This document shows positions 1 through 64,000 of a stretch of 64,000 nt of DNA, one piece after another (the first letter of the stretch is position 1; the number at the start of each line of letters is the position of its first letter). The DNA is from Escherichia phage LYE-01. The notes below the pieces were generated by a model. It saw nothing but the letters and a program-made list of their open reading frames with translations. It did no database searches and was not told the DNA's origin. The position numbers and the translations under genes are program-made. The stretch is taken from the sequence record PQ303785.1. The stretch is one strand, 5' to 3'.

Positions 1-869
1 ACTTCGATTGGCAAGACCAAGATAAAATTAATGAATTAGCAGAAGTTCAAGTTCGCGCTCTTGATAATCTTTTGGATTACCAAGGATATCCAGTTCCTGA
101 AGCAGAAAAAGCTAAAAAGCGTCGAAATCTTGGTGTAGGTGTTACCAACTATGCAGCTTGGCTGGCAAGTAACTTTGCTTCTTATGAAGATGCTAACGAT
201 TTAACACATGAACTATTTGAGAGATTACAGTATGGACTCATTAAAGCATCCATTAAGCTCGCCAAAGAAAAAGGACCTTGCGAATATTATTCAGACACTC
301 GTTGGTCTCGAGGCGAATTACCTATCGACTGGTACAATAAAAAGATTGACCAAATCGCAGCTCCAAAATACGTTTGTGACTGGTCGGCGCTGCGGGAAGA
401 CCTTAAGCTCTTTGGCATCCGTAATAGCACATTATCAGCACTTATGCCATGTGAGTCATCTTCCCAAGTTTCTAACAGTACAAACGGTATCGAGCCTCCA
501 CGTGGACCAGTCTCTGTTAAAGAATCAAAAGAGGGTTCCTTTAATCAAGTCGTGCCCAATATTGAACATAACATAGACCTATATGATTATACGTGGAAAT
601 TAGCTAAGAAAGGTAATAAACCTTATCTTACGCAGGTAGCTATTATGCTGAAATGGGTATGTCAATCAGCTTCAGCGAATACATATTATGACCCGCAGAT
701 TTTTCCAAAAGGAAAGGTTCCAATGTCTGTAATGATTGATGACCTTTTGTACTTTTGGTATTTTGGCGGAAAAAATTTCTATTATCATAATACCCGTGAT
801 GGTTCTGGTACTGATGATTATGAAATAGAAACTCCAAAAGCTGAAGATTGTTCATCCTGTAAATTATGA
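1..869 (+). CDS. nrdA: Ribonucleotide reductase large subunit, C-terminal part (gene begins upstream of window)
   Basis: Frame is open from the window edge to the stop at 867-869 (track ORF 72..869 begins at an internal TTG); C-terminal Cys pair CSSC typical of class Ia RNR alpha tail; directly followed by nrdB. Confidence 0.8.
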   Translation, partial: FDWQDQDKINELAEVQVRALDNLLDYQGYPVPEAEKAKKRRNLGVGVTNYAAWLASNFASYEDANDLTHELFERLQYGLIKASIKLAKEKGPCEYYSDTRWSRGELPIDWYNKKIDQIAAPKYVCDWSALREDLKLFGIRNSTLSALMPCESSSQVSNSTNGIEPPRGPVSVKESKEGSFNQVVPNIEHNIDLYDYTWKLAKKGNKPYLTQVAIMLKWVCQSASANTYYDPQIFPKGKVPMSVMIDDLLYFWYFGGKNFYYHNTRDGSGTDDYEIETPKAEDCSSCKL

Positions 870-920
870 TATAATTTGACTCACGGACGAGTCACTATCT
901 ATTAACTAAGTGGAAAATTT

Positions 921-2099
921 ATGAGCACAGTTTTTAATACAAATCCAGTTGATGTTTTAAAAGAACCTATGTTCTTCGGTTCAGGTCTTGGTATTGCGCG
1001 TTACGATATTCAACGTCATAAAGTTTTTGAAGATTTAACTGAAAAGCAGTTGTCATTTTTCTGGCGTCCTGAAGAAGTAAACTTGATGATGGATGCTGCG
1101 CAATTTAACAAGCTTCCTCAGTATCAGCAAGATATTTTTACTAATAACCTGAAGTATCAATCACTTCTAGATAGCATTCAGGGTCGTGCACCGTCTGCAG
1201 TACTTATGTCATTAATTTCAGATCCAAGTCTTGATACATGGGTTGCTACATGGACTTTTAGTGAAACTATTCACAGCCGTTCATATACTCATATCATGCG
1301 AAATCTTTATACTGATCCATCAAAGGTATTTGATGAGATTGTACTAGATAAAGCTATTATGAAACGTGCTGAGTCCATTGGTCGCTATTACGATGATGTT
1401 CTTAAAAAGACCCGTGAATGGGAAAATGCTAAAGAATTTGTAGAACTAGCTAAAGAATCTCCTGATGCTGATTTTCGTTTAAATCGAGCTATTAAACAAG
1501 AAGCCGAAGCTAAACGAGCACTAATGAAATCTCTTTATCTTTGCCTCCATGTAATCAATGCATTGGAAGCTATTCGTTTTTATGTATCTTTCGCATGTAC
1601 CTTTAACTTCCATAAGAACATGGAAATCATGGAAGGTAATGCTAAGATTATGAAGTTCATTGCGCGTGATGAGCAACTTCATCTTAAAGGCACTCAATAT
1701 ATTATTCGTCAACTTCAACTTGGCACTGACGGTGATGAATGGGTTAAAATTGCTCAAGAGTGTGAACAAGAAGCAGTTGATATTTTCATGGAAGTTAACC
1801 GTCAAGAAAAAGACTGGGCAGTTCATTTATTTAAAGATGGCGATGTTCCCGGATTAAATACAAATAGCATGTGGAGCTTTATTGATTACTTAACTGTATC
1901 TCGTATGAAACATTGTGGTCTTCCATGTCCAATTACCGATGCTCCGGTTAAACATCCATATCCTTGGATTCGTGAATACCTTAATTCTGATAATGTTCAA
2001 TCCGCGCCACAAGAAGTAGAACTGTCATCTTACCTTGTAGCACAGATTGATAATGATGTTGATGATAAAGTTATGATGAGTTTTAAAAAATATTTTTAA
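921..2099 (+). CDS. nrdB: Ribonucleotide reductase small subunit, 392 aa, uninterrupted
   Basis: Track ORF; two E-x-x-H di-iron motifs (SETIHSRSY, RDEQLHLKG); continuous reading frame with no intron. Confidence 0.9.
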   Translation: MSTVFNTNPVDVLKEPMFFGSGLGIARYDIQRHKVFEDLTEKQLSFFWRPEEVNLMMDAAQFNKLPQYQQDIFTNNLKYQSLLDSIQGRAPSAVLMSLISDPSLDTWVATWTFSETIHSRSYTHIMRNLYTDPSKVFDEIVLDKAIMKRAESIGRYYDDVLKKTREWENAKEFVELAKESPDADFRLNRAIKQEAEAKRALMKSLYLCLHVINALEAIRFYVSFACTFNFHKNMEIMEGNAKIMKFIARDEQLHLKGTQYIIRQLQLGTDGDEWVKIAQECEQEAVDIFMEVNRQEKDWAVHLFKDGDVPGLNTNSMWSFIDYLTVSRMKHCGLPCPITDAPVKHPYPWIREYLNSDNVQSAPQEVELSSYLVAQIDNDVDDKVMMSFKKYF

Positions 2100-2104
2100 G
2101 GAGT

Positions 2105-2124
2105 GGGCCGCAAGGCCCATTTTA
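2105..2124 (+). terminator. Stem-loop GGGCC-GCAA-GGCCC followed by AT-rich run, just after nrdB stop
   Basis: Perfect 5-bp GC stem with GNRA tetraloop read directly from sequence. Confidence 0.45.
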
Positions 2125-2126
2125 TT

Positions 2127-3714
<1,588 letters not shown>

Positions 3715-3717
3715 GCT

Positions 3718-3771
3718 GTTTACAAGTCCCTCGTGTTGTGTTACAGTAGTCTTACTGACATAACATGAGGA
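3718..3771 (+). promoter_or_regulatory. Early-promoter-like element (GTTTAC -35, degenerate -10 TACAGT) plus conserved leader ending in GAGGA; copy 1 of a duplicated 54-bp cassette
   Basis: About 50 of 54 nt identical to 19537..19590; sits immediately upstream of alc. Confidence 0.45.
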
Positions 3772-3778
3772 CTTTATG

Positions 3779-4282
3779 ATGGATTTACAGCTTATTACTA
3801 CTGAAATGGTCGTTGAAGCATATGGTGATACTACAGATGGGATTTCTGTATTTAAAGGAAATCGTCGAGTTGGATATATCACCGATCTTAAGAAAGATTT
3901 AGCTAAGCAAGTTAAGCGGAAAACGACCATCAAAGAATATCGAAATCGTCGTCTTGAGCAAGCCCGTGATATGCTTCCTGATGCAGTTGAGGAGATGAAA
4001 GTCTTTTTAGAAAATCAGCTTGCGAAATATGATTGTGAAGTATTCATTAATCAGACTCAACCTAATGTTCATATTAATAACTGTAAATGCTACATCATTG
4101 TTAATCCTTTGACAGAAAAGCATCGTCTTGGAATTAGTAATCCAAATCGTAGCGCATCAGATATGGCAGAAGATGTTGAGGCATGCTTTAAAATTTCTAA
4201 ATCTCCAGCTGAACATCATATTTTAATTAACGGTCTTTCTCAAGACGATATTGTAGAGGTTATTAAAACTTTATGCATGTAA
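3779..4282 (+). CDS. alc: Alc, inhibitor of host transcription, 167 aa
   Basis: Track ORF 3776..4282 begins MM; second ATG gives 167 aa as in T4; position between rnlA and pseT. Confidence 0.75.
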   Translation: MDLQLITTEMVVEAYGDTTDGISVFKGNRRVGYITDLKKDLAKQVKRKTTIKEYRNRRLEQARDMLPDAVEEMKVFLENQLAKYDCEVFINQTQPNVHINNCKCYIIVNPLTEKHRLGISNPNRSASDMAEDVEACFKISKSPAEHHILINGLSQDDIVEVIKTLCM

Positions 4283-4626
4283 GTAATTTTACAGCTGGAT
4301 TGCTATTACTTGTAATAGCATTTGGCGGAACATCTATTATTTTAAAAAATAAGGTAGAAAGATTAGAAACATCGGTTACTGAAATTACAAAAACGGCCAA
4401 TGAAAACGCTTTAGCATTAGATAATTTGCGAATTCAGTATAATTATATTGATGCGATGAATAATAAAAATCGTGAGGCAATTGCTGCTATTGAGCGTGAA
4501 AATGAAAAACTGCGCAAAGATGCAAAGAAGGCGGATGTGGTGGCTCATAAGCCAGGATTGGTTGAAAAACAAATCAACAACTCCTTCAACAAGTTCGCAG
4601 AAGACATCCAGGACCTTTCTAAATGA
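4273..4626 (+). CDS. Small membrane protein (N-terminal TM helix plus coiled-coil), 117 aa
   Basis: Track ORF; hydrophobic stretch AGLLLLVIAFGGTSIIL; start overlaps alc stop. Confidence 0.55.
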   Translation: MHVSNFTAGLLLLVIAFGGTSIILKNKVERLETSVTEITKTANENALALDNLRIQYNYIDAMNNKNREAIAAIERENEKLRKDAKKADVVAHKPGLVEKQINNSFNKFAEDIQDLSK

Positions 4627-4922
4627 TTAAACTATCGGCAGTAATATTATCTATTGGTCTTCTAGTTGGTTGTTCGACAAAGCCTCTAGAAGTAAAGAAA
4701 GAAACAGTTCATCCTAATTGGCCTGTGCAAATAAAGTCATATGATGAAGCTAAACTATCTTGGCAAGTTAAAGTCATTGATGGTAAAGCTTGGGTCGGTA
4801 TGCCATTTGAAGATTCCCAGGAATTTCGTATTTGGCTTAATGATGTAAAACGATATGTACATGACCAAAAAACTATGATATGTTATTATCGTCAAGAGCT
4901 AAAAGAGGATAAATGTAAATGA
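4623..4922 (+). CDS. Predicted lipoprotein, 99 aa
   Basis: Track ORF; signal peptide with lipobox LVGC (MIKLSAVILSIGLLVGCS); ATGA overlap with upstream ORF. Confidence 0.55.
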   Translation: MIKLSAVILSIGLLVGCSTKPLEVKKETVHPNWPVQIKSYDEAKLSWQVKVIDGKAWVGMPFEDSQEFRIWLNDVKRYVHDQKTMICYYRQELKEDKCK

Positions 4923-5145
4923 TTTCATGGCATCAATTTGAACATCTCAAAGGATTGATTTATGAATCTGAGATGGCTGCAATGATTTATGGACGCCAGA
5001 TTCAACGATTAGAATCTTTGCCTCCAACTAATGATGTTTTATTAGCTCAATCACGTGCTAATCTCAAAAATGAATACCAAAATAAGTGGGGTAAAGCATC
5101 TAAAGACCTGCATGATTATATTCAATCATTAGTTGAGAAAAATAA

Positions 5146-5149
<4 letters not shown>
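4919..5149 (+). CDS. Hypothetical protein, 76 aa
   Basis: Track ORF; translationally coupled (ATGA overlap) in alc-pseT accessory cluster. Confidence 0.5.
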
Positions 5150-6370
<1,221 letters not shown>

Positions 6371-6371
<1 letters not shown>

Positions 6372-6568
6372 TGGCTTTGCATCATGAAACTTGGGCTATT
6401 GTTATTGTAAATAGTGGTTTAGTTGGTACTAGTAATGGGCAATTTTGTGTTTTCACTAGTGAAATCAGAGCTTGGGAGGAATGCCTTAAATTAAGAGAAA
6501 AGAATCCTGATGTTGAACTAACAGTAAAGAAAACTAAACTGCCTTTACCATGGAAAACTTATGAATAA
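6371..6568 (+). CDS. Hypothetical early protein, 65 aa
   Basis: Track ORF, coupled to pseT stop. Confidence 0.45.
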
Positions 6569-6761
6569 CATAGAAAAGATTTATCGTCTTTGTGATAAAA
6601 TTGAAAAAGAAAAGAAATATCTATTTTGTCTATGGCCTATTGTTGACGGAAGAGTAGGCTTAGATGTTATTGATTATGAAACAGAAGACAAAGTAGATGG
6701 TTCAATTTTTGATAACGCTTTGGATGTTATTGATTGGCTTGAAGAAAATTATGTGAGGTAA
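6561..6761 (+). CDS. Hypothetical early protein, 66 aa
   Basis: Track ORF. Confidence 0.45.
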   Translation: MNNIEKIYRLCDKIEKEKKYLFCLWPIVDGRVGLDVIDYETEDKVDGSIFDNALDVIDWLEENYVR

Positions 6762-6763
6762 AT

Positions 6764-7039
6764 ATGTTTCCGACTTACTCTAAAATCGTAGAAGTAGTGT
6801 TTAGCCAAATTATCGCTAATAATATGTTTGAAAAACTTGATAACGCAGCTGAGCTTCGAATTCATGCTCAAGTGACTCATGTATTGAACACTTTGCTTCC
6901 AGACCAGGTGGATTCTATCGCCATTACACTGTATCCAGGTTCTGCGCATATCATTGTTGTATTTGGTCTTGATGCTGAGTTAGTTATCAAGGGCGATATT
7001 CGCTTTGAATCGCAGACATCAGAATTCAAAGCAATTTAA
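6764..7039 (+). CDS. Hypothetical early protein, 91 aa
   Basis: Track ORF. Confidence 0.45.
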   Translation: MFPTYSKIVEVVFSQIIANNMFEKLDNAAELRIHAQVTHVLNTLLPDQVDSIAITLYPGSAHIIVVFGLDAELVIKGDIRFESQTSEFKAI

Positions 7040-7042
7040 CAG

Positions 7043-7072
7043 TTTACTTTACGGTAGAGTTGTGATATTATA
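7043..7072 (+). promoter_or_regulatory. Candidate T4-type early promoter (GTTTAC, about 17-18 nt spacer, TGATATTAT -10) with 7-bp inverted repeat GGTAGAG/CTCTACC bracketing the -10
   Basis: Read from sequence; lies in the 62-bp gap before the 7102 ORF. Confidence 0.4.
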
Positions 7073-7101
7073 GCTCTACCAAAACAAATGAGGAAATTGA
7101 A

Positions 7102-7629
7102 ATGAGCGAATGGTTTGAAGAAGATAAGGTTTATCGCTTTAAAGCTGGATATAAAGATATTTTTAATGAAACTTGCGGAGCTAATAAACGAATTGCACAG
7201 TTTATTGGGGAAAATTCATTTAAAGTAAAAATAGATCCTGCGAAAAATGTTATTAGCATTAAACGTGAAATTGATGATTGCTGGTATAAAGCTGTTGATG
7301 TAATGGGTGAATCCTATAAAGTTAGTCCGTTATTTTCAATTGCTTATATGTTAGAATATTCTTTTTTCGAAGAAGTTCAAAAAGATGATTCTGTCAGTAA
7401 ATTTGAAATTAAAGCTGATAAAGAAATTAAATGGAAAGTAGTAGGTATTACTGGTTGTATGTTCTATATCTATGCTCAAACTGATACGAAGGAAGAAGCT
7501 AAAAAGAAAGCTCTAGAATATCTTGAAGAGTATGAAGAAGGTCCGGTAATGATTACTCAAGATGCCGAATTAGTTTCTGTCAAATTAGTTAAAAACGTTG
7601 AAAGTAAGGAGCTTGGATCAACATGCTAA
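7102..7629 (+). CDS. Hypothetical protein, 175 aa
   Basis: Track ORF with upstream GAGGA RBS. Confidence 0.55.
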   Translation: MSEWFEEDKVYRFKAGYKDIFNETCGANKRIAQFIGENSFKVKIDPAKNVISIKREIDDCWYKAVDVMGESYKVSPLFSIAYMLEYSFFEEVQKDDSVSKFEIKADKEIKWKVVGITGCMFYIYAQTDTKEEAKKKALEYLEEYEEGPVMITQDAELVSVKLVKNVESKELGSTC

Positions 7630-7859
7630 GCGAAAAACCAATTACTGTTAAAGAATTCCAAGAAAAAGTTAAACTATTTGCTCAGGAATTGGTAAATAAG
7701 GTTTCTGAACGATTTCCTGAAACATCGGTTCGTGTTATTACCGAAACTCCTCGTTCAGTATTAGTAATTGTGAATCCAGGTGATGGTGACCAAATAACAC
7801 ATCTCAAATTGGATTTTGATGGATTAGTTGAAGCACAAAGGGTGTATGGCGTACTATGA
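7623..7859 (+). CDS. Hypothetical protein, 78 aa
   Basis: Track ORF. Confidence 0.45.
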   Translation: MLSEKPITVKEFQEKVKLFAQELVNKVSERFPETSVRVITETPRSVLVIVNPGDGDQITHLKLDFDGLVEAQRVYGVL

Positions 7860-8194
7860 TGAATTTAACTGATATAATTGATAATTGTCTTGAAAATGAT
7901 ACTGGCGATCATAGAGCGCTTGATTCTGAAACAGCACAGTTCATTAGAATAACTTTAATGAATGATACTCTAGTGAATAGTATTCATCCTTCTGTGTATG
8001 ATGCTATTATTGTGACGAAGTATCCAGTTGAGCTTCACAAAAAGATGGCTGGTGCAATTTTTATTGATAAGAAAAACCGCTTTAAAGATGGGCAGAATAT
8101 AATTAGTTCTGTTATTAAAAGTATAACTAAACTTCGTCACGAAATTTATCGTGTTGAAACTGCTAAATCTGCTTATCTGGTGATTATGAAATGA
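7856..8194 (+). CDS. Hypothetical protein, 112 aa
   Basis: Track ORF. Confidence 0.45.
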   Translation: MMNLTDIIDNCLENDTGDHRALDSETAQFIRITLMNDTLVNSIHPSVYDAIIVTKYPVELHKKMAGAIFIDKKNRFKDGQNIISSVIKSITKLRHEIYRVETAKSAYLVIMK

Positions 8195-8772
8195 AAGCGA
8201 GTACAGTACTTCAAATTGCATATTTAGTATCACAAGAATCAAAATGTTGCTCCTGGAAGGTAGGAGCAGTAATTGAAAAGAATGGACGTATTATTTCTAC
8301 TGGGTATAATGGTTCGCCTGCAGGTGGTGTGAATTGCTGTGATTATGCTGCTGAGCAAGGTTGGTTGCTGAATAAGCCTAAACATACTATCATTCAAGGT
8401 CATAAGCCTGAATGCGTATCATTTGGTTCAACTGATCGTTTTGTCTTAGCGAAAGAACACCGCAGCGCTCATTCTGAATGGTCGTCTAAAAATGAAATTC
8501 ATGCTGAACTAAATGCAATTTTGTTTGCTGCACGAAATGGTTCTTCAATTGAAGGTGCTACTATGTATGTAACACTTTCTCCTTGCCCAGATTGTGCAAA
8601 AGCGATAGCTCAATCTGGAATTAAAAAGCTGGTTTATTGTGAAACATACGATAAAAATAAACCTGGCTGGGATGATATTCTGCGAAATGCGGGTATTGAA
8701 GTGTTTAATGTTCCTAAGAAAAACTTGAATAAGTTAAACTGGGAAAATATCAACGAATTCTGTGGTGAATAA
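8191..8772 (+). CDS. cd: dCMP deaminase, 193 aa
   Basis: Track ORF; zinc-binding deaminase motifs HAE (HAELNAI) and PCxxC (SPCPDCAKAI); length equals T4 Cd. Confidence 0.9.
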   Translation: MKASTVLQIAYLVSQESKCCSWKVGAVIEKNGRIISTGYNGSPAGGVNCCDYAAEQGWLLNKPKHTIIQGHKPECVSFGSTDRFVLAKEHRSAHSEWSSKNEIHAELNAILFAARNGSSIEGATMYVTLSPCPDCAKAIAQSGIKKLVYCETYDKNKPGWDDILRNAGIEVFNVPKKNLNKLNWENINEFCGE

Positions 8773-9008
8773 TGAAATTTCGTTTGGTACAACTCACAGC
8801 AATTAGTTCTTATTCCAACGAGAACATTTCATTTGCTGTAGAGTATAAGAAATATTTTTTCTCTAAATGGAAACAGTATTATAAGTCAGACTGGGTTTGT
8901 ATTGATAGACCGTATAGTTGGAAATCTGATTTAGAAAAATGCCAAAAACTGCTTTCCACTCTTAAAGAACGTGGAACAACTCATATTAAAACTGTGATAG
9001 GTAAATAA
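8772..9008 (+). CDS. Hypothetical protein, 78 aa
   Basis: Track ORF. Confidence 0.45.
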   Translation: MKFRLVQLTAISSYSNENISFAVEYKKYFFSKWKQYYKSDWVCIDRPYSWKSDLEKCQKLLSTLKERGTTHIKTVIGK

Positions 9009-9317
9009 ATGAAACTGACGACTGAACAGAAAGTAGCAATTCGTGAAATTTTGAAAACTAAATTGTCCATGGGTATTTCAAACGTAGTTTTTGAAAAGTC
9101 TGATGGTACTATTCGTACTATGAAAGGTACTCGTGATGCAGACTTTATGCCAACCATGCAAACCGGTAAATTGACTGAATCAACTCGGAAAGAATCTACT
9201 GATATGATTCCAGTATTTGATGTTGAGCTTGGTGCATGGCGAGGTTTTTCTATTGACAAATTGATTTCTGTTAATGGTATGAAAGTTGAGCATTTGCTTC
9301 AATTTATTGGTAAATAA
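9009..9317 (+). CDS. Hypothetical protein, 102 aa
   Basis: Track ORF. Confidence 0.5.
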   Translation: MKLTTEQKVAIREILKTKLSMGISNVVFEKSDGTIRTMKGTRDADFMPTMQTGKLTESTRKESTDMIPVFDVELGAWRGFSIDKLISVNGMKVEHLLQFIGK

Positions 9318-9318
9318 A

Positions 9319-9343
9319 TGCTTTAAGAATTATTTGTTATTAT
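9319..9343 (+). promoter_or_regulatory. Candidate MotA-dependent middle promoter (MotA box TGCTTTA, about 12 nt, TATTAT) upstream of gene 31
   Basis: Motif match read from sequence; about 30 nt upstream of the gene 31 RBS. Confidence 0.35.
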
Positions 9344-9373
9344 TAATTCATCTGTTAACAAAAAGGAAAAACG

Positions 9374-9709
9374 ATGTCTGAAATACAACAGCTACCAATT
9401 CGTGCTGTCGGTGAATATGTTATTTTAGTTTCTGAACCTGCGCAAGCCGGTGATGAAGAAGTTACAGAATCAGGACTTATTATCGGTAAACGTGTTCAAG
9501 GTGAAGTTCCTGAACTGTGTGTAATTCACTCTGTCGGTCCTGATGTTCCTGAAGGTTTTTGTGAAGTTGGTGATTTGACTTCTCTTCCAGTTGGTCAAAT
9601 TCGAAACGTTCCGCATCCTTTTGTAGCTCTGGGTCTTAAGCAGCCAAAAGAAATTAAACAAAAATTCGTTACCTGTCACTATAAAGCTATTCCATGTCTT
9701 TATAAGTGA
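9374..9709 (+). CDS. 31: Co-chaperonin for head assembly (GroES analogue), 111 aa
   Basis: Track ORF; sequence and length match recalled T4 gp31. Confidence 0.85.
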
Positions 9710-9856
9710 TATAAATAATAATATGAATTGGGTGTCGGAATAATAAGTTAACCGAACAATTCTATGTGGTAGTCTACAACTGAGAGATCTGTCGAAAGAA
9801 GATGAAATTCAGAAGAACGTGACTACCGAGTTTTAATCTCTAACGAGAATTTTTAA

Positions 9857-10105
9857 ATGATTAAACAATTACAACACGCTCTTGAACTGCAACGAAACGC
9901 ATGGAATAATGGTCACGAAAACTATGGCGCATCTATTGATGTTGAAGCCGAAGCTCTTGAAATCCTGCGTTATTTCAAACATCTGAATCCTGCTCAAACT
10001 GCATTAGCTGCTGAGCTTCAGGAAAAAGATGAACTTAAATATGCTAAGCCTCTGGCTTCTGCTGCACGAAAAGCAGTTCGTCACTTTGTGGTAACATTGA
10101 AGTAA
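9857..10105 (+). CDS. rIII: rIII lysis-inhibition accessory protein, 82 aa
   Basis: Track ORF; length and position after gene 31 as in T4. Confidence 0.75.
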   Translation: MIKQLQHALELQRNAWNNGHENYGASIDVEAEALEILRYFKHLNPAQTALAAELQEKDELKYAKPLASAARKAVRHFVVTLK

Positions 10106-10350
10106 TTTATTGGAGATTCACTGCCTTAGTGTGAGCTAAAATCGAGGAGCCGTCGAACTGTCTGATTAATGATTTGCGAATCATTATAGTTTTAAGACCC
10201 CGGCAGTTTTACGGTGTACCTCTTGAATGTGAATGATGACGGGTTTATGGTTATCCTGGTCGTTAAATATCCAAAAACCTATGTTCCCCTTGAGGGCTTG
10301 CGCAGGCAATGCCAATAAGTCCTGCATTTTCATTTAAAAGAGAATTTATA

Positions 10351-10527
10351 ATGGCAAAACAAGCTAAAGCAAAGAAAGCAGTTGAAAAGAAAGTTGGTGA
10401 TTCTAAACGCGCTGGTTACAAGCGTGGGTCGAACTCTCGTATCAATCAAACTGTTGAGAAGATCATGCGCCGAGCACGTGCGGTTCTTCGAGATGATGCT
10501 TCTCGTTTTGGTAAGCAGAAAGCATAA
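10351..10527 (+). CDS. Small highly basic protein, 58 aa
   Basis: Track ORF 10309..10527; first in-frame ATG at 10351 gives MAKQAKAKKAVEKK...; Lys/Arg-rich; followed by a strong terminator. Confidence 0.5.
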   Translation: MAKQAKAKKAVEKKVGDSKRAGYKRGSNSRINQTVEKIMRRARAVLRDDASRFGKQKA

Positions 10528-10532
10528 GTTGA

Positions 10533-10556
10533 GGACTCCTTCGGGAGTCCTTTTTT
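10533..10556 (+). terminator. Intrinsic terminator: GGACTCC-TTCG-GGAGTCC followed by TTTTTT
   Basis: 7-bp stem, UUCG tetraloop and U-run read directly. Confidence 0.7.
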
Positions 10557-10580
10557 ATTTTCCAAAGATTGCACAAAGTT

Positions 10581-10610
10581 GTTTACAGTATAGTTCCTTT
10601 GTGATAGTAT
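10581..10610 (+). promoter_or_regulatory. Candidate early promoter (GTTTAC -35, TAGTAT-like -10)
   Basis: Read from sequence, upstream of the 10638 ORF. Confidence 0.35.
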
Positions 10611-10637
10611 TATCTTACACAAACAAAGGAGAATAAA

Positions 10638-10970
10638 ATGAAAACGATTAATCTGAACGCTGCGGTTAAAGCTAAATGTTTCAATGGTGAATATAACGAA
10701 ACTATGTGGTTCTTAATGGCAGTTGAAGGTGATATTATTGAAGTAGAAACAACAGAAGGTATGGGAACAGATTTCACCTTTACAATTCAAGTTCATAATT
10801 TCTTTACTGGTTGGATTTATGAATTGAATACAGTAATCGTTGGAAAAATTGAACAAAATGAATTAGGTGAATGGTATTATGTTACAGCTCGCCAACGTGC
10901 AGAACGCTTAATTGAGAAGATGAAAAAAGTTGGCAAACTTGACATGCAGCACTGGAAAGTAGTAAAATAA
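10638..10970 (+). CDS. Hypothetical protein, 110 aa
   Basis: Track ORF with AAGGAG RBS. Confidence 0.55.
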   Translation: MKTINLNAAVKAKCFNGEYNETMWFLMAVEGDIIEVETTEGMGTDFTFTIQVHNFFTGWIYELNTVIVGKIEQNELGEWYYVTARQRAERLIEKMKKVGKLDMQHWKVVK

Positions 10971-10972
10971 TT

Positions 10973-11011
10973 GTTTACTTTGGTACAGGATATGATATTA
11001 TATACCTGTAC
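10973..11011 (+). promoter_or_regulatory. Candidate early promoter (GTTTAC, TGATATTAT) bracketed by 8-bp inverted repeat GGTACAGG/CCTGTACC
   Basis: Same architecture as the 7043 element; read from sequence. Confidence 0.4.
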
Positions 11012-11038
11012 CGCAATTAAACATCTTGGAGAATAAAA

Positions 11039-11404
11039 ATGAACTACATCAACTTTGAACGTAAATATGTTTCTAACGGTATTGCAGGTTCTATTGATAC
11101 TATTTGCCTTTGGAAACATCAAAATGGATCAGTATGCGAAATTGAACAGTATATGACTCCTAACTACGTTTATATGCGATTTGAAAATGGCATCACGGTT
11201 TCAATCACGAAAGAAGGTTCTTCTTTTAAAATCGCATTAGATGATGATTTCCGTCAACGCGATTTAGGTACTCATCCTTGCTGGAATGGCGTCAATCGTA
11301 AGCTTCTGGTTAAAACTTGGATTCGTCATATTCTGAGTAACAGAGCTAAACCTGAGCATCTTGAAGCGATCTTTGATGTAGTTCTTAATGAATTTGATAT
11401 TTAA
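11039..11404 (+). CDS. Hypothetical protein, 121 aa
   Basis: Track ORF with GGAG RBS. Confidence 0.55.
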   Translation: MNYINFERKYVSNGIAGSIDTICLWKHQNGSVCEIEQYMTPNYVYMRFENGITVSITKEGSSFKIALDDDFRQRDLGTHPCWNGVNRKLLVKTWIRHILSNRAKPEHLEAIFDVVLNEFDI

Positions 11405-11412
11405 AATAAAAT

Positions 11413-11428
11413 AGGGGCTTCGGCCCCT
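11413..11428 (+). terminator. Hairpin AGGGGC-TTCG-GCCCCT
   Basis: UUCG tetraloop stem-loop after stop of preceding ORF; identical hairpin recurs at 31832 and, inverted, at 41388. Confidence 0.55.
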
Positions 11429-11444
11429 TACTGAGGAAAATACT

Positions 11445-11732
11445 ATGTTTATGACTACTTATTTTGATACTCGTAAAAATTTTTGCGAAGTAGTTTTCTC
11501 TAAGGCGCCTAAAGACCTTCCTGCTCATTTGCAGCCTACCAGTGAATCGATTAAAAACTACGTTAATGTAGTATGTCCTTTAGAGTTCCGTACTGTAAAT
11601 GGGCGTGATACTCTAGCTATCGCTAAACTCAATCGTGAAATTGACATTGACCCTTCAATTGCGCGTGAAATTAACATTTCTGATATTGACGGCGGTAATG
11701 TTAAATCGCATGGTTTTCAGATGAGGTTCTAA
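11445..11732 (+). CDS. Hypothetical protein, 95 aa
   Basis: Track ORF with GAGGA RBS. Confidence 0.5.
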   Translation: MFMTTYFDTRKNFCEVVFSKAPKDLPAHLQPTSESIKNYVNVVCPLEFRTVNGRDTLAIAKLNREIDIDPSIAREINISDIDGGNVKSHGFQMRF

Positions 11733-11929
11733 TGAAATTCTTTTTGGGTCAAACTGTTGAATTAAAGGGAGTCGGTATACCTGGATTAATTTCTAAGGTT
11801 CTACCTCCATTTAAATGGAGTGGTATTCAAATAAAAGAGGCTTATATTGTTTCCTGGGTAGATGGAAATGAAGACCTTCGTATGGGTGATGAATTATCTC
11901 CTATCTATGGATTAAAGGAATTAGTATGA
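11732..11929 (+). CDS. Hypothetical protein, 65 aa
   Basis: Track ORF. Confidence 0.4.
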   Translation: MKFFLGQTVELKGVGIPGLISKVLPPFKWSGIQIKEAYIVSWVDGNEDLRMGDELSPIYGLKELV

Positions 11930-12132
11930 ATATAATTAATAAGATTTTTGGAATTCAGTACATTAAGGTCACATATAAAGTAACGTATAAAGGTCCGTAT
12001 ACCGATGAACATGAAGAACCACAAGTTAAGTCTATTATATTAGAAAAGGACCCTAACTGGCCAGTTGAATTTCGTCTTCCTTGCTATGGTCATTGGGCTG
12101 ATGTTGAAATTATAAGTATTGAAAATGTCTGA
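11926..12132 (+). CDS. Hypothetical protein, 68 aa
   Basis: Track ORF. Confidence 0.4.
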   Translation: MNIINKIFGIQYIKVTYKVTYKGPYTDEHEEPQVKSIILEKDPNWPVEFRLPCYGHWADVEIISIENV

Positions 12133-12583
12133 GCTAGAAATAAGAAGCAATTTTAGATGGCCATCATGTGCATTAAGCAATTTCGCCCAATGGCCTTTCG
12201 TTATGGATGGTATCCAATTTGGAGGTCTCGAAGGATTCCTTCAAGGATGTAAGGTGAAAAATGCTGAACAACAACGTCGTATATTTGGGTTATCCGGGCT
12301 TGCCGCCCAACAAGCTGGAAGGTCTTATGCTAGAGCTCAAGACCGTGGGACCCTCTTCTGGCTTGGAGTTCCGTTTTCAAGATACTCTCCAGCGTGGAAA
12401 GAATTATACACAAATGCATACTTTGAAGCAGCGATCCAAAACAAGGGCTTTCGTGATGCATTACAAGCCTCGAAAGGAAAAGTTTTGAAGCACAGCATGG
12501 CTAGTGGTCTAACAAAAGATGATACAATACTAACCGAAGCTGAATTTATTGATGTGTTAAACCTATTAAGAGACTCTCTATGA
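12119..12583 (+). CDS. NADAR (YbiA-like) domain protein, 154 aa
   Basis: Track ORF; motif LSNFAQWP...DG...EGFLQGCK resembles the YbiA/NADAR signature FSNFAAWP...DG...EHYFQAQK; locally elevated GC. Confidence 0.6.
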   Translation: MKMSELEIRSNFRWPSCALSNFAQWPFVMDGIQFGGLEGFLQGCKVKNAEQQRRIFGLSGLAAQQAGRSYARAQDRGTLFWLGVPFSRYSPAWKELYTNAYFEAAIQNKGFRDALQASKGKVLKHSMASGLTKDDTILTEAEFIDVLNLLRDSL

Positions 12584-13419
12584 AGCCTACTATTTTAACT
12601 GATATTGATGGAGTATGTTTAAGCTGGCAATCAGGTCTTCCTTATTTTGCTCAAAAATATAATCTTCCATTAGAACATATTTTAAAAATGATCCAAGATG
12701 AGAAATTTATTTCTCCAGGTAAACTCTTTAATTGTGACGAAGAACTTGGCGTCAAGTTAATTGAAAAATACAATCGTTCAGATTTTATTCGTTACTTGTC
12801 TCCGTATAAAGATGCCCTGTGTGTAATTAACAAATTAAAGGAAGATTATAATTTTGTAGCTGTTACAGCATTGGGCGATTCTATTGACGCTCTGTTGAAT
12901 CGTCAATTTAATTTGAATGCTCTTTTTCCTGGTGCCTTCTCAGAAGTAATGATGTGTGGTCATGATTCTTCAAAAGAAGAGCTGTTCAAAAAGGCAAAAG
13001 AGAAATATAACGTAATTTGTTATATTGACGATCTCGCTCATCACTGCGATCATGCAAGTGAAATATTAAATGTTCCTGTTTATTGGATGGCTCGAGGGGA
13101 GCGTGATAATATTCCAAAAACTGCTCAGCGAGTTTATACATGGAATGATGTAGAAAATAAGCTTTTTTCGCCGAAGGAAAATAAAGAAAGTTTTGATAGT
13201 GAAAAAGCTATAAAAGATTTAATTGAGAAGATGGTTAAAAACGATTCTTTTCCTTGGAACACTACCTGGAGAACGCCTGGATTAAATCCTTATAATCATC
13301 TATATCATCCATATCAGACACATCCGTTTCAGACATGGAACTATATTAAACCTGGTGGCATAGAGTATTTGTATAATAGACCTACTAGTGGTGATAATAT
13401 TTTTCAAGGAGCATTCTAA
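12580..13419 (+). CDS. HAD-superfamily phosphatase-like protein (possible 5' nucleotidase), 279 aa
   Basis: Track ORF; N-terminal motif ILTDIDGV (HAD motif I) and later YIDDLAHH. Confidence 0.5.
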   Translation: MKPTILTDIDGVCLSWQSGLPYFAQKYNLPLEHILKMIQDEKFISPGKLFNCDEELGVKLIEKYNRSDFIRYLSPYKDALCVINKLKEDYNFVAVTALGDSIDALLNRQFNLNALFPGAFSEVMMCGHDSSKEELFKKAKEKYNVICYIDDLAHHCDHASEILNVPVYWMARGERDNIPKTAQRVYTWNDVENKLFSPKENKESFDSEKAIKDLIEKMVKNDSFPWNTTWRTPGLNPYNHLYHPYQTHPFQTWNYIKPGGIEYLYNRPTSGDNIFQGAF

Positions 13420-13688
13420 TGTTTGTTGTTCATACTATTTATGAAAATGAAGGTAATACTACACGTGATTACGGTCACGTAAATCAATTTTTTAGATGCA
13501 ATCCAGAATTCCGTGCTCAAAAAGACGAACGAATTTTTAAAAAATGTGTAGAACAAGGTTTCATTTACGTCAAGCACTGGATGCAAGGAAATAAAGTTAG
13601 AACTACATATCATAGGTCTTTGCCTGAGCTTAATGATGAATTGATTTATAATAGAGCTGTAAACCAAACCTTGAAGGATGAGCAATGA
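13419..13688 (+). CDS. Hypothetical protein, 89 aa
   Basis: Track ORF; mirror ORF on minus strand judged spurious. Confidence 0.45.
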   Translation: MFVVHTIYENEGNTTRDYGHVNQFFRCNPEFRAQKDERIFKKCVEQGFIYVKHWMQGNKVRTTYHRSLPELNDELIYNRAVNQTLKDEQ

Positions 13689-15145
13689 TTCTTAAAATTC
13701 TGAATGAAATAGCATCTATTGGATCAACTAAGCAGAAGCAAGCAATTCTTGAAAAGAATAAAGATAATGAATTGCTTAAACGAGTATATCGTCTGACTTA
13801 TTCTCGTGGGTTACAGTATTATATCAAGAAATGGCCTAAGCCTGGTATTGCTACCCAGAGTTTTGGAATGCTGACTATTACCGATATGCTTGACTTCATT
13901 GAATTCACGTTAGCTACTCGGAAATTGACTGGAAATGCAGCAATTGAGGAATTAACTGGATATATCACTGATGGTAAAAAGGATGATGTTGAAGTTTTGC
14001 GTCGGGTTATGATGCGAGACCTTGAATGCGGTGCTTCAGTATCTATTGCAAACAAAGTTTGGCCAGGTTTAATTCCTGAACAACCTCAAATGCTGGCAAG
14101 TTCTTATGATGAAAAAGGCATTAGTAAGAATATCAAGTTTCCAGCCTTTGCGCAGTTAAAAGCAGATGGAGCTCGGTGTTTTGCTGAAGTCCGAGGCGAT
14201 GAATTAGATGATGTTCGTCTTTTATCGCGAGCTGGTAATGAATATCTAGGATTAGATCTTCTTAAGGAAGAGTTAATCAAAATGACTGCTGAAGCCCGCC
14301 AGATTCATCCAGAAGGTGTGTTAATTGATGGCGAATTGGTATACCATGAGCAAGTTGAAAAGGAACCAGAAGGCCTAGATTTTCTTTTTGATGCTCCTGA
14401 AATCAGTAAAGCTAAAGAGTTTGCCGAAGTAGCTGAATCTCGTACTGCTTCTAATGGAATCGCTAATAAATCTTTAAAGGGAACTATTTCAGAAAAAGAA
14501 GCCCAATGTATGAAGTTTCAGGTCTGGGATTATGTTCCGTTGGTAGAAATATACGGTCTTCCGGCGTTTCGTTTAAAATATGATGTACGTTTTTCTAAAC
14601 TAGAACAAATGACATCAGGATATGATAAAGTAATTTTAATTGAAAACCAAGTAGTAAATAACCTAGATGAAGCTAAGGTAATTTATAAAAAATATATTGA
14701 CCAAGGTCTTGAAGGTATTATTCTCAAAAATACCGATGGATTGTGGGAAAATGCTCGTTCAAAAAATCTCTATAAATTTAAAGAAGTAATTGATGTTGAT
14801 TTAAAAATTGTAGGAATTTATCCTCACCGTAAAGACCCTACTAAAGCGGGTGGATTTATTCTTGAATCAGAGTGTGGAAAAATTAAAGTAAATGCTGGTT
14901 CAGGCTTAAAAGATAAAGCCGGTGTAAAATCACATGAACTTGACCGTACTCGCATTATGGAAAACCAAAATTATTATATTGGAAAAATTCTAGAGTGCGA
15001 ATGCAATGGTTGGTTAAAATCTGATGGTCGCACTGATTACGTTAAATTATTTCTTCCAATTGCGATTCGTTTACGTGAAGATAAAACTAAAGCTAATACA
15101 TTCGAGGATGTATTTGGTGATTTTCATGAGGTAACTGGTTTATGA
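13685..15145 (+). CDS. 30: ATP-dependent DNA ligase, 486 aa
   Basis: Track ORF; adenylation motif KADG (AQLKADGARC); sequence matches recalled T4 DNA ligase. Confidence 0.9.
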   Translation: MILKILNEIASIGSTKQKQAILEKNKDNELLKRVYRLTYSRGLQYYIKKWPKPGIATQSFGMLTITDMLDFIEFTLATRKLTGNAAIEELTGYITDGKKDDVEVLRRVMMRDLECGASVSIANKVWPGLIPEQPQMLASSYDEKGISKNIKFPAFAQLKADGARCFAEVRGDELDDVRLLSRAGNEYLGLDLLKEELIKMTAEARQIHPEGVLIDGELVYHEQVEKEPEGLDFLFDAPEISKAKEFAEVAESRTASNGIANKSLKGTISEKEAQCMKFQVWDYVPLVEIYGLPAFRLKYDVRFSKLEQMTSGYDKVILIENQVVNNLDEAKVIYKKYIDQGLEGIILKNTDGLWENARSKNLYKFKEVIDVDLKIVGIYPHRKDPTKAGGFILESECGKIKVNAGSGLKDKAGVKSHELDRTRIMENQNYYIGKILECECNGWLKSDGRTDYVKLFLPIAIRLREDKTKANTFEDVFGDFHEVTGL

Positions 15146-15330
15146 AAGCTTACTTAGAAACAATTGTCGTGGCTCAAAAAGAAGGTGGAGATGTTTCTAC
15201 TTCGGTATCACAAGTCATTCTCGAATTTGTAGATGCATATGCTTATAATAAATTTACAGAAACATTTGATGCCTACGAAAAAGGTCCAAAGTTTGAAATA
15301 TATCGTACTCTCTTACCACTAGATTATTAA
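15142..15330 (+). CDS. Hypothetical protein, 62 aa
   Basis: Track ORF overlapping ligase stop. Confidence 0.4.
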   Translation: MKAYLETIVVAQKEGGDVSTSVSQVILEFVDAYAYNKFTETFDAYEKGPKFEIYRTLLPLDY

Positions 15331-15345
15331 AGGCCTTCGGGCCTT
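15330..15345 (+). terminator. Hairpin AAGGCC-TTCG-GGCCTT
   Basis: UUCG tetraloop hairpin between the 62-aa ORF and alt. Confidence 0.5.
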
Positions 15346-15351
15346 TAATTT

Positions 15352-15359
15352 TATAAATA
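15352..15359 (+). promoter_or_regulatory. T4 late promoter TATAAATA upstream of alt
   Basis: Exact TATAAATA about 25 nt upstream of ATG, followed by GAGAGGA RBS. Confidence 0.55.
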
Positions 15360-15382
15360 GAATAAACACTAGAGAGGATATG

Positions 15383-17476
15383 ATGGAACTCATTACAGAA
15401 TTATTTGACGAAGATACTACTCTTCCGATTACAAACTTAAATCCAAAGAAGAAAATACCACAAATTTTTTCAGTTCATGTTGATGATGCAATTGAACAAC
15501 CAGGCTTTCGTTTATGTACCTATACATCTGGAGGTGATACTAATCGCGATTTAAAAATGGGCGATAAAATGATGCATATTGTTCCTTTTACATTAACTGC
15601 TAAAGGTTCAATTGCTAAATTAAAAGGTCTCGGTCCAAGTCCAATTAATTACATCAATTCAGTTTTTACTGTTGCAATGCAGACGATGCGTCAGTATAAA
15701 ATTGATGCCTGTATGCTTCGTATTCTTAAGTCTAAAACTGCTGGTCAAGCTCGACAAATTCAAGTTATTGCTGATAGACTTATCCGTAGTCGTTCAGGTG
15801 GCAGATACGTCCTTCTTAAGGAACTCTGGGATTACGATAAAAAGTACGCATATATTCTTATACATCGCAAAAATGTATCACTAGAAGACATTCCAGGAGT
15901 TCCGGAAATTAGTACCGAGCTTTTTACTAAAGTCGAATCGAAGGTCGGCGATGTTTATATCAATAAAGATACTGGAGCTCAAGTAACTAAAAATGAAGCA
16001 ATTGCAGCATCTATTGCGCAAGAAAATGATAAACGTTCTGACCAAGCTGTAATCGTTAAAGTTAAAATTTCCCGTAGAGCAATTGCGCAAAGTCAATCAT
16101 TAGAATCTTCTAGATTTGAAAGCGAATTATTCCAGAAGTATGAATCTACCGCAGCCAATTTTAATAAGCCTGCTACTGCTCCTTTAATTCCAGAAGCAGA
16201 AGAAATGAAGCTTGGAATTAATTCATTAGCTTCTAAAACTAAGGCAGCAAAAATCATTGCCGAAGGAACCGCAGATGAACTTCACTATGACTATAAATTC
16301 TTTTCAAAAAGTGAGGTTAATGAAGTTTCTGAAAAAATTAAAGATGTAATTCTTAATGCGATTAAAAATGAACCAACTACTTCAATAAAATGTTTAGAGA
16401 AATACGCAGCAGCTGTTAATCAATTCTTTGAAGAATATAAAGATAATTGGCTTGATAAACATAATAAAACTCGTAAAGGACAGCCAGATGAAGTCTGGGA
16501 AGAAATAACTAAAAATTCCTGGAACGCAGCAAAAACTAAATTCCTCAAACGAATGATTTATAGCTTTTCTGGAATTGGTGCAGGTCCAATGATTGATATT
16601 ACCATTGCCCGTGATGGTTCTAAATACACTCCATCGCAAAAGCGCGGAATTAGAGAGTATTGCGGATCAGGATATACTGACATCAATAATCTTCTTTTAG
16701 GCCGCTACAATCCAGAACGATATGATGTAATGAGTGAAAAAGAAATTGAATCTGCGATAAATAATTTAGATTCAGCTTTTGAAAATGGTGACCGTATACC
16801 AGAAGGCATTACAGTTTATCGTGCTCAAAGTATGACTGCTCCTATATATGAAGCACTAGTTAAAAATAAAGTGTTCTATTTCAGAAATTTTGTATCTACT
16901 TCTTTAACTCCTATCATTTTTGGACGTTTTGGAATTACACATGCTGGTATCGGTCTTTTAGAACCAGAAGCTCGCAATGAATTAACAGTTGATAAAAATG
17001 AAGAAGGAATAACTATTAATCCAAACGAAATAAGAGCGTATAAAGAAAATCCTGAATACGTTAAAGTTCAAATAGGATGGGCTATTGATGGAGCTCATAA
17101 AGTTAATGTTGTATATCCAGGAAGTCTCGGAATAGCAACAGAAGCTGAAGTTATTCTACCACGCGGATTGATGGTCAAAGTTAATAAAATAACTGATGCT
17201 TCTAATAATGATGGAACAACATCTAATAATACAAAACTCATTCAAGCTGAAGTTATGACTACGGAAGAACTCACCGAATCGGTAATTTATGACGGTGACC
17301 GTCTAATGGAAACTGGTGAATTGGTTGCAATGACAGATGATATTGAAATAGAAGACAGAGTTGACTTTGCATCATTTGTTTCATCAAATGTTAAACAGAA
17401 AGCAGAATCATCTCTCGGAATTATTGCGTCTTGCATAGATATTACAAACATGCCTTACAAGTTCGTTCAAGGATAA
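15383..17476 (+). CDS. alt: Alt-type ADP-ribosyltransferase (packaged internal head protein), about 697 aa
   Basis: Track ORF 15380..17476 (MM start); N-terminus MELITELFDE; R-S-E ART motifs (YRAQ, FVSTSL, EAEVILPRG). Confidence 0.8.
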   Translation: MELITELFDEDTTLPITNLNPKKKIPQIFSVHVDDAIEQPGFRLCTYTSGGDTNRDLKMGDKMMHIVPFTLTAKGSIAKLKGLGPSPINYINSVFTVAMQTMRQYKIDACMLRILKSKTAGQARQIQVIADRLIRSRSGGRYVLLKELWDYDKKYAYILIHRKNVSLEDIPGVPEISTELFTKVESKVGDVYINKDTGAQVTKNEAIAASIAQENDKRSDQAVIVKVKISRRAIAQSQSLESSRFESELFQKYESTAANFNKPATAPLIPEAEEMKLGINSLASKTKAAKIIAEGTADELHYDYKFFSKSEVNEVSEKIKDVILNAIKNEPTTSIKCLEKYAAAVNQFFEEYKDNWLDKHNKTRKGQPDEVWEEITKNSWNAAKTKFLKRMIYSFSGIGAGPMIDITIARDGSKYTPSQKRGIREYCGSGYTDINNLLLGRYNPERYDVMSEKEIESAINNLDSAFENGDRIPEGITVYRAQSMTAPIYEALVKNKVFYFRNFVSTSLTPIIFGRFGITHAGIGLLEPEARNELTVDKNEEGITINPNEIRAYKENPEYVKVQIGWAIDGAHKVNVVYPGSLGIATEAEVILPRGLMVKVNKITDASNNDGTTSNNTKLIQAEVMTTEELTESVIYDGDRLMETGELVAMTDDIEIEDRVDFASFVSSNVKQKAESSLGIIASCIDITNMPYKFVQG

Positions 17477-17479
17477 ATC

Positions 17480-19537
17480 ATGGAACTTATTACAGAATTA
17501 TTTGACGGCGCTTCGGCGCCGGTTGTTAACTTAAATCCTAAGCATAAAATACCTCAAATTTTTGCTATTCAAGCAGGCGAAGAAAGCGTGCTTCCTGGAT
17601 TTAGATTTTGTACATACACCTCTGGCGGTGATACAAATAAAAACGTTAAGCCAGGCGATAAAATGATGCATATCGTAATGATAGGTGTCAATGAGAAACT
17701 ATCATTAGTTAAACTTAGAAACTTGGGTGGAAATCCAATTGGTGTCATTAATGCGGTTTTTGATACTGCTCTTCAGACAATGAAACAATACAAAATTGAC
17801 GCATGCTTATTCCGCGTACTAAAGAGTAAAACAAATGGTGCAGCTCGTCAAATGCAAGTTATTGCCGACCGTTTAGTACGTACTAAAGGAGCAGGTCGAT
17901 ATGTTCTTTTAAAGGAAATCTGGGATTACGATAAAAAGTACGCATATATTATGGTTTACCGTAAAAATGCTAATTTAGAAGACATTCCAGGTGTACCTCC
18001 TATTTCAACTGAGTTATTCACAAAAGTTGAATCAAAGGTTGGTGATGTTTATGTAGATGTTAAAACAGGTAATGCTGTTCCTAAAGCTGTTGCTGTTGCT
18101 GCTTCTATTGCTTTAGAAAATGATAAGCGCACGGATCAAGCTGTTATTCAGAAAACTAAAATTAGTCGTCGGTTAGCAGCACAAGCTCAATATTCTACTG
18201 TCGATGCTTCACTTCAGGGTGATAGCTTCGCTGCTAAGAAATATCAAGAGTTTGAATCTAAAGTTCCGGTATATAAAGCAGAAGGACCAATGAACTCTGG
18301 CGTTATTCAGGTTGGTTCAAACTTCAGCAAAGGAGCTATCGGTGGTATGAGAAGTGCTTCCCGTTTTAAATCTAGTGATTATGAATTAGAAAGCTTCCGA
18401 AATCATATTGCATTGGCTCATGCGCGTTTACGTGATCCATCTATCAAGTTACAGAGCGATATATCATATCAAGGTTCTCAAGAATATTTAAAGAATAAAG
18501 AATTTTTTGATTATAAAACTGATAAAATTTTAAGTGATCTTGCTGACATTAATATTTCTAATAGCTTTGATGTTATTAAGAAAATTGTCAATGATTTAGT
18601 TAAAGGTTCTAAAGCCACACCAGATGAAAAGGTAGCTATTGTTCAATTTGTCATGAATGGCGTTTATAAATTGATTAATGAGTCTGCTTCTCAAGCGTAT
18701 GAATATGCAAGTACTGAAGTAACTCCAAAAGGATTAACTCAGGCTGAGTCTGATGTAATTGAAGATTATTGTGCAGATTCATATGTTGAAATGAACTCGT
18801 TCCTTTTAGGTAAACCGGATTCTACTCGTGAAGAATACATGGAACGAGCTATTAAACACATCGAGACAATGGATTCTGCCTTTGCCAAAGGATCAGTTCT
18901 TCCTCCAGGAACTACACTTTACCGTGGACAAGAAGTTACCTTTAAAACTTTACGTCATAATATTGAAAATAAAATGTTCTACTTCAAGAACTTCGTATCC
19001 ACATCGCTTAAACCAAATATCTTCGGTGAGTATGGTAAAAACTATATGGCTCTAGATGATTCCGGCGCAGTATTTTCTGGTGAAGGAGAAGGTTCAGTTG
19101 ACGCAGAAGATTTGATGCATATGGGCAGTCACTCTGCTTATGCGAATGAAGATGCTGAAACTAGCGTGGGTATGGTAATTAAAGGAGCTGAGCGAATCAA
19201 AGTTATCGTTCCAGGACATTTATCAGGATTTCCATCAGAAGCTGAAGTTATTTTACCGCGTGGAATTTTGCTGAAGATTAATAAAGTGAGTACGTACATG
19301 ATGAAAGAAACTGCTTATAATAAGTATCTAATCGAAGGCACAATCGTTCCTCCTTCTGAACAATTAGAAGAATCGGTATATGATGGCGACCATCTAATGG
19401 AAACTGGTGAAGTTCGTCCAATGGCTGGATTTAATCAATTCCTTGTAGAAGAATCAAAAGAAGAGGAAAACGAAGTTTCTCAAATCTTGGCTTCTTTGGT
19501 TAACATCAACGGAATGTCTAAAAAGTTCAAGATGTAG
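17480..19537 (+). CDS. Second Alt-like ADP-ribosyltransferase paralog, 685 aa
   Basis: Track ORF; same N-terminal MELITELFD leader and conserved blocks (CTYTSGGDTN, KYAYI, GVP, ISTELFTKVESKVGDVY); ART motifs retained (YRGQ, FVSTSL, EAEVILPRG); central region diverged. Confidence 0.75.
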   Translation: MELITELFDGASAPVVNLNPKHKIPQIFAIQAGEESVLPGFRFCTYTSGGDTNKNVKPGDKMMHIVMIGVNEKLSLVKLRNLGGNPIGVINAVFDTALQTMKQYKIDACLFRVLKSKTNGAARQMQVIADRLVRTKGAGRYVLLKEIWDYDKKYAYIMVYRKNANLEDIPGVPPISTELFTKVESKVGDVYVDVKTGNAVPKAVAVAASIALENDKRTDQAVIQKTKISRRLAAQAQYSTVDASLQGDSFAAKKYQEFESKVPVYKAEGPMNSGVIQVGSNFSKGAIGGMRSASRFKSSDYELESFRNHIALAHARLRDPSIKLQSDISYQGSQEYLKNKEFFDYKTDKILSDLADINISNSFDVIKKIVNDLVKGSKATPDEKVAIVQFVMNGVYKLINESASQAYEYASTEVTPKGLTQAESDVIEDYCADSYVEMNSFLLGKPDSTREEYMERAIKHIETMDSAFAKGSVLPPGTTLYRGQEVTFKTLRHNIENKMFYFKNFVSTSLKPNIFGEYGKNYMALDDSGAVFSGEGEGSVDAEDLMHMGSHSAYANEDAETSVGMVIKGAERIKVIVPGHLSGFPSEAEVILPRGILLKINKVSTYMMKETAYNKYLIEGTIVPPSEQLEESVYDGDHLMETGEVRPMAGFNQFLVEESKEEENEVSQILASLVNINGMSKKFKM

Positions 19538-19590
19538 TTTACAAGTCACTCGTGTTGTGTTATAATAATCTTACTGACATAACATGAGGA
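19537..19590 (+). promoter_or_regulatory. Early promoter (GTTTAC -35, 18-nt spacer, TGTTATAAT extended -10) plus conserved leader; copy 2 of duplicated cassette
   Basis: About 93 percent identical to 3718..3771; here the -10 is consensus TATAAT. Confidence 0.5.
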
Positions 19591-19597
19591 ACACAAA

Positions 19598-19888
19598 ATG
19601 AAATCTTCTTTGCGCTTTTTAGGTCAAGAACTCGTAGTTGAAGGCGTTATTCCTGCTGATAACGCTTTTAATGAAGCGGTTTACGACGAATTTATCAAAA
19701 TTTTTGGAACAGATAAAAAGTTCGGAATTTTTCCTTCTGAAAATTTTTCAAAGCCAGAACAGACTGAAAGCATTTTCCAAGGTGTAGTAACAGGTAAATT
19801 TGAGTCAGAAGCTCCGGTAAAAATTGAAGTTTATATTGAAGACAGTTTAGTTGCTTCAGTTGCTGCTTTTATTTCATTCCGTAAATAA
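19598..19888 (+). CDS. Hypothetical protein, 96 aa
   Basis: Track ORF; GAGGA RBS 7 nt upstream. Confidence 0.55.
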   Translation: MKSSLRFLGQELVVEGVIPADNAFNEAVYDEFIKIFGTDKKFGIFPSENFSKPEQTESIFQGVVTGKFESEAPVKIEVYIEDSLVASVAAFISFRK

Positions 19889-19892
19889 AAAT

Positions 19893-19914
19893 ATGGGGAC
19901 CTTTCGGTCCCCAT
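19893..19914. terminator. Bidirectional terminator hairpin ATGGGGACC-TTTC-GGTCCCCAT between convergent genes
   Basis: 9-bp stem read from sequence between plus-strand ORF end and gene 54 end. Confidence 0.6.
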
Positions 19915-19916
19915 TG

Positions 19917-20882
19917 TTATATTGCTCCTAATATTTTACTTTGCGAATTGACAATTCCTGTCATAGTATTAATGTTTGAAATGCTTCCTGCAGTTCCTCC
20001 TAATCTACTAAGTCGTGAAAGCGAATTAGATAGTCCAGTAACACCTCCACTATTTCCGAGAACGCTTTGAATACCGTTTATAGCAGCAGATTCAAGCCAT
20101 TCAAGAGCAGCTTGTCTATCAACCGCTCCAGCCTGCATGACTCTATACGCAAAAGTAACATCAAATGTAGTTATTTGGTTATCTCCATCGTATGATAACT
20201 CAGGAGCGCTCACTGACACTGGAATGCATCCAGTGAACATCACCGCAGTATGAGGCAATCCATTGCGAGCATGAAGATTAACTTGAATATCTGCTTCAAC
20301 ATCTTGTGGTAAAGCACGTAATCCAGTTACTGGGTCTTGAACAGCGTTAACCCAGTCTTGCATCGCACGATAATTACACGACTCTGAATCCATTCTAAAT
20401 GAAATAACCAAAGGGTCTAATTCTCTTCCGGTTATGCGAATATTAGGAGAATTATAGTTCCAGTCAGTTTCATAGGATAATCTATTCTCTGGCATTTTTA
20501 CGGAGTATATCATCAATCCAGATGAGTTATATGCCATGTTAAAGAAGTCAATTAAATATGTACCAACTGTAAATGAGCCTAATAAACTTTGAACTGTACG
20601 TTGACTCATGGCACCAATAAGATATTTACTAACCCCTGATTTTCTTATCAGTTTTTGTGTGCCAGCAGTAATTAGCGTAGTAATTCCCTGATTAATATCG
20701 CCTTGAGTTAATCCTAACCAATCTGAATTTAGGCCCAAGTTATTATAAGAAAAGTTGCTAATTGAACTTATCAACGAAGAGCTTTTAGTTGATGGAGTTG
20801 TCGCAAAAACGCAGCTAAACATATTATTACGTTGGAAATCTGCGTTTATTGCTTGATTATTAAATTCCTCTAAAGAATACAT
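19917..20882 (-). CDS. 54: Baseplate tail-tube initiator, 321 aa
   Basis: Track ORF; length and order 54-48-29-28-27-51 as in T4. Confidence 0.85.
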   Translation of the reverse strand: MYSLEEFNNQAINADFQRNNMFSCVFATTPSTKSSSLISSISNFSYNNLGLNSDWLGLTQGDINQGITTLITAGTQKLIRKSGVSKYLIGAMSQRTVQSLLGSFTVGTYLIDFFNMAYNSSGLMIYSVKMPENRLSYETDWNYNSPNIRITGRELDPLVISFRMDSESCNYRAMQDWVNAVQDPVTGLRALPQDVEADIQVNLHARNGLPHTAVMFTGCIPVSVSAPELSYDGDNQITTFDVTFAYRVMQAGAVDRQAALEWLESAAINGIQSVLGNSGGVTGLSNSLSRLSRLGGTAGSISNINTMTGIVNSQSKILGAI

Positions 20883-21976
20883 TAAAAAGTCCCCGCATAT
20901 AAAGAAGCACGGTTTAACGTGATAATTTCTCTCATAGTAATCTCAAGAGTAAATGTACTAGGGAGGTTTGGAGCAATAGCTAATCCGTTAAAGTTACCAT
21001 TAGGTGTTTTATCAAATCTGATGCTCTGTATTTGGCATGGGCCAAATATTTCCGTTTTTCCATCAAACTTAGATGTTGCACCAAAGTTTTTCACCATCCA
21101 AATTGTCGGGTTTGAAACTACTAGAACGTTAGTTAAACTCGATGTCATTTTCTCAAATAGTGTTTTATTTTTAGCTGCGTCTTCCGGAGATAAAGGTTCA
21201 ATTAACGTAGAACGATACCAATCATCTAAATACCCCTTTATTTCAGCAGCATATTGAGATTTGCCCGTTTCACCATAAGAAAAATAGTTAAAATATTGAT
21301 AGATATTAATAATAGCCATTAAATCTTCTGTGGAACGTGGAGTCAAATCCCATGTAAACACTTTAGTTCTATTTTCAGCGCCGCCATACATACTTCTGGC
21401 TGTCGTATAAATCTGTTCATTATTATCAGCCATTATACCTTGTGTTATACTTTCCAGTGCTCCAAATACTGCAGTTGAAGCAATATTACTTAGCACACCA
21501 GTAGCAGTACCTCCGCCTCTGCTGATAAGACTTTCTTGAACATCATTAAATCTATGTGATGATGTATCAACATCGGATTTAGATCTTGGTAAAAGAATAT
21601 TTGCAACAGGGGCTTTACTTATTGTTCCTGAATTATTATCTGATATTAATCCATTTGACAGTTTTGATACTGTATTACTGATAGTGTTTCTGGCTGTACG
21701 TAAAATACTCGAAGATGAAGAAGAGTAGTTAGATCTCATCGATCTAAGACTTCCAGAATCCCTAGATGACATATTGTACGCAGTAAATAATAATCCATTC
21801 TTATATAGATCTGTTACCTGGAAGTCCCCTGTAGTGTCATTACCACTAGCACGCCCAGTTGGAAACTGGGCAGTGTATGTTTTAGTTGCTACTTCTGATT
21901 TAGTACTCTGTCCGGCTGAAATTTTCTCACCGGACTTTTTAATTAAATCAGCAGTTATTTCTTTAACAATTGCCAT
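20882..21976 (-). CDS. 48: Baseplate tail-tube cap, 364 aa
   Basis: Track ORF; TAATG stop/start overlap with gene 54. Confidence 0.85.
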   Translation of the reverse strand: MAIVKEITADLIKKSGEKISAGQSTKSEVATKTYTAQFPTGRASGNDTTGDFQVTDLYKNGLLFTAYNMSSRDSGSLRSMRSNYSSSSSSILRTARNTISNTVSKLSNGLISDNNSGTISKAPVANILLPRSKSDVDTSSHRFNDVQESLISRGGGTATGVLSNIASTAVFGALESITQGIMADNNEQIYTTARSMYGGAENRTKVFTWDLTPRSTEDLMAIINIYQYFNYFSYGETGKSQYAAEIKGYLDDWYRSTLIEPLSPEDAAKNKTLFEKMTSSLTNVLVVSNPTIWMVKNFGATSKFDGKTEIFGPCQIQSIRFDKTPNGNFNGLAIAPNLPSTFTLEITMREIITLNRASLYAGTF

Positions 21977-21984
21977 ATTATTCC

Positions 21985-23757
21985 TTAATTAACTCCAGTC
22001 GCATCAAATACACCAGGAGCAGTCGTGCTCGTAACAGGTGTCATATTATGAACGACAGTATTTTTCTTAATAACATTATTAGTATTATTGATCGAAGGAG
22101 ATACTTGTTGAACAGGAGCTTGCTGTGCTTTGTTCTTTTCAATAACCTGGACTTGTTTTGCTTCTGGCGATTTAGCAGAAGTTTCAGGCTTGGCGTTAGG
22201 CTGATTTTTCTTAAGCTCTTGATAAGTAGCATCAATTTTAGAAAATCTAGCAGCAAGTTCTTTTTTAACTGCCGGTGAATTATTTAAATCCGGGTCATCC
22301 ATCCGTTTTTTAAGGTCTTCATAGGCAGCTTCAACTGATTTAACTGTTGAGTCTTTACTCATATCAGCTGAATCGGCATATTGATCAAAACGATTCATAG
22401 CAGCACGAGCTTCATTAGCTTTCATTAAAGCAATTTTAGCTTCCTCCGGAGAAAGTTGCTTTAATTTTTCTTCTTCCTCTGCCCTCTCTTCATCAGTCGT
22501 TAGTGCTTCTTTATTATCAACACCACGAATCCAGTTAGATGCACGAGTTTTCCAGTTCGCAATTTTGTCTAGTCCTTTTGCTATCGGACCAAGTTCTCCA
22601 TTCATTCTTTTATATTGATAGTTTGCAACTTTTTCTTGGTCTTCTTTGTTAAGAGAAGCATTTGTAGTATTTTGGAAATTTTCTAGTGCTCTTCCTTCTA
22701 CTTCATCAGCGGTATCCTTCATGCCAGGAATGACTCGAAGAATTGCAGCAGATAATTTAGCCATACCTAATTGAATAAGCTCTCCTAAATTAAAAAGAAC
22801 CTTTCCAAGCCCTTCTACAATAGCTACAGTCAAACCACCCCAGTCTCCCGCTTCCCAGAATTTTTTAATTTCATCGATAGAACTAAAGATGCTTTGTAAT
22901 AAAGGACCCCATGTTCCGGTTTCGCTAGAGAATTTAGTAAAGTCTGTACTAAACAAATCCCAAGCCTGTGAAAATTTATCTGACCAATATTTGAAATGAA
23001 CCATCAACAGGTCTATTCCGACAACAACAGCCAATATCATTGCTGTCATTTTAGCAGCTTCAATAGCAGCACTGACGGTATACTTAAATAGCATGCTTGA
23101 TATTTTATCAGTAATTGAAATAGATTTCTTAAATCCGAAATCAACAGTCTTTGTTAATTTATCTAAAGCTTGAGATAATTTTAAGTTAAATGCGTCTTTT
23201 TTCTGTTTTTCTTCTGGCGATTCTTGTTTGGGCTCAACTGGCTGAGGGGTAGGGAAAAAATCAGCATCAGGATCATTATTAACTGCTTCAGGAGCCGGTA
23301 ATAAAGGACCCACAGATTCAGCTGTATCATCCTCAACAACTTTAACAGGAATAGCGCTTTCAACCGTGGCTAAACTAGTTCCCGTCTGTTGAATTCCAGC
23401 TGTCTGAATTTTTTGCTCTAGTAAACTTGTTAATTTATCTAATTTGCTCCCGAGCGATTCACCAATTTCTTTATTAATATTGTTGCCAATTTCGACAGTT
23501 TCAGCAATTAATTCAGAACCGGCAGTAGTATCACTCACTGCGCTTTCTACATTATCAATTGCTCCAATTATTTCATTTGATTTTTCTTCGACCGTTTGAG
23601 CAATTAATTCAGAAGCAGCTTGAGCATCATCCAATTTCGTAGATATATCGTTAAGTCCAGATAAAGTGTTAGAAGCGGATTTAGCCGCTTCCTGTGTTGG
23701 TTTATTATCTGAAATAACTTTTCTACGCATCGTTTGCATTTCTTGTGGCTTTTTCAT
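21985..23757 (-). CDS. 29: Baseplate hub / tail length determinator, 590 aa
   Basis: Track ORF; length equals T4 gp29. Confidence 0.85.
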   Translation of the reverse strand: MKKPQEMQTMRRKVISDNKPTQEAAKSASNTLSGLNDISTKLDDAQAASELIAQTVEEKSNEIIGAIDNVESAVSDTTAGSELIAETVEIGNNINKEIGESLGSKLDKLTSLLEQKIQTAGIQQTGTSLATVESAIPVKVVEDDTAESVGPLLPAPEAVNNDPDADFFPTPQPVEPKQESPEEKQKKDAFNLKLSQALDKLTKTVDFGFKKSISITDKISSMLFKYTVSAAIEAAKMTAMILAVVVGIDLLMVHFKYWSDKFSQAWDLFSTDFTKFSSETGTWGPLLQSIFSSIDEIKKFWEAGDWGGLTVAIVEGLGKVLFNLGELIQLGMAKLSAAILRVIPGMKDTADEVEGRALENFQNTTNASLNKEDQEKVANYQYKRMNGELGPIAKGLDKIANWKTRASNWIRGVDNKEALTTDEERAEEEEKLKQLSPEEAKIALMKANEARAAMNRFDQYADSADMSKDSTVKSVEAAYEDLKKRMDDPDLNNSPAVKKELAARFSKIDATYQELKKNQPNAKPETSAKSPEAKQVQVIEKNKAQQAPVQQVSPSINNTNNVIKKNTVVHNMTPVTSTTAPGVFDATGVN

Positions 23758-24287
23758 TCAAATAATCCAATAATATTGCCAATTCCGGTTATTGGACCAT
23801 TAGGGCCAGGAATTGCTAAAGTTGTAAAAATGTCATTTGCCCATTTTAAAACGAATGCTGGCATCTCAAGAAAATTAATTTCTTTAACTTCATCATTGAC
23901 CTTAAGCAAGCACTTGGATAACATATCGCTCACAGTTAAAAATTGTTCAAATTTTCCAGGCGGTCTAAAATAAAATGTATTTCCTTGGTATTGAAATTCC
24001 AATCTTTGGCATACATAAACATCATTAATGTCATAAGTATAACCATCTATTTCTTTACGAGATTTAATCTTTCCATTAAATTCCAATAAATGAATAGAAA
24101 CGAAATCAACTTCTGCCGGTGATAAATTCGGACAAATAGAATCAATAAGAAGTTTTAAATTTTCATCAGGACCTTTAACATCTTTTAAAATGTTATAATG
24201 TTTAAGACCCATTTTAGGAATAGAAACTTCTTTATTGCTTATTGGAAGAACTACTTTCTTCAGTGGTAGTATCAGATTTAAATTCAT
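23754..24287 (-). CDS. 28: Baseplate hub distal subunit, 177 aa
   Basis: Track ORF; length equals T4 gp28. Confidence 0.8.
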
Positions 24288-25407
24288 TTTTAACCTTAAC
24301 TGGGTCTATTGTTTCCAGTTTCGTTGCATTAGTGAACATATATAGATGAGTTACTGAATTATTATTGGATAATTCATGAATAACTTCATCAACGTAAAAT
24401 TCTGTTTTAAATTGGTTTTTACTATCATTAAAAATAATTTTAACGCCAGGAGTCAAGTTAAAATTACCGACAGTAGAACATTTAGCATAGCCATCGTATT
24501 GCGCCATAGTTTGAAGACGAATAGCTTCTTCATATCCATTCCTATAAGTCATTTCAGAATAAGCACCTGACCTTGACACTACAATAGAGTTTTCGCCCTT
24601 TCCTGTAGTAATCATTGGCAATGAAGAATCTAAAAATGAATGAGCATAGATAGTAGCGTTTTTCATTGGGTTACGTTTGTGAGGATTCGATTTAGTCAAC
24701 CAAACGAAATCATATGCCAATGGATATTTTAATTCTTGGATGAATTGACCTATTAAAGATGGCTCACCGACAATCATTGGATACGGTTCTTGATTTATCA
24801 TCATATCATAGTCCATCATGTTAACTCCCATGATGTCTTGCCATACAAATACAAATTTGTCACTTCCTACAGCTAGAGCAACTTCTCTGACATACGACAA
24901 ATAGTTTTCAAATGTACTAGTCCACGGAATATCAGGAACATAAGCATTTATAGCATTTATTGCTGGAGTCAATAGCGTACGGTCTTGATAAATGACGCCA
25001 AGCATTTCCTTTATAGATTCACCTGCATCAGGAAAAAACGGTCTGCCAAATTTAAGATTTTCTATAGAATGAATAGTTCCCAATTCAATAGCAATGATGT
25101 TATCACCTTTTGAATCTACTGACACGGAAAAATGCTTACATCCATAAATTCTTGTTTTAACATTATTAATATCGTTTGCATTAGCTACAGAAATCTGAAT
25201 TATTTCATTTCCATCCATTTTTGTATGGATGTTTTTAGAATCATAAAACTGCAGCATTCCTTCATTTCGGCCATAAAGAGAATCCCGCATAGTTAATGTG
25301 GTAATAGTAGCAGCTAATTCAACAAATCTATTATTACTCCAAGCGTCGTAGCTATCAAATAATTTAACGCTGAGATTTGGATATCCTGGGCGTTGCAACA
25401 TACTCAT
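24232..25407 (-). CDS. 27: Baseplate hub subunit, 391 aa
   Basis: Track ORF; length equals T4 gp27. Confidence 0.85.
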
Positions 25408-26156
25408 TATTGTTTATCCTTCTCAATCAGTTTTAATACGAATCCGCGCTCGGCAGGAATCATTTTCATTATTGAATTTAAGCTATAATTACTTTTTACG
25501 AGTGTGTGATTAATTTGATAAAAAGTAAATATTTCATCTGGGTTAACTAATAGCTTAAACACATCTACTATATCAGTGTATTTTTTTACATACTTATCAC
25601 AGCAGGACATATGTAGCGTTAAATTAATAGGATTCAATGCATCGAGAATTTTTTCTAATGTTTCTATCTCGATGGCATCAACAAGTTCTATTTGACTTGA
25701 TTCACTAATTTCCTTCCAATCATACCATGTTTCATCTACTTGAACAGAATGAATATTTTCAGTAATCATCTTTGCTTTATTTTCATAAAACTCAGAAGGA
25801 AACTTTAATTTAATTTTAACATTAGCTACATCGAAAACAGGTTCCTTTAATTCTTTTTGATATATTTCAAATGGAACTGTCTTTTCTTTTTTACATTTTG
25901 GACATACAAATGTGACCGGTACTTTAGTTTTACCTATTGATCCTACAAATACCTGCAAAAATATAAATGGTTGCCAAGTCTTCGGATAGTCTCCAAAATA
26001 ATCGGCAATTAAATCAGCAATTATTTCTTTTTGTTCTTGTGGTGACCGATGTTCTATATCGTTTCGAACTAACAAAAAATCTCGATAATCTTCTACCGTA
26101 AATGGTTTAAAACGATGAACACCATCTGGTAATTTACAACGAATAATGTTTGCCAT
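25407..26156 (-). CDS. 51: Baseplate hub assembly catalyst, 249 aa
   Basis: Track ORF; length equals T4 gp51. Confidence 0.8.
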
Positions 26157-26173
26157 AGATGCTCCTTTTATTC

Positions 26174-26185
26174 TATTTATAAATA
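26174..26185. promoter_or_regulatory. Back-to-back overlapping late promoters: TATAAATA on plus (for gene 26) and on minus (for gene 51) within TATTTATAAATA
   Basis: 12-nt sequence contains the late-promoter octamer on both strands, centred in the 50-bp divergent gap. Confidence 0.55.
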
Positions 26186-26206
26186 TGATAAATAAAGGAG
26201 CTAAAT

Positions 26207-26833
26207 ATGTATGAATACAAATTTGACGTGAGAGTTGGTTCTAAAATAATCAACTGTCGCGCATTTACTCTTAAAGAATATCTAGAACTTATTACTGCTA
26301 AAAAGAACGGTTCAGTCGAAGAAATTGTTAAAAAGCTAATTAAAGACTGTACAAATGCAAAAGATTTAAACCGTCAAGAATCAGAACTCTTGTTGATTCA
26401 TTTATGGGCACATTCTCTTGGAGAAGTTAATCACGAAAACTCCTGGAAGTGCACCTGTGGAACTGAAATACCAACCCATATAAATCTATTACATACACAA
26501 ATAGATGCACCAGAAGACCTCTGGTATACACTGGGTGACATTAAAATTAAGTTCCATTACCCTAAAATTTTTGATGATAAAAATATAGCCCACATGATAG
26601 TATCATGCATAGAAACGATTCATGCTAACGGGGAAAGCATTCCAATTGAAGACTTGAATGAAAAAGAGTTGGAAGATTTATATTCTATCATCACAGAGTC
26701 AGATATTGTAGCTATAAAAGATATGCTTTTAAAGCCTACTGTTTATTTGGCTGTTCCAATTAAGTGTCCAGAGTGTGGAAAATCTCACGCTCATGTAATA
26801 AGAGGACTCAAAGAATTCTTTGAGCTATTGTAA
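26207..26833 (+). CDS. 26: Baseplate hub subunit, 208 aa
   Basis: Track ORF; length equals T4 gp26. Confidence 0.8.
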
Positions 26834-27231
26834 TGGCAAATATTAATAAGCTTTATTCTGACATTGACCCAGAAATGAAAATGGATTGGGACAAAGACGT
26901 TTCCAGATCTCTTGGATTAAGGTCAATTAAAAACAGTCTTTTAGGAATTATTACAACCAGAAAAGGGTCGAGACCGTTTGACCCAGAATTTGGTTGCGAT
27001 TTATCTGATCAACTTTTTGAGAATATGACTCCTCTTACTGCTGATACGGTTGAGCGTAACATTGAAAGCGCAGTAAGAAACTACGAGCCGCGTATTGATA
27101 AATTAGCAGTTAATGTAATACCAGTTTATGATGATTATACTCTGATAGTAGAAATACGCTTTTCGGTCATCGATAACCCTGATGATATTGAGCAGATAAA
27201 ACTGCAACTGGCTTCTAGTAACAGAGTATAA
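26833..27231 (+). CDS. 25: Baseplate wedge subunit (gp25 family), 132 aa
   Basis: Track ORF; length equals T4 gp25. Confidence 0.85.
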   Translation: MANINKLYSDIDPEMKMDWDKDVSRSLGLRSIKNSLLGIITTRKGSRPFDPEFGCDLSDQLFENMTPLTADTVERNIESAVRNYEPRIDKLAVNVIPVYDDYTLIVEIRFSVIDNPDDIEQIKLQLASSNRV

Positions 27232-27257
27232 TGCTTCACGTATAAACGTGGTATAAT
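27232..27257 (+). promoter_or_regulatory. MotA-dependent middle promoter for uvsY (MotA box TGCTTCA, 13 nt, TATAAT)
   Basis: Consensus MotA box and -10 read from sequence directly after the gene 25 stop. Confidence 0.6.
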
Positions 27258-27298
27258 GAATCTAAGTCCAATCCAATAACAATTGAATAGAGAACAAT

Positions 27299-27712
27299 AT
27301 GAAATTAGAAGATCTTCAAGAAGAATTGAAGAAAGATGTGTTTATAGATTCGACTAAATTACAGTATGAAGCAGCTAATAATGTGATGTTATATAGTAAA
27401 TGGCTTAATAAGCATTCAAGTATTAAAAAGGAAATGCTTAGAATTGAAGCACAGAAAAAAGTTGCTCTTAAAGCTAAATTAGACTACTACTCGGGACGAG
27501 GAGATGGTGATGAATTTAGTATGGATCGTTATGAAAAATCAGAAATGAAGACAGTTCTATCAGCTGATAAGGATGTTTTAAAAGTTGATACTTCATTACA
27601 ATATTGGGGAATTTTATTGGATTTCTGTAGCGGAGCTCTTGATGCTATTAAATCGCGTGGATTTGCTATTAAGCATATTCAAGACATGCGAGCATTTGAG
27701 GCTGGAAAATAA
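27299..27712 (+). CDS. uvsY: Recombination mediator UvsY, 137 aa
   Basis: Track ORF; length equals T4 UvsY. Confidence 0.85.
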   Translation: MKLEDLQEELKKDVFIDSTKLQYEAANNVMLYSKWLNKHSSIKKEMLRIEAQKKVALKAKLDYYSGRGDGDEFSMDRYEKSEMKTVLSADKDVLKVDTSLQYWGILLDFCSGALDAIKSRGFAIKHIQDMRAFEAGK

Positions 27713-27936
27713 TGAAATATAGCATTGATGATGCTTTTAATTATGAAGAAGAATTCGAAACGGAAATTCAATTCTTAATGAAAAAGTATAATCTCAAGCG
27801 TCAGGATATTCGTATCCTGGCTGACCACCCATGTGGTGAAGATGTACTTTATGTTAAAGGAAAATTTGCCGGATATCTTGATGAATATTTTTATTCTAAA
27901 GATATGGGCATTGATATGCATATGAGAGTTATATAA
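27712..27936 (+). CDS. Hypothetical protein, 74 aa (uvsY-downstream ORF)
   Basis: Track ORF coupled by ATGA overlap to uvsY. Confidence 0.5.
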   Translation: MKYSIDDAFNYEEEFETEIQFLMKKYNLKRQDIRILADHPCGEDVLYVKGKFAGYLDEYFYSKDMGIDMHMRVI

Positions 27937-27964
27937 ATAGATATATAATTTAGAGGAGACAATC

Positions 27965-28132
27965 ATGTCAGATAAGATTTGTGTTGTCTGTAAAACTCCA
28001 ATCGATTCTGCATTGGTTGTTGAAACAGACAAAGGTCCTGTACATCCTGGGCCTTGCTATAATTACATTAAAGAACTACCAGTTTCAGAAAGTTCGGAAG
28101 AACAATTAAATGAAACACAACTTTTGCTATAG
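27965..28132 (+). CDS. Small Cys-containing protein, 55 aa (below ORF-track length cutoff)
   Basis: Hand-translated: MSDKICVVCKTPIDSALVVETDKGPVHPGPCYNY...; GGAG RBS (in ...TAGAGGAGAC...) about 7 nt upstream; CxxC...C spacing suggests a small metal-binding fold. Confidence 0.45.
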   Translation: MSDKICVVCKTPIDSALVVETDKGPVHPGPCYNYIKELPVSESSEEQLNETQLLL

Positions 28133-28155
28133 TGTGACCTTTAGTCTATAGTTTT

Positions 28156-28186
28156 GGCCCTTCCTTTTTTGGTTGGGCCTTTTTTA
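28156..28186. terminator. Hairpin GGCCC...GGGCC flanked by T-runs between convergent ORFs
   Basis: Read from sequence; long loop makes this weaker than the other terminators. Confidence 0.35.
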
Positions 28187-28188
28187 AT

Positions 28189-28419
28189 TTAAAAGCTTTC
28201 TTCTACTTCATCGTCTGAATCTTCTAATTCAGCTCTTTTTCCTGCCAAAGCATCTCTCACAGAGATGTCATCAGTATCTTTTAATTCAGTTTCTTTAACT
28301 CTTTTCTTATAATAAGCTTCAAGTTCTTCTAGACCTTCTAATGTTTGGCATGATGCAATTTTACCCATAAATTCATCAATAGAAGCTTCATAAAGAAATT
28401 GTTTAAATTCTAGTAACAT
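28189..28419 (-). CDS. Small protein downstream of uvsW (UvsW.1-like), 76 aa
   Basis: Track ORF 28189..28431 starts at TTG; ATG 12 nt inside has GGAG RBS and gives 76 aa. Confidence 0.6.
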   Translation of the reverse strand: MLLEFKQFLYEASIDEFMGKIASCQTLEGLEELEAYYKKRVKETELKDTDDISVRDALAGKRAELEDSDDEVEESF

Positions 28420-28430
28420 CTTTTTCTCCA

Positions 28431-28446
28431 AAGGGCCGAAGCCCTT
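28431..28446 (-). terminator. Hairpin (UUCG loop on transcript) overlapping uvsW stop
   Basis: AAGGGC-CGAA-GCCCTT on plus strand. Confidence 0.45.
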
Positions 28447-29956
28447 ATAAATTAACTGTTTTCATTACGTAATTAAATTTTTCATCTGCGTAGCGCTGAA
28501 TACGATCAATGCCGTGTTTTAAAAGATAGTTCAAATGAACATATTTCTTTTTCGTATTAGCAGATTTTGGCTTGACGCCACAATCATCAATGAGGTCCCA
28601 GACCGTTGCGATTGTTTTAGAACCATGCTTACGTAATACGCGACCTATTGTTTGCAATACAATAATTTTAGATTTAACACCATGCGCTAAAACAACGTGA
28701 TGCAGATTTTTAACTGAAATACCAGTAGAAAATACACCATAACTAGCTACTATAATTATTCCTTTACCGTTTTCAGCTAAGGTTTTCATTACATTACGGG
28801 TTTCGGTATCAACTTCCCCTGATACGTAATAAACTTTATCGTATTCATTTTTAATTAAATCGAAAATAGCTTTACCATGTGATACATGCTTAAACATGAC
28901 AAAAGCGTTTTCATCTTTTTGCGCAAGTTTAATAGCTAATTTAGCGATCCATTTATTTCTTTTACTGAGTCCAGTAATAATTTTTATTTCTTCTTGGTAA
29001 GTTTTTCCCTTTAATTTAGTAGTGAACTCATCGGGATAGCGAAGAAAAATACTATTAATTTTTAGCTCAGTTACTTGTCCATCTTCCATTAATTTAGAAG
29101 TCGTTACTGGCTTAAATATTTCACCAAACATTCCAACATACTGCATGATATTAGCTTTGCCATCACGCAATGAACCTGATAGACCAAATTTAAACATGCA
29201 GTTATTTAAACCTGATATGATAGATGAAATACTTTTTCCTGTGGCAAGATGGCATTCATCATTCATCATCATTCCAAACTGTGAGAACCATTCTTTTGGT
29301 TGTTTTACTACAGTTTGCCATGTACCAACAATTACCGGTGCATCATTTTTATATTTATCATCTTTTGATGCTCCGCCGCCAATTTTCTTTATCATTGCAT
29401 GACTGAATAAACGATAATCAACAAAGTCATCAGCCATCTGAGTTGTCAGAGCAGTTGTTGGAACAATGATAAGAATTTTACCTTCATAATTTTCCAAATA
29501 ATAACGTGCAAGCAAAGCTTGAATTAAAGATTTACCTGCGGATGTTGGAAGATTAAGAATTCTACGACGATTAACTAATCCTTCGAACACTGCATCTTTT
29601 TGATACCAGTGCGGTTCAATTCTTTTATTTCCTGAATAGATTTCTAATTTAGAAAGCCATTCATCAAAATCTTTTCTTGATAATTCTTCTTTTTCGTTAA
29701 TTTGTGGGTCAATCCAGGCTTTATAGCCAAAGTTGTCGCAGAACTTTTTAATTTGCCCGACTAAGCCAAACGGAAGAAGACGATTATAATCTAAAAGACG
29801 GATTCGTCCATCCCAGTGACCATATTTGTATTTCGGATTAAAACGATACCCATCAGCTTCAAAGCTAAAGAAATCACGGAGTTCATGAAATGTACTTTCT
29901 TCACAATCAATTCTCACGTGACTAAAATCATAAAAATGTACTTTAATGTCAGTCAT
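28445..29956 (-). CDS. uvsW: UvsW DNA/RNA helicase, 503 aa
   Basis: Track ORF; Walker A (PTSAGKS) and DECH box (NDECHLA). Confidence 0.9.
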   Translation of the reverse strand: MTDIKVHFYDFSHVRIDCEESTFHELRDFFSFEADGYRFNPKYKYGHWDGRIRLLDYNRLLPFGLVGQIKKFCDNFGYKAWIDPQINEKEELSRKDFDEWLSKLEIYSGNKRIEPHWYQKDAVFEGLVNRRRILNLPTSAGKSLIQALLARYYLENYEGKILIIVPTTALTTQMADDFVDYRLFSHAMIKKIGGGASKDDKYKNDAPVIVGTWQTVVKQPKEWFSQFGMMMNDECHLATGKSISSIISGLNNCMFKFGLSGSLRDGKANIMQYVGMFGEIFKPVTTSKLMEDGQVTELKINSIFLRYPDEFTTKLKGKTYQEEIKIITGLSKRNKWIAKLAIKLAQKDENAFVMFKHVSHGKAIFDLIKNEYDKVYYVSGEVDTETRNVMKTLAENGKGIIIVASYGVFSTGISVKNLHHVVLAHGVKSKIIVLQTIGRVLRKHGSKTIATVWDLIDDCGVKPKSANTKKKYVHLNYLLKHGIDRIQRYADEKFNYVMKTVNL

Positions 29957-29985
29957 GTCTAAATACCATGTAATAAATATATCTA

Positions 29986-29993
29986 TATTTATA
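29986..29993 (-). promoter_or_regulatory. Late promoter TATAAATA (minus strand) about 30 nt upstream of uvsW
   Basis: Plus-strand TATTTATA in the 50-bp divergent gap. Confidence 0.5.
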
Positions 29994-30006
29994 CTGAGGA
30001 AATATT

Positions 30007-30687
30007 ATGATAGATAAAGATTATATTGCAGAGCTGAAGGCTCTTGATGATAATAAAGAAGCTAAGGCTAAATTAGCTGAATATGCTGAACAGTTTGGTA
30101 TAAAGGTCAAAAAGAATAAATCTTTTGATAATATCGTTGTTGATATTGAAGAAGCCCTCCAGAAGCTCGCTAGTGAACCTATGCCAGAGACTGATGGGTT
30201 ATCTATTAAAGACTTAATCGATGCTGCTGATGCCGCAGAGGGATTAAAATATGACGATGAAGAAGTCAATCCAGAAGCAGCACTTCTGATTGATTCTCCG
30301 GTTAAATCTGACATTAAAATTGAAGTAGTAGAAACGGATAAAATTCCTGAAAATACCGATGTTTTGATTGAAGATACTCCTTTTGTTGAAGAAAAATTCG
30401 AACAGGCTGTAGCTGAGATTATTGAATCTGAAAAGTCGTCTGTATTTACTCTTCCGGAAAACTTTAGTCCGAATCTTCAGCTGATTGGAAAAAATCCAGG
30501 ATTCTGTACGGTTCCTTGGTGGATTTACCAGTGGATTGCTGAAACTCCGGATTGGAAATCTCACCCAACTAGTTTTGAACATGCGTCGGCGCATCAAACT
30601 TTGTTTAGCTTAATTTACTACATTAATCGTGACGGATCAGTTCTAATTCGTGAAACACGTAATTCTTCTTTCGTAACATTAAAATAA
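30007..30687 (+). CDS. inh: Inhibitor of prohead protease, 226 aa
   Basis: Track ORF; length equals T4 Inh; position adjacent to hoc. Confidence 0.7.
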   Translation: MIDKDYIAELKALDDNKEAKAKLAEYAEQFGIKVKKNKSFDNIVVDIEEALQKLASEPMPETDGLSIKDLIDAADAAEGLKYDDEEVNPEAALLIDSPVKSDIKIEVVETDKIPENTDVLIEDTPFVEEKFEQAVAEIIESEKSSVFTLPENFSPNLQLIGKNPGFCTVPWWIYQWIAETPDWKSHPTSFEHASAHQTLFSLIYYINRDGSVLIRETRNSSFVTLK

Positions 30688-30696
30688 GGATAACTT

Positions 30697-31827
30697 ATGG
30701 CTTTTACAGTTGATATAACTCCTAAAACACCTACTGGAGTTATAGATCAGACTCAGCAGTTTACTGCTACACCCAGTGGTGAAACTGGAGGTGGAACTAT
30801 TACCTATGCTTGGACTGTAGATAATGTTCCACAAGATGGGGCTGAAGCAACTTTTAGTTATGTACTAAAAGGACCTGCCGGTCAAAAGACTATTAAGGTG
30901 GTTGCAACAAATACAATTCCAGATACTGATGCTGAAACAGCAGAAGCTACTACAACTATCACAGTTCAAAATAAGACACAGACAACTACCTTAGCTGTAA
31001 CTCCTAATAGTCCTCCAGAAGGAGTAATCGGAACAGCCGTTGAATTTACTGCTGCCTTAGCTTCACAGCCATCGGGCGCATCTGCTACGTATCAGTGGCA
31101 TGTAGATGGTTCTCCTGTGAGCGAAGCAACTAGCGCTACATTCAATTACACTCCTACTACAAGCGGAGTTAAAAAAATTAAATGTGTAGCTCAAGTAACC
31201 GCGACAGATTATGATGCAAAGGAAGTTACTTCTAATGAAGTATCATTGACGGTTAATAAGAAGACAATGAATCCACAGATTGCATTGACTCCTCCTTCTA
31301 TTAACGTTCAGCAAGATGCTTCGGCTACATTTACTGCTAATGTTACTGGCGCACCTGACGCAGCACAAATTACTTACTCGTGGAAGAAAGATTCTTCTCC
31401 TGTAGAAGGGTCAACTAACGTATATACTGTCGATACCTCATCTGTTGGAAGTCAAACTATTGAAGTTACTGCTGTCGTTACAGCGACTGATTATGATAGC
31501 AAAACAGTTAAAACAACAGGTCAAGTTCAGGTAACTGATAAAGTTGCTCCGGAACCAGAAGGTGAATTGCCTTATGTTCATCCTCTTCCACATCGTACTT
31601 CAGCTTATATCTGGTGCGGTTGGTGGGTTATGGATGAAATCCAAAAAATGACTGAAGAAGGTAAAGATTGGAAAACTGACGACCCAGATAGTAAGTACTA
31701 CTTGCATCGTTACACTCTTCAGAAGATGATGAAAGACTATCCAGAAGTTGATGTTCAAGAATCGCGCAATGGATACATCATTCATAAAACTGCTTTAGAA
31801 ACTGGTATCATCTATACCTATCCATAA
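30697..31827 (+). CDS. hoc: Highly immunogenic outer capsid protein, 376 aa
   Basis: Track ORF; repeated Ig-like segments (TxxxxxxYxW motifs) and length equal to T4 Hoc. Confidence 0.85.
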   Translation: MAFTVDITPKTPTGVIDQTQQFTATPSGETGGGTITYAWTVDNVPQDGAEATFSYVLKGPAGQKTIKVVATNTIPDTDAETAEATTTITVQNKTQTTTLAVTPNSPPEGVIGTAVEFTAALASQPSGASATYQWHVDGSPVSEATSATFNYTPTTSGVKKIKCVAQVTATDYDAKEVTSNEVSLTVNKKTMNPQIALTPPSINVQQDASATFTANVTGAPDAAQITYSWKKDSSPVEGSTNVYTVDTSSVGSQTIEVTAVVTATDYDSKTVKTTGQVQVTDKVAPEPEGELPYVHPLPHRTSAYIWCGWWVMDEIQKMTEEGKDWKTDDPDSKYYLHRYTLQKMMKDYPEVDVQESRNGYIIHKTALETGIIYTYP

Positions 31828-31831
31828 TCTA

Positions 31832-31850
31832 AGGGGCTTCGGCCCCTTTC
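31832..31850 (+). terminator. Terminator hairpin AGGGGC-TTCG-GCCCCT plus TTT
   Basis: Identical to hairpin at 11413. Confidence 0.6.
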
Positions 31851-31915
31851 TTCATTTTGAAAGCACACAAAACACAATCAGAAAACGATGTATATAATGG
31901 CACCAACTCGATAAC

Positions 31916-32131
31916 ATGAGATTGATTATGAGAACTGAGGTTGTGGTGTTTACACTCCATGAGTCTGGAAAGTCATTCATTGAAATTGCTCGTGAATTGA
32001 ACTTACATGCAAAGGAAGTGGCTGTATTATGGGCTCGAGCTATGACTGCTAAGAATAAATTTGAGACTCGAGAAAAAGTTGTCTATAGAAAAAGACATAT
32101 TAATAAAAGGGTGAAAAATGGAACAGTATGA
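31916..32131 (+). CDS. Small protein with helix-turn-helix-like segment, 71 aa
   Basis: Track ORF; segment SGKSFIEIARELNLHAKEV resembles an HTH; no clear RBS, so start uncertain. Confidence 0.4.
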   Translation: MRLIMRTEVVVFTLHESGKSFIEIARELNLHAKEVAVLWARAMTAKNKFETREKVVYRKRHINKRVKNGTV

Positions 32132-32396
32132 TCTTTATGAAAATGAATCTTTTGCTAATCAATTACGCGAAAAAGCACTTAAAAGTAAACAGTTTAAACT
32201 AGAGTGTTTTATTAAAGATTTTTCGGAACTTGCTAATAAAGCAGCTGAACAAGGTAAAACATATTTTAGTTATTATTGCACTGCTCGCGATAAATTGATT
32301 ACTGAAGAAATTGGTGATTGGCTGAGAAAAGAAGGATTTAGCTTTAAAGTCAATAGTGATCAGCGTGATGGTGATTGGTTAGAAATTACATTTTGA
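32118..32396 (+). CDS. Hypothetical protein, 92 aa
   Basis: Track ORF. Confidence 0.5.
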   Translation: MEQYDLYENESFANQLREKALKSKQFKLECFIKDFSELANKAAEQGKTYFSYYCTARDKLITEEIGDWLRKEGFSFKVNSDQRDGDWLEITF

Positions 32397-32405
32397 GGAT
32401 TAATT

Positions 32406-33410
32406 ATGTTTAAAAAGTATAGCAGTCTTGAAAATCATTACAATTCTAAATTCATTGAAAAACTTTACAGTTTAGGATTGACTGGCGGCGAATGGGTAGC
32501 TCGTGAAAAGATTCATGGCACAAATTTCTCACTGATTATTGAACGCGATAAAGCAACTTGTGCTAAACGTACTGGACCGATTCTTCCTGCTGAAGATTTC
32601 TTTGGGTATGAAATTATTCTAAAGAATTACGCTGATTCCATTAAAGCAGTACAAGATATTATGGAAACTTCGGCAGTTGTATCTTATCAAGTCTTCGGCG
32701 AATTCGCTGGACCTGGCATTCAGAAGAATGTCGATTATGGCGATAAAGATTTTTATGTATTTGACATTATTGTTACTACCGAAAGTGGTGATGTGACTTA
32801 TGTCGATGATTATATGATGGAATCATTCTGTAATACATTTAAATTTAAAATGGCTCCACTTTTGGGTCGCGGTAAATTTGAAGAGCTTATTAAATTGCCA
32901 AATGATTTAGATTCTGTCGTCCAAGATTATAATTTTACAGTAGACCATGCTGGATTAGTTGATGCAAATAAATGCGTTTGGAATGCCGAAGCAAAAGGCG
33001 AAGTATTTACTGCTGAAGGATATGTATTGAAACCTTGTTATCCTTCTTGGATGCCTAATGGCAATCGTGTAGCTATTAAATGCAAGAACTCTAAATTTAG
33101 CGAAAAGAAAAAGTCTGATAAGCCTATTAAAGCTAAAGTTGAGCTGTCAGAAGCTGATAATAAATTGCTGGGAATTTTAGCTTGCTACGTTACACTGAAC
33201 CGAGTAAATAACGTTATTTCTAAAATTGGTGAAATTGGTCCAAAAGATTTTGGAAAGGTGATGGGACTAACTGTTCAAGATATTTTGGAAGAAACTTCTC
33301 GTGAAGGTATTACTCTAACTCAAGCGGATAATCCTTCTTTGGTTAAAAAGGAATTAGTTAAAATGGCACAAGATGTACTTCGTCCGGCTTGGATTGAATT
33401 GGTAAGTTAA
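32406..33410 (+). CDS. rnlB: RNA ligase 2, 334 aa
   Basis: Track ORF; ligase motif I KIHGTN (lysine nucleophile); sequence matches recalled T4 Rnl2. Confidence 0.9.
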
Positions 33411-33416
33411 ATAAAA

Positions 33417-33434
33417 AGGGACCGAAAGGTCCCT
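33417..33434. terminator. Bidirectional terminator AGGGACC-GAAA-GGTCCCT with flanking A-run and T-run
   Basis: Between convergent rnlB and gene 24. Confidence 0.65.
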
Positions 33435-33439
33435 TTGTT

Positions 33440-34723
33440 TTATTCATCAACGATAATTTTTGGTAGCTTAACACCTAATAAAACAGACAAATCTGAACGA
33501 CCCGCCATTTTATCCATGTCTCCACCATCAATTATTCTTGCTTCTTTTTCATCTTTTGCTACAGTGTAAGGATTTGCAGATAAAGCATATCTAACTAATA
33601 AACCGATAGATGGCTGCAAACTTTCTGGATCAACTACAACTTTAAATGCACCTACATGTTCAGGGTCATCTAAGTCAAGACCTTCTGTATACGGAGCATA
33701 GAAAATTGATCCAACAATTTCTTTTTCGCCGATATTTTCTACTACACCAACGATTACATAATCTAATGGGCTGTTAGTATCGCAATAAAGCGGTAAACCA
33801 TTAGCTAAGAACCCGTAGGCATTTTGTGAAAGATATTTATCATCTTCTGGTTTATGTTTTAACCAACCTGATGCAGCAAGAATCGCGGCGGCACGAGCTG
33901 AAGCAACACAGAACGTTGCTGTATAAGTTGATTCTTTTTGGATATGCGAAACCATTTCACACACCATTCGGTATAATGAACGACCAGCTTCAGGTGCAGA
34001 TGCATAACTCAAATCAATGAATCCAGTGTCAGTAATTCCTGTAACTTTATAGCGTTTTGATACTGTAATCAAAGACTGTAGAATATCTTTATTGATTTCA
34101 TCCGCCATTTCAGTTGCAAGCAAATCTTCCAAGAAATTAGGAGCATCGAATCCATTTGCTTCTAAATCTTGTGCTAATTCAACTGTGATACCAGTTTTAA
34201 GTTTACGAGATTTAACTGCGGTTTGCCATTTATTAATCTGGAATCTAGCATCAGCAATTTCGCTATCAGAGCTTTCAAATTTGCTTGTTGACGCTGCGTC
34301 AGAAAATAGACGAACTTTTAAAAGAACAATTGCAATCTGAAGAGCTAATTCTAAATCGCTTTCTTCAATGGTAGCAAATGGTGTATCTTCTAATACTTTA
34401 TAAACGATATTATTATATTTGAATAAATCGCCTTTATTGAGATTTAATTTAGACTCTTCTGTTAATTCAGTGATTTGTTCTCGGTCTACATATCCAGCTT
34501 CACCAGCGTAAGTAGCACCAGTTTTAAATGTAAATTCGTTATCTGGGTTAAGGTATTTGATACCGTAAAAAGCAGCAACAGGTTGATTAGTTCTTTGCGT
34601 TGCTACAATGTCAGAATATATTAATTTAGTGGTAGCGCGAGTCAAAGCAACGAGATTTGGGCGACCGATTGAGTTGCTATTCGTTGTGCTTGATTCGCGC
34701 AGAAGTTCGTTGATTTTAGCCAT
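33440..34723 (-). CDS. 24: Capsid vertex protein, 427 aa
   Basis: Track ORF; paralogous to gp23; length equals T4 gp24. Confidence 0.9.
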   Translation of the reverse strand: MAKINELLRESSTTNSNSIGRPNLVALTRATTKLIYSDIVATQRTNQPVAAFYGIKYLNPDNEFTFKTGATYAGEAGYVDREQITELTEESKLNLNKGDLFKYNNIVYKVLEDTPFATIEESDLELALQIAIVLLKVRLFSDAASTSKFESSDSEIADARFQINKWQTAVKSRKLKTGITVELAQDLEANGFDAPNFLEDLLATEMADEINKDILQSLITVSKRYKVTGITDTGFIDLSYASAPEAGRSLYRMVCEMVSHIQKESTYTATFCVASARAAAILAASGWLKHKPEDDKYLSQNAYGFLANGLPLYCDTNSPLDYVIVGVVENIGEKEIVGSIFYAPYTEGLDLDDPEHVGAFKVVVDPESLQPSIGLLVRYALSANPYTVAKDEKEARIIDGGDMDKMAGRSDLSVLLGVKLPKIIVDE

Positions 34724-34750
34724 TGCGCTTTCCTTTTGGTTTATATGATT

Positions 34751-34758
34751 TATTTATA
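34751..34758 (-). promoter_or_regulatory. Late promoter TATAAATA for gene 24
   Basis: Plus-strand TATTTATA about 28 nt upstream of ATG. Confidence 0.55.
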
Positions 34759-34774
34759 CCATAAAAACAACTAA

Positions 34775-34792
34775 AGGGACCCGAAGGTCCCT
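34775..34792 (-). terminator. Hairpin with UUCG loop on the gene 23 transcript (AGGGACC-UUCG-GGUCCCU)
   Basis: 7-bp GC stem immediately after gene 23 stop. Confidence 0.6.
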
Positions 34793-34806
34793 TAAATCGT
34801 CAAAGA

Positions 34807-36372
34807 TTAGATACCTTTAACATATACACGGCGGAAGTAAGCGTTTTTACCAAGGCTATTCAGAATAGAAGGCATACCGCTCTGGATGCGAGAAGCCGGA
34901 GCCTGAGCAGCGGATTCTGCAAATGGGTTGATACCGATACCGTAACGAGTTTTGAATCCCATTACTGGTTGGAAGTTCTTCGGATCGGAACCACGCAGCG
35001 GAGTCAGAGCTACATATGGAGCATAGTAAATACCAGCATCCATTTCGTTCGGACCTTTATAACCTACAGTGAAATAATCCTGTTTAGCATACTGGTCGAT
35101 ATATACACGGTATTTACCACCCAGAACACCCGCAAATACTGACTTGGTAGTATCAGTGTTAAAGCCGGTAGCCAGACCCTGTGCAGCATAAGAAATGCCA
35201 GTATCAACTGAAGCCAGAACGTTAACTACGTTACGGGAAGCGATAATGAAGTTACCTTCACCACGACCGGTCTGACGAGCAATTTCAACTGCTTCTTTGT
35301 CAATCTGGAACAACAGAGCTTTAAAGGATTCACCCGCCCAGCGAGCACCACGAATATCAATCGGATCCTGGAAGTCAAATACACCAGCTTTAGAACCCGG
35401 AGTCAGGGTCATACCAGATTTACCAACCTGAGCCGAGTAGTTAATCCAATCAACAACTTCACGGTTGATTTCCAGCATGATTTCTGTAGCCAGAATACCA
35501 GACAGTTCAGCATCAGCATCCATACCGTGAACAGCGCGGAGGTCTTGTGCTAATTCGATAGAGTAAGCAGCTTTCAGCTGACGAGATTTAGCTTCGATAA
35601 CTTGTTTATCGATACGGAAGCCCATTTCATTCCATGGGTTATCGGTAGAACCGTTGAAACCTTCCTGAAGTTCAGCGATAGAAGTAGCCATACCTTCAGC
35701 GATTTCTACCAGTACACCAGCTTCCATTTGTTTCTTAATTTCAGCATCCAGTTTAGTTGCATCGTTAGCACTAGCATCGATTGTTACTACAGCGGAAGCT
35801 TGCAGATACACAGTACCAGTTTCCTGGAAGAAGTGAGTATAGATATCACCTACAACGGTTTGTGTGCTAGCAGCCAGAGCTGGGAATTTCTTAGCAGCAC
35901 CCTGACCAGAGAACATTGCATCTGGACCATACATTGGATGGAATGCTTCTTTAGCATCGGCAGCGATTGGGTCTTTACCATATACTGCACGCAGTGCGAA
36001 TACCTGGCCAGTCGGGCTGTTCATCGGCTGAACACCACAAATATCGAAAGCAATCAGGTTAGGAATAGCACGACGTACCATACCCATAACAGCTGGGCCA
36101 ATCTGAGTTACTGCGCCAGAAGTCTGACCAGCAGCGATGTTAGTAGCATTGTAACCGTGGTCACCACCGATTTCAGCTTCTGTTAAGAAAGAACCGAACG
36201 CCTGAGCGATTTTTTCGTCTTTGTACTCTGGAGCTGTCTGGAAATCTTTTTCCTGGTTTTCAAAGATTTTAGCGATAATCGCTTGTTTGCTATTAGCAAT
36301 TTCCGGTAAACCTTCACCTTCCAGTAATGGCTTCCATTTGTTCAAAAGTTCAGCTTTAGTTTTGATAGTCAT
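34807..36372 (-). CDS. 23: Major capsid protein, 521 aa
   Basis: Track ORF; length equals T4 gp23; noticeably GC-richer codon usage than neighbours. Confidence 0.92.
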   Translation of the reverse strand: MTIKTKAELLNKWKPLLEGEGLPEIANSKQAIIAKIFENQEKDFQTAPEYKDEKIAQAFGSFLTEAEIGGDHGYNATNIAAGQTSGAVTQIGPAVMGMVRRAIPNLIAFDICGVQPMNSPTGQVFALRAVYGKDPIAADAKEAFHPMYGPDAMFSGQGAAKKFPALAASTQTVVGDIYTHFFQETGTVYLQASAVVTIDASANDATKLDAEIKKQMEAGVLVEIAEGMATSIAELQEGFNGSTDNPWNEMGFRIDKQVIEAKSRQLKAAYSIELAQDLRAVHGMDADAELSGILATEIMLEINREVVDWINYSAQVGKSGMTLTPGSKAGVFDFQDPIDIRGARWAGESFKALLFQIDKEAVEIARQTGRGEGNFIIASRNVVNVLASVDTGISYAAQGLATGFNTDTTKSVFAGVLGGKYRVYIDQYAKQDYFTVGYKGPNEMDAGIYYAPYVALTPLRGSDPKNFQPVMGFKTRYGIGINPFAESAAQAPASRIQSGMPSILNSLGKNAYFRRVYVKGI

Positions 36373-36390
36373 TTGTGTTAACCTTTAAAA

Positions 36391-37200
36391 TTAGAAACGA
36401 GATGCGACTTTCGCATATACACTTACAATATCTTCTGCACCAGGTGCAGCTTTATCTTCTACAGCTTCAGTGACGAAATTCAGTCCGGCTGCTTCAGTAT
36501 CAGGAGTATTTATACCCTCAGTAATAGTGCTTTCATCTTTATTAGACTTCTTCACCATTTCTACGATGGCACTCAATTTATTTGAGAATTCATCTGAATA
36601 ATCCATACCTTCGACCAGAGCAGAGACTTTTTCTTTTTGAGACTCAGTCAGATCTTTAGTACTTTCGCTCAATGCCACTTCACGCTGCACATAATTGATA
36701 TATGCGTCGCGCATATTGAGTTCTTCGAACAGACGAGCTGATTCTTCTTTATGTTCTTGCAGCTCTTCTTCCATTTCAGCCACAACATCAACTGATTCTT
36801 CTGGAACAACAACGTTGTGTTCAACAAAGAGCTCTTTTAATCCACCAAGCATGGATTCAAACAGTTCGGCTTTGATGCCTTTATCAACTGCTAATTTATT
36901 TTCAGCGAGCCATTCTTTCGCAAGATGGTCGATGAATTTAGAAGCTTGCTCAGCGATTTTCTTCTCAGCTTTTTCTTCGGCTTCTTCTTTATTTTTTTCT
37001 ACTTCTTCTTCTGCTTTTTCAGCAATTTTAGCGATATGAGATTCAGCTAATTTAACGGCGTGCTGCTTGACGGTAGCTTCGAATACAGTGCCGAAAGTTT
37101 CTTTTGCTTCCGGAGAAATATTAACTGATTCGAAAATACTATCAAGAGCAACGGAAGCATCAATTTTTTGCGCTTCAGCAATCAGTTGTTCTTTAAGCAT
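36391..37200 (-). CDS. 22: Prohead core scaffold protein, 269 aa
   Basis: Track ORF; acidic coiled-coil-rich; length equals T4 gp22. Confidence 0.85.
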   Translation of the reverse strand: MLKEQLIAEAQKIDASVALDSIFESVNISPEAKETFGTVFEATVKQHAVKLAESHIAKIAEKAEEEVEKNKEEAEEKAEKKIAEQASKFIDHLAKEWLAENKLAVDKGIKAELFESMLGGLKELFVEHNVVVPEESVDVVAEMEEELQEHKEESARLFEELNMRDAYINYVQREVALSESTKDLTESQKEKVSALVEGMDYSDEFSNKLSAIVEMVKKSNKDESTITEGINTPDTEAAGLNFVTEAVEDKAAPGAEDIVSVYAKVASRF

Positions 37201-37227
37201 TTTGTAGTCCTGTTGTTTAGATAATAA

Positions 37228-37235
37228 TATTTATA
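37228..37235 (-). promoter_or_regulatory. Late promoter TATAAATA for gene 22, overlapping gene 21 stop
   Basis: Plus-strand TATTTATA about 28 nt upstream of ATG. Confidence 0.5.
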
Positions 37236-37869
37236 ACGCTTTTTTCATGGCCTCTGCGAGAGCCATATAGGCGTCATCGGCACTTGTATCGGCTTCCGCC
37301 GTCTGTGATTCGGTAATTTCCTTAGGAGTTACCCATGCATCTGGAGCACTTGGACCCCATACTGCATCAACACCTACAGTTAATTTGAATCCTTCGTTTA
37401 CGATACGATAACCTTTATTTGTGTCAGTCAATGAACCTAATCCACGAGAAGAAACTCCTGGAATCCATCCGGCACGAATATTAGCTGCTAATTTATCTCC
37501 AGGACCGTGGTCACCTTCAATAACACGAGCTCGTCCGTATACGTCATTTCCTTTCCACCACATATCTTCTATAATGATAGCGGCTTGCATCGGGTCAACA
37601 TTAGCGCGTGGAGGATGATTTAATTCTCCGAGAGCTTGTTTAGTTAAAACTTGCTCATTAATATAGTCTTTTACCGCTTTTTCTAATATGCGTTTTGGAT
37701 AAAGACGTTTATTTCTATTGACGACTTCTGCTTGCATGAATATTCCTTCGATGTATAAACCCGGTTTTAAACCTAAGTCTTTTCCATCGTGGGATTCAAG
37801 CATTGGCACACCATCAATAATTTCGCCAGGTTGACCCCAAGTTTCAATTAGTAATTGGGGTTCATTCAT
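37231..37869 (-). CDS. 21: Prohead protease, 212 aa
   Basis: Track ORF; length equals T4 gp21. Confidence 0.88.
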   Translation of the reverse strand: MNEPQLLIETWGQPGEIIDGVPMLESHDGKDLGLKPGLYIEGIFMQAEVVNRNKRLYPKRILEKAVKDYINEQVLTKQALGELNHPPRANVDPMQAAIIIEDMWWKGNDVYGRARVIEGDHGPGDKLAANIRAGWIPGVSSRGLGSLTDTNKGYRIVNEGFKLTVGVDAVWGPSAPDAWVTPKEITESQTAEADTSADDAYMALAEAMKKAL

Positions 37870-38294
37870 TAGCTTAATCCTAATGCTTTACGGCGTTTAA
37901 GAGCTTTTTTACGCTTACGCTGAGCACGAGATTGACCTGCTGGATTGGCAATCTTCGTTTTGGTAGCTTTGCGAGCAATTTGTCTACGTTTTGCTTTAGA
38001 CAGCCCAGTGGTTTGAAATGCATTACGTTCGCGTGTTTTGCGGTCTTTAGTACGTGTAATTTCACCACGAGCTGAAACGTGCTTAACAATGAATTCATTT
38101 AACGGCATATTTTCATTAATAGAAGCTAATGCAACTGCTAAATCAGTTTCATCATCAAGCATATTCTCGACAATTGTATTTATATCGTCTTTATTTAAAG
38201 CAGAAGACAATTCGTCAAAGCGACCCTGTGCTTCAGGAATAAGTGCTTCGACATTCTCGAGAACTAATTCATGAGTTTCAGGGATCAGAAGCAT
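37869..38294 (-). CDS. 68: Prohead core protein, 141 aa
   Basis: Track ORF; length equals T4 gp68. Confidence 0.75.
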
Positions 38295-38496
38295 TATTCA
38301 TCATCCTCGTCTTCGTCATCACCATCTTCGTCATCCTCGTCGTCTTCAGGTTCTTCACCTTCGATTAAGAAATTACGAGCGATAGCGATTTTTTCTTCTT
38401 TAATTAAATCAATCGTTCTTGCAGCCATGGCTTCAGCAAATAATTTACGAGCGGCTACGAGGTCGTTTGATTTAATAGCTTCAATTAAACCTTCCA

Positions 38497-38497
<1 letters not shown>
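38294..38497 (-). CDS. 67: Prohead core protein with poly-acidic C-terminus, 67 aa
   Basis: Track ORF; C-terminal [20 protein letters not shown]. Confidence 0.7.
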
Positions 38498-40122
<1,625 letters not shown>

Positions 40123-40131
40123 TTAAGCAGG

Positions 40132-40149
40132 ATGGGGATTTCTCCCCAT
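40132..40149 (-). terminator. Hairpin ATGGGGA-TTTC-TCCCCAT after gene 19
   Basis: 7-bp stem read from sequence. Confidence 0.5.
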
Positions 40150-40154
40150 TCATT

Positions 40155-40646
40155 TTATTCCCAATAATCGAGAGCAAGAGTTACTTCAAAGGTTTGGATT
40201 TCATTGTTTGAATCCCAATCTAACTGAAGTTCACCCACGTTAGTAGGCCACAGGCCTTTAATTTCGACTTCTTTTGTTACAGTTTTAGCGTCACGAGCAT
40301 ATTGGCGTACAATAGCACTCTTTTTATACTCTGCTGGTTTTCCACCAGTAATTTCGTTTCCTTGCCCAGCAGCAATGCTTTGCCAGTCAACAAACTTCTG
40401 ACGTGCATCATGCGCCTCATCATTCATTACTGTAATAGTCCAGTCATCGAATGTACGATCGCCTGCTACGTTAATTTTACGGTTCATAAATCCGACTGGA
40501 ATTTTTTCTACAATACCAGCTGGTAAAGCAGTGGCTTTACACTGAAACGTAAAATTTTGTCCAAGATAAGAAATTTCTACTTGGAATAAGTTAGGTCGAG
40601 CAAAATCACCAGATTCAAACGCTCGTGTTACATCATCTACAAACAT
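40155..40646 (-). CDS. 19: Tail tube protein, 163 aa
   Basis: Track ORF; length equals T4 gp19. Confidence 0.9.
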   Translation of the reverse strand: MFVDDVTRAFESGDFARPNLFQVEISYLGQNFTFQCKATALPAGIVEKIPVGFMNRKINVAGDRTFDDWTITVMNDEAHDARQKFVDWQSIAAGQGNEITGGKPAEYKKSAIVRQYARDAKTVTKEVEIKGLWPTNVGELQLDWDSNNEIQTFEVTLALDYWE

Positions 40647-40660
40647 ATTAGCCTCTGTAG

Positions 40661-40727
40661 TATTTATATCCCTATGTTTAACCTAGGGCATATAGAATTA
40701 AAGAATTAAGGATATAGTGTATTTATA
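40661..40727 (-). promoter_or_regulatory. Two candidate late promoters (TATAAATA on minus strand at about 40661-40668 and 40720-40727) upstream of gene 19
   Basis: Two plus-strand TATTTATA octamers in the gene 19 leader region. Confidence 0.45.
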
Positions 40728-40753
40728 TGGCCTGCCGAAACAGGCCTTTAGAA

Positions 40754-41371
40754 TCATTCTAGCAAATCCCAAAGATCTACACTATTTCTTTTTGACTTTT
40801 CTCGGTTAGATTCCCAAGTGATTATTTCTAAATTATTAATACCGCCAATTATTTTAGCAGGAATTAAATTATCAAAACCGTATTTGATAGATACCTTATG
40901 ATCAAGTTGGTAAGCACCTTCTTTACCACACACTCCTATCTTATCAGCATTCGGCCATTTTGACCAAATTTTCTTATGCTTACGAGTTTCTCTATATACC
41001 GATGAAATATATTCACGCATTTCAGATTTATTTGGGTTCCATCTTGGATGATTTACGCCATGCATACATTCTACGGTTTTTCCTTTATTCGCTGAACCAT
41101 ATGAATTATTATGCATTTTATCTTTATGACGGCAATCACAACAAATATCAGTGTTTCTTCCAATGCGTTGATTATATTCAATTCCACATTTATCGCAACG
41201 ACATTTTACATACGCGGTACTACCTTTAATGTCTTCAACTTTAACATCAATTTCATAATACTTAAATCCGTGTTTAACCGCTCCAAGAGGTGTTAATTTA
41301 TATCCCTTTGACTGATAATGTTTAAAATTTGATGGTACAATTTTTACTTTAATGAATTTAGAAATAATCAC
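40754..41371 (-). CDS. HNH (His-Me finger) homing-endonuclease-like protein, 205 aa, GTG start
   Basis: HNH core QLDHKVSIKYGFDNLIPAKIIGGINNLEIITWESNREK; N-terminal Cys cluster CRCDKCG...ICCDCRH; no in-frame ATG near the 5' end, GTG start preceded by GAGGA at 5-nt spacing. Confidence 0.7.
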   Translation of the reverse strand: MIISKFIKVKIVPSNFKHYQSKGYKLTPLGAVKHGFKYYEIDVKVEDIKGSTAYVKCRCDKCGIEYNQRIGRNTDICCDCRHKDKMHNNSYGSANKGKTVECMHGVNHPRWNPNKSEMREYISSVYRETRKHKKIWSKWPNADKIGVCGKEGAYQLDHKVSIKYGFDNLIPAKIIGGINNLEIITWESNREKSKRNSVDLWDLLE

Positions 41372-41387
41372 TTGATTCCTCGAGAAC

Positions 41388-41403
41388 AGGGGCCGAAGCC
41401 CCT
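41388..41403 (-). terminator. Hairpin AGGGGC-UUCG-GCCCCU on the gene 18 transcript
   Basis: Inverted copy of the 11413 and 31832 hairpin, immediately after gene 18 stop. Confidence 0.55.
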
Positions 41404-41409
41404 TATCAA

Positions 41410-43389
41410 TTAACCTGCAAGACCAGTTAACTCATCGAAATCTGCACCAGTAGCAGTTGCGACGAAATTCAAAGTAATATAATTTATACTGCGCGCCGGT
41501 TGGATGTAGAATGTTGCAACAAACTCATTTCTATCAATTACTGACGGAGTGTTATTTGTTGTATCGCAAACTACACGATATTCATAAATTCCACCGAGAG
41601 CTTTAATTCCCTGTAAGTATTGGGCAGTTTCTGTGCGGAATGATGAACGAGTAAACGCGTTGTTTAATTCGAACAAACGATATTTTGAACTACGTCCGAT
41701 ATTCGTTTTCAACATATTAAACAGACGACGAACGTTAATACGATCAAATGGAGAAGGAACAGAAGTAGCTGTTTTATCACCATATAATACGTAACCATCA
41801 CCACCTGTACCAGTTACTGGGTTGATAGCTTCTTGATATAAACGGTCGCGCTGAGCTTGGCGAGTTTCAATAGCAAGTTTAATAACGTTAAGAATCTGGC
41901 CGCGATTATAACCAGCTGGAGACATCCAAGTCTGAGAAACGTTATCGGTTCTTGCACATAAACCGGCAATATCAGCTGCTAATGGAACCCAGCGATTGAC
42001 ATCATTATATTTGTCATACTGATATTTGTAGTTACCATCAATTGCTGCGTAGGTTGAACTGATATTAAAGTTATTATCAGTGTATGAACCTGTTGCGGTT
42101 CTCCAATTGACTAAGTTATCGACAGCACGAGTTACAGGAATTCCAACTACAGTTTCACGCGGTGGTGAGCACAATACTAAGCAATCCTGGCGAGCATCCC
42201 CAATTGAAACAACGTGTTTTTGGACAGTAGATGCTGTTTCCAAAGATTCACCGGCGCAAGAACCAGCAATAAACAGCTGAACGTCAACAGATTCACGGTC
42301 AGCAAAGAAGTCCCAGGCTTCCATTAAATCTCCTGCTGTTACTTCAGCATTTGATGATAATCCACCAGACAGAGTTAAAATTCCAGAGAATCCTTCTGGC
42401 CAGTTTTGTGCAGTTGCGAAAATATATTCTGAACCACCTTTTGCGAAAAAGTCATCAATGTAGATGTTACTATCGTAAATATCTTTTTCACCACGCTTTG
42501 TTGAAAGAACAATACTTTGAACAATAGCATCATTGCGACGAACTATAATAGCGTATTGTGAATCAGTTTGTGGTCCATATCCAAACACCGCTTTGGCAGT
42601 AGATGCACGTGTTCCGCCACCTGGATAAATTGGGAGTAATGCAGAAGCACCTTTTGCGTAGTCAGCTTTAGATACGATTTCAATTTCGATTTTATCGCCC
42701 AACTCGCCTGGGTAAAGAGCTACTACTCCTGGAATTCCATATTTTTCGAGATTTGCTTGAAAGTCAACAGCTGTCATAGCAGCTTCAGCATTTTCAATTT
42801 CAGCTAATAAAATACCAGAATCAGTAATAATTTTTCCAAGAGTTATTACTGCAGCTAAACCAGAGGAAGACGAAGAAATTTCCGCGGTCCAGTTAGAACC
42901 TAATGCTGGATATTCACCGACTTCTTTCGCTTTAGCGATAATTTTTGCGGTAGGAATATTAATTTTCTTAATTTTTCCATCAGCATCTACTTCGGTAATT
43001 TTACCTTCCGTTTCAATGTCTTCTGAAACATACTTAACTGTGATTTTATCTCCAACCGCGTAGTTACTACCTGGGGTAGAAATAGTGTATTCAATATTAC
43101 CAGCAATCGGAGATGAGTTTTTAGCGGTATCTCTATCGACAGCACGCACAACTCGCAAATCATTTCCATATTGTAAGAAATTCATTGCAGACATAAAATA
43201 GTCAGCAGTTTCAGCTGTAGGTTGACCAAAAGTATTAACTAAATCTACTTCATTTGTAACCTGTTTGATCTGAAAAGCAGGACCCCACTGGAATTTACCG
43301 GCCAAAGCTGCTGTACCAGTAGAGTTATTAACCACGGTGCTTTGAACCGTAGTTTCTTTGAGCTCAATGCCCGGAGATAATAAAGTCAT
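41410..43389 (-). CDS. 18: Contractile tail sheath protein, 659 aa
   Basis: Track ORF; length equals T4 gp18. Confidence 0.92.
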   Translation of the reverse strand: MTLLSPGIELKETTVQSTVVNNSTGTAALAGKFQWGPAFQIKQVTNEVDLVNTFGQPTAETADYFMSAMNFLQYGNDLRVVRAVDRDTAKNSSPIAGNIEYTISTPGSNYAVGDKITVKYVSEDIETEGKITEVDADGKIKKINIPTAKIIAKAKEVGEYPALGSNWTAEISSSSSGLAAVITLGKIITDSGILLAEIENAEAAMTAVDFQANLEKYGIPGVVALYPGELGDKIEIEIVSKADYAKGASALLPIYPGGGTRASTAKAVFGYGPQTDSQYAIIVRRNDAIVQSIVLSTKRGEKDIYDSNIYIDDFFAKGGSEYIFATAQNWPEGFSGILTLSGGLSSNAEVTAGDLMEAWDFFADRESVDVQLFIAGSCAGESLETASTVQKHVVSIGDARQDCLVLCSPPRETVVGIPVTRAVDNLVNWRTATGSYTDNNFNISSTYAAIDGNYKYQYDKYNDVNRWVPLAADIAGLCARTDNVSQTWMSPAGYNRGQILNVIKLAIETRQAQRDRLYQEAINPVTGTGGDGYVLYGDKTATSVPSPFDRINVRRLFNMLKTNIGRSSKYRLFELNNAFTRSSFRTETAQYLQGIKALGGIYEYRVVCDTTNNTPSVIDRNEFVATFYIQPARSINYITLNFVATATGADFDELTGLAG

Positions 43390-43417
43390 TTTTAATCCTC
43401 TTTAATATGCTTTAATA

Positions 43418-46558
<3,141 letters not shown>

Positions 46559-46599
46559 GATTTCTCCTAATCTGGGCTTTAATTAGTTTATAATATTTA

Positions 46600-48301
<1,702 letters not shown>

Positions 48302-48312
48302 TTAAAATCCTT

Positions 48313-48330
48313 TGGGGCCTTGCGGCCCCA
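48313..48330 (-). terminator. Hairpin TGGGGCC-TTGC-GGCCCCA between wac and gene 13
   Basis: 7-bp GC stem, GNRA loop on the minus-strand transcript. Confidence 0.5.
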
Positions 48331-48332
48331 TG

Positions 48333-49790
48333 TTATGCTGGTGATAAAAAGGTAGAAAGTAGTACCCATTCGCCGTCTTTACGAACGTAAGCTTGGCCAT
48401 CTTTTGGAGCTTCAGGGATATAACCTGCTTCCTGTAAAGTCTGAACATCCCCCTGTAATGAAGATACATTACTTTTAATACTACGCATTTCTTGATTAAT
48501 AGAAGAAATGTTAGTTTCATTAGCTTTTATTGAATTAGTTAATCCGCGCTCTTCTACCGTTGAACCATTTGGATTTGTGCCGCTTACTAGTTTATTTAGT
48601 GCAACAACTTGGCCTTTAATTCCAGTAGTGTTATTACCAATTTCAACTTGTAAGTTTTGAACATCATTGTTCAGTCTATTAACTGAAGTTTCAACAGTTG
48701 AAACCCTATTTAAAAGAGACCCAGGAGGAGAAGGCTGACCTCCACTAGAATCAGTTCCAACGATTTGGTTTAGCCATGAAACGTTTGCTCGTAGTCCAGA
48801 TGAAGTGTTTTCACCAACAATTCCATTTAAAAACTCAATTGATGTGGTATTATCTTTAATTTGACCCTTAATACTAGAAGGAATATCATCTGAGCCAATT
48901 GACGTTTCAATGACAGTCAATCGTTGTTTAATACCTCCGCTTTTATTTAGTTCATCATTTAAAGCTGAAACTTCTCGTGTATTAGTGTTAACATCTGTGA
49001 TTATTGAAGTATTTCCTGGATATCCAATAGAAGTTTTGATAGATTTAATTTCGGAACTAAGATTAATCTGAGATTGATCTAAATTATGCACACGTGAATA
49101 TATGCTTTCACTGAATGAAGATGGTCTTTGTCCAAGTTCTTGTCTAAGATTTCCGACTTCAATTGTCAGTGAACCTACATCAGATTCAATAAATTTTTCT
49201 TCCAAATCACTTAGACGTATTCCTTGGGAAGTTATAGCATCTGTATTATTAATGATACGGTGCTTCATCCCCGTGCTGCTATTTCCTACAACAGGAAGAC
49301 CATTAATGTCTTGCCCAGCATATTGTCCTAATTCTCTTTTAATCCATAACAAATCATTTCTAATCGTTCTATAAACTGAATTTGCTTGCGAATTAAATGG
49401 ACCAATATCAGAAAGAATATTATCAACCGTGGTATTTGTACCATTTAATATATCAGTGTGTTCATTCGTGAGTGTCTTTAAATTTGATATATCATTTTTA
49501 TTAATGCTGATCTGTGATAGCGCTTCTATATCTCCTGATACATCTAAAATGCCTTGAATGGTTTTAATATCTTCCTGAGATGTTTCAATGGCAGTTTTAA
49601 GAATTCCTACATTTTCATCGAGAACCTCGACATTTTTAAACACGGAAACAGTTGGTCTATTCATTGACCCATCGCTTCCATACTTAGTACTAGCTCCTAG
49701 TATTTCTTCACCGTTTTTAATCCATGAAATACGTTCCTGGCCTTCGCCAGGAACGCTATCAACAAAAGGTAACTCTTTTAATTCAATCAT
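48333..49790 (-). CDS. wac: Fibritin (whisker) with C-terminal foldon, 485 aa
   Basis: Track ORF; C-terminal [27 protein letters not shown] foldon; N-terminal residues differ from recalled T4 sequence. Confidence 0.88.
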
Positions 49791-49799
49791 TTGTAATCC

Positions 49800-51356
49800 T
49801 TAGTAATGAATTTTAATAATATAGTTTAATGATATATTCCATGGTCTAGTTTCATAACCAATTAATCCTTCACGGTTTAACGTGCCAAACGAGTCACGAG
49901 CACCACCCATTTCAAATCCGTCGTTAGTAAAGAACAAATGGTTGTCCCAGTCGGCGCTTCTACCATTGCCTAAATATCCATTGCCATTAGACGCGCCAAA
50001 CGGTGCATAACCTCTGTTATTTCCATTTTCCCCCCAGGCACCAACATGTTTATGGTATGACATTTGTTGTGCCTGAACACCACCAACATGCATTCCGTCA
50101 CATCCTACACCAAGTCTATCCTTCCCGTAACCATCTTGTCCTCGTTGATTTAAAATATGACCTCCTGTGCCAGCTCCTCTGACGAAAAGACCTCGCATAT
50201 CAGGAATGCCAGGGTTATTCCAATCACCACCAAATCTTGTTCCAACTGTGTTTCTATAATCAGGATATTGATCTCCTGACACGGTTCCGCCGTGGCACAT
50301 AACCCAACCCGGAGGTGCTGAATCACCCGCAAACATCATAATAGTTCCAACTGGAACCCTTTCGGACGCATATCTTTCAGTGGCAACAGGTTGATCGCCA
50401 TTTTTCCACATACCGCCGCGTGACCAAATTCCATTTGCTGTAAGATGGTCTAAATTTAAAGAACCATTAATAGTTTGTCCACCACGAGTATTAATTACAT
50501 CTGCGTTCCATGCTAATGCTCCAGAGCTATCACCTTCAGGGGCAATACCGGCTTGCGTCGTTAATTTAACTACTCCACGCATAGAACCAGTAGCTCCTCG
50601 ACCATTTAGTGTTTCGCCCGTTACTGCAACATCTCCCAAATTACTGTTAATTTCTGATTGTGTTCCTAAACGTATAACACCCTTATATTCTTGTGTTGCA
50701 ACAGAATTCATAAAGGTATACGGAGAAATTGCATATCCTTCGCGGAGAGTTCCTTGACGAGTTTGCGCAACAGTAGATAATTGAACTACACCTCTCACAG
50801 ATTCTGATGCAGTATCTTCAGAAGGAGCTATTTGTGAAATTAATTTTATTGCAAGTTTTTGTGTTTTTAATGGAGTCATTGCCGTAGTATCATCTACTCC
50901 AGCTAAAGCTGCAGGTGTAGATGATATTTTAATAACCCCGTTTGATGACTCAGACGAATATCTATTTTGGAACACATCGTCAGTATGGTATTTCAGTTTT
51001 TGCGGCGTTATTGATGAATTATTATCTGAACCTTCTAATGTTTCTTCATTTGTTGAATAACGCGTTAAACCATATTTAGTTTCAGTAGCATTTGGATACA
51101 ATAATCTTGTTGCTAATGTAGCTGGCGTAACGATTTTAGAATTATTAGTTCCATCTAAAACCTCTTGCTCTGACGCAATCATTGCTATTCCTTTAACTTC
51201 CATAGTTGCATCAGGAATACCGTTTACGCCGATATTACTTATTTTTGATAATGCAGACTGCACTGTCGTGACAGTGTCAGGAAAATTCGATCCTACTGGA
51301 TCGAATTTAACATATTTTGATTCATTTGATACGTGCTGATATGTATTGTTACTCAT
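49800..51356 (-). CDS. 12: Short tail fibre protein, 518 aa
   Basis: Track ORF; position between wac and 11; slightly shorter than recalled T4 gp12. Confidence 0.85.
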
Positions 51357-52012
51357 GCTATTCTCTCAAAATAATAAAATACCGTAGGTTGTGTGTGACT
51401 ATCTAGCGTGACAGTTTGCGCACCTAATAATTGCCAAGTTCCGTATCCAGGTTTAGAAGGAGAAATTATTTCTTGTTTGAAAGTAATTCCTTTATCAGAG
51501 TATTGTTCTAAGATATGTTCTTGGTTATCTAAATACTTAACTTGTATTTTATTTCCTATGGTAGGATGGTCTTCAAATGAATCAATTGCAATAAATTTTG
51601 CAACCATTTCCTGCAGAGCTGTTCTAACGGCACTGGTAAATTCGATTGAAGTCATTCCGTTAGTAGCTTTAACAGGAATGCCAAACATGTTAACAATAAC
51701 TGGGTCACCTGGTTTGGCTGAAGTATCATTGACAGTTCCTTCAAATGACCAATAGTCTGTTTGCTGCACGCCAGTAGGAGATACGCCGCTTATATTAACT
51801 AATACAGCTCCAACTTGTTGCTCTGCCATATTTCTAACATCATTGATAGCAGATTCTACATTTGGGTCATAAAAACCTTTTGCTATTTGTGAAATTGTTA
51901 CAGCGCCTACTGGCTGATTATTCATAACCGAAATATCATTTTTCTTAGTTCTAAAACCAAGAAAATCTGCTAAGCGGGAAATAACTCCCGCTTTATTATT
52001 AAGTAAACTCAT
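51353..52012 (-). CDS. 11: Baseplate wedge / short-fibre attachment protein, 219 aa
   Basis: Track ORF 51353..52030 has an upstream start; ATG at 52012 overlaps the gene 10 stop and gives the T4 length. Confidence 0.8.
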
Positions 52013-53817
52013 TATGCAATCCTTATCCAACGGTATACAGTAATAGACGGTTGAATATTACTAATATTAGCAGGAGGAGTATGTGAAGAGTTTGTTGTTG
52101 CGTAGTCTTCACGGTATTTTGTATATATAGGACCAGTTTCATCTGGGTCATATTGGCAACCTCCAATAATAACTGATCCGTTTTCGTCTTCAATTAAAAC
52201 TCTTTCATCGGTTTTAGTCGCAGGAAGATTTGCATTCTCAAGTGTTACTGATGTTGTTCCAACTGTTCCACCGGCAGTATGTGAAGGATTTCCGCTAGAA
52301 TCTAAATCATTATTGTTTAAAGCAAAGTTTGGATCCGTAACATCATCATTCCATCCTACTAAAACTTGTCCTTTACCAAATAATTTCCATGAACCAAATC
52401 CCATATAAGTCACCGGATTATTTGGATTTATAGCATTTTCATAAATTGAACCAACAGGATAAATGCTGTCGAAAATAGATGATATTGAATTATACATTCT
52501 AGTATAAGAATCAACTTTTTCAACATTTGGCCAACCGATTTTATCAAAATCTGTTAAGGCTACATCACCAGTAACTTCGGTAGATGATCCTTTGCTAACA
52601 TAACGGTCATCCGTTAATTCAATAATGTCATCTTTTTCTAAAAGAGTTCCTAAATCATTATTGAACCACGTTATAACGATTATATCACCTGATTCAAATT
52701 TTCTATCAAATAAAAGACTGGTAGGTTTTCCATCTTCATATTCTATAGAATAATCTGTGTTTGATTCTTTCCATTCACCACCAAGAGATATACAACCTTC
52801 TCGCGTATCTGAACTAGCGCCTTCACACAAAAACAGAGGATATCCAGCGGTTCCAGCCTGCTGCTGTAAAATTCCATTAAAACGAACCTCAAGAGAATTA
52901 GGATTAATGGGTTCACCAGGAATTAATCCAAATGCAGAAAATGGAATTGATTTCATCGCCGATAAATCAGTAACATAAATGCTTCCTTCTAAAGAAGTCT
53001 TTGATGTTAGTTTTGAATCTAGTACTTTTATTTGGCGTCTTGTATATGAACTTCTCCATTGTGATACACCATCCATAAATGTTTCAATTTGAACGGTGTC
53101 ACCAATATTACAAGGCTGTCTTAATCGAATATTAAATCCATCAAGAGGAACTAATTCGCCTTCATTTTCGCCCGGAGAGCCAAAGTCACTATTTTCGCTA
53201 AATACATCACCGTAATACAATTCGTTACCACGATGTTTTACTCTGATGTTATTGACATTATAACTAGTTCCATTGAAAACATCTAAAAAGTCTGTTTGCC
53301 CTTGAACTTCGACTAAAAATTCTTTGCGAGCTACATTACTAATATCTGAACTAATAATTTTGTCAATTTGTTTATTTTTGACATATTCCCAACGTCCTGG
53401 AGCGCAATAAACGAGCTCTAAATCACTAAATTGAATATTAATTTCAACTGACGATGACGACCCTTTAATTGTATCTCCGGAAGCAGCTACTAAAGTAACT
53501 GGATTGATGTTCCATGTAGCGAATACGTCTCTAGCTCTAATTACCTTGTTGTAATCATTAACAGTTCCTTTAGGAAGTTGTAGAGTTACTCTTCCAGAAG
53601 AGGTATTAATAGCGTATGATTTTCCCCATTCTGCCGTTAGTGTTTGTCCAGATGAAGCATCATAAGTTTTCCAGGCACCGGCTGAATATGGAACATCTCC
53701 ATCACCAAGTTCATAATAAAGTTCATCAAAGTTTTCATTTATTTTTATACCACCTTTACGCAGGTAGTCACCGGTACCATCATCAACAACATTACCGATA
53801 TTAATATTTTGTTTCAT
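52012..53817 (-). CDS. 10: Baseplate wedge protein, 601 aa
   Basis: Track ORF; length and order as in T4. Confidence 0.85.
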
Positions 53818-54683
53818 TATTGAGCCACCCCGATTTTCTGCGTAGCGATAACTTTAACTGCTGCTCTCATACCGACAGTTGAAGAACTTATAGTCGCCGT
53901 TACATAATTTTCTTTAATACTAAATGCAATATTAGCGATTTCGTCTTCTTCGGTTTCATTCCCAACCCGCATGACAGCATATTCAGAAGAAATGACCGTT
54001 GAATTAACAGTATCTACAAGAATATTTATTTCTGCTGTTTTAATTTTTCTTCCATCTACCGATTGGCAAGTAACTAACAATTTAGCCATGTTATATTCAG
54101 TACGATGAAATAATGGAATGTCAACTGATCCGGATGTAGAAATATTCCATGTACCTTCAGCCGGTGATTCCTTTTGGCCAAACATACTTTCAATAGAATA
54201 ATTCCAAACTGACGTAGAATTATCAGATGAAATACAACGTAAAGTAACTTTACTATATGGGCTAGTTACTACCAAATTACCTGAAACACCTTTAATTGAA
54301 TCAATCGCTTGAATCGTTAAAGGATTGGTAACTGATATAGATCCATTTGAGTTAATAAATTCAACGCAATCACCAAGTTCGCCTCTTTCAATGATAACTT
54401 TAACACCTACAGCAGAGGTATCAATATCATGTCTAGTACCAACTTTCACCGGAGTTGCGTACTCTGTGATAGAATGCTTTTGATAATATCCAGTAGCATG
54501 GATAATTTGGCCGTCAGCACCAGTACCATTTGCTACTGCCATTTTACGCTGATCGCCAAACGCGTTATAAATTGCATTAAAATCACTATTAATTTTATTA
54601 CCACCGTCGAATAAGATATCACCAGTAGAAGCGTTACCAATTTCGCCGGTATCAATCAATTTCTTTGGTTCTTGAATGAACAT
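53817..54683 (-). CDS. 9: Baseplate wedge / long-tail-fibre socket protein, 288 aa
   Basis: Track ORF; length equals T4 gp9. Confidence 0.85.
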   Translation of the reverse strand: MFIQEPKKLIDTGEIGNASTGDILFDGGNKINSDFNAIYNAFGDQRKMAVANGTGADGQIIHATGYYQKHSITEYATPVKVGTRHDIDTSAVGVKVIIERGELGDCVEFINSNGSISVTNPLTIQAIDSIKGVSGNLVVTSPYSKVTLRCISSDNSTSVWNYSIESMFGQKESPAEGTWNISTSGSVDIPLFHRTEYNMAKLLVTCQSVDGRKIKTAEINILVDTVNSTVISSEYAVMRVGNETEEDEIANIAFSIKENYVTATISSSTVGMRAAVKVIATQKIGVAQ

Positions 54684-54707
54684 AGCGGTTTCCTTATGAG
54701 TTTATAG

Positions 54708-54715
54708 TATTTATA
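54708..54715 (-). promoter_or_regulatory. Late promoter TATAAATA for gene 9
   Basis: Plus-strand TATTTATA about 25 nt upstream of ATG. Confidence 0.55.
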
Positions 54716-54722
54716 AAGAAAA

Positions 54723-54742
54723 AGGGAGCCCATGGGCTCCCT
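54723..54742 (-). terminator. Hairpin AGGGAGCC-CATG-GGCTCCCT after gene 8
   Basis: 8-bp palindromic GC stem read from sequence. Confidence 0.55.
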
Positions 54743-54746
54743 TAAT

Positions 54747-55751
54747 TTAAAATGTAAACAGAATATTGATTTCTTCCGTTTGATCCATTGCCATAATAAT
54801 AGGTGGCCTATTTTCCATATAAATCATTTCGCCCGAATGCCTCATTAAATCTTCCGGATCATAGTAATCCTTTTCAGCTTTAACGTTTGGGTCATTTGGA
54901 TGAACTTTAGCTTCAAGAGGATTCGTGATTATCGATATTTGTCTAAATCCTTTATTTCCTGGCAATGCAGCTTCAGGAAAATAAACTGAATCTAAGTATG
55001 CTTTAAAACGAATAGTATTTGCCTTAACCCGGTAAATTAATCCAAAATCATCTTGCTGCCAAGTGAGGTTATCTTCATACCCCCATCTAGTCGGATCTTC
55101 TTTTAATTCCTCAGGCCAAGGAACCACGATATATTCATTCGTGCATCTGTTTATAGATACATCAGGCGGAATCTCAAAAAGATATTCCCATACATACCCG
55201 TCTCCAGGTTCGATTGTTCCTTCCGCGTCTCCTCGACCTTCAGGAGGAGTCATTGACCTAACAGAAGGAGTCCATTTTCCACCTAACTTAAGGCATTCAT
55301 CCTTATTAGTTAAAGACTCAATTGAACACATTCCGGTATCAGGAACATCTAAACAACGATATACTAACCAGCCTGCGCCTGATTCGGTAGCGTTGTAAGG
55401 AGCTGAGTTACACACTACAATATCGTTAATTCTAAATGTGTATGGATCCGGATATCTAGTATCTCCCCAATCTCGACGAGGAATAACTGCATCAAGCATA
55501 GATGGAAGAACCTTCACGGTTCCCATCATATGAGTCCACATGTCAGTTACACCTAACACAGAATCGGTGGGATAAGGTGGGGCAAATCCCACCTCATTTT
55601 CGTTTGATGACCACGGTTCTGATCTTCCAAATGTAATAAAGATAGTGTTTTTATCCGGACCACTTCCAATTGAATTATAAAAATTCAACATTTTTTCTGT
55701 TCTAAATTTTGAAGTAACTATCGCACGATAGATAACACTTGAATCATTCAT
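54747..55751 (-). CDS. 8: Baseplate wedge protein, 334 aa
   Basis: Track ORF; length equals T4 gp8. Confidence 0.85.
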   Translation of the reverse strand: MNDSSVIYRAIVTSKFRTEKMLNFYNSIGSGPDKNTIFITFGRSEPWSSNENEVGFAPPYPTDSVLGVTDMWTHMMGTVKVLPSMLDAVIPRRDWGDTRYPDPYTFRINDIVVCNSAPYNATESGAGWLVYRCLDVPDTGMCSIESLTNKDECLKLGGKWTPSVRSMTPPEGRGDAEGTIEPGDGYVWEYLFEIPPDVSINRCTNEYIVVPWPEELKEDPTRWGYEDNLTWQQDDFGLIYRVKANTIRFKAYLDSVYFPEAALPGNKGFRQISIITNPLEAKVHPNDPNVKAEKDYYDPEDLMRHSGEMIYMENRPPIIMAMDQTEEINILFTF

Positions 55752-58700
55752 CTATTTTAACCTGTGTTGGATTTTCAGGGTCTCTTGGATTTCCTATATT
55801 ATCTTTTAGACGTTTATTAACTAAATCCCTAAATTGTGCAAATGTTGTTCCAGATGCATCAAATAGAGGACTCATTAATTTACGTCGTTCAGAAGGCAAT
55901 TGACCTTGAAATATTGAATTATTATTTTCAGCATTATAGTCATCAGGAAGAGGATATTCTACGCCAGCCATTGGGCCAGGTTCATAAATTGCTTCGCCTG
56001 TTACTGAATCATGCTCAATTTCACCGGTTGGAGTCAATTTAGCTACTCTATCAGCGTATTCAGTAGGCAATCCAGAATCCCATTTATAGTTTTTGTATTT
56101 ATTAATTATAGTCTCTGTATGTTTAAGAGTTAAACCAACATTAATAAACATTGTTAAAAGAGTAATTGCTATAAATCCAAATCCTACTGGATGAACAAAA
56201 CGAATAACGTCAGATTTCCAGCGGGAAGAAGGTAAATTGGATTTAATTTTCATTACATAATATGATCTACTTCTATTAATATAGTCTATATTATTTTGAA
56301 GCAAATCCTTTCCTTTAACCCCGCGAATAATTTCGCCTTCGAAACTAGGGAGTCTTTCTGCTTTAACTTCTTGACCGGCAATTAATCTTCCTAAAAGATT
56401 ATGAATAGTTACGGTCCATTGCAATTTACCATTAGAATAGCTTCTTTCTATATAAGTAACATTACATCTTCCTGTAGCTGTATAAATCGTTTGTCCTACT
56501 AAGTCTTCGGTCAAAGAATCAGATTGAACGATTATATCATATTCAGTACCAGCCCCAGATTCAATTTCAATTTCAACTTCTTCATTATAAAGAACTTTAA
56601 AAAGAAATTTGTATGATGCTTCAATTCCTTTAGTAGAATAAAAATCATAGCTACGTGATTCAAAAAATCTTGCAACAGCATCACGTTTATCAGCATTTAA
56701 ATAAATGTTTCTTTTATATATCTCTGACCACAAATATTCCCATGCATGCTCTTCTCGCGGATATTGATTACGAATTAAATTTCGTAAATTATTATACTGA
56801 GTTCCATATCCATCAGAAAGATACTGAATATATGCTTCGCAGAATGCCTCAAAATTAGAATCCTGTAGCAAATAAGAATCAGGCATCATTGTGCCAATCA
56901 ATGGTCTTAAATCAGGATCAGCTAATCCATGCTCTTCTTCCGGTGACCAAGGAGTTTCACGCTCTTGGTTTTGTAAAAATGCTTTTAAAAATATTCCAGT
57001 TGGCTTCCAAATTATTTCAACCGTGTCTCTCACTCGATAGTTAAAATCATAGTAAGAAATTATTTCACCAGAAGATTTATAAAAAAGCATCCCAGACGCA
57101 TATTTTTTAAATCCCGTGAATTTAACATTTGGCATTACTATAGTGCAATCGCCGTCATCCCAGTATTCATGAACTAATCTATCTGGCGATGTTTCTGGAA
57201 AATTTTCAATAACTTTGGTATATTTTAAATCAGCATAAACTACTACAGCTCTGTCAGAGTTGTTTATCCAACAGCGTGTGTTAGATTTTTTAGACCAGTT
57301 AAAGAATGGTTCTGCATAGTATTTCATCGGCTGAGGCGTAAAAGTTTCCCAATCAGATTTTTCATCTGCTATAAATGCCATCATATGATAATGCTTATCA
57401 GCTAACCATTCACGTGGAAATTCATATTTAACAGCACCGATTAACTGATATTTCACCACAGTTTCAGGGTCATTAACAATGTTATCACTTAAAAATTTAA
57501 AATTACTCGAAGACAGAGAAACTAATTTACCATCAGTTGACATATTTGCATATCCGGGTTGAATACGTCTTCTTTCTTCTTCAGTGTTGCCAAAAACTCT
57601 TTTCCATGTTTTCGTGCCATGATTTAAAACATATATTCCTTTATCAGCAGAATCAATTATTTTTGATGTTCTAGGATTAGCATTTAATGTTTCAACTTCT
57701 CCAATAATAAGAGCAAAAACTTTATCACCGATAGAATCCATTTTATAGCATACTGCTTTAGGATTTCCGGTTATAGTCATTGTATCAGGTTCAAAAAGTC
57801 TTTCCGAATATGTTGGAGATAATGGGTCAGAATCTATGGGCGCATTACTCGTTTTTATGTATCTAACTTTGTCTCTGGCGACAACGTAAATGTAATCATC
57901 AGTGCAAGTAATAGCTTCTGCAATGCGGTATACATTCGCTGGTAATGTAGCATAAGTACCAAATATTTCAACATCAAATCCCAAATGAAGTTGATCTCCA
58001 AGTTTAGCAAATGTTATATCCTGCGAACTAAATCTAACATCATCAGCTGACCATCTAACATCAGTAGATTTGCGGCCGTAGAAAATCTTGTCGTATCCTA
58101 GAACGTATGTTGTGTTTGCAGATTGGTAATATACAGTCTTAGATAAAGGATATCCTACACGATCATTGAAGAGCTTTACGGCTTTCCAGGTTTGTCCTTT
58201 ATCATTAGATACTTTAACTACAGGTTGATAACGCTCAAAAAGATATAGAATCCCTTCTGATTCCATCAAATAAACTCTGTTAATATCCTTACATACTTGC
58301 TGAATAGAACCTTGTATTTCATGATACTCATTTTCACCAATAATAAAATTACTTATTGATGAAACATCAGCATATGATGGGCTGAATTGAAACGATTCAT
58401 TCATCAATGCAGCCATTATAGTGTCATTGTTAAAATTAACATAGTCAGAATTATTAAGAGTAAATTTTTCTTGAATGAATTTATTAGCTAATTGCATTTC
58501 AATCATGTTTTGAAATGTATAAGCATTTGTAGCAAAAGTTTCAAACTCTTCAGTATAAATCCAATCAGACTGCTCAAAATCTTGCGCAGCTGTGGCTACT
58601 CTAATAATGTATGATGTCAATGGGTCGGCATCATCAAAAAAGAAGCTGTTATTTGCAGTATATCCTAAGTTAACCCATCTGTATTGATTACTCGGGAGAT

Positions 58701-58842
58701 TTTCCCCCGAGTCTGTTTTTGTCTCAGCGATTTCTACAAAATAGTAGAAATTAGCACCAACGTCATCCCAGCGTACTTGCACCTGATTTGCGGATAACTT
58801 GGAAATTCTGAGACTAGTGACTGAAGGTGCTTTTACTGTCAT
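55744..58842 (-). CDS. 7: Baseplate wedge initiator, 1032 aa
   Basis: Track ORF; length equals T4 gp7. Confidence 0.9.
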   Translation of the reverse strand: MTVKAPSVTSLRISKLSANQVQVRWDDVGANFYYFVEIAETKTDSGENLPSNQYRWVNLGYTANNSFFFDDADPLTSYIIRVATAAQDFEQSDWIYTEEFETFATNAYTFQNMIEMQLANKFIQEKFTLNNSDYVNFNNDTIMAALMNESFQFSPSYADVSSISNFIIGENEYHEIQGSIQQVCKDINRVYLMESEGILYLFERYQPVVKVSNDKGQTWKAVKLFNDRVGYPLSKTVYYQSANTTYVLGYDKIFYGRKSTDVRWSADDVRFSSQDITFAKLGDQLHLGFDVEIFGTYATLPANVYRIAEAITCTDDYIYVVARDKVRYIKTSNAPIDSDPLSPTYSERLFEPDTMTITGNPKAVCYKMDSIGDKVFALIIGEVETLNANPRTSKIIDSADKGIYVLNHGTKTWKRVFGNTEEERRRIQPGYANMSTDGKLVSLSSSNFKFLSDNIVNDPETVVKYQLIGAVKYEFPREWLADKHYHMMAFIADEKSDWETFTPQPMKYYAEPFFNWSKKSNTRCWINNSDRAVVVYADLKYTKVIENFPETSPDRLVHEYWDDGDCTIVMPNVKFTGFKKYASGMLFYKSSGEIISYYDFNYRVRDTVEIIWKPTGIFLKAFLQNQERETPWSPEEEHGLADPDLRPLIGTMMPDSYLLQDSNFEAFCEAYIQYLSDGYGTQYNNLRNLIRNQYPREEHAWEYLWSEIYKRNIYLNADKRDAVARFFESRSYDFYSTKGIEASYKFLFKVLYNEEVEIEIESGAGTEYDIIVQSDSLTEDLVGQTIYTATGRCNVTYIERSYSNGKLQWTVTIHNLLGRLIAGQEVKAERLPSFEGEIIRGVKGKDLLQNNIDYINRSRSYYVMKIKSNLPSSRWKSDVIRFVHPVGFGFIAITLLTMFINVGLTLKHTETIINKYKNYKWDSGLPTEYADRVAKLTPTGEIEHDSVTGEAIYEPGPMAGVEYPLPDDYNAENNNSIFQGQLPSERRKLMSPLFDASGTTFAQFRDLVNKRLKDNIGNPRDPENPTQVKIDE

Positions 58843-60821
58843 TGTGATATAGGCTCCAAATCGATAGTTAAGTATTGTGGACGTAAATCATTTTCAAATA
58901 CAATCAGTGAACCATCGCGCGTGAAAATAACATCGTCTATTGGATCAGAATATAGCTCAATAGTCTGAACCTCAAATTTATCGGATGTTAAATTAATTTT
59001 AGCGATATTCCAATAAATCATGTCAGCTGGGTAATTTATTTCACCGATAACATAGTATTTGTCACGTCCATCGGAACTTGCTAATTTATTAAAATCATTG
59101 CCTGTATATGGCTGAATGTTTTCATTTTCTGTAACATCGCCAGAAGCAAATGGACCAATAATAACTTTGCCAATTCCTTTAGAATCTCGGTCTGTTGATA
59201 CTATACGAACGTCATATAATACATCTTCTTCTAAACCAGTATCAGGATTTACAACTTTTCGTCCAGAATTAAATGAAAACGTATTAGATTCCATAGAACG
59301 ATCTTTTATTTGATTATTGTATTTAATACCCGCTTCAGGCGTTTTATAGAAGTTTTGTACTTCACGTACCATTTGAATTGTCGCGGATGAGCCAATGATA
59401 GAATGATCTGCATCATCTACGTATGTCAGCATCTTAGATTTAGCGAAAGATGAGTTAAAAATTTCTACATCTTCGGTATAATAACGATCAATTTTATCAA
59501 TTATTTGACCTTCTAGCCACTGTTCTGATTCTTGCAGCTTATTTAAAGCATATGTGACTTTTAAATTAGTCTTAACAAAAAGATAATTAGGAGAAATAAT
59601 TGATGGTGTAATAGGAGCTAAATTATAATCTTTTAGATAATTTTTAATATCTTCACGTTGTACAGTAGTTAAATATAGTCCTGATTTAGGTTTAGCAGCA
59701 ATAAATGCATAACCAGGTTTAGTAGAATCAGTGAAAGTCTGAACCGCTTGAATAATAGAACCGAATCTTTCTGAAACGAATGTATCATAATCAGTCGCAG
59801 TTACGCAGCGTTGTTGGGTTTCACGTTTAATAGTACCCAATTCGCGAATACGTTCAATATCTTCTGGGTCACCACCGCCATCTGCCCCAACAAAATCTGG
59901 GTCATCGTTTGGGTTTTCATTAATATTGATGACAGTTATATTTGTTAATGTATCTGCGTATGAAAATCCGACTGCACCATTCGCATCTGCACCGTTAGTA
60001 CTGATGTACTCAATAACAATCGTAGAGTTCTGGGTAGGTTTAAGACCTCCAATATAATTAGCAGTCAATGCTCCTTCTGCCGCATTAACGGAAATCTCAC
60101 CTTCACCAAAATAAAATTCAGTATTTCCATCAATAGTTTCACGCATATAGTAAATTGTTGATGTAGAACCAGCGTGAACCATTGACTTTCTTGTCCAGTT
60201 AATCCATTCTGCTCCATCAACATACAGCTTAACTTGGTTTCTATCTATATTTTTGTCATAAATGATAATAGGTGTTAATTTATCATAAATGATTTCAGTT
60301 CTTACTATACGTCCCTGGGCCAATTTTAAACGCGGAAAATATTGATTATTTTTATCACGAATAGCAATAACATCTTCGGTAGAGACAAAGTTATAAGGAT
60401 TAACAGAAGTATCTTTTGCATATGCTAAAAAGCGAGTCCCGCGAGGAATAGTAATGTAATTTCTATTCAATGCATCTGTACAAGTTAGCATAATTTCAGT
60501 TTGAGCAGCTGATTTTGAAGTAGGTAAATATCCATTATCTTGTGCAGCTTGAACTACTGAACTGCGCAAATTAGCAGTACGCATAAAGCTTTCATATACG
60601 GCAGCATTACCAAACTGCTGAATGTATAATGTATTATAAGCTAAAAGGTCACACAGAACGTTTAATCTTGAGCCTTCAAAATCATAATCCAAAAATTCAT
60701 TTTGGCCATTAAGCCATTCAATGAGGTTTTGTTTTATTTCAGCAAATGTACCCCCGACGAATATCTCGGGAATAGCATTTGCTGTTCTTGTTAATTGATA
60801 ATTTACAGGGGTATTTGCCAT
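58839..60821 (-). CDS. 6: Baseplate wedge protein, 660 aa
   Basis: Track ORF; length equals T4 gp6. Confidence 0.9.
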   Translation of the reverse strand: MANTPVNYQLTRTANAIPEIFVGGTFAEIKQNLIEWLNGQNEFLDYDFEGSRLNVLCDLLAYNTLYIQQFGNAAVYESFMRTANLRSSVVQAAQDNGYLPTSKSAAQTEIMLTCTDALNRNYITIPRGTRFLAYAKDTSVNPYNFVSTEDVIAIRDKNNQYFPRLKLAQGRIVRTEIIYDKLTPIIIYDKNIDRNQVKLYVDGAEWINWTRKSMVHAGSTSTIYYMRETIDGNTEFYFGEGEISVNAAEGALTANYIGGLKPTQNSTIVIEYISTNGADANGAVGFSYADTLTNITVININENPNDDPDFVGADGGGDPEDIERIRELGTIKRETQQRCVTATDYDTFVSERFGSIIQAVQTFTDSTKPGYAFIAAKPKSGLYLTTVQREDIKNYLKDYNLAPITPSIISPNYLFVKTNLKVTYALNKLQESEQWLEGQIIDKIDRYYTEDVEIFNSSFAKSKMLTYVDDADHSIIGSSATIQMVREVQNFYKTPEAGIKYNNQIKDRSMESNTFSFNSGRKVVNPDTGLEEDVLYDVRIVSTDRDSKGIGKVIIGPFASGDVTENENIQPYTGNDFNKLASSDGRDKYYVIGEINYPADMIYWNIAKINLTSDKFEVQTIELYSDPIDDVIFTRDGSLIVFENDLRPQYLTIDLEPISQ

Positions 60822-60829
60822 TTTAAATC

Positions 60830-61123
60830 CTATTTAATGAATACTTTAGATGATGCCTGAGCCACAGTATCACCACATGATATTGGATCAGCCATTTGAA
60901 CAGCTTTCTTTCCAGTGACATATACCTTAGAAGTTCTAGGTTGTGTCACTCCGCCATGTGTTTCATATGGCTTTTTAATTTCTGTATGTTCTGTAATTGG
61001 ATCACCTGCTACGAGAACAGCAATTCCTCCAGTGAATACTTTACTTTGTGTAGCATTCACAACTGTTGGAGGCCACGCTTCATGGCCAGCAGTGACACAC
61101 TTATCATAACTTAATCCTGACAT
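60830..61123 (-). CDS. 5.4: PAAR-repeat spike-tip protein, 97 aa
   Basis: Track ORF; length equals T4 gp5.4; position between genes 5 and 6. Confidence 0.75.
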
Positions 61124-61680
61124 TATTGCCTCTCATATACGTAGCTTCTCAATTTATTAGCCCAACGGCTCCAATTTCCAACTATAGTTTTTGTGTAATT
61201 TTTAACAAGAGTTTTTCTTATTGGAGCAGGAGGATCCGTTGGTTCAGTAGTATCAGAAGATGACCTAGAATTACTACCAGAACCTCCAGATTCACTTTGT
61301 TCTTGGTAGTCATATATTAATGTTACTTCGTAAGTGAATGTCTTCTGGAGGTTTTGAGGAGCTTTCCATAAATATAACTGAGTATTAGAATCAGTCGGAA
61401 GGTCTTCCCATGAAGCAGCAGTTTTAAATTCATCATCTAAACGATATTTCAATGCGTCATTTCCAAATCCAAATACAGATTCATACGTTCCATATAAACG
61501 ATTTTCTTCTACTAAAACCCCAGGAGTTTCTTCGTAACTAGTTATATTTATAGATACTAACGTTTCACCTGTTTCTAATTGAGCGGTAAAGGTGACGTCG
61601 ATAGAAGAACCTTCCATGGATTCTCCTAAATCAGCGCTCATTGGAAGTATATTAGCCAATGTCAATCCTCGATCCATCAA
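61123..61680 (-). CDS. Hypothetical baseplate-region protein, up to 185 aa (true start may be an internal Met)
   Basis: Track ORF; N-terminus overlaps gene 5 C-terminus by 29 nt, so start is uncertain. Confidence 0.55.
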
Positions 61681-63379
61681 TTGTGTATTGACCAGATGAA
61701 ATAGAACTCATAGATGCCATTTTTTCTGTCCAATCACCACCAACATCCCAATCAACTGTTCCAGCAACTTTCCAAGAAAGATTTCCATTTACTGTATTAG
61801 TCTGGTTTCCTTCAACTAAAGTAGTAGCATCCCCTTTAACTGTAATGTCAGCATTACCTTCAACTACAATAGTAACATTACCTTTGACTAGGATAGTTCC
61901 ATTACCTTCAACCGTCTTAGTTTCATCGCCACGCACAAATATCGTATTGCTTCCATCTATTTGGTGAAGACGATTATCCATGTTGTAATAAATTTCTGAT
62001 CCACCGACGTTAGTCTTTTTATCGCCGGCTACCAAAAAATTACCGTCAGCGTTTGTTATATCATACAAATTATCAACAGTTTTTCTTGTTCTTCTTCCTG
62101 ACGGTGACACTTCCTCATACGTTCCAGTCGGATGAACTAATCTATATCGTTCTTGCCCAGGGGTATCATCAAATTCCTGAATATGACCGCTTTCAGTTTC
62201 CATTGTATGAACATACGGATATTCACCTTTATATGAAGAAACAGGTTCTTTAAATAAAATTCTCGAATCATTCGGAATAGGAGGGTCAGCTGGATCAGAA
62301 GACTTTGCTACAGTAGCAGCCATTGCCGACAAAGACCTAGCTGGTGTTTTCACTTCAATACCGTATGATTCCAAATTCCCTGTAAGAATAATCATGGTAA
62401 CACGAGATGCACGGCCTTTTGTTTGTTGATACCACAATGAATCACGACCAGCTTTATATGCTTTTTCCCAATCTCCGGCTAACATAGCTGTTAACATTGT
62501 GTTAAATTTAGCTACACCGCCAACACCCATCTGAAATGCCATATTTTCTAATGCCATTTGACGAGAACGATTAACTGCTTTCCAAACTGGGCCAACTTTA
62601 GAATGTGATTTAATGTCACGTTGCATATCAGCTAAATCACGTTCAAATAAAGTTACCGCTTCTTCCATTGTAATAGAACCTGGATTTCCGGTAATTTCAC
62701 GACCAACTTGTTTTGATAAAACTTTATTAATTTGGGCCATATCACGAACTGGCTGCTTCATGATAAGATGACCAATACCAATTGTCGGATATCCTTCAGT
62801 ATCCCAATAAACTTTTAGTCTTAATCCTTCATCACGGCGAAGCATTTCAGCCATTGACATATTTGGATTATCATCAGTTGGAATCTCTGATAGTGGTCTA
62901 TCATCGGGATTTATCGCAGTATCTAAATTACTATCTTGGATAATATTAGAAGACGAATCATATCCTACTTCTCCGCCTTGGTTTAATACGTTAGTATCAT
63001 TTCCTAGACGTCTAGGATACTGTCCAGTCGGGTCAGAAAATCCTTCAAGTCTATTAGGCTTTTCGCGAACTATTCCACCATACGTGCCAAGAACAATTCC
63101 GTTAGTTTTCCATTTGTCTAAAAAATGACCATATACTCTAGTTCCTTCTACCGGACCAGTAACGGAGCCTCCAATTCCAGACATTGCTGCAGAAGTTATA
63201 GGTTGAATAACTGACATCCATGGTAATTTATCAGTTGGAATACCCATTACATCGCCTTGGGCTCTTTGAGGTGGATGCAGACCAACCACACGAACACGAA
63301 CACGACCTAATTTTAATGGGTCCATTCTATCTTCAACAACACCAACAAACCAATTAAGGTTATTACTTATCATTTCCAT
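61652..63379 (-). CDS. 5: Baseplate hub / cell-puncturing spike with lysozyme domain, 575 aa
   Basis: Track ORF; lysozyme active-site region EGLRLKVYWDTEGYPTIGIGH; C-terminal VxG repeat beta-helix. Confidence 0.92.
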   Translation of the reverse strand: MEMISNNLNWFVGVVEDRMDPLKLGRVRVRVVGLHPPQRAQGDVMGIPTDKLPWMSVIQPITSAAMSGIGGSVTGPVEGTRVYGHFLDKWKTNGIVLGTYGGIVREKPNRLEGFSDPTGQYPRRLGNDTNVLNQGGEVGYDSSSNIIQDSNLDTAINPDDRPLSEIPTDDNPNMSMAEMLRRDEGLRLKVYWDTEGYPTIGIGHLIMKQPVRDMAQINKVLSKQVGREITGNPGSITMEEAVTLFERDLADMQRDIKSHSKVGPVWKAVNRSRQMALENMAFQMGVGGVAKFNTMLTAMLAGDWEKAYKAGRDSLWYQQTKGRASRVTMIILTGNLESYGIEVKTPARSLSAMAATVAKSSDPADPPIPNDSRILFKEPVSSYKGEYPYVHTMETESGHIQEFDDTPGQERYRLVHPTGTYEEVSPSGRRTRKTVDNLYDITNADGNFLVAGDKKTNVGGSEIYYNMDNRLHQIDGSNTIFVRGDETKTVEGNGTILVKGNVTIVVEGNADITVKGDATTLVEGNQTNTVNGNLSWKVAGTVDWDVGGDWTEKMASMSSISSGQYTIDGSRIDIG

Positions 63380-63953
63380 AAGATTTCTCCATTATACGTA
63401 TAAGGTCGTTCATAAATGAATTGATGTCTGATTTTGCTATTATTTTTATTTGACGAAGTTTTTCATTTTCAAGAACAGCAGCTTCATACGTATCGACCGC
63501 AGCAAGTGCTCCTTCATATTGAGGATATTTTCTAGCTTTATCGCCTTTGTCATACCAAACATATGGATTATCATCGTATGATATTAAATTATAAAATTTT
63601 TCACCATTCTCATTCACATGATATACTATTTGGTCTCCACCTACATTTTTGTATTTTTGTATAGATGCTTGATAAGCAGCTTCTTGCGAAGTAATCCATC
63701 CATAATACGGATCATAATTATCATTACACATCAATAAAACCCAATACAACTGCGGATTTCCATATATAGCATTTGCTAATTCTTCCGGGCGTGGTGAACC
63801 TTTAATATAATAAGTACGTAAGCGATATCCCGCAAGAGCGCGTTTGAAATAGTCTTTATAGTTTCTAAAAATATCTGTCATAGGAATAGTCGGCGCGTTT
63901 TTATTCACCGTTTTGGCCGCATATTCAATCGGATCAAAAAATGTAAAGAGCAT
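63363..63953 (-). CDS. 53: Baseplate wedge protein, 196 aa
   Basis: Track ORF; length equals T4 gp53. Confidence 0.8.
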   Translation of the reverse strand: MLFTFFDPIEYAAKTVNKNAPTIPMTDIFRNYKDYFKRALAGYRLRTYYIKGSPRPEELANAIYGNPQLYWVLLMCNDNYDPYYGWITSQEAAYQASIQKYKNVGGDQIVYHVNENGEKFYNLISYDDNPYVWYDKGDKARKYPQYEGALAAVDTYEAAVLENEKLRQIKIIAKSDINSFMNDLIRIMEKSYGNDK

Positions 63954-63981
63954 GGGCCCTCCTGTTTATAAATATATTATC

Positions 63982-63989
63982 TATTTATA
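63982..63989 (-). promoter_or_regulatory. Late promoter TATAAATA for gene 53
   Basis: Plus-strand TATTTATA about 29 nt upstream of ATG. Confidence 0.5.
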
Positions 63990-64000
63990 AGGAGAATCCA

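Follow-up and report, generated by a model that had tools for sequence, protein, structure and literature searches.

In T4, the ribosome-binding sites of genes e, soc, 49 and I-TevI are masked by a hairpin that has a promoter inside it (PMC3014915). Transcripts arriving from upstream hold the Shine-Dalgarno sequence in a helix, whereas those initiated at the internal promoter are without the 5' arm and are translatable. This promoter is a late one (TATAAATA), so that silencing affects early or middle transcripts. The review of these cases mentions neither alc nor alt.-3 (PMC3014915). A second related system is that of the PeSLs (Arbiol et al. 2010, PMC2839356; Comeau et al. 2014, PMC4122927), in which an A/T-rich stretch, a sigma-70-type promoter with -35 and -10 boxes, a stem-loop, and a Shine-Dalgarno sequence with start codon are arranged in this order. 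According to these papers, PeSLs are repeated within a genome, flank small ORFans, are located in hyperplastic regions beside insertions, deletions or exchanged ORFans, and are proposed to recombine with one another; the authors assign a terminator or attenuator role to the stem-loop and regard the cassettes as sites of recombination. Finally, T4 early promoters of the "UP/-35/TGn/-10" type have been described (PMC2988021).

Here, we analyzed a 64,000-nucleotide stretch of Escherichia phage LYE-01 (PQ303785.1; referred to as the window), in which two copies of a 54-bp promoter-leader cassette are located at positions 3718 to 3771 (copy 1, before alc) and 19537 to 19590 (copy 2, before alt.-3), both on the + strand. 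We propose, with a probability of roughly 0.6, that they are paralogous early cassettes, each with an internal promoter and a hairpin that would mask the Shine-Dalgarno sequence, and that the design is ancestral for alc and was copied onto alt.-3. The window belongs to Tequatrovirus: about 500 Tequatrovirus (T4-group) genomes match the 2 kb around the first site at 98 to 99% identity, the closest being Yersinia phage fPS-90. Its + strand is the early-gene strand.

Gene identities near both sites were checked against Pfam. Copy 1 lies just downstream of the stop codon (3712 to 3714) of rnlA (RNA ligase 1; 2590 to 3714, + strand), whose transcripts would enter it, and is followed by alc, which encodes a 167-aa inhibitor of host transcription (3779 to 4282, + strand; PF17527, E 6e-92). 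Copy 2 follows two tandem Alt ADP-ribosyltransferase paralogs (15380 to 17476 and 17480 to 19537, + strand), and the final base of the second one's TAG, at 19537, doubles as the G of GTTTAC. In the window, this second paralog has its full length; in T4, it is reduced to alt.-1/alt.-2. Downstream of copy 2 is alt.-3 (19598 to 19888, + strand; 96 aa, DUF5498), the last gene before a two-way terminator-like hairpin (ATGGGGACCTTTCGGTCCCCAT, 19893 to 19914) that closes the alt.-3 unit against the convergent gene 54. The original prediction that the same GAGGA serves two unrelated genes was borne out, since the genes for Alc (PF17527) and the DUF5498 protein are preceded by GAGGA at 3767 to 3771 and 19586 to 19590 (+ strand), respectively, each 7 nt before the ATG. 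Two details of that prediction needed correction. The alc start, placed at 3776, is 3779, the ATG that agrees with the T4 annotation (which uses the second ATG) and with the 7-nt spacing of alt.-3; and the intervening block, given as rnlA to alt, extends from alc to the second alt paralog, with rnlA upstream of copy 1.

Exact alignment of copy 1 (GTTTACAAGTCCCTCGTGTTGTGTTACAGTAGTCTTACTGACATAACATGAGGA) with copy 2 (GTTTACAAGTCACTCGTGTTGTGTTATAATAATCTTACTGACATAACATGAGGA) gave 50 identical positions of 54 (92.6%), and a repeat finder returned the pair as a two-copy family at 93%, as had been predicted. The differences (copy 1/copy 2) are at offsets 12 (C/A), 27 (C/T), 29 (G/A) and 32 (G/A). Compared to the consensus of all copies, copy 1 has one difference (T27C) and copy 2 has three (C12A, G29A and G32A). 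The predicted common GTTTAC start and leader (CTTACTGACATAACATGAGGA) are indeed present in both. Upstream, the likeness stops at the G of GTTTAC, beyond which lie the unrelated 3' ends of rnlA and the second alt gene. Downstream, it stops just past GAGGA, where a gene-specific 7-nt spacer and the ATG follow. In 100 shuffles, no match to the cassette with up to 3 mismatches was obtained. Among 528 pairs of GTTTAC...TAnnnT candidates in the window, the two copies scored 44, while the mean was -2.3 (SD, 5.2) and the next genuine promoter pair reached 19. T-even early-promoter cassettes generally share 65 to 75% identity over approximately 56 nt, including GTTTAC, TGTG.TA..AT and ATGAGGA; because of the above scores, the likeness of the pair is far beyond this family resemblance. 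We conclude that the repeat is non-random and conserved.

Both copies show the T4-type early (sigma-70) promoter pattern with -35 GTTTAC/TTTACA, a 17-nt spacer, TGn and -10 TAnnnT. A consensus scan matched copy 1 at 3719 to 3747 (+ strand; -35 TTTACA at 3719 to 3724, -10 TACAGT at 3742 to 3747; 9/12 positions) and copy 2 at 19538 to 19566 (+ strand; -35 TTTACA at 19538 to 19543, -10 TATAAT at 19561 to 19566; 11/12 positions), in each case with a 17-nt spacer and TG before the -10 box. This confirmed the predicted duplication of a promoter-leader cassette. From the usual distance of 6 to 8 nt past the -10 box, we infer that transcription starts near A3754 in copy 1 and A19573 in copy 2. A literature search for T4 transcription-start mapping yielded no usable 5' ends for either site; in one Mosigvirus record, both homologous sites carry annotations of T4-type early promoters. 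According to T4 time-course omics data (PMC9697503 supplements), alc and alt.-3 are early in RNA and protein, whereas alt.-1/-2 just upstream is middle RNA and RnlA is a late protein. This difference in class between the two genes and their upstream neighbors fits an own early promoter for each gene. In comparison to the described T4 early promoters (PMC2988021), both copies share the GTTTAC -35, TGn and the TAxxxT -10, as well as an A-rich stretch about 40 to 55 nt upstream and downstream genes that are early in T4. There is no difference at the promoter level, the extra features here being the near-identity of the two copies and a built-in hairpin.

The copies also have the composite structure of PeSLs (A/T-rich stretch, sigma-70-like promoter, Shine-Dalgarno sequence plus ATG) and a stem-loop with G-T pairs. 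They fit the PST/T4 PeSL consensus TTTACW-N17-TAYWAT, and, like the PeSL stem-loops, which lie between -35 and -10 and over -10 with G-T pairs, their hairpins extend from the spacer to the leader with the -10 box at the top and contain three G.U pairs. Repetition in the genome is shared, too. Thus, the repeat belongs to a known kind of regulatory cassette and fits the published PeSL class. It differs in that the two copies are 13 to 16 kb apart across essential genes, whereas PeSLs are described as flanking small ORFans. Moreover, in contrast to the PeSLs of that description, the 3' arm of the stem holds the Shine-Dalgarno sequence and runs into no U-tract, so that it looks like a translational mask and not like a terminator. 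A text search of the literature with the cassette sequence returned no paper.

The original reading as promoter and leader was correct for the cassette and overlooked the hairpin that spans it. Folding revealed that the sense strand of each cassette forms one long hairpin of about 50 nt (-19.6 to -26.9 kcal/mol; z of approximately -5). Its 5' arm is the promoter spacer (offsets of about 7 to 25), the -10 box and a short inner stem are at the top, and the 3' arm is the leader including the Shine-Dalgarno sequence (offsets of about 39 to 57). The copy 1 hairpin (3724 to 3774, + strand; -25.7 kcal/mol, z of about -5.8; antisense, -17.9 kcal/mol) consists of the 5' arm AAGTCC(C)TCGTGTTGTGT, the inner stem CAGTA/TACTG and the 3' arm ACATAACATGAGGACTT, in which the Shine-Dalgarno sequence is included. 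The copy 2 hairpin (19545 to 19592, + strand; -19.6 kcal/mol, z of about -5.1; antisense, -10.0 kcal/mol) has the same 12 inner pairs, while its outer pairs are formed with downstream bases that belong to alt.-3 itself. C12A and G29A make this hairpin weaker; together with G40T, they are the three natural variants that weaken pairs of the stem. The antisense folds are 5 to 10 kcal/mol weaker because three pairs are G.U, and this points to the sense RNA rather than the DNA.

By itself, the leader is unstructured (-2.5 and -2.2 kcal/mol; z of -0.2 and +0.7). In modelled read-through RNAs, the probability that the GAG of the Shine-Dalgarno sequence is unpaired was 0.00. In the modelled alt.-3 mRNA from its own promoter, the Shine-Dalgarno sequence is still weakly paired with codons 3 to 5 (-2.2 kcal/mol). 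Since this makes the pairing probability ambiguous for this mRNA, we took stability as the measure of access, and in the model the contrast between the RNA forms of alt.-3 is one of stability rather than pairing probability. A reading of the leader as a RegB (GGAG) or RegA operator was discarded, as GGAG is missing from it and the AUG lacks an A/U-rich RegA-like site.

As in the gene e-type cases, the Shine-Dalgarno sequence of both copies is paired in a stable helix, the 5' arm of which precedes the presumed internal start. However, no TATAAATA motif is present inside either cassette: the internal promoter is of the early sigma-70 type instead of late, and the silenced transcripts would be middle or late instead of early or middle. 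In this reading, each cassette combines a strong early promoter of the sigma-70 type with an approximately 25-nt leader and a Shine-Dalgarno sequence, and its spacer is complementary to the leader and the Shine-Dalgarno sequence. Right after infection, host RNA polymerase would start internally and produce an mRNA whose 5' end is close to the hairpin top. Since the putative start is beyond the 5' arm, this mRNA would contain the 3' arm only, and its Shine-Dalgarno sequence would be free of the strong hairpin. RNA entering from upstream, by contrast, would contain both arms and would be folded, with GAGGA buried.

The long RNAs would originate from rnlA before alc and from the late alt genes before alt.-3. 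Upstream RNA is plausible at both sites, given a late-promoter motif (TATAAATA, 15352 to 15359, + strand) before the two alt genes, which is a likely source of late read-through into copy 2, and a site before rnlA that resembles a middle promoter by its sequence (TGCTT at 2538 to 2542 and TACTAT at 2558 to 2563, + strand). Translation from the long RNAs would be blocked or would depend on the ribosome that ends the upstream gene 0 to 3 nt before the -35 box. The logic would be that of gene e, soc, 49 and I-TevI, with an early promoter replacing the late one.

Tentatively, and with somewhat less than even confidence, we suggest that the alc cassette could be a conserved, previously undescribed "early-only" translational switch, a mirror of the gene e hairpin. 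In that case, Alc synthesis would be restricted to the first promoter-proximal transcripts or to translation coupled to that of rnlA, with none from middle or late read-through; the switch would have been kept with compensatory changes in at least 8 Tevenvirinae genera and, in the ancestor of Tequatrovirus, moved onto alt.-3 as a unit of 54 bp. Such a switch would be a plausible extension of known mechanisms. If the hairpin acts in this way, T4-type phages would use one trick in both temporal directions, keeping late genes (e, soc and 49) silent early and immediate-early genes such as alc silent later. This would provide a simple account of early-protein shut-off despite continued transcription from upstream.

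In other Tevenvirinae genera, the rnlA-alc spacing of 58 to 64 bp and the hairpin design recur before alc with different sequences. A hairpin that masks the alc Shine-Dalgarno sequence is kept, with compensatory changes, in 8 of 10 genera. Its 5' and 3' arms are, respectively, TCTCCTCAT and ATGAGGAGA in Dhakavirus, TCTCCGTTT and AAACGGAGA in Gelderlandvirus, TCTCCATTTGGTT and AACCAAATGGAGA in Karamvirus, TCCTCATTT and AAATGAGGA in Winklervirus, and TCCCATTTTGTT and AACAAAATGGGGA in Kanagawavirus; in the Klebsiella phages Roth79 and Clarke_MM3, they are TCCTCAT and ATGAGGA, and CCTCGTTTGTT and AACAAACGAGG. Mosigvirus alc has no such hairpin, and in Gaprivervirus the alc hairpin is shifted and accompanied by a GGGG...CCCC stem-loop. 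The Shine-Dalgarno sequence forms the end of the 3' arm in 8 genera, and the anti-Shine-Dalgarno sequence co-varies with it (TCTCC/GGAGA, TCCTC/GAGGA and TCCC/GGGG).

In the cross-genus alignment of the arms, with the two non-conforming genera included, double compensatory changes were found in 5 of 9 base pairs. The covariation score was 0.291, compared to 0.152 ± 0.035 in shuffled alignments (0/500 shuffles reached the observed value) and 0.03 to 0.13 when the partner arm was slid, in an alignment that was anchored by hand at the -35 box and the Shine-Dalgarno sequence, with two bulged bases removed, and that leans towards the structure. MAFFT plus RNAalifold on the ten raw cross-genus alc cassettes returned no consensus structure, as the arms were shifted against each other by indels. 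Within Tequatrovirus, with only 13 distinct variants, covariation was not significant (101 of 500 shuffles reached the observed score).

A different picture was obtained for alt.-3 in the outgroups. A promoter is found at this position in each of the seven outgroup genomes, directly adjoining the alt stop codon with its GTTTAC, and in all seven the hairpin masking the Shine-Dalgarno sequence is absent, with only a small hairpin inside the spacer (z of -1.6 to +0.7). Both promoters are old and at fixed positions, and they are near-identical only in Tequatrovirus. From this distribution, the hairpin design appears to be ancestral for alc. Because it is absent from the outgroup alt.-3 cassettes, we assign the direction of copying as alc to alt.-3: the alc cassette, from the -35 box to the Shine-Dalgarno sequence, probably overwrote a different, pre-existing alt.-3 promoter in the Tequatrovirus ancestor. 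We infer conversion as the mechanism, for which the ends common to both cassettes, GTTTACA and CATGAGGA, would have provided the homology. Plain similarity did not single out the donor: the Tequatrovirus cassette scored 19 versus 16, 10 versus 11, and 12 versus 14 against outgroup alc and alt.-3, respectively. As these scores are about equal, we relied on the hairpin to assign the direction.

Some alt.-3 copies carry C11T, which can pair with a downstream A belonging to alt.-3 itself, and the combination of C15T and G50A constitutes a double change. These later changes would fit selection on the stem in its new place, with numbers within the genus that are too small for significance. Taken together, the pair is best explained, as judged from these comparisons, by an ancient alc-to-alt.-3 copy and not by ongoing rearrangement. 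In Mosigvirus, the reverse replacement, of alc by the genome's own alt.-3 cassette, may have occurred. This is no more than a possibility, since the pair is the best in its 18-kb region (77%) but leads other pairs, at 75% and 72%, by a narrow margin.

A 54-mer search for further copies in related phages returned 997 places in 499 phage records, that is, two per genome at fixed positions. T4 carries both copies, with GTTTACAAGTCCCTCGTGTTGTGTTATAGTAGTCTTACTGACATAACATGAGGA before alc and a sequence differing by 1 nt before alt.-3, and in some genomes the two copies are identical (54/54). Among 28 copies from GenBank, IMG/VR and metagenome contigs, the sequence of the T4 alc copy is the common state of both paralogs; the metagenome and IMG/VR scans contributed 10 and 8 stretches and few new alleles. 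The common -10 box of both copies is TATAGT. The alleles of the window are minority ones, T27C in the alc copy leading to TACAGT, and C12A, G29A and G32A being present in the alt.-3 copy, which has TATAAT through G29A. The copy 2 allele has a 100% match in 8 phage records. T27C retains A-11, T-7, TGn and the -35 box and changes a U.G pair of the hairpin to C-G. Therefore, the predicted "degraded" -10 box of a copy that drifts apart from the other turned out to be a lineage-specific single change from the common TATAGT, with A-11 and T-7 kept. Depending on the genome, the variants G16A, T27C and C15T are seen in one paralog or the other. Gene conversion that is still going on within Tequatrovirus was considered and is not claimed, the numbers being too small to separate conversion, recurrent mutation and mosaicism.

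Could the stem-loop instead be an attenuator, a terminator or a 3'-end stabilizer of the upstream unit (rnlA or alt), with the Shine-Dalgarno sequence included only incidentally? One PeSL stem-loop decreases downstream lacZ expression about as much as rrnB T1 (PMC2839356), and PeSL stem-loops are located between -35 and -10 or over -10 and contain G-T pairs (PMC2839356; PMC4122927). In addition, two other early cassettes in the window, at 7042 and 10973, have hairpins that span the -10 box and are clear of the Shine-Dalgarno sequence, and the alc copy is followed by UUUAU. However, a terminator scan gave no call on the + strand at either copy, while it detected the real terminator-like site at 19893 to 19914, and the combination of a G+C-rich stem, a short loop and a U-run, typical of an intrinsic terminator, was found at neither copy. 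There is no U-tract after the alt.-3 copy or after most orthologous alc hairpins. Furthermore, a plain terminator needs neither a 3' arm that ends at the Shine-Dalgarno sequence nor a co-varying anti-Shine-Dalgarno sequence, as found in the 8 genera. We therefore regard this explanation as unlikely. In Rfam, copy 1 had no match, and copy 2 had two chance-level matches (17 bits versus thresholds of 100 to 200).

In the original view, which we now consider quite improbable, the pair matters chiefly for homologous recombination, by which the 15.8-kb block would be deleted or duplicated and modular exchange would be seeded. Recombination between PeSLs and the resulting mini-circles are documented in RB49/phi1, and less than 50 bp of homology is sufficient for recombination in T4 (PMC2839356); the past cassette-to-cassette copy that our data support is also in line with this view. 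Moreover, one record, PP500713.1 (phage EC.W15-4; 152,184 bp, labelled complete), starts with the cassette and alt.-3, ends with rnlA and the cassette, and lacks the intervening block, its ends corresponding to an exact deletion junction. However, an exact 54-bp repeat at a distance of 13 to 16 kb can break short-read assemblies or circularize them falsely, and the ends of PP500713.1 are those expected from such a break. Given that the repeat marks the exact limit of the record on both sides and that an essential block is missing, this record is more likely to result from an assembly break or false circularization.

According to Pfam, the block between the copies contains genes for polynucleotide kinase (5463 to 6371), dCMP deaminase (8191 to 8772), gp31 (Cpn10; 9374 to 9709) and DNA ligase (gp30; 13685 to 15145). 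By established T4 genetics, loss of a block with ligase and gp31 should be lethal. Thus, with ligase and gp31 lost by deletion, reciprocal recombination is unlikely to give viable phage. The terminal redundancy of T4 is about 3%, and a 15.8-kb duplication exceeds this, making it too large for headful packaging. In agreement with this, the 499 records keep two copies at the same positions, and no rearranged arrangement, mini-circle or viable rearrangement was found among them. In view of the conserved positions and of the essential genes in the block, ongoing deletion or duplication of the block is not supported.

To an action of the inverted repeat in the DNA, as a cruciform or as a site for a protein that co-regulates alc and alt.-3, we assign very little probability. 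A shared operator would explain the same sequence at two genes, and the PeSL authors speculated on a DNA-binding protein for the stem-loops (PMC2839356). However, G.U pairing at three positions of the stem is confined to the sense strand; in DNA, these would be G-T or C-A mismatches, and the antisense fold is much weaker. Also, the arm sequences vary freely between genera while pairing is kept, which is the signature of a structure and not of a sequence-specific site. Lastly, although T-even early cassettes already share 65 to 75% over about 56 nt, there is next to no chance that the two sites are independently evolved strong promoters, alike only through the T4 early-promoter consensus, since they are 93 to 100% identical (other early cassettes, about 65 to 75%) including the non-consensus spacer and leader, outscore the next promoter pair by 44 to 19, and have orthologous sites in seven outgroup genomes that are not alike in this way.

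Paralogous early cassettes with a copied, Shine-Dalgarno-masking hairpin thus remain our preferred reading. They would clearly exemplify how a regulatory unit is copied in its entirety, with promoter, leader and ribosome-binding site, between genes within a phage genome, and such gene-to-gene copying is the step required by the PeSL model.

Two additional observations concern the cassettes of the window. Both copies contain a small uORF, with an ATG inside CATGAGGA and a TGA that overlaps the main ATG. It is also present in Serratia phage X20, and we take it as incidental because it is absent in several other genera. At least one other early cassette, at 10581, shows pairing of the Shine-Dalgarno sequence to the spacer as in the alc and alt.-3 copies, suggesting that the design may be more general.

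A third early-promoter cassette (GTTTACAGTATAGTTCCTTTGTGATAGTAT...CAAAGGAGAATAAAATG) was found at 10581-10640 in the window, upstream of a 110-aa ORF at 10638. In this cassette too, the Shine-Dalgarno sequence (AAGGAG) is paired with the promoter spacer, TTCCTTTG. At the window cassettes at 7042 and 10973, the hairpins span the -10 element and the Shine-Dalgarno sequence lies outside the hairpin.

In both copies of the 54-bp cassette, ahead of alc and of alt.-3, the ATG within CATGAGGA starts a reading frame of 4 or 5 codons (MRTL* and MRNTK*; 3765-3779 and 19584-19601), the TGA of which overlaps the main ATG (ATGA). The short frame with this overlap is also present in Serratia phage X20. Since it is missing from several other genera, it is probably incidental.

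In Mosigvirus SA35RD, the cassettes are located on the minus strand (14650-14710 and 310-372 of L017, the region analyzed from this phage), and the one upstream of alc lacks the masking hairpin, in which the spacer pairs with the leader and Shine-Dalgarno sequence. Its best match within the region is the alt.-3 cassette of the same phage, although the identity of 77% is little above that of other pairs (75% and 72%). The match is a hint that replacement may have run the other way here, the margin over the other pairs being slight. In Gaprivervirus VR20 (L015), an additional truncated alc-like ORF of 78 aa was detected between rnlA and alc (5449-5770). The same stretch also contains a GGGG...CCCC stem-loop with the -35 element within the loop, corresponding to the classic promoter-early stem-loop (PeSL) type.

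At the other end of the alc-to-alt block, the window harbors two full-length Alt ADP-ribosyltransferase paralogs in tandem (15380-17476 and 17480-19537), which share 41% protein identity and DNA patches of 72 to 94% identity. Two full alt copies are also present in Dhakavirus. In T4, the second paralog is reduced to the remnants alt.-1 and alt.-2, which have retained the same final ~20 nt ahead of the cassette. The downstream gene alt.-3 (19598-19888) is dispensable in T4. Mutants with a C-terminal extension of alt.-3 block the degradation of CmdA and thereby allow T4 to evade the CmdTAC defence system (PMC11618068).

Between alt.-3 and the convergent gene 54 there is a perfect 9-bp G+C-rich hairpin, ATGGGGACCTTTCGGTCCCCAT (19893-19914), called terminator-like on both strands. 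Ahead of rnlA, a MotA-box-like TGCTT 15 nt upstream of TACTAT (2538-2563) looks, by its sequence, like a candidate T4 middle promoter.

The record of Escherichia phage EC.W15-4 (PP500713.1; 152,184 bp) is labelled "complete genome" in GenBank. It starts with the 54-bp cassette and alt.-3 (1-400) and ends with rnlA and an identical cassette (151900-152184). Bounded in this way, it lacks the ~15.8-kb alc-to-alt block, which contains the genes for ligase and gp31. The probable cause is that the assembly broke, or was falsely circularised, at the repeat.

Follow-up and report, generated by a model that had tools for sequence, protein, structure and literature searches.

Which enzyme does the GC-rich reading frame close to the ADP-ribosyltransferase (ART) genes of Escherichia phage LYE-01 encode, and against what is it directed? 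The window, a stretch of 64,000 nucleotides of sequence record PQ303785.1, is a segment of a T4-like (Tequatrovirus) genome. A sequence-only reading had taken the frame for a NADAR (YbiA-like) gene, and had suggested a role against DarT-like toxins. On the evidence set out below, the gene is almost certainly adfN, the ortholog of T4 gene 30.3, encoding an anti-DarT1 guanine ADP-ribosylglycohydrolase.

Identity and start codon of the gene

The predicted protein is identical to T4 gp30.3 (NP_049816) at 150 of 152 residues, the two substitutions relative to T4, V47A and I125M, both being conservative. At the DNA level, the identity to T4 is 98% over the gene and short flanks, with about 20 nucleotide differences, and the gene is 100% identical to that of Escherichia phage FL33. 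FL33 was also the best match (98.6%) among the 730 phage records retrieved with a 3-kb query around the gene. The T4-like gene order, 31-rIII-30.9...30.4-30.3-30.2-30.1-30 (DNA ligase)-alt.1-alt, is kept, and about 730 records of the genera Tequatrovirus, Mosigvirus and Dhakavirus carry adfN. In length (152 residues), in the residues E36, K43 and H123, in the C-terminal helix, the neighbourhood and the start and stop overlaps, the gene and its product agree with T4 gp30.3/AdfN; V47A and I125M set them apart, and nothing suggests a functional difference.

The mechanically called frame, 12119-12583 on the plus strand, opens with TTG and specifies 154 residues, as first described. The frame is real, but its start is likely the ATG at 12125, which leaves 152 residues in 459 nt (12125-12583, plus strand); the TTG-AAA extension at 12119-12124 is probably untranslated. 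We favor the ATG because the T4 annotation has the same 459 nt and 152 residues, because each of the five diverged homologs begins here with M-S/C-E-L-E-I-R, and because the published catalytic numbering (E36, K43) fits this start alone. In addition, this ATG overlaps the stop codon of the upstream gene 30.4 (TGA, 12130-12132) within the 8-nt sequence ATGTCTGA (12125-12132, plus strand), an arrangement that suggests translational coupling of the two genes. At the other end, the adfN stop is fused with the start of gene 30.2 in an ATGA overlap (12580-12583, plus strand), which T4 and five diverged T4-like phages share.

Inspection of public records revealed that the adfN frame is intact in IME341, AV109 and fDHCT2 but inconsistently annotated; the record of IME341 carries no CDS there. 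In the records of AV109 and fDHCT2, the adfN CDS begins at the internal Met27 (126 residues), with loss of the SNF motif described below. Several database protein clusters of 126 residues are probably the same misannotated-start artefact. More distant homologs, of about 39% identity, lie on large phage-like contigs (metagenomic ones of up to 308 kb) among unrelated neighbours, one set near NUDIX and Thg1-like genes and the other near PRPP-synthetase and SprT-like genes; no T4-type 30.x neighbours were found beside them. More generally, the 30.3 homologs of 45% identity or less had none of the T4 neighbours within the flanks examined (3-6 kb per side).

Relationship to the NADAR superfamily

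The sequence-only reading had named the lack of a significant NADAR profile hit as grounds for abandoning it, and taken literally this outcome was obtained, as no match of the protein to the Pfam NADAR family (PF08719) was found at E≤1. We judge this result to be a false negative, because Pfam models the phage clade separately as PF08010 (Phage_30_3). The protein matches PF08010 with E=5e-70 and 234 bits, compared with a cutoff of 36, over profile positions 1-138 of 138. The domain covers residues 11-150, and the protein consists of the NADAR core only. For this single sequence, NCBIfam gave no match, and phmmer against the PDB reached E=1.3 at best.

The family alignment comprised 74 full-length members gathered from 5.8 billion proteins. 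Eleven of the 74 match PF08719 directly (best E=1.5e-7), and several carry the JGI label YbiA/DUF1768. The family profile aligned with E. coli YbiA at an hhalign probability of 93.8% (E=1.8e-7), and when run against the PDB it had YbiA as its sole match (E=0.011). The AlphaFold2 model of the protein (pLDDT 94.5, pTM 0.89) has seven helices and short strands, and as predicted it shows the alpha+beta fold of NADARs, with small beta-hairpins beside a helical core. When this model was searched against the PDB with Foldseek, 2B3W (YbiA), 8BAU (PnNADAR-ADPr, Phytophthora) and 8BAT (the DarG1 NADAR of G. lovleyi) alone were found at a probability of at least 0.97, and the next match had E>5 and a probability of 0.02. 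By profile and by predicted fold, the protein belongs to the NADAR superfamily despite the absent direct Pfam match, and profile or fold methods are needed to reach that link. The family profile against YbiA, the fold, the residues and the T4 orthology together bear out the original description of a YbiA-like NADAR gene.

Motif and catalytic residues

The motif on which that description rested is genuine. SNFAQWP...DG...E-GF-Q-CK aligns residue for residue with SNFAAWP...DG...E-YF-Q-QK of YbiA. The codons of the N-terminal motif S18-N19-F20 (12176-12184, plus strand) and of the catalytic Glu36 (GAA, 12230-12232, plus strand) specify residues that are invariant in the 74-sequence alignment and are aligned to the SNF and Glu of YbiA. 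The catalytic Lys43 (AAG, 12251-12253, plus strand), aligned to the YbiA Lys, is conserved in at least 90% of the sequences. In T4 AdfN, E36A abolishes activity and K43A impairs it (PMC11825919); the conserved catalytic pair in the E. coli C7 NADAR is E88/K95.

The catalytic position on the last strand differs among NADAR types, being Glu in YbiA-type, Asp in DarG1-type and His in phage NADARs (PMC11125620, PMC11543638, PMC12945103). Here it is His123 (CAC, 12491-12493, plus strand), which comes directly after model strand 120-122, is invariant in the 74-sequence alignment and is the hallmark of the phage gp30.3 clade. The last-strand Glu that marks the YbiA type (E125 of PnNADAR; PMC11543638) is thus replaced by His123. 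Nor does the protein have the N-terminal extension and last-strand Asp of DarG1, being a core-only protein of 152 residues with His123, and instead of a DarT1 toxin gene it adjoins 30.4 and the HAD-fold gene 30.2.

The C-terminal helix, residues 138-151 (12536-12577, plus strand), is intact in the AlphaFold2 model. In RB69, a frameshift removes the last 15 residues, including the last helix, and abolishes protection (PMC11825919). This truncation is not present in the LYE-01 allele, which retains the full 152 residues and helix 138-151.

Among characterized NADARs, the DarG1 proteins (G. lovleyi 8BAT, E. coli C7 NADAR) have the same fold (Foldseek probability of 0.97 for 8BAT) and, by analogy with the T4 protein, would share the chemistry, removal of guanine-N2 ADP-ribose from DNA; they form the nearest clade in the published phylogeny. 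DarG1 pairs with DarT, whereas the phage protein is an orphan with no adjoining DarT toxin. It lacks the N-terminal extension, has His for Asp and, unlike DarG1, leaves DarT1 active in uninfected cells. E. coli YbiA (2B3W) is 18% identical (hhalign 93.8%; Foldseek E=1.5e-4, TM 0.68), has the motif SNFxxWP...DG...E..F.Q..K in common with it and also hydrolyses G-ADPr in vitro. However, YbiA is a housekeeping, riboflavin-related protein from a LexA-controlled operon, and its Glu is replaced by His in the phage protein. AdfN(Bas32), of a T5-like phage, and AdfN(Bas60), of Vequintavirinae, are likewise phage-encoded, anti-DarTG1 and guanine-specific, but their NADAR clades are different ones, and they represent independent co-option.

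Probable function against DarT1

DarT1 ADP-ribosylates guanine at N2, and NADARs undo this modification (Schuller et al. 2023, PMC11543638). T4 gp30.3 has been characterized as a guanine-specific DNA ADP-ribosylglycohydrolase that is required against DarTG1 and inactive against DarTG2 (Johannesman 2025; Toxins 2024, 2026; HIDEN-SEQ 2025). In vitro, the T4 NADAR hydrolysed G-ADPr but not T-ADPr, and it gave cells no rescue from DarT1 (Toxins 2024, PMC11125620). Johannesman et al. (2025), who renamed the gene adfN, reported that T4 and T2 with adfN deleted fail to form plaques on DarTG1 cells and remain DarTG2-resistant, that ectopic AdfN(T4) rescues RB69, and that purified AdfN, but not E36A, strips ADP-ribose from DarT1-modified DNA (PMC11825919). 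On plain E. coli K-12 the gene can be dispensed with; it is essential specifically on DarTG1. In T4 Tn-seq on DarTG1, insertions in 30.3 had a log2FC of -7.25 (bioRxiv 10.1101/2025.11.20.689424); the order of the tables, and the signal that the main text describes for 30.3, identify the part of the table covered here (supplementary file 7) as probably the DarTG1 comparison.

One detail of the published work concerns the construct. Methods 4.2 of the Toxins 2024 study gives T4 gp30.3 as residues 1-208, compared with a protein of 152 residues (PMC11125620); additional sequence in the construct, or a gene taken from a different phage, might account for the difference. Two homologs of gp30.3 with 201 residues exist.

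The present analysis supplies the orthology, the fold, the conserved catalytic residues, the C-terminal helix and the T4 synteny. That AdfN acts as an enzyme, is specific for guanine and is required for DarTG1 resistance comes from experiments on the T4 protein, 99% identical, and we infer by analogy that the LYE-01 allele (V47A, I125M) behaves like that of T4. The gene would then supply, during infection, an orphan and antitoxin-like NADAR enzyme. Host DarT1 would ADP-ribosylate guanine N2 of the phage DNA and block its replication. AdfN, whose NADAR fold is minimal and all core, would hydrolyse the N-glycosidic bond that joins ADP-ribose to guanine by means of Glu36, Lys43 and His123, the residue typical of the phage clade, and would return the DNA to its unmodified form, allowing the phage to replicate in hosts that carry DarTG1. 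No finding speaks against this reading.

The suggested anti-DarT role is thus supported through the T4 protein (PMC11825919, PMC11125620), with the guanine modification of DarT1 as its target and not DarT2. The DarT2 rescue experiment proposed with it would come out negative, because T-ADPr is not hydrolysed and T4 and T2 without adfN stay resistant to DarTG2.

A proposal that predates 2023, based on bioinformatics, holds that the enzyme acts mainly on soluble immune signals derived from ADP-ribose, or on ADP-ribosylated RNA, and that repair of DarT1-modified DNA is secondary. Iyer et al. described the T4-like NADARs as early genes next to ARTs, and all NADAR families, the phage one included, remove G-ADPr from RNA in vitro (PMC12945103). 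However, the DarTG1-specific phenotype is the only one found so far, and published data do not tie AdfN to cADPR-type signals. The phage NADAR, moreover, is among the guanosine-only subfamilies, being listed as reversing G-ADPr and not among the C-ADPr reversers (Toxins 2026, PMC12945103). We consider it unlikely that such substrates are the main ones; signals or RNA could be an additional rather than an exclusive role.

Candidates for a T-even helper factor

AdfN(T4) is fully effective only in T-even infections and gives weak help to non-T-even phages, and it does not rescue uninfected E. coli from DarT1. Its action in the cell therefore depends on a T-even factor. In contrast, AdfN(Bas32) and AdfN(Bas60) need no T-even helper, and they rescue cells from DarT1 even when no phage infects them.

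The two genes that overlap adfN were considered as candidates. Gene 30.2 (12580-13419, plus strand) encodes a protein of 279 residues, and its ATGA coupling to adfN and HAD fold made it a possible helper. We rejected it because it was neutral in the part of the Tn-seq table covered (log2FC -0.12, p=0.61, 71 sites). The absence of a 30.2 homolog beside 30.3 homologs of 45% identity or less, within flanks of 3-6 kb, also counts against it. The function of gp30.2 lies outside anti-DarT1 defence.

Gene 30.4 (11926-12132, plus strand; 68 residues; assigned from phrog_2042 and T4 synteny), directly upstream of adfN, has no assigned function. On DarTG1, its insertions were partly depleted (log2FC -1.79, padj 0.014), and it was the sole other significant locus in the part of the table covered. 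In the same part, insertions in 30.5 trend down (log2FC -3.0) without reaching significance, and the main text of the preprint is silent on depletion of 30.4 or 30.5. A polar effect on adfN probably accounts for the depletion of 30.4. As a helper, gp30.4 is unsupported, since no trace of it was detected next to 30.3 homologs of 58-65% identity. The gene evolves fast, its product having 41-53% amino acid identity at loci where that of 30.3 is 84-97%.

Base composition and origin of adfN

The GC content of the whole gene is 42.3%, compared with 32-34% in the immediate neighbours and 36.1% in the window. The gene is thus GC-richer than its neighbours, as had been noted by eye, but the 45-50% given at the time is too high, since even the richest 300-nt stretch (12200-12499) reaches 45.3%. 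The difference persists on exact per-gene counts: against a mean of 35.9 ± 3.2% over 79 genes of the window, adfN has a z of +2.0 and ranks second of 79, behind the major capsid gene. An excess over the flanks, of +2.4 to +6.3 points, is also present in T4 and five diverged T4-like phages.

The greater part of this excess follows from the protein. Recoding adfN with phage-average synonymous codons gives an expected GC content of 40.2%, so that about two-thirds of the excess is attributable to amino acid composition, which is rich in Ala, Gly, Arg, Leu and Gln. The remaining +2.1 points do not reach significance by themselves (P=0.057). The synonymous codon usage of adfN is nevertheless the most atypical among the 79 window genes (length-corrected z=-3.8, P about 5e-5), with 17% rare codons, compared with 7.5% elsewhere.

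The T4 annotation has an out-of-frame ORF, 30.3', which here lies at 12261-12488 on the plus strand, in frame 2 of adfN, and spans 75 codons' worth of protein (75 aa). It is open in LYE-01, T4, JN02, fDHCT2 and IME341; an in-frame stop is found in BP32 and AV109, two of the five diverged phages, and 30.3' is therefore not conserved as a coding sequence. The overlap was rejected as the cause of the odd composition, because the codon atypicality is equal inside and outside it and two of the five diverged phages have stops.

Horizontal acquisition, which the GC content had been thought to indicate, stands in part. The codon usage is that of an outlier, the literature infers an old co-option of adfN from DarG1-like NADARs, and the GC and codon pattern is compatible with that origin. 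However, the GC excess is mostly driven by amino acids, and with about 730 T4-like records carrying adfN, it is a conserved gene of the clade and not a recent gain by this phage. The coupled gene 30.4 might be the AdfN helper after all and, separately, the codon outlier might reflect a foreign origin that has not been ameliorated, or translational control of a special kind; from the results given above, we regard this as quite improbable.

Neighbouring genes and other proposed roles

The surroundings of adfN are as first described, with the small ORFs 30.4-30.9 upstream and gp30.2 downstream. A strong terminator-like hairpin, with a 9-bp stem and a T-run, follows 30.9 (10531-10552), and a near-consensus sigma-70 promoter (TTGACA-18-TAAAAT, 11/12) is located just upstream of 30.7 (10939-10968). 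Judged from its sequence, this site may drive the block from 30.7 to the ligase gene, including adfN. In the promoter and terminator scan, sites were no more numerous than in shuffled sequence.

The label 'HAD-type phosphatase-like' given to the downstream neighbour agrees with its predicted fold and motif residues. The AlphaFold2 model of gp30.2 (pLDDT 84) is confident over residues 1-220 and ends in a putatively disordered tail of about 55 residues, which is of low confidence and absent from many homologs. A fold search with this model found 98 PDB entries at E≤1e-3. Of the 50 matches listed, nearly all are natural enzymes of the HAD superfamily, several 5'(3')-deoxyribonucleotidases among them; a few are engineered or designed. 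The motifs DxD, T, K and DD are present, with D8, D10 and K132 invariant and T96, D150 and D151 nearly so. Sequence searches against Pfam and NCBIfam were uninformative and the family profile matched mouse 5'(3')-deoxyribonucleotidase weakly (E=0.05), so that the HAD assignment needed the fold search. Nearly all records call gp30.2 'hypothetical'.

A HAD-fold neighbour resembling 5'(3')-deoxyribonucleotidases, in a genome rich in nucleotide-metabolism genes, could point to AdfN as a housekeeping N-glycosidase of the YbiA type, acting on small-molecule N-ribosides in riboflavin-intermediate or nucleotide salvage with no part in anti-defence, and YbiA is indeed the best PDB match of the protein by both sequence and fold. 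Against this, the last-strand Glu that defines YbiA is His123 here and invariantly so across the phage clade (PMC11543638), the published phylogeny places that clade nearest the DarG1-type NADARs and away from YbiA, and the gene can be lost without harm on plain E. coli K-12 but is essential specifically on DarTG1. Nucleotide salvage, offered at the outset as an alternative, is unsupported for this gene, and we find a housekeeping role hardly tenable.

Two full-length paralogs of the Alt ADP-ribosyltransferase, at 15380-17476 and 17480-19537, start 2.8 kb downstream, in agreement with the two Alt genes first placed at about 3 kb. The first is mosaic and 70% identical to T4 Alt, its first 245 or so residues being nearly identical and the rest diverged; the second, 41% identical, sits where T4 retains only the remnants alt.-1 and alt.-2. 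The residue modified by Alt is arginine.

That AdfN balances the phage's own ARTs, undoing the work of the two Alt paralogs or of ModA/ModB, is suggested by the closeness of the alt genes and by the co-expression of phage NADARs with ARTs noted in T4-like phages (Iyer et al.), but it is scarcely credible, as the T4 record gives Alt as a mono-ADP-ribosyltransferase of RNA polymerase, that is, of a protein target, the tested NADARs act on base-linked ADP-ribose, specifically at guanine N2 (PMC11543638, PMC11125620, PMC12945103), loss of 30.3 costs no fitness without DarTG1 in the part of the Tn-seq study covered, and the adfN–alt adjacency is ordinary conserved T4 synteny and not an operon-like pair in distant phages.

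Significance

The reading of the gene as adfN, an anti-DarT1 guanine ADP-ribosylglycohydrolase, places it in a gene family whose fold, enzymology and role were published between 2023 and 2026, and the allele is essentially that of T4. The locus illustrates that a NADAR motif can be spotted from sequence alone in a protein that Pfam files as a separate phage family. Many public T4-like genomes label adfN 'hypothetical', or truncate or omit it. Beyond this, the helper of T-even infections and the atypical codon choice are of modest interest. For the phage itself, the analogy with T4 predicts that LYE-01 would be resistant to DarTG1.

Follow-up and report, generated by a model that had tools for sequence, protein, structure and literature searches.

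The window analysed here, the whole 64,000-nucleotide stretch of Escherichia phage LYE-01 (PQ303785.1), is 98% identical to phage NBG2 and represents a T2/T6-like Tequatrovirus. Two adjacent genes lie on its + strand: altA (15383..17476, 697 aa), the positional ortholog of T4 alt in its T2/T6-type allele, and altB (17480..19537, 685 aa), a second full-length Alt paralog. For altA, the ORF list also offers an in-frame ATG one codon upstream, at 15380, which would yield a 698-aa product beginning with MMELITE instead of MELITE. Directly 3′ of the alt.1 stop codon is a terminator-like hairpin (15326..15349, +) with a 10-bp stem, a 4-nt loop and a U-run continuing into the late promoter; its predicted RNA fold has a dG of −13.5 kcal/mol and a z-score of −3.0 relative to shuffled sequences. 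The start of the region given in the initial annotation, 15331, falls within this hairpin. A terminator upstream of alt has been reported to be conserved in T4-like genomes (PMC1524935). The T4-type late promoter TATAAATA, read directly at 15352..15359 (+), precedes the start codon of altA by 23 nt and is the only + strand match to this sequence within 15331-19537, in agreement with the initial view that a late promoter precedes the first gene only.

Expression of altA would be driven by this late promoter, situated immediately 3′ of the terminator hairpin. The altA stop codon (17474-17476) and the altB ATG (17480) are separated by a gap of only 3 nt, as originally described, and the altB Shine-Dalgarno sequence AAGGA (17468..17472, +), also read directly, is located within the final altA codons, with 7 nt between it and the start codon of altB. 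This placement is consistent with translational coupling, and altB is most likely translated from a shared late mRNA through this embedded site. Co-transcription of the two genes is suggested solely by the lack of a further TATAAATA, and late promoters may depart from the consensus. Directly 3′ of the altB stop codon and ahead of alt.-3 is an early-type σ70 promoter (19538..19566, +; TTTACA, a 17-nt spacer and TG-TATAAT), likewise read from the sequence, which was the top site of the scan, with 11 of 12 consensus matches and an extended −10 element. The alt.-3 gene itself (19598..19888, +), named after the T4 annotation, encodes a 96-aa DUF5498 protein (PF17602 at 1.4e-64). A scan of the sequence between altB and alt.-3 found no terminator-like site, and the late altA-altB transcript probably extends into alt.-3 as well. 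Its 3′ end is likely a bidirectional terminator hairpin on both strands at 19893..19914 (9 bp in the stem, 6 of them GC), which separates alt.-3 (+) from gene 54 (−). Gene order around the pair, from gene 30/alt.1 to alt.-3/gene 54, is the same as in T4, T2, T6 and PP01.

Both products are built of four parts: a 6-residue N-propeptide (MELITE); a conserved N-domain of about 230 residues, assigned to Pfam Tevenvirinae_ADPRT; a helical middle that evolves fast; and, at the C-terminus, an ADP-ribosyltransferase (ART) domain of the R-S-E type with a C-propeptide of 54-65 residues behind it. In altA, the N-propeptide (1-6) and N-domain (7-246) are followed by the variable helical middle, the ART domain (~378-627) and a C-propeptide after E632; the corresponding boundaries in altB are 1-6, 7-238, 239-415, 416-631 and 632-685. 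Profile searches placed both proteins in the PF03496 (ADPrib_exo_Tox) family well above its curated cutoff of 23.4 bits (altA, 1.8e-37 and 129 bits; altB, 2.4e-20 and 73.2 bits), and both match phrog_802 end to end (2e-272 and 1e-254, respectively). PF26846 (Tevenvirinae_ADPRT) and PF03496 are also on record for homologs of both paralogs. BLASTP aligned altA and altB at 41% identity, with an E-value of 3e-157 over the full length that excludes chance similarity. We could therefore confirm the central proposal of the initial annotation, namely that two diverged ADP-ribosyltransferases of the Alt type are encoded in tandem. Its regional description was also accurate: the leader MELITE is present in both proteins, the N-domain (7-238) is 66% identical and the middle (239-415) only 17%, while the ART domain (416-631) and the C-terminal tail share 36% and 39% identity.

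The R/STS/ExE motif, as had been noticed, is kept in both genes. Its residues are R480 (16820-16822), S505-T-S507 (16895-16903) and E587-A-E589 (17141-17149) in altA (16820..17149 overall, +), and R482 (18923-18925), S507-T-S509 (18998-19006) and E587-A-E589 (19238-19246) in altB (18923..19246 overall, +). No variation occurs in the catalytic Arg, the two Ser or the two Glu across a 17-sequence family alignment. In T4 Alt, the ExE motif corresponds to E574/E576 of the RefSeq translation, and a mutant that was numbered E577A in the original paper is inactive (PMC11404850). An ART fold is also predicted for altB, the only one of the two proteins that we modeled. The AlphaFold2 model has a pLDDT of 75.7, with the two propeptides as its low-confidence parts, and gave 47 PDB matches at E ≤1e-3; among the matches listed, all are R-S-E ART toxins, including Vis, Certhrax, CDTa, C3, VIP2 and iota toxins (E 1e-6 to 1e-3). 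In the family profile alignment, LYRGQ and EAEVILPRG of altB correspond to YRG and QYELLLPR of PDB 4xsg, a solved 219-aa ADP-ribosyltransferase chain, so that the Arg and QxE of the latter align with the Arg and ExE of Alt. These toxins (PF03496) have the catalytic fold and motif layout in common with the Alt paralogs at 13-20% sequence identity, but none of them has the N-domain, the helical middle or gp21 propeptides, and secretion takes the place of delivery from a virion.

Among the window, PP01, T2 and T6, dN/dS values of 0.02-0.06 for altA and altB (0.03-0.06 for altB against its PP01, T2 and T6 orthologs) reveal strong purifying selection, which suggests that both paralogs have retained a function. 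Between altA and altB, synonymous sites are saturated (dS ~1.5) and dN/dS for the N-domain is 0.19; judged by these substitutions, the alt duplication is old.

Having taken the sequence for T4, the initial annotation regarded a second full-length Alt as unexpected. This expectation does not hold for a T2/T6-like phage: full-length altB at ≥90% identity is present in about 400 phage records, T2 and T6 included. The altA/altB pair is already known, having been named hundreds of times in GenBank and RefSeq. The usual annotation is "Alt-like RNA polymerase ADP-ribosyltransferase (x2)", and RefSeq gives both genes that name. T2 and T6 have the same 697 + 685 aa pair, and gene order and lengths are identical in PP01, RB27, NBG2 and some 400 Tequatrovirus records. 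With protein identities of 97-99.9% to this set (99% between altA and the T6 protein), the window shows no material difference from it and is simply another member. T2 and T6 are also tractable phages in which the pair is intact.

T4 itself differs. The initial annotation had asked whether the T4 alt locus already contains the same pair, which would make it conserved rather than novel. T4 lacks the pair and has only a remnant of altB, yet the pair is conserved elsewhere and is thus not novel. Comparison of T4 with the window by blastn and alignment of the junction showed that a segment of about 1.7 kb (17828..19517, +) is absent from T4, the deletion junction being located at a 9-nt microhomology, CTAAA(A/G)AGT. 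What is left of altB in T4 is its first ~348 nt (alt.-1/alt.-2; NP_049810, NP_049809), with a frameshift caused by a 1-nt deletion in an A-run, and its last ~20 nt. The alt.-1 translation corresponds to altB residues 1-55 with one substitution, and the match of altB to the alt.-1 and alt.-2 PHROGs (phrog_23015 at 2e-40 and phrog_15247 at 1e-37) is better than that of altA. The T4 record already labels alt.-1/alt.-2 as an old duplication of the first part of alt, and alt paralogs and the T4 duplicate were discussed in a comparative paper of 2006 (PMC1524935). A T4-type junction is present in 91 of 498 records, and T4 represents the derived state, in which most of altB has been deleted. In a third state of the locus, found in ECML-134, vB_EcoM_SCS4 and Yersinia phage PST, the flanking genes are as in the window, but there is a single chimeric alt gene joining an altA-type N-domain to an altB-type middle, ART domain and C-propeptide, and the altA effector half is gone. 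Such a chimera is as expected for unequal crossover between the N-domains. Since T4 and the roughly 90 junction-type records do without altB, and ECML-134, PST and SCS4 without the effector part of altA, neither altA nor altB is essential.

The best characterized relative is T4 Alt (gpAlt, NP_049811), a head-packaged and injected NAD+:arginine mono-ADP-ribosyltransferase, with which the pair has in common the locus, the position of the late promoter, the four-part architecture, R/STS/ExE and two gp21 sites. Cleavage at ITE-6 and LTE-619 turns T4 Alt into a 68.2 kDa product (PMC5694885), and the mass that we computed for residues 7-619 is 68,245 Da. ITE-6 is identical in altA and altB, and LTE-632 of altA and LEE-631 of altB align with LTE-619 of T4. 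Moreover, E6 and the aligned C-terminal Glu (altA E632, altB E631) are invariant in 17 family members. Conservation of both cleavage sites strengthens the case for packaging of both paralogs, and together with strong purifying selection it makes altB most likely a second packaged and injected enzyme. The window encodes the gene 21 prohead protease (37231..37869, −; PF03420 Peptidase_S77 at 1.5e-111), which is expected to trim both Alt paralogs. Near it are the gp22 scaffold gene (36391-37200; T4_CASP at 1e-89), an ORF at the gp67 position (38294-38497; GP67 at 5e-36) and an ORF without a Pfam match that is named by position only, as gp68 (37869-38294).

Homology, conserved motifs, a predicted ART fold, the arrangement and distribution of the genes, and purifying selection together make it likely that this is the alt operon with two genes that T2/T6-like Tequatroviruses normally have; altB would then be processed, packaged, ejected and enzymatically active like Alt. 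By analogy with T4 Alt, both products would become part of the prohead core, lose their two propeptides to the gp21 protease, be retained in the head and leave it together with the DNA at ejection; once inside a new host, they would mono-ADP-ribosylate arginines of host proteins at the expense of NAD+. To assume that altB has the activity of T4 Alt is nevertheless an extrapolation, given identities of 17% in the middle and 36% in the ART domain.

We find it improbable that altB is made late but neither packaged nor injected, working instead within the cell that makes it, where it might act on proteins of the host or the phage at a late stage of infection. T4 does have ARTs of this clade that are not packaged, namely ModA and ModB (PMC5512222), but these are early gene products devoid of the propeptides, the N-domain and the LxE site, whereas altB retains MELITE unaltered at its N-terminus, the conserved N-domain behind it, and at its other end the LxE site with the C-terminal tail; in T4 Alt, the propeptides are processed by gp21. 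That altB is a catalytically dead pseudo-enzyme serving as a structural part of the prohead core is more improbable still. T4 Alt is indeed reported to be a component of the head core as well as an enzyme (PMC11404850), and altB scores lower than altA against Pfam (73 versus 129 bits). However, not only R482, S507, S509, E587 and E589, but also Y430, N439, L442 and G444 of the NAD pocket are invariant across the family, the ART domain of altB is confidently modeled and matches active toxins, and purifying selection spans the whole gene.

T4 Alt modifies Arg265 of RNA polymerase alpha, which is known for the T4 allele only (PMC2988021), and both altA and altB differ from that allele in their effector halves. 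Even altA, 70% identical to T4 Alt over the full length, is 100% identical only in residues 1-246, while identity falls to 28% for the middle and 63% for the ART domain; its effector half is a different allele, and nucleotide similarity to T4 is absent across window positions 16190-16618. For altB, full-length identity to T4 Alt is only 41%. The initial annotation took the divergent middles to suggest different host targets. We raise, as a tentative possibility, that altB is a second virion-delivered ADP-ribosyltransferase with a target set unlike that of Alt, such as a protein involved in translation, stress or defence instead of RNA polymerase alpha. On the other hand, altA and altB could be redundant, sharing Arg265 of RNA polymerase alpha as the main target, as in T4 Alt, and serving dosage or robustness. 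This idea, which we view as rather doubtful, would fit their common architecture, arginine-type ExE motif and locus, the natural loss of either effector (altB in T4, the effector part of altA in ECML-134) and the many targets of T4 Alt itself (PMC2988021). Yet the duplication is old, and strong purifying selection still acts on both copies in about 400 genomes, which would be unusual if the two were simply redundant. The low identity of the middle and ART domains argues against it as well, and the segment preceding ExE also differs (HLSGFPSEAE versus SL-GIATEAE).

As a discovery, the pair adds little, being already named in databases and with its decayed duplicate noted in the T4 record. Its significance lies elsewhere. 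Our literature search found no proteomic report on the second Alt paralog, no paper on altB function and none on substrates of the T2/T6-type Alt pair. Nearly all knowledge of Alt comes from T4, which is exceptional twice, in that altB is deleted and the effector half of alt is a non-T2/T6 allele. In most Tequatroviruses, many of which are candidates for phage therapy, the injected proteins probably include two different ADP-ribosyltransferases. If altB does have its own targets, model phage T4 would lack an injected effector used by most of its relatives, and the three states of the locus (altA + altB; T4-type altA with altB deleted; the chimera of the altA N-domain and altB) may alter host takeover or sensitivity to host defence among T-even phages.

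Both genes of the tandem pair, altA (the positional ortholog of T4 alt; 697 aa, + strand, 15383-17476) and altB (685 aa, + strand, 17480-19537), match PHROG 802, "Alt-like RNA polymerase ADP-ribosyltransferase", over their full length and exceed the Pfam ADPrib_exo_Tox cutoff of 23.4 bits (129 and 73 bits, respectively); NCBIfam gave no match for either. The ORF list bears out the coordinates, lengths and shared MELITELFD leader reported in the initial annotation, and includes an extra in-frame ATG one codon upstream of the MELITE start of altA. An alignment of the two proteins spans their full lengths, with 41% identity (E = 3e-157). The R / S-T-S / E-x-E layout previously read in both is indeed present, as R480, S505-T-S507 and E587-A-E589 in altA and as R482, S507-T-S509 and E587-A-E589 in altB, and neither copy lacks any of the catalytic residues. 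In a 17-sequence alignment covering both lineages, the Arg, both Ser and both Glu are invariant, as are the upstream residues Y430, N439, L442 and G444 (altB numbering). The family profile aligned LYRGQ and EAEVILPRG to YRG and QYELLLPR of PDB 4xsg, a solved ADP-ribosyltransferase chain of 219 aa. Aligning the catalytic motifs to this chain required the profile: phmmer against PDB sequences detected nothing with altB and, with altA, no more than weak partial matches to CdtA/iota. The significant PDB matches listed for the AlphaFold2 model of altB (pLDDT 75.7) were exclusively R-S-E toxins, namely Vis, Certhrax, CDTa, C3, VIP2 and iota. In T4 Alt the E-x-E motif is E574-M-E576 in the RefSeq translation, one residue apart from the numbering of the catalytically dead mutant named E577A (PMC11404850).

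The duplication is old: across all regions compared, altA and altB are saturated at synonymous sites (dS 0.9-1.5). The corresponding dN/dS is ~0.19 in the N-domain, ~0.5 in the ART domain and ~0.9 in the middle region. Recombination between alt copies does occur in other phages, and we considered recent gene conversion as the source of the similar N-termini in this window, but dropped it because dS is saturated (~1.5). Together with the low N-domain dN/dS, this saturation means that the N-terminal likeness reflects constraint, not recent copying. Both genes have long been maintained under selection, with dN/dS of 0.02-0.05 for altA and 0.03-0.06 for altB among the window, PP01, T2 and T6. The strong divergence of the central regions, pointed out in the initial annotation, amounts to 17% identity in the middle; the ART domains share 36%, and in the family alignment the residues right before ExE differ between the two proteins. 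As the middle and the ART domain, including these pre-ExE residues, differ so strongly, it is plausible from sequence that altA and altB act on different targets. Their natural loss counts against this idea, for either effector is dispensable in nature: T4 lacks altB, and phage ECML-134 lacks the effector half of altA.

The locus is flanked by gene 30 (DNA ligase; 13685-15145, +) on the 5′ side and, on the 3′ side, by two convergently oriented baseplate genes, 54 and 48 (19917-21976, − strand), with six + strand elements between them, from alt.1 to alt.-3. The 62-residue alt.1 product (15142-15330, +) matches Pfam PF24647, 'Phage blade protein' (Phage_blade), at 2e-29; its labels in some GenBank records, 'siderophore-interacting protein' or 'double-stranded DNA-binding protein', look like annotation-transfer errors. 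Next come a terminator-like hairpin (15326-15349, +; dG −13.5 kcal/mol, z −3.0) and the T4-type late-promoter octamer TATAAATA (15352-15359, +). The U-run of the hairpin merges straight into TATAAATA (15326-15359), so that early/middle termination and late initiation share ~35 nt. Motif search and the sequence itself agree with the earlier description of a single TATAAATA ahead of the first gene and a 3-nt gap between the genes. We found no second TATAAATA on the + strand of the alt interval (15331-19537) and no terminator between altA and altB, from which we infer their co-transcription. Of the other candidate promoters, GATAAATC at 17471-17478 was rejected for altB because it contains two mismatches and directly adjoins the ATG, and the intragenic sigma-70-like sites because they are no more frequent than in shuffled sequences (15 observed, 18.5 expected). 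Since AAGGA lies within the altA 3′ end, 7 nt before the altB ATG, the sequence also suggests translational coupling. A strong early-type promoter, TTTACA-17-TGnTATAAT (19538-19566, +), begins 1 base past the altB stop and serves alt.-3 (19598-19888, +; Pfam DUF5498); the next terminator after altB is a bidirectional hairpin at 19893-19914. T4 Alt.-3 mutants with a C-terminal extension evade the CmdTAC defence system (PMC11618068). Counted over the whole window, TATAAATA has 19 copies where shuffled sequences predict 9.2, 14 of them on the − strand, in keeping with the late structural block (genes 20-24, 21, 22 and baseplate genes) that takes up most of what lies downstream of the alt locus. 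An Rfam scan of the window detected no RNA family.

T4 Alt is a prohead-core protein of ~40 copies, which is trimmed by the gp21 protease and injected with the DNA; its ADP-ribosylation targets are one of the RNA polymerase alpha subunits, at Arg265, and a set of other host proteins (PMC9026906, PMC2988021). By mass spectrometry it is cleaved at ITE-6 and LTE-619, yielding a mature form of 68.2 kDa (PMC5694885); the computed mass of residues 7-619 is 68,245 Da. ITE-6 is retained exactly in altA and altB, LTE-619 is aligned with an LxE-Ser site in both (LTE-632 and LEE-631, respectively), and the family alignment shows no variation at the Glu of either cleavage site. The predicted mature masses are 70.1 kDa for altA and 69.1 kDa for altB. 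In the altB model the only long low-confidence segments are the two propeptides, and the window also encodes gp21 and gp22 and has ORFs positioned as gp67 and gp68. By analogy with T4 Alt, the retained gp21 sites, the low-confidence propeptides and the presence of gp21 and gp22 argue that altB is most likely a late-made, packaged, doubly trimmed and injected second ADP-ribosyltransferase. It would be translated from a late altA-altB mRNA served by the TATAAATA upstream of altA, with none of its own; the product would be assembled into the prohead core, trimmed at both ends and injected as a second enzyme of the arginine type.

Although the initial annotation was accurate as an observation and mostly sound in its mechanistic reading, its premise that a second full-length Alt is a novelty fails. 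The same 697 + 685 aa pair is present in T2 (AP018813) and T6 (AP018814), the T6 proteins being 99% (altA) and 97% (altB) identical to those of the window, and in RefSeq the pair is annotated as "Alt-like RNA polymerase ADP-ribosyltransferase (x2)". Over its 4.85 kb, the locus shares 98.3% identity with Escherichia phage vB_EcoM_NBG2; it is matched by 543 phage records, 374 of them covering at least 80% of it, and with altB as the tblastn query ~400 records yielded a full-length copy with an identity of at least 90%. The window thus carries the alt locus that T2/T6-like phages normally have and for which annotation already exists. What remains of interest is the probable second injected enzyme, for which our literature search revealed no functional study or test, and an altA allele other than that of T4, likewise without an experimental study that we could find.

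Comparison with T4 gave a divided answer: the reference (NC_000866) does lack an intact pair, but its remnant is already annotated as a duplication. Downstream of its alt (682 aa) lie alt.-1 (61 aa) and alt.-2 (67 aa), which the record's own annotation attributes to an old duplication involving the first part of alt. Both had also been listed as paralogous duplications, along with full-length alt duplicates of other T4-like phages, by Nolan et al. 2006 (PMC1524935). When translated, the remnant reads as the N-terminus of altB (MELITELFDGASAPVV...) and, until the frameshift is reached, departs from it by a single substitution. T4 DNA retains the first ~348 nt of altB, minus 1 nt in an A-run, and then the last ~20 nt; ~1.7 kb (window 17828-19517) is absent, and the junction is a repeated CTAAA(A/G)AGT. 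Of 498 records matching a 141-nt probe for this junction, 91 cover the probe completely; among the 30 matches listed, those with incomplete coverage match one side of the junction only. Given the ~400 records with full-length altB, T4 represents a derived, minority state, and the absence of a second gene there is an already known outcome of decay.

A further state is the chimera, which combines an altA-type N-domain with the middle, ART domain and C-propeptide of altB type. We first met such proteins in Logan assemblies, but an assembly artefact was dropped as an explanation because ECML-134 (NC_025449), a complete genome, carries the lone gene in an annotated locus between alt.1 and alt.-3. 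The coordinates of this third state are 2501-4561 in the ECML-134 comparison locus, 4001-6055 in L005 and 4001-6061 in L006; two metagenome contigs carry the chimera, and vB_EcoM_SCS4 and Yersinia phage PST each gave one high-identity match. Such a chimera is the product expected of unequal crossover between tandem copies.

The window itself is not T4. Its altA is a different allele from T4 Alt: the two are 100% identical over residues 1-246, but only 28% in the middle and 63% in the ART domain. The mosaic switches abruptly at about residue 246, and over 16190-16618 there is no detectable nucleotide similarity to T4 alt. The first gene has at least three allele classes in the alignment (T4 type, 682-684 aa; T2/T6 type, 697 aa; P0016/P0018 type), whereas altB is almost monomorphic (95-99% identity).

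Follow-up and report, generated by a model that had tools for sequence, protein, structure and literature searches.

The window, 64,000 nucleotides of Escherichia phage LYE-01 (PQ303785.1), derives from a Tequatrovirus, a T4-like phage; coordinates refer to this stretch, and features lie on the plus strand unless stated otherwise. The first copy of alt, encoding an Alt-like RNA polymerase ADP-ribosyltransferase, occupies 15380..17476, and an exact match to the T4 late-promoter consensus, TATAAATA, stands 21 nt before it at 15352..15359. A second full-length alt paralogue follows at 17480..19537, and its TAG stop codon (19535-19537) overlaps the G of a GTTTAC element. The alt region is variable among phages: two full alt genes are present here, and T4 has the remnants alt.-1 and alt.-2. 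The gap at 19537-19597 separates the second alt gene from alt.-3 (19598..19888, start ATG 19598), which encodes a product of 96 aa (DUF5498 / phrog_1739). Between alt.-3 and gene 54 lies the hairpin ATGGGGACC..GGTCCCCAT (19893..19914), terminator-like on both strands and annotated as a terminator in G28. A terminator scan of the plus strand found no terminator-like site of note from the alt late promoter to 19893, and TATAAATA at 15352 is the likely source of late transcripts that cross the gap.

A promoter, both arms of a hairpin and a ribosome-binding site (RBS) share this gap. The -35 element GTTTAC (19537..19542) is of the T4 early-promoter type, and the -10 element TATAAT (19561..19566) has a TG upstream. 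By consensus, GTTTAC-N18-TATAAT is called an early sigma-70 promoter; with TTTACA taken as the -35, the spacer measures 17 nt, 11 of the 12 positions of the sigma-70 consensus agree, and the -10 is TG-extended. The 5' arm, CTCGTGTTGTGT (19549..19560), lies within the spacer. The 3' arm, ACATAACATGAG (19577..19588), belongs to the 5' leader, and its final 3 nt coincide with the opening GAG of the Shine-Dalgarno (SD) sequence GAGGA of alt.-3 (19586..19590). Promoter geometry places the probable transcription start at 19573..19574, 7-8 nt past the -10 and 3' of the 5' arm, which would thus be carried by read-through RNA only. The first-pass annotation of this gap had named these promoter, arm and SD elements, and each was recovered in the sequence where it had been placed; the two arms pair as proposed, over 12 contiguous bp, 2 of which are G-U.

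That annotation spoke of 'each cassette', and a second copy is indeed present. It lies in the rnlA-alc gap (3718..3775), a site annotated as 'predicted early promoter' in phage fPS-90, and it shares with the alt.-3 gap a 54-nt direct repeat, 93% identical, at 3718-3771 and 19537-19590, 15.8 kb apart. No indel flanked by the pair was seen. The alc copy consists of a -35 element (3718-3723), an outer arm AAGTCC (3724-3729), a core 5' arm (3730-3741), the -10 element TACAGT (3742-3747), a core 3' arm (3758-3769), the SD (3767-3771) and a closing outer arm GGACTT (3770-3775). It precedes alc (3776..4282), which encodes an inhibitor of host transcription and whose T4 annotation matches the second ATG, at 3779. 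The AAGTCC/GGACTT extension encloses the entire SD, and the alc hairpin with all its extensions is about 22 bp long. The earlier claim that the stem buries GAGGA therefore holds in full for the alc copy, whereas the core stem at alt.-3 takes in only GAG, and the final GA of the SD falls in a small internal loop of the minimum free energy (MFE) structure. The placement of the -10 in the loop was likewise correct in part: the element occupies the apical part of the hairpin, but the MFE structure puts its bases in weak A-U pairs of the upper stem.

Both hairpins are more stable than their composition predicts. The alt.-3 hairpin has an MFE of -19.6 kcal/mol (z = -3.07; 2 of 200 shuffles as stable) and the alc hairpin one of -25.7 kcal/mol (z = -3.58; 1 of 200). 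In a 410-nt context the core pair probability is about 1.0, and along GAGGA of alt.-3 the unpaired probabilities in read-through RNA are 0, 0, 0, 0.63 and 0.66. Across the whole window, no Rfam 15 family reached its gathering threshold; matches near the cassette were sub-threshold chance matches, and E-value thresholds yielded nothing relevant.

The consequence of this fold for ribosome access was computed as the energy needed to open positions -14..+3 around the start codon, with own-promoter RNA begun about 7 nt past the -10. For alt.-3, opening the RBS costs 13.0-13.7 kcal/mol on read-through RNA vs 2.5-4.3 kcal/mol on own-promoter RNA; for alc, the corresponding costs are 16.9-18.2 vs 3.0-5.9 kcal/mol. 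These values are stable to shifts of the transcription start by +/-3 nt and to altered downstream lengths. Among 33 same-strand genes at window positions 1-20000 (median 5.4 kcal/mol), alc ranks first and alt.-3 second. The identical computation on proven T4 hairpins gives 15.5 for e, 15.6 for 49, 14.2 for I-TevI and 8.1 kcal/mol for soc. The first-pass annotation had predicted such a difference between read-through and promoter-initiated leaders and had allowed that the fold might prove too weak to compete with ribosome binding; the difference is there, and the costs stand near those of e, 49 and I-TevI. The calculations thus support a model in which the hairpin hides the RBS on read-through RNA and own-promoter RNA exposes it.

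In this model, the spacer of a T4-type immediate-early (sigma-70) promoter doubles as one arm of an RNA hairpin and restricts translation to transcripts from the promoter itself, a reading to which a probability of roughly 60% is assigned. Polymerases arriving from upstream would transcribe the spacer, so that the 5' arm would be present in their RNA. For alt.-3, this read-through RNA would most plausibly be late alt mRNA from TATAAATA at 15352; for alc, it would comprise transcripts of rnlA and the preceding genes. The spacer would then pair with the leader and SD in a hairpin of 12-22 bp that blocks 30S binding. RNA from the cassette's own promoter, predicted to begin at about 19573 for alt.-3 and about 3754 for alc, would start past the 5' arm and therefore leave the RBS open. 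Because the RBS would be open on that RNA only, each of the two genes would depend for its translation on its own early promoter, and synthesis of Alt.-3 and Alc would be limited to the first minutes of infection despite continued transcription of both genes in longer RNAs. No computational test able to refute the reading that the hairpin hides the RBS did so, which leaves it supported at the level of computation.

Comparison across genera shows that the alc hairpin is conserved as a structure. Of the rnlA-alc gaps of 12 other genera, 10 contain TTTACA and, immediately after it, a TCTCC/TCCTC-type anti-SD arm that pairs through the SD; in nine other genera, the architecture of the alc hairpin is kept and its sequence altered. 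In the genera examined, the 3' arm ends at the 3' end of the SD or within 1-2 bases of it. The SD variant, GGAGA or GAGGA, tracks the arm variant, TCTCC or TCCTC. Because aligning the alc gaps with plain MAFFT left the 3' arms out of register, pairs were counted in a fixed register and in an arm-only, structure-fitted alignment. Across nine distinct alc-gap sequences, 91.5% of cells are paired vs 36-53% in slid registers. In the covariation alignment, which is anchored on the predicted pairing partner and so biased toward structure, 11 of 13 alc-hairpin pairs are altered on both sides, a result that none of 500 shuffles matches. The Mosigvirus alc promoter showed no SD pairing.

The same gaps bear on a different explanation, in which the hairpin would hold the RBS shut on read-through RNA until a ribosome that finishes at the upstream stop opens the stem at its base, so that Alc and Alt.-3 would be made in step with RnlA and Alt. 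In the window, as in most of the genera compared, the upstream stop does abut or overlap the -35 (tagTTTACATCTCC is one example), so that terminating ribosomes might melt the stem base; the anti-SD arm thereby lies 9-14 nt past the stop. Known ribosome footprints put this distance near the limit of what a terminating ribosome covers. Such coupling is nonetheless judged quite unlikely: the core arm in the window starts 14 nt from the first base of the stop, at or just past the expected footprint, genome compaction alone may account for the tight packing, and coupling of this kind would render the nested promoter unnecessary.

The history of the alt.-3 copy differs from that of alc. Six other phages from five genera showed no pairing between spacer and SD in the gap before alt.-3; the promoter there is a different one and has a small hairpin within its spacer. 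SD occlusion is thus no ancestral requirement of alt.-3, and the cassette found there in Tequatrovirus was most likely copied from the one at alc. It could accordingly be asked whether the copy is a passenger, a module transferred from alc by recombination at short homologies, with no selected hairpin role at alt.-3, or a DNA-level repeat that serves mainly as a recombination substrate. The 54-nt repeat spans about the -35 to the SD, promoters of another type serve alt.-3 in other genera, the outer stem enclosing the whole SD at alc is absent at alt.-3, and gene content of the alt region differs between phages; shuffling of this sort has been proposed for early-promoter stem-loop cassettes (PMC2839356, PMC4122927). 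However, about 500 Tequatrovirus records have two matching places each. IMG/VR scans with the start region of alt.-3 or of alc as anchor (3 loci each) revealed three core-stem substitutions within Tequatrovirus, all of which preserve pairing (C-G to U-G once, G-U to A-U twice), and those in the alt.-3 arm (locus L004) are among them. A copied hairpin would, moreover, still physically occlude the RBS, at 13.7 kcal/mol. A mere passenger is for these reasons improbable.

Similar arrangements accompany other early promoters. In the window, an early-type promoter before the 30.8 homologue (10582..10640) has a similar architecture in unrelated sequence, with TCCTTTG (10595-10601) pairing with the SD-covering CAAAGGA (10624-10630). 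At the early-type promoter in the T4 Pe133295 position (7042..7104), GGTAGAG (7053-7059) and CTCTACC (7074-7080) flank the -10, as do GGTACAGG (10982-10989) and CCTGTACC (11005-11012) at the one before the 30.7 homologue (10974..11041); the SD is uncovered at both. In T4 itself, spacer-leader pairing occurs at about half of the early promoters and covers the SD at about a quarter. The spacer-leader duplex is stronger than with shuffled spacers (p = 0.003), and 0 of 5000 cross-promoter permutations reach the observed mean. On read-through RNA, 9 of 35 T4 early promoters show an extra RBS-opening cost of >5 kcal/mol, including those of regB, denV, alc and one just upstream of modB. The design is shared, in unrelated sequences, by other T4 early promoters, those of regB, denV, nrdC.8, ndd.4 and 30.8 among them.

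These figures bear on the possibility that the arms are an inverted repeat that arose by chance in AT-rich intergenic DNA. In its favor, neither 12-mer on its own is over-represented in the window once mismatches are permitted. The shuffle z-scores (-3.1 and -3.6), the duplex statistic, the permutations and the cross-genus covariation together make chance hardly credible, and it was rejected. The T4 promoter hairpins also carry a sense-strand signal at the RNA level: 14 of 16 are stabler as sense RNA (mean -19.0 vs antisense -13.6 kcal/mol; Wilcoxon p = 1.5e-4), and G-U pairs number 31 in sense vs 6 in antisense. This sense-strand bias disfavors a DNA cruciform or an antisense RNA. A common protein-binding site is disfavored as well, since the inverted repeats differ from one early promoter to the next and are unrelated in sequence.

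Seven of the 16 significant T4 spacer-leader hairpins flank the -10 without a large RBS-opening penalty. Promoter hairpins that surround the -10 yet leave the SD free show that such structures must have at least one role besides SD sequestration. A precedent is provided by the PeSL (promoter-early stem-loop) cassettes of RB49 and phi1 (Arbiol et al. 2010, PMC2839356). [quoted passage not shown] PeSL stem-loops have been read as sites of recombination and as elements that terminate or attenuate transcription, and the word 'translation' is absent from that paper (PMC2839356). In the PST/T4 pair, to which PeSLs were later extended, the stem-loops are described as immediately preceding the promoter (Comeau et al. 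2014, PMC4122927).

On this precedent, the stem-loop would act as an insulator, on read-through transcription or RNA stability, with its overlap of the SD incidental; variants include an attenuator or terminator, a protector of the 3' end of the upstream mRNA and an RNase III-type processing site. An RB49/phi1 stem-loop reduced downstream lacZ expression to a degree similar to that of a strong terminator (PMC2839356), in Acinetobacter phage 133 a T6 run comes right after the alc hairpin, as in intrinsic terminators, the extended alc hairpin reaches about 22 bp, and the hairpins at 7053-7080 and 10982-11012, with the seven in T4, add little to the cost of opening the RBS. The cassettes in the window share with intrinsic terminators a stable intergenic RNA hairpin downstream of a gene, but they lack the U tract: the stem is followed by GAACACAAAAUG at alt.-3 and UAUGAUGG at alc, neither cassette appears in the terminator scan, and the terminator of the unit is the hairpin at 19893-19914. 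Intrinsic termination was rejected on these grounds. Unlike the PeSL stem-loops as described, the alt.-3 and alc stems span from spacer to SD and covary with it. An insulator leaves unexplained both the ending of the 3' arm at or near the 3' end of the SD and the covariation of the arm with the SD variant, and is considered rather unlikely.

The closest parallels to an RBS-hiding hairpin come from the same phage lineage. In T4 e, soc, 49 and I-TevI, and also in I-TevII, I-TevIII, segB and Aeh1 mobE, an RBS-sequestering hairpin contains an inner promoter (PMC3014915, PMC2988022). In these genes, the hairpin covers the SD or AUG on long transcripts, whereas transcripts from the inner promoter lack the 5' arm and are translated. 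Both features recur at alt.-3 and alc, where a stable long-transcript hairpin includes the SD and a promoter predicted from its consensus would start transcripts past the 5' arm; the opening energies of e, 49 and I-TevI lie in the same range. The difference lies in the promoter. In those known cases the nested promoter is late (gp55, TATAAATA) or middle, and the hairpin stops premature early translation. An exact-match search found no TATAAATA in the alt.-3 cassette, whose candidate promoter is not late; at alt.-3 and alc, the promoter is of the sigma-70 early type, the 5' arm sits in its -35/-10 spacer, and the predicted timing is the opposite, with translation from immediate-early transcripts only. 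Neither alc nor alt.-3 appears in the hairpin-gene lists of PMC3014915 and PMC2988022, and hairpins at early promoters are not mentioned in Hinton 2010, Nolan et al. 2006 or the MotB paper. The cassettes are best described, with computational support, as an early-promoter version of the T4 late-gene hairpin trick, a new variation of a known kind. Mosig and colleagues in 1998 or Miller and colleagues in 2003 are said to have perhaps remarked on hairpin-nested early promoters, in which case the novelty would be lower.

If the proposed mechanism is true, T4-like phages control translation by transcript start in both temporal directions. Nested late promoters already bar the early making of late proteins; nested early promoters would bar the later making of Alc, and possibly RegB, from read-through RNA. 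Some PeSLs, so far seen as terminators and recombination sites, would gain a concrete function, and the promoter spacer, usually thought information-poor, would be able to hold a second, RNA-level code. For phage engineering and annotation, a gene moved without its cassette, or set behind a foreign promoter with the cassette retained, would then be silenced. A broader and tentative proposal, which could well prove wrong, is that the design is a rule across the T4-like lineage, in which the spacers of many immediate-early promoters would encode an anti-leader or anti-SD arm and a sizeable share of immediate-early genes would be translatable only from promoter-proximal transcripts. Early-promoter shut-off is itself incompletely understood (Uzan & Miller 2010, PMC3014915). 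Such a rule, if true, would provide a post-transcriptional reason for the abrupt stop in synthesis of many early proteins when early promoters are shut off, a stop that occurs despite ongoing transcription from upstream middle and late promoters.

The cassette occupies the 60-nt gap between the second full-length alt gene (17480-19537) on its left and alt.-3 (19598-19888, DUF5498) on its right, and its sister copy sits in the gap that separates rnlA (gene 63) from alc. The region is 97-99% identical to Tequatrovirus (T4-like) phages, with Yersinia phage ZN18 as the top match. Every element named in the first-pass annotation was found in place: a -35 element GTTTAC (19537-19542), a 5' arm CTCGTGTTGTGT (19549-19560), a -10 element TATAAT (19561-19566), a 3' arm ACATAACATGAG (19577-19588), a Shine-Dalgarno (SD) sequence GAGGA (19586-19590) and the alt.-3 start codon ATG at 19598. 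The arms pair without interruption over 12 bp, including two G-U pairs, as proposed. The accompanying claim that the stem buries the SD holds entirely for the alc copy, in which an outer AAGTCC/GGACTT helix encloses the whole SD, and partly for the alt.-3 copy, where homology to the alc copy stops at GAGGA and the core stem therefore holds only GAG, leaving out the rest. A sigma-70 match scan gives the alt.-3 cassette promoter 11 of 12 consensus positions and a TG-extended -10, ranking it second in the first 20 kb of the window. The two cassettes form a 54-nt direct repeat of 93% identity (3718-3771 and 19537-19590), and in about 500 phage records this repeat has two matching places. The annotated arrangement is confirmed.

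Both copies are predicted to fold into stable hairpins, of -19.6 kcal/mol (z = -3.07) at alt.-3 and -25.7 kcal/mol (z = -3.58) at alc, with a core-pair probability of about 1.0 within a 410-nt context. The question was whether the hairpin would DISCRIMINATE between the read-through and own-promoter transcript forms, the latter modelled with a start 7 nt after the -10. The cost of opening the ribosome-binding site (RBS), defined as the ensemble free energy needed to make positions -14 to +3 single-stranded, was computed as 13.0-13.7 kcal/mol on read-through RNA versus 2.5-4.3 on own-promoter RNA for alt.-3, and as 16.9-18.2 versus 3.0-5.9 kcal/mol for alc. This contrast is robust to shifts of the transcription start site by +/-3 nt and to downstream length. 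Among 33 same-strand genes in window 1-20000 (median 5.4), alc and alt.-3 have the top two read-through costs. The identical computation on experimentally established hairpins of the T4 genome returned 15.5 for e, 15.6 for 49, 14.2 for I-TevI and 8.1 for soc, the start sites of 49 and I-TevI being guesses. Set against these, the predicted folding energy is not too weak to matter, so the outcome that the first-pass annotation had named as counting against its proposal is not seen.

A source of read-through RNA can be proposed. A late-promoter consensus TATAAATA (15352-15359) lies 21 nt 5' of the first alt gene, and a terminator scan of the + strand found no terminator-like site of note up to the hairpin at 19893-19914; late alt mRNA should therefore cross the cassette and alt.-3. 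The Alt protein is packaged in the virion. Translational coupling via the abutting upstream stop codon is one of the main rival explanations. The hairpin at 19893-19914, with 9 G+C-rich bp, sits between convergent alt.-3 and 54 and is terminator-like on both strands. The window carries tandem full-length alt (ADP-ribosyltransferase) paralogues, at 15380-17476 and 17480-19537, separated by 3 nt, while T4 has a single alt and the short remnants alt.-1 and alt.-2 where the second copy sits here.

The rnlA-alc gap was taken from 12 other genera, 10 of which have an anti-SD-like arm directly 3' of the -35 TTTACA that pairs through the SD (TCTCCATTTGGTT/AACCAAATGGAGA, TCCTCGTTTTGAT/ATCAAAACGAGGA and ACCTCTCATTTTT/AAAAATGAGAGGT, for example). 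Pairing holds in 91.5% of cells across nine distinct alc arm pairs, versus 36-53% with the register slid, and both partners vary at 11 of 13 pairs (0 of 500 shuffles as high), in an alignment anchored on the predicted partner and so biased toward structure. The arm tracks the SD, with TCTCC and TCCTC swapped where the SD swaps GGAGA and GAGGA. In Tequatrovirus, all three observed core-stem substitutions keep pairing. There are two exceptions. Mosigvirus alc has a spacer-internal hairpin and a free SD; in Acinetobacter phage 133, a hairpin GTCCTCA..TGAGGAC 5' of alc (339-389 of locus L022) includes the SD, with TTTTTT and the ATG coming next, and looks like an intrinsic terminator with the alc RBS as its 3' arm.

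In six other phages, from five genera, the gap before alt.-3 carries another promoter, whose spacer encloses a small hairpin (e.g. GCAC-AAGGAA-GTGC), and no pairing between promoter spacer and SD was seen there. For this reason the Tequatrovirus alt.-3 cassette is most simply read as a copy of the alc cassette, and that it is a mere passenger copy is a main rival at alt.-3 only. Small hairpins entirely within the spacer, with an AAGGA-type loop (CCAC-AAGGAT-GTGG, GCAC-AAGGAA-GTGC) and a 3' arm GTG(G) immediately 5' of the -10, recur as a third promoter type upstream of alt.-3 in other phages (L023-L028), at Mosigvirus alc (L016) and at T4 promoters 2457, 50972 and 167085.

For e, soc, 49 and I-TevI, a hairpin that sequesters the RBS is known to be relieved by a late or middle promoter nested within it, and reviews add I-TevII, I-TevIII, segB and Aeh1 mobE (PMC3014915, PMC2988022). 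The promoter-in-hairpin logic is common to these and LYE-01, but here the promoter is of early type and the predicted timing is reversed. These reviews mention neither alc nor alt.-3; key older T4 papers may already have remarked on such an arrangement. No Rfam family matched. The hairpin logic sits inside a cassette type known from the literature as PeSL, in which an early promoter is combined with a stem-loop (Arbiol et al. 2010, PMC2839356; Comeau et al. 2014, PMC4122927). PeSL stem-loops, frequently in the spacer or overlapping the -10 and with G-T pairs remarked, have been read as terminators or attenuators and recombination sites, and translation is not discussed (PMC2839356, PMC4122927). 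An insulator or attenuator function of this type is a main rival. On computation and comparison, a hairpin that sequesters the RBS and is relieved by its nested early promoter is the best-supported explanation, with a probability of roughly 0.6.

Hairpins of this kind recur at other early promoters. Window 1-20000 has five intergenic early-type promoters on its + strand (3719, 7043, 10582, 10974, 19538), and every one of them has an inverted repeat with its 5' arm in the -35/-10 spacer. A pattern scan of T4 (AF158101) gave 35 early-type promoters, whose spacer-leader duplexes average -11.3 kcal/mol, compared with -6.9 when promoters and leaders are mismatched (none of 5000 permutations gave a mean as low as the observed one); pairing is individually significant at 16. 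Two classes emerge, SD-covering and -10-bracketing only. Nine of the 35, including regB, denV, nrdC.8, ndd.4, 30.8, alc and alt.-3, add >5 kcal/mol of RBS-opening cost on read-through RNA, and at others, such as dmd, mobD.2, ipI, ipII, ipIII and 30.7, the hairpin tightly flanks the -10 with no added penalty.

T4 dmd (20611, L008) and mobD.2 (57989, L009) have paralogous promoter cassettes, with a compensatory change separating the two hairpins: GACAAGACTA/TAGTCTTGTC versus GACAAGATTA/TAATCTTGTC. A near-identical -10 and leader module (TACTATACAACTATCAACTAC...) is common to many T4 early promoters (27079, 53942, 55383, 70695, 146874, 163672, 167085), so promoter/leader cassettes are repeated around the T4 genome, which fits the shuffling proposed for PeSLs. 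Window promoter 7043 is the positional counterpart of T4 Pe133295, where a misc_feature (AF158101 133300-133313; L010 13300-13313) reads 'inverted complement of previously reported sequence; corrects the early promoter Pe133295'. This feature agrees in length with the 14-nt loop that holds the -10 at window 7053-7080, flanked by GGTAGAG and CTCTACC; the inversion may be genuine, by flipping between the inverted repeats, or may stem from an artefact of early sequencing.

Sense RNA is more stable than antisense RNA at 14 of 16 T4 promoter hairpins (p = 1.5e-4), and G-U pairs number 31 in sense and 6 in antisense. This bias in stability and G-U pairs points to selection acting at the sense read-through RNA, not at a DNA cruciform.

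Follow-up and report, generated by a model that had tools for sequence, protein, structure and literature searches.

Tail sheath and tail tube genes of Escherichia phage LYE-01 separated by a probable free-standing homing endonuclease gene from an uncharacterised HNH-superfamily family

In Escherichia phage LYE-01 an open reading frame (ORF) of 205 aa separates the tail sheath gene (gene 18) from the tail tube gene (gene 19), and it is probably a free-standing homing endonuclease gene belonging to an uncharacterised family of the HNH (beta-beta-alpha-metal) superfamily. The ORF was studied in a stretch of 64,000 nt of this T4-like (Tequatrovirus) genome (record PQ303785.1), hereafter called the window. 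It is the sole gene in the space between two conserved genes, and some close relatives of the phage have it and others are cleanly without it. T4 has fifteen homing endonucleases, and one more in a T-even phage is thus unsurprising; what is new is the family, which is unannotated, has a reversed domain architecture, is represented by no Pfam or NCBIfam model and is often missed or truncated in sequence records. Free-standing homing endonucleases shape marker survival in T-even co-infection and mark the boundaries of phage genetic exchange.

An insertion between genes 18 and 19

Gene 18 (659 aa, 1980 nt; 41410..43389; phrog_23, E 1.1e-142) and gene 19 (163 aa; 40155..40646; phrog_45, E 2e-63) were called as ORFs on the minus strand of the window, as are all the features of this region described below. 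Gene 18 is collinear with its counterparts in T4 and T6, and the 18-19 region has 99.4% identity with that of the Escherichia phages W143 and P922. In T4 and T2 the two genes are separated by 116 nt only, and by comparison with them the ORF is a precisely bounded insertion. When the junction is aligned with those of T4 and T2 and with five further empty sites, an insert of 656 nt (40754..41409) stands out, which begins straight after the TAA stop codon of gene 18 (41410-41412), its left boundary, and takes the place of the 9 nt TACGGTGCA. Everything downstream of the insert is T4 intergenic sequence, base for base: the hairpin GGCCTGTTTCGGCAGGCC (40729-40746), which lies directly 3' of the ORF stop and is T4's own post-gene-18 hairpin, the two late-promoter motifs TATAAATA for gene 19 (40720-40727 and 40661-40668), and the gene 19 ribosome-binding site (RBS).

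The insert itself is a compact cassette ordered as hairpin, RBS and GTG-started ORF. A GC hairpin with a UUCG loop, GGGGCTTCGGCCCC (41389-41402), recognised by sequence reading and folding, opens the cassette at its 5' end, after the gene 18 stop and ahead of the RBS, and equivalent hairpins precede the ORF in other genera, for example GGGCCTTCGGGCCC in Salmonella phage STP4-a. The Shine-Dalgarno sequence GAGGA (41377-41381) lies 5 nt upstream of the GTG start codon (41369-41371); part of it pairs within the extended stem of a predicted fold that lacks significance (z = -1.46). The ORF extends over 40754..41371, with its TGA stop codon included, and matches phrog_5104 over residues 1-204 (E 1.9e-90).

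The cassette has no promoter of its own. No late-promoter motif TATAAATA occurs within the insert, so that the ORF appears to be a promoter-less cassette dependent on read-through from gene 18. A sigma-70 promoter scan of the region stayed at chance level, the terminator-like sites listed lie on the opposite strand, and an Rfam scan of the 40-42 kb region of the window found no RNA family and no group I intron. The same promoter-less arrangement, with read-through from upstream, is described for seven free-standing endonuclease genes of T4 (PMC2988022).

The initial annotation, made from the sequence alone, had placed a 205-aa ORF between the sheath and tube genes, with a GTG start, a well-spaced GAGGA, hairpins on both sides, late promoters retained by gene 19 and a short 18-19 gap in T4. 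All of this is borne out by the alignments and profile matches. The interval that it gave, 40729-41409, spans the ORF and both flanks, whereas the gene itself occupies 40754..41371 on the minus strand.

A two-domain protein with a predicted H-N-N nuclease motif

The N-terminal domain (about aa 1-85; 41117..41371) contains a zinc knuckle with conserved cysteines, C59-x2-C62...C77-x-C79, in agreement with the N-terminal Cys cluster noticed at the outset. C59, C62 and C77 are invariant or nearly so, and the fourth position is held by Cys or His (C79/80), giving a putative zinc site of the CxxC...CxxC (Cys4) type. Profile searches of PDB sequences with 24- and 91-sequence profiles returned zinc-finger matches only, among them the zinc-finger region of mS66 (E 0.006), and no nuclease. 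DUF4379, a treble-clef zinc finger, matched weakly in 10 of 24 and in 23 of 91 relatives (best E 7e-6), and the window protein gave no such match. The domain is presumed to be a DNA-binding module, and it is the part that is swapped between the two Tequatrovirus alleles described below.

The predicted nuclease domain is C-terminal (about aa 140-195; 40787..40954) and has a strand-strand-helix arrangement. D157, H158, N180 and N189 are invariant in 34 sequences; across 91 diverse cluster representatives N180 remains invariant and the other three are conserved at >=90%. L181, W186 and K192 are likewise invariant or nearly so in alignments of relatives. In the AlphaFold (AF2) model of the protein (pLDDT 86.6) the strand 154-158 ends in D157-H158, N180 starts the strand 181-185, and the helix 186-192 holds N189 and K192. 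As modelled, the domain therefore has the H-N-N form of the beta-beta-alpha-Me motif, in which Asn takes the last position: a helix comes after a beta-hairpin, the general-base His ends the first strand, and His, Asn, Asn/His and Asp are conserved at the positions of the HNH motif.

This motif is recognised by none of the curated models. The window protein matched no Pfam family at E<=1 and gave only noise in NCBIfam, and no match above threshold to the Pfam profiles HNH, HNH_3, HNH_4 or HNH_5 was obtained. Among the relatives, sub-threshold matches were found to HNH_4 (1 of 24 and 8 of 91) and to HNH (5 of 91), with best E values of 1e-3 to 6e-3, and there were weak NUMOD3 matches in 2 of 91; HNH_3 was absent among the best 25 of the 33 and of the 133 Pfam families that the relatives matched. 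A Foldseek search against viral models returned proteins labelled 'HNH endonuclease' (1.8e-6) and 'Homing endonuclease' (2.4e-4), together with DUF7487 proteins. Fold and motif combined with the missing profile match suggest that the ORF belongs to the HNH superfamily and lies outside any curated HNH sequence family. The 'clear HNH core' of the initial annotation was thus right as to the residues, which are kept on alignment, but 'clear' overstated the case, as the Pfam search that it had advised returned nothing for the protein and only sub-threshold matches for its relatives.

The lack of a Pfam HNH match, the Asn in place of His at the last motif position and the situation of the ORF among late genes and beside hairpins would also fit a catalytically inactive zinc-finger protein that binds DNA or RNA, for example a regulator of late tail genes, in which the HNH-like motif is structural only. 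We regard such a protein as very unlikely. D157, H158 and N189, the residues expected to be catalytic or metal-binding, vary little or not at all in hundreds of clusters, the distribution of the ORF is sporadic, and I-HmuI, which has Asn at the last motif position, is reportedly an active endonuclease.

Some longer metagenomic relatives (P0131, P0134, P0158, P0180) have DUF7487, a domain of unknown function, upstream of the nuclease domain (E down to 2.6e-50), and DUF7487 is therefore a likely partner module of this nuclease family. A search of the window with the family HMM found no paralogue. An ORF of 208 aa in the baseplate-gene region (26207-26833) was considered as one and set aside, since it gave only a weak match (E 0.015), probably through its Cys motifs.

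Occurrence and annotation of the family

Members of the ORF family occupy the 18-19 junction in about 128 of about 530 Tequatrovirus-like records, that is, in about a quarter. Two alleles occur. The allele of the window, here called RB3-type, is present in 47 records, including RB3, RB5, RB6, RB7, RB9, RB10, HP3 and W143, and the T6-type allele, typified by T6 and PP01, in about 81; the T6 copy is 49-57% identical to the window ORF. The empty sites of T4, T2 and five metagenomic relatives (L013-L016 and L020) have identical 116-nt gaps and are clean, with no ORF remnants. The comparison of T-even junctions that the initial annotation had proposed thus separates T4 and T2, which lack the ORF, from T6 and the RB phages, which carry one or the other allele. 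Occupied and empty sites are also found side by side within other lineages, as in STP4-a versus L018 and L019, and in L022 versus L021 and L023.

Beyond these phages, tblastn detected relatives of the ORF in 244 phage records, and a profile search of 1.84 billion cluster representatives found 6812 at E<=1e-3, with 1404 passing E<=1e-10, which indicates a large family. The sheath gene is immediately followed by a relative in T6, Klebsiella phage Mexia, Acinetobacter phage MD-2021a and Salmonella phage STP4-a, and also in the Dhakavirus phages PSD9 and Bp7, Serratia phage CHI14, Sinorhizobium phage phiM7 and Vibrio phage VmeM-32. This position was seen in every one of these contexts, down to 33% identity. 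Compared with T4 and T2 the window does have an inserted ORF, as had been supposed, but this is no one-off event, the family being tied to this locus across many genera.

In Campylobacter phage CP21 the family is found within the sheath gene instead of after it. The gene (L031 1018-3985) is split exactly between the residues equivalent to gp18 515 and 517 by about 1.6 kb containing a 388-aa ORF, CP21_075, whose C-terminus is homologous to the nuclease domain of the window ORF. An Rfam scan of the CP21 locus detected neither an RNA family nor a group I intron. Further downstream come three more genes annotated as 'putative homing endonuclease'.

In some phages the next gap also holds nuclease-like ORFs. 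The gap between genes 19 and 20 is occupied in Acinetobacter phage MD-2021a by a NUMOD3-containing ORF (L006:4115-4723; E 1.8e-7), and in phage Bp7 by an ORF with a weak match to the GIY-YIG protein SegE (L009:3769-4350; E 0.0046); portal gene 20 of Bp7 is annotated as two pieces. The tail/portal block thus resembles a hot spot for insertions of nuclease-like ORFs. A 32-kb record labelled Staphylococcus phage SAJK-IND (MG010123.1; hits H48 and H200) contains a Tequatrovirus sheath-ORF junction at 95% identity, and this record, with its Staphylococcus aureus label, is probably mislabelled or contaminated.

An alternative view of the family's fixed place in such distant phages is that it marks an old resident gene of the T4-like tail module, not mobile, placed there by vertical descent and lost many times. 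This is quite unlikely in our view. Sites without the ORF are clean and share one sequence, with nothing left of a lost gene, and the CP21 relative is inside the sheath gene; in addition, as detailed in the next section, the divergence of the ORF is decoupled from that of its flanks.

The public record of the family says little about its function. The entries PHROG 5104, RB3_165 and T6ORF160 concern the same protein family as the window ORF and give no function: phrog_5104 is labelled 'unknown function', and the public names, including that of RB3_165, to which the window protein is 96% identical, and that of T6ORF160, are nearly all 'hypothetical protein'. One record, that of phage ADUt, uses 'homing endonuclease'. 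A literature search for an endonuclease between genes 18 and 19 found no description. Because of its GTG start, the ORF is omitted or annotated in truncated form in many GenBank records; the RB5-RB10 records omit it, and products beginning at an internal ATG are given for PP01 (185 aa), ECp13 (120 aa) and S16 (106 aa). The short ECp13 and S16 products, which might pass for decayed copies, arose because annotators missed the GTG start, and neither frame is broken.

Alleles out of step with their flanking genes

The window phage and T6 are 99% identical in gp19 and in the C-terminus of gp18 and only 57% identical in the ORF; the Dhakavirus phages PSD9 and Bp7 are 100% identical in gp19 and 40% in the ORF. 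The window ORF is nearer to the versions of Klebsiella (66%) and Salmonella (64%) phages than to that of T6. On these identities the history of the ORF is incongruent with that of its flanking genes, through lateral spread or replacement, which argues against a vertically inherited resident. Together with the T4 and T2 alignments and the presence of the ORF in only part of the Tequatrovirus records, this supports the self-contained mobile insertion that was initially suggested.

The RB3-type and T6-type alleles are mosaics. Their leader and first eight codons are about 90% identical, and the last ~220 nt, which encode the nuclease domain, about 93%; the central ~400 nt, which encode the N-terminal domain, are unalignable.

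The ORF is under purifying selection (dN/dS 0.06-0.14), and its reading frame was whole in all copies inspected. Such strong constraint, with no decayed copies found, would also suit a domesticated or accessory nuclease of benefit to the phage, the descendant of a homing endonuclease that no longer homes and that might serve to keep out competing phages, to attack satellites, or to amplify or defend genes nearby. Published nucleases resembling homing endonucleases have such roles (PMC10448857; PMC13096335 for SegB). Domestication nevertheless seems unlikely here, since three quarters of the close relatives do without the ORF, different alleles replace each other at one site, and the layout of the cassette is that of a minimal selfish element. 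The exclusion of competitors is, moreover, a usual by-product of homing, and to this extent a domesticated nuclease overlaps with the homing endonuclease that we favour.

A synonymous patch in gene 18 and the candidate target

Near its 3' end, gene 18 of the window differs from that of T4 by 11 synonymous changes within 34 nt (41461..41494), with the encoded peptide ARSINYITLNFV unchanged, and this patch is bordered by stretches without differences from T4. Across the phage database it is bimodal, 250 records having the T4-type patch and 280 the variant, with no intermediates. The ORF family is present in about 124 of the 280 variant-patch records and in 4 of the 250 T4-type records, these being raw record counts that ignore shared ancestry. 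A role of the patch as the immunity determinant of ORF-bearing genomes was considered and rejected, as it is contradicted by T2, which has an empty site and the window's patch, and by sb1, sb2, sb3 and Ec_YwIITB1, which have a whole ORF and the T4-type patch. Judged from these counts, the patch is linked to ORF occupancy and is not required for it.

Other genera bear window-like codons at the patch, for which reason the T4-type patch looks like the derived state. It may be a cleavage-resistant allele of the target, which would account for the near-absence of the ORF from T4-type genomes; alternatively, it may be a mere lineage marker, tightly linked to the locus. The patch as candidate target segregates uncleanly, as T2 and sb3 show, and this speaks against the homing interpretation.

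Within the window-type patch, some 75 nt before the gene 18 stop, the sequence TATAAATT (41479-41490) has a 7/8 match to the late-promoter motif TATAAATA; the T4-type patch (AGCATTAACTAC) contains nothing comparable.

Of the DNA close to the insertion, only the 3' end of gene 18, which encodes ...PARSINYITLNFVATATGADFDEL..., is conserved in every genus that bears the family, and it is therefore the most plausible candidate target of the ORF endonuclease. Other free-standing phage endonucleases cut the adjacent conserved gene (PMC2988022).

A proposed homing cycle and its significance

If the ORF is a homing endonuclease gene, its late transcription would come from the gene 18 late promoter by read-through, and its translation from the GTG codon would be weak. 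The N-terminal zinc-finger domain of the protein would then bind a long site, either the conserved 3' end of gene 18 or the empty 18-19 junction, or both, in the genome of a co-infecting phage without the insert, and the C-terminal HNH domain would nick or cut the site so bound. Recombinational repair off the ORF-bearing genome would copy the ORF and adjacent markers into the recipient.

A wider reading, which we advance tentatively and as a whole would sooner doubt than accept, makes the ORF the founding example of an undescribed homing endonuclease family, with an N-terminal treble-clef zinc finger, a C-terminal H-N-N nuclease, thousands of metagenomic relatives and a specialisation on the tail sheath gene throughout the T4 superfamily. 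Rival alleles that differ by a swap of the DNA-binding domain would compete for one site, and the 11-change patch of T4 would be a cleavage-resistant target allele.

The family is tied to the end of the sheath gene from coliphages to rhizobiophages and Campylobacter phages, and is thus linked to an essential structural gene, whereas most T4 examples are found at genes of nucleotide metabolism. The RB3-type and T6-type alleles, with their swapped and presumably DNA-binding N-terminal domains, and the bimodal patch in gene 18 make up a compact natural system that is suited to testing the co-evolution of endonuclease specificity and target resistance. On the practical side, the annotation of many Tequatrovirus genomes that are therapeutic candidates is affected, and the ORF may bias the outcomes of phage cocktails and crosses near the tail genes.

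Relation to known phage endonucleases

Hef is a free-standing endonuclease of T4-related phages that was once described as outside all known families, and Campylobacter phages have Hef-like genes as well as relatives of the window ORF. Vsr-like enzymes have the catalytic signature E-D-x-H-D. Hef is now counted among them, in the Hef / I-Bth0305I family (PMC3239194). A relationship of the window ORF with Hef was considered and rejected, as no Vsr-like domain and no relation in fold was found.

The intron-encoded I-TevIII, from the nrdB intron of RB3, and I-HmuI resemble the window ORF in combining a phage HNH motif with zinc fingers or modular DNA-binding elements, although no significant sequence similarity of the ORF to either was detected. 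I-TevIII has its H-N-H motif in the first 50 residues, followed by two C-terminal zinc fingers of the CX2C...HX3C type, and acts as a dimer (PMC1865063). Its domain order is thus opposite to that of the window ORF.

The T4 Mob proteins (MobA-MobE) are HNH homing endonucleases that are likewise free-standing and encoded in gaps between conserved T-even genes. Mob genes are often promoter-less cassettes that use upstream promoters, as proposed for the window ORF, and mobA likewise starts at GTG (GUG in the transcript) (PMC2988022). In Mob proteins the HNH motif is N-terminal and the DNA-binding region C-terminal (PMC2988022), whereas the window ORF has the reverse order, residues 59-80 forming the zinc knuckle and residues 154-192 the nuclease motif. 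The loci differ too: the ORF, single in the window, lies between genes 18 and 19, and the Mob genes lie in the nrd, topoisomerase and alpha-gt regions.

A parallel in mechanism is the intronless homing of SegF, SegG and MobE, where the endonuclease gene adjoins an essential gene that is conserved, and mixed infections lead to co-conversion of markers close by; the adjacent nrdB is named as the gene that MobE cleaves (PMC2988022). The Seg enzymes are GIY-YIG proteins and the window ORF is HNH-like, but the mechanism is the one proposed here, with gene 18 as the likely candidate for the cleaved neighbour.
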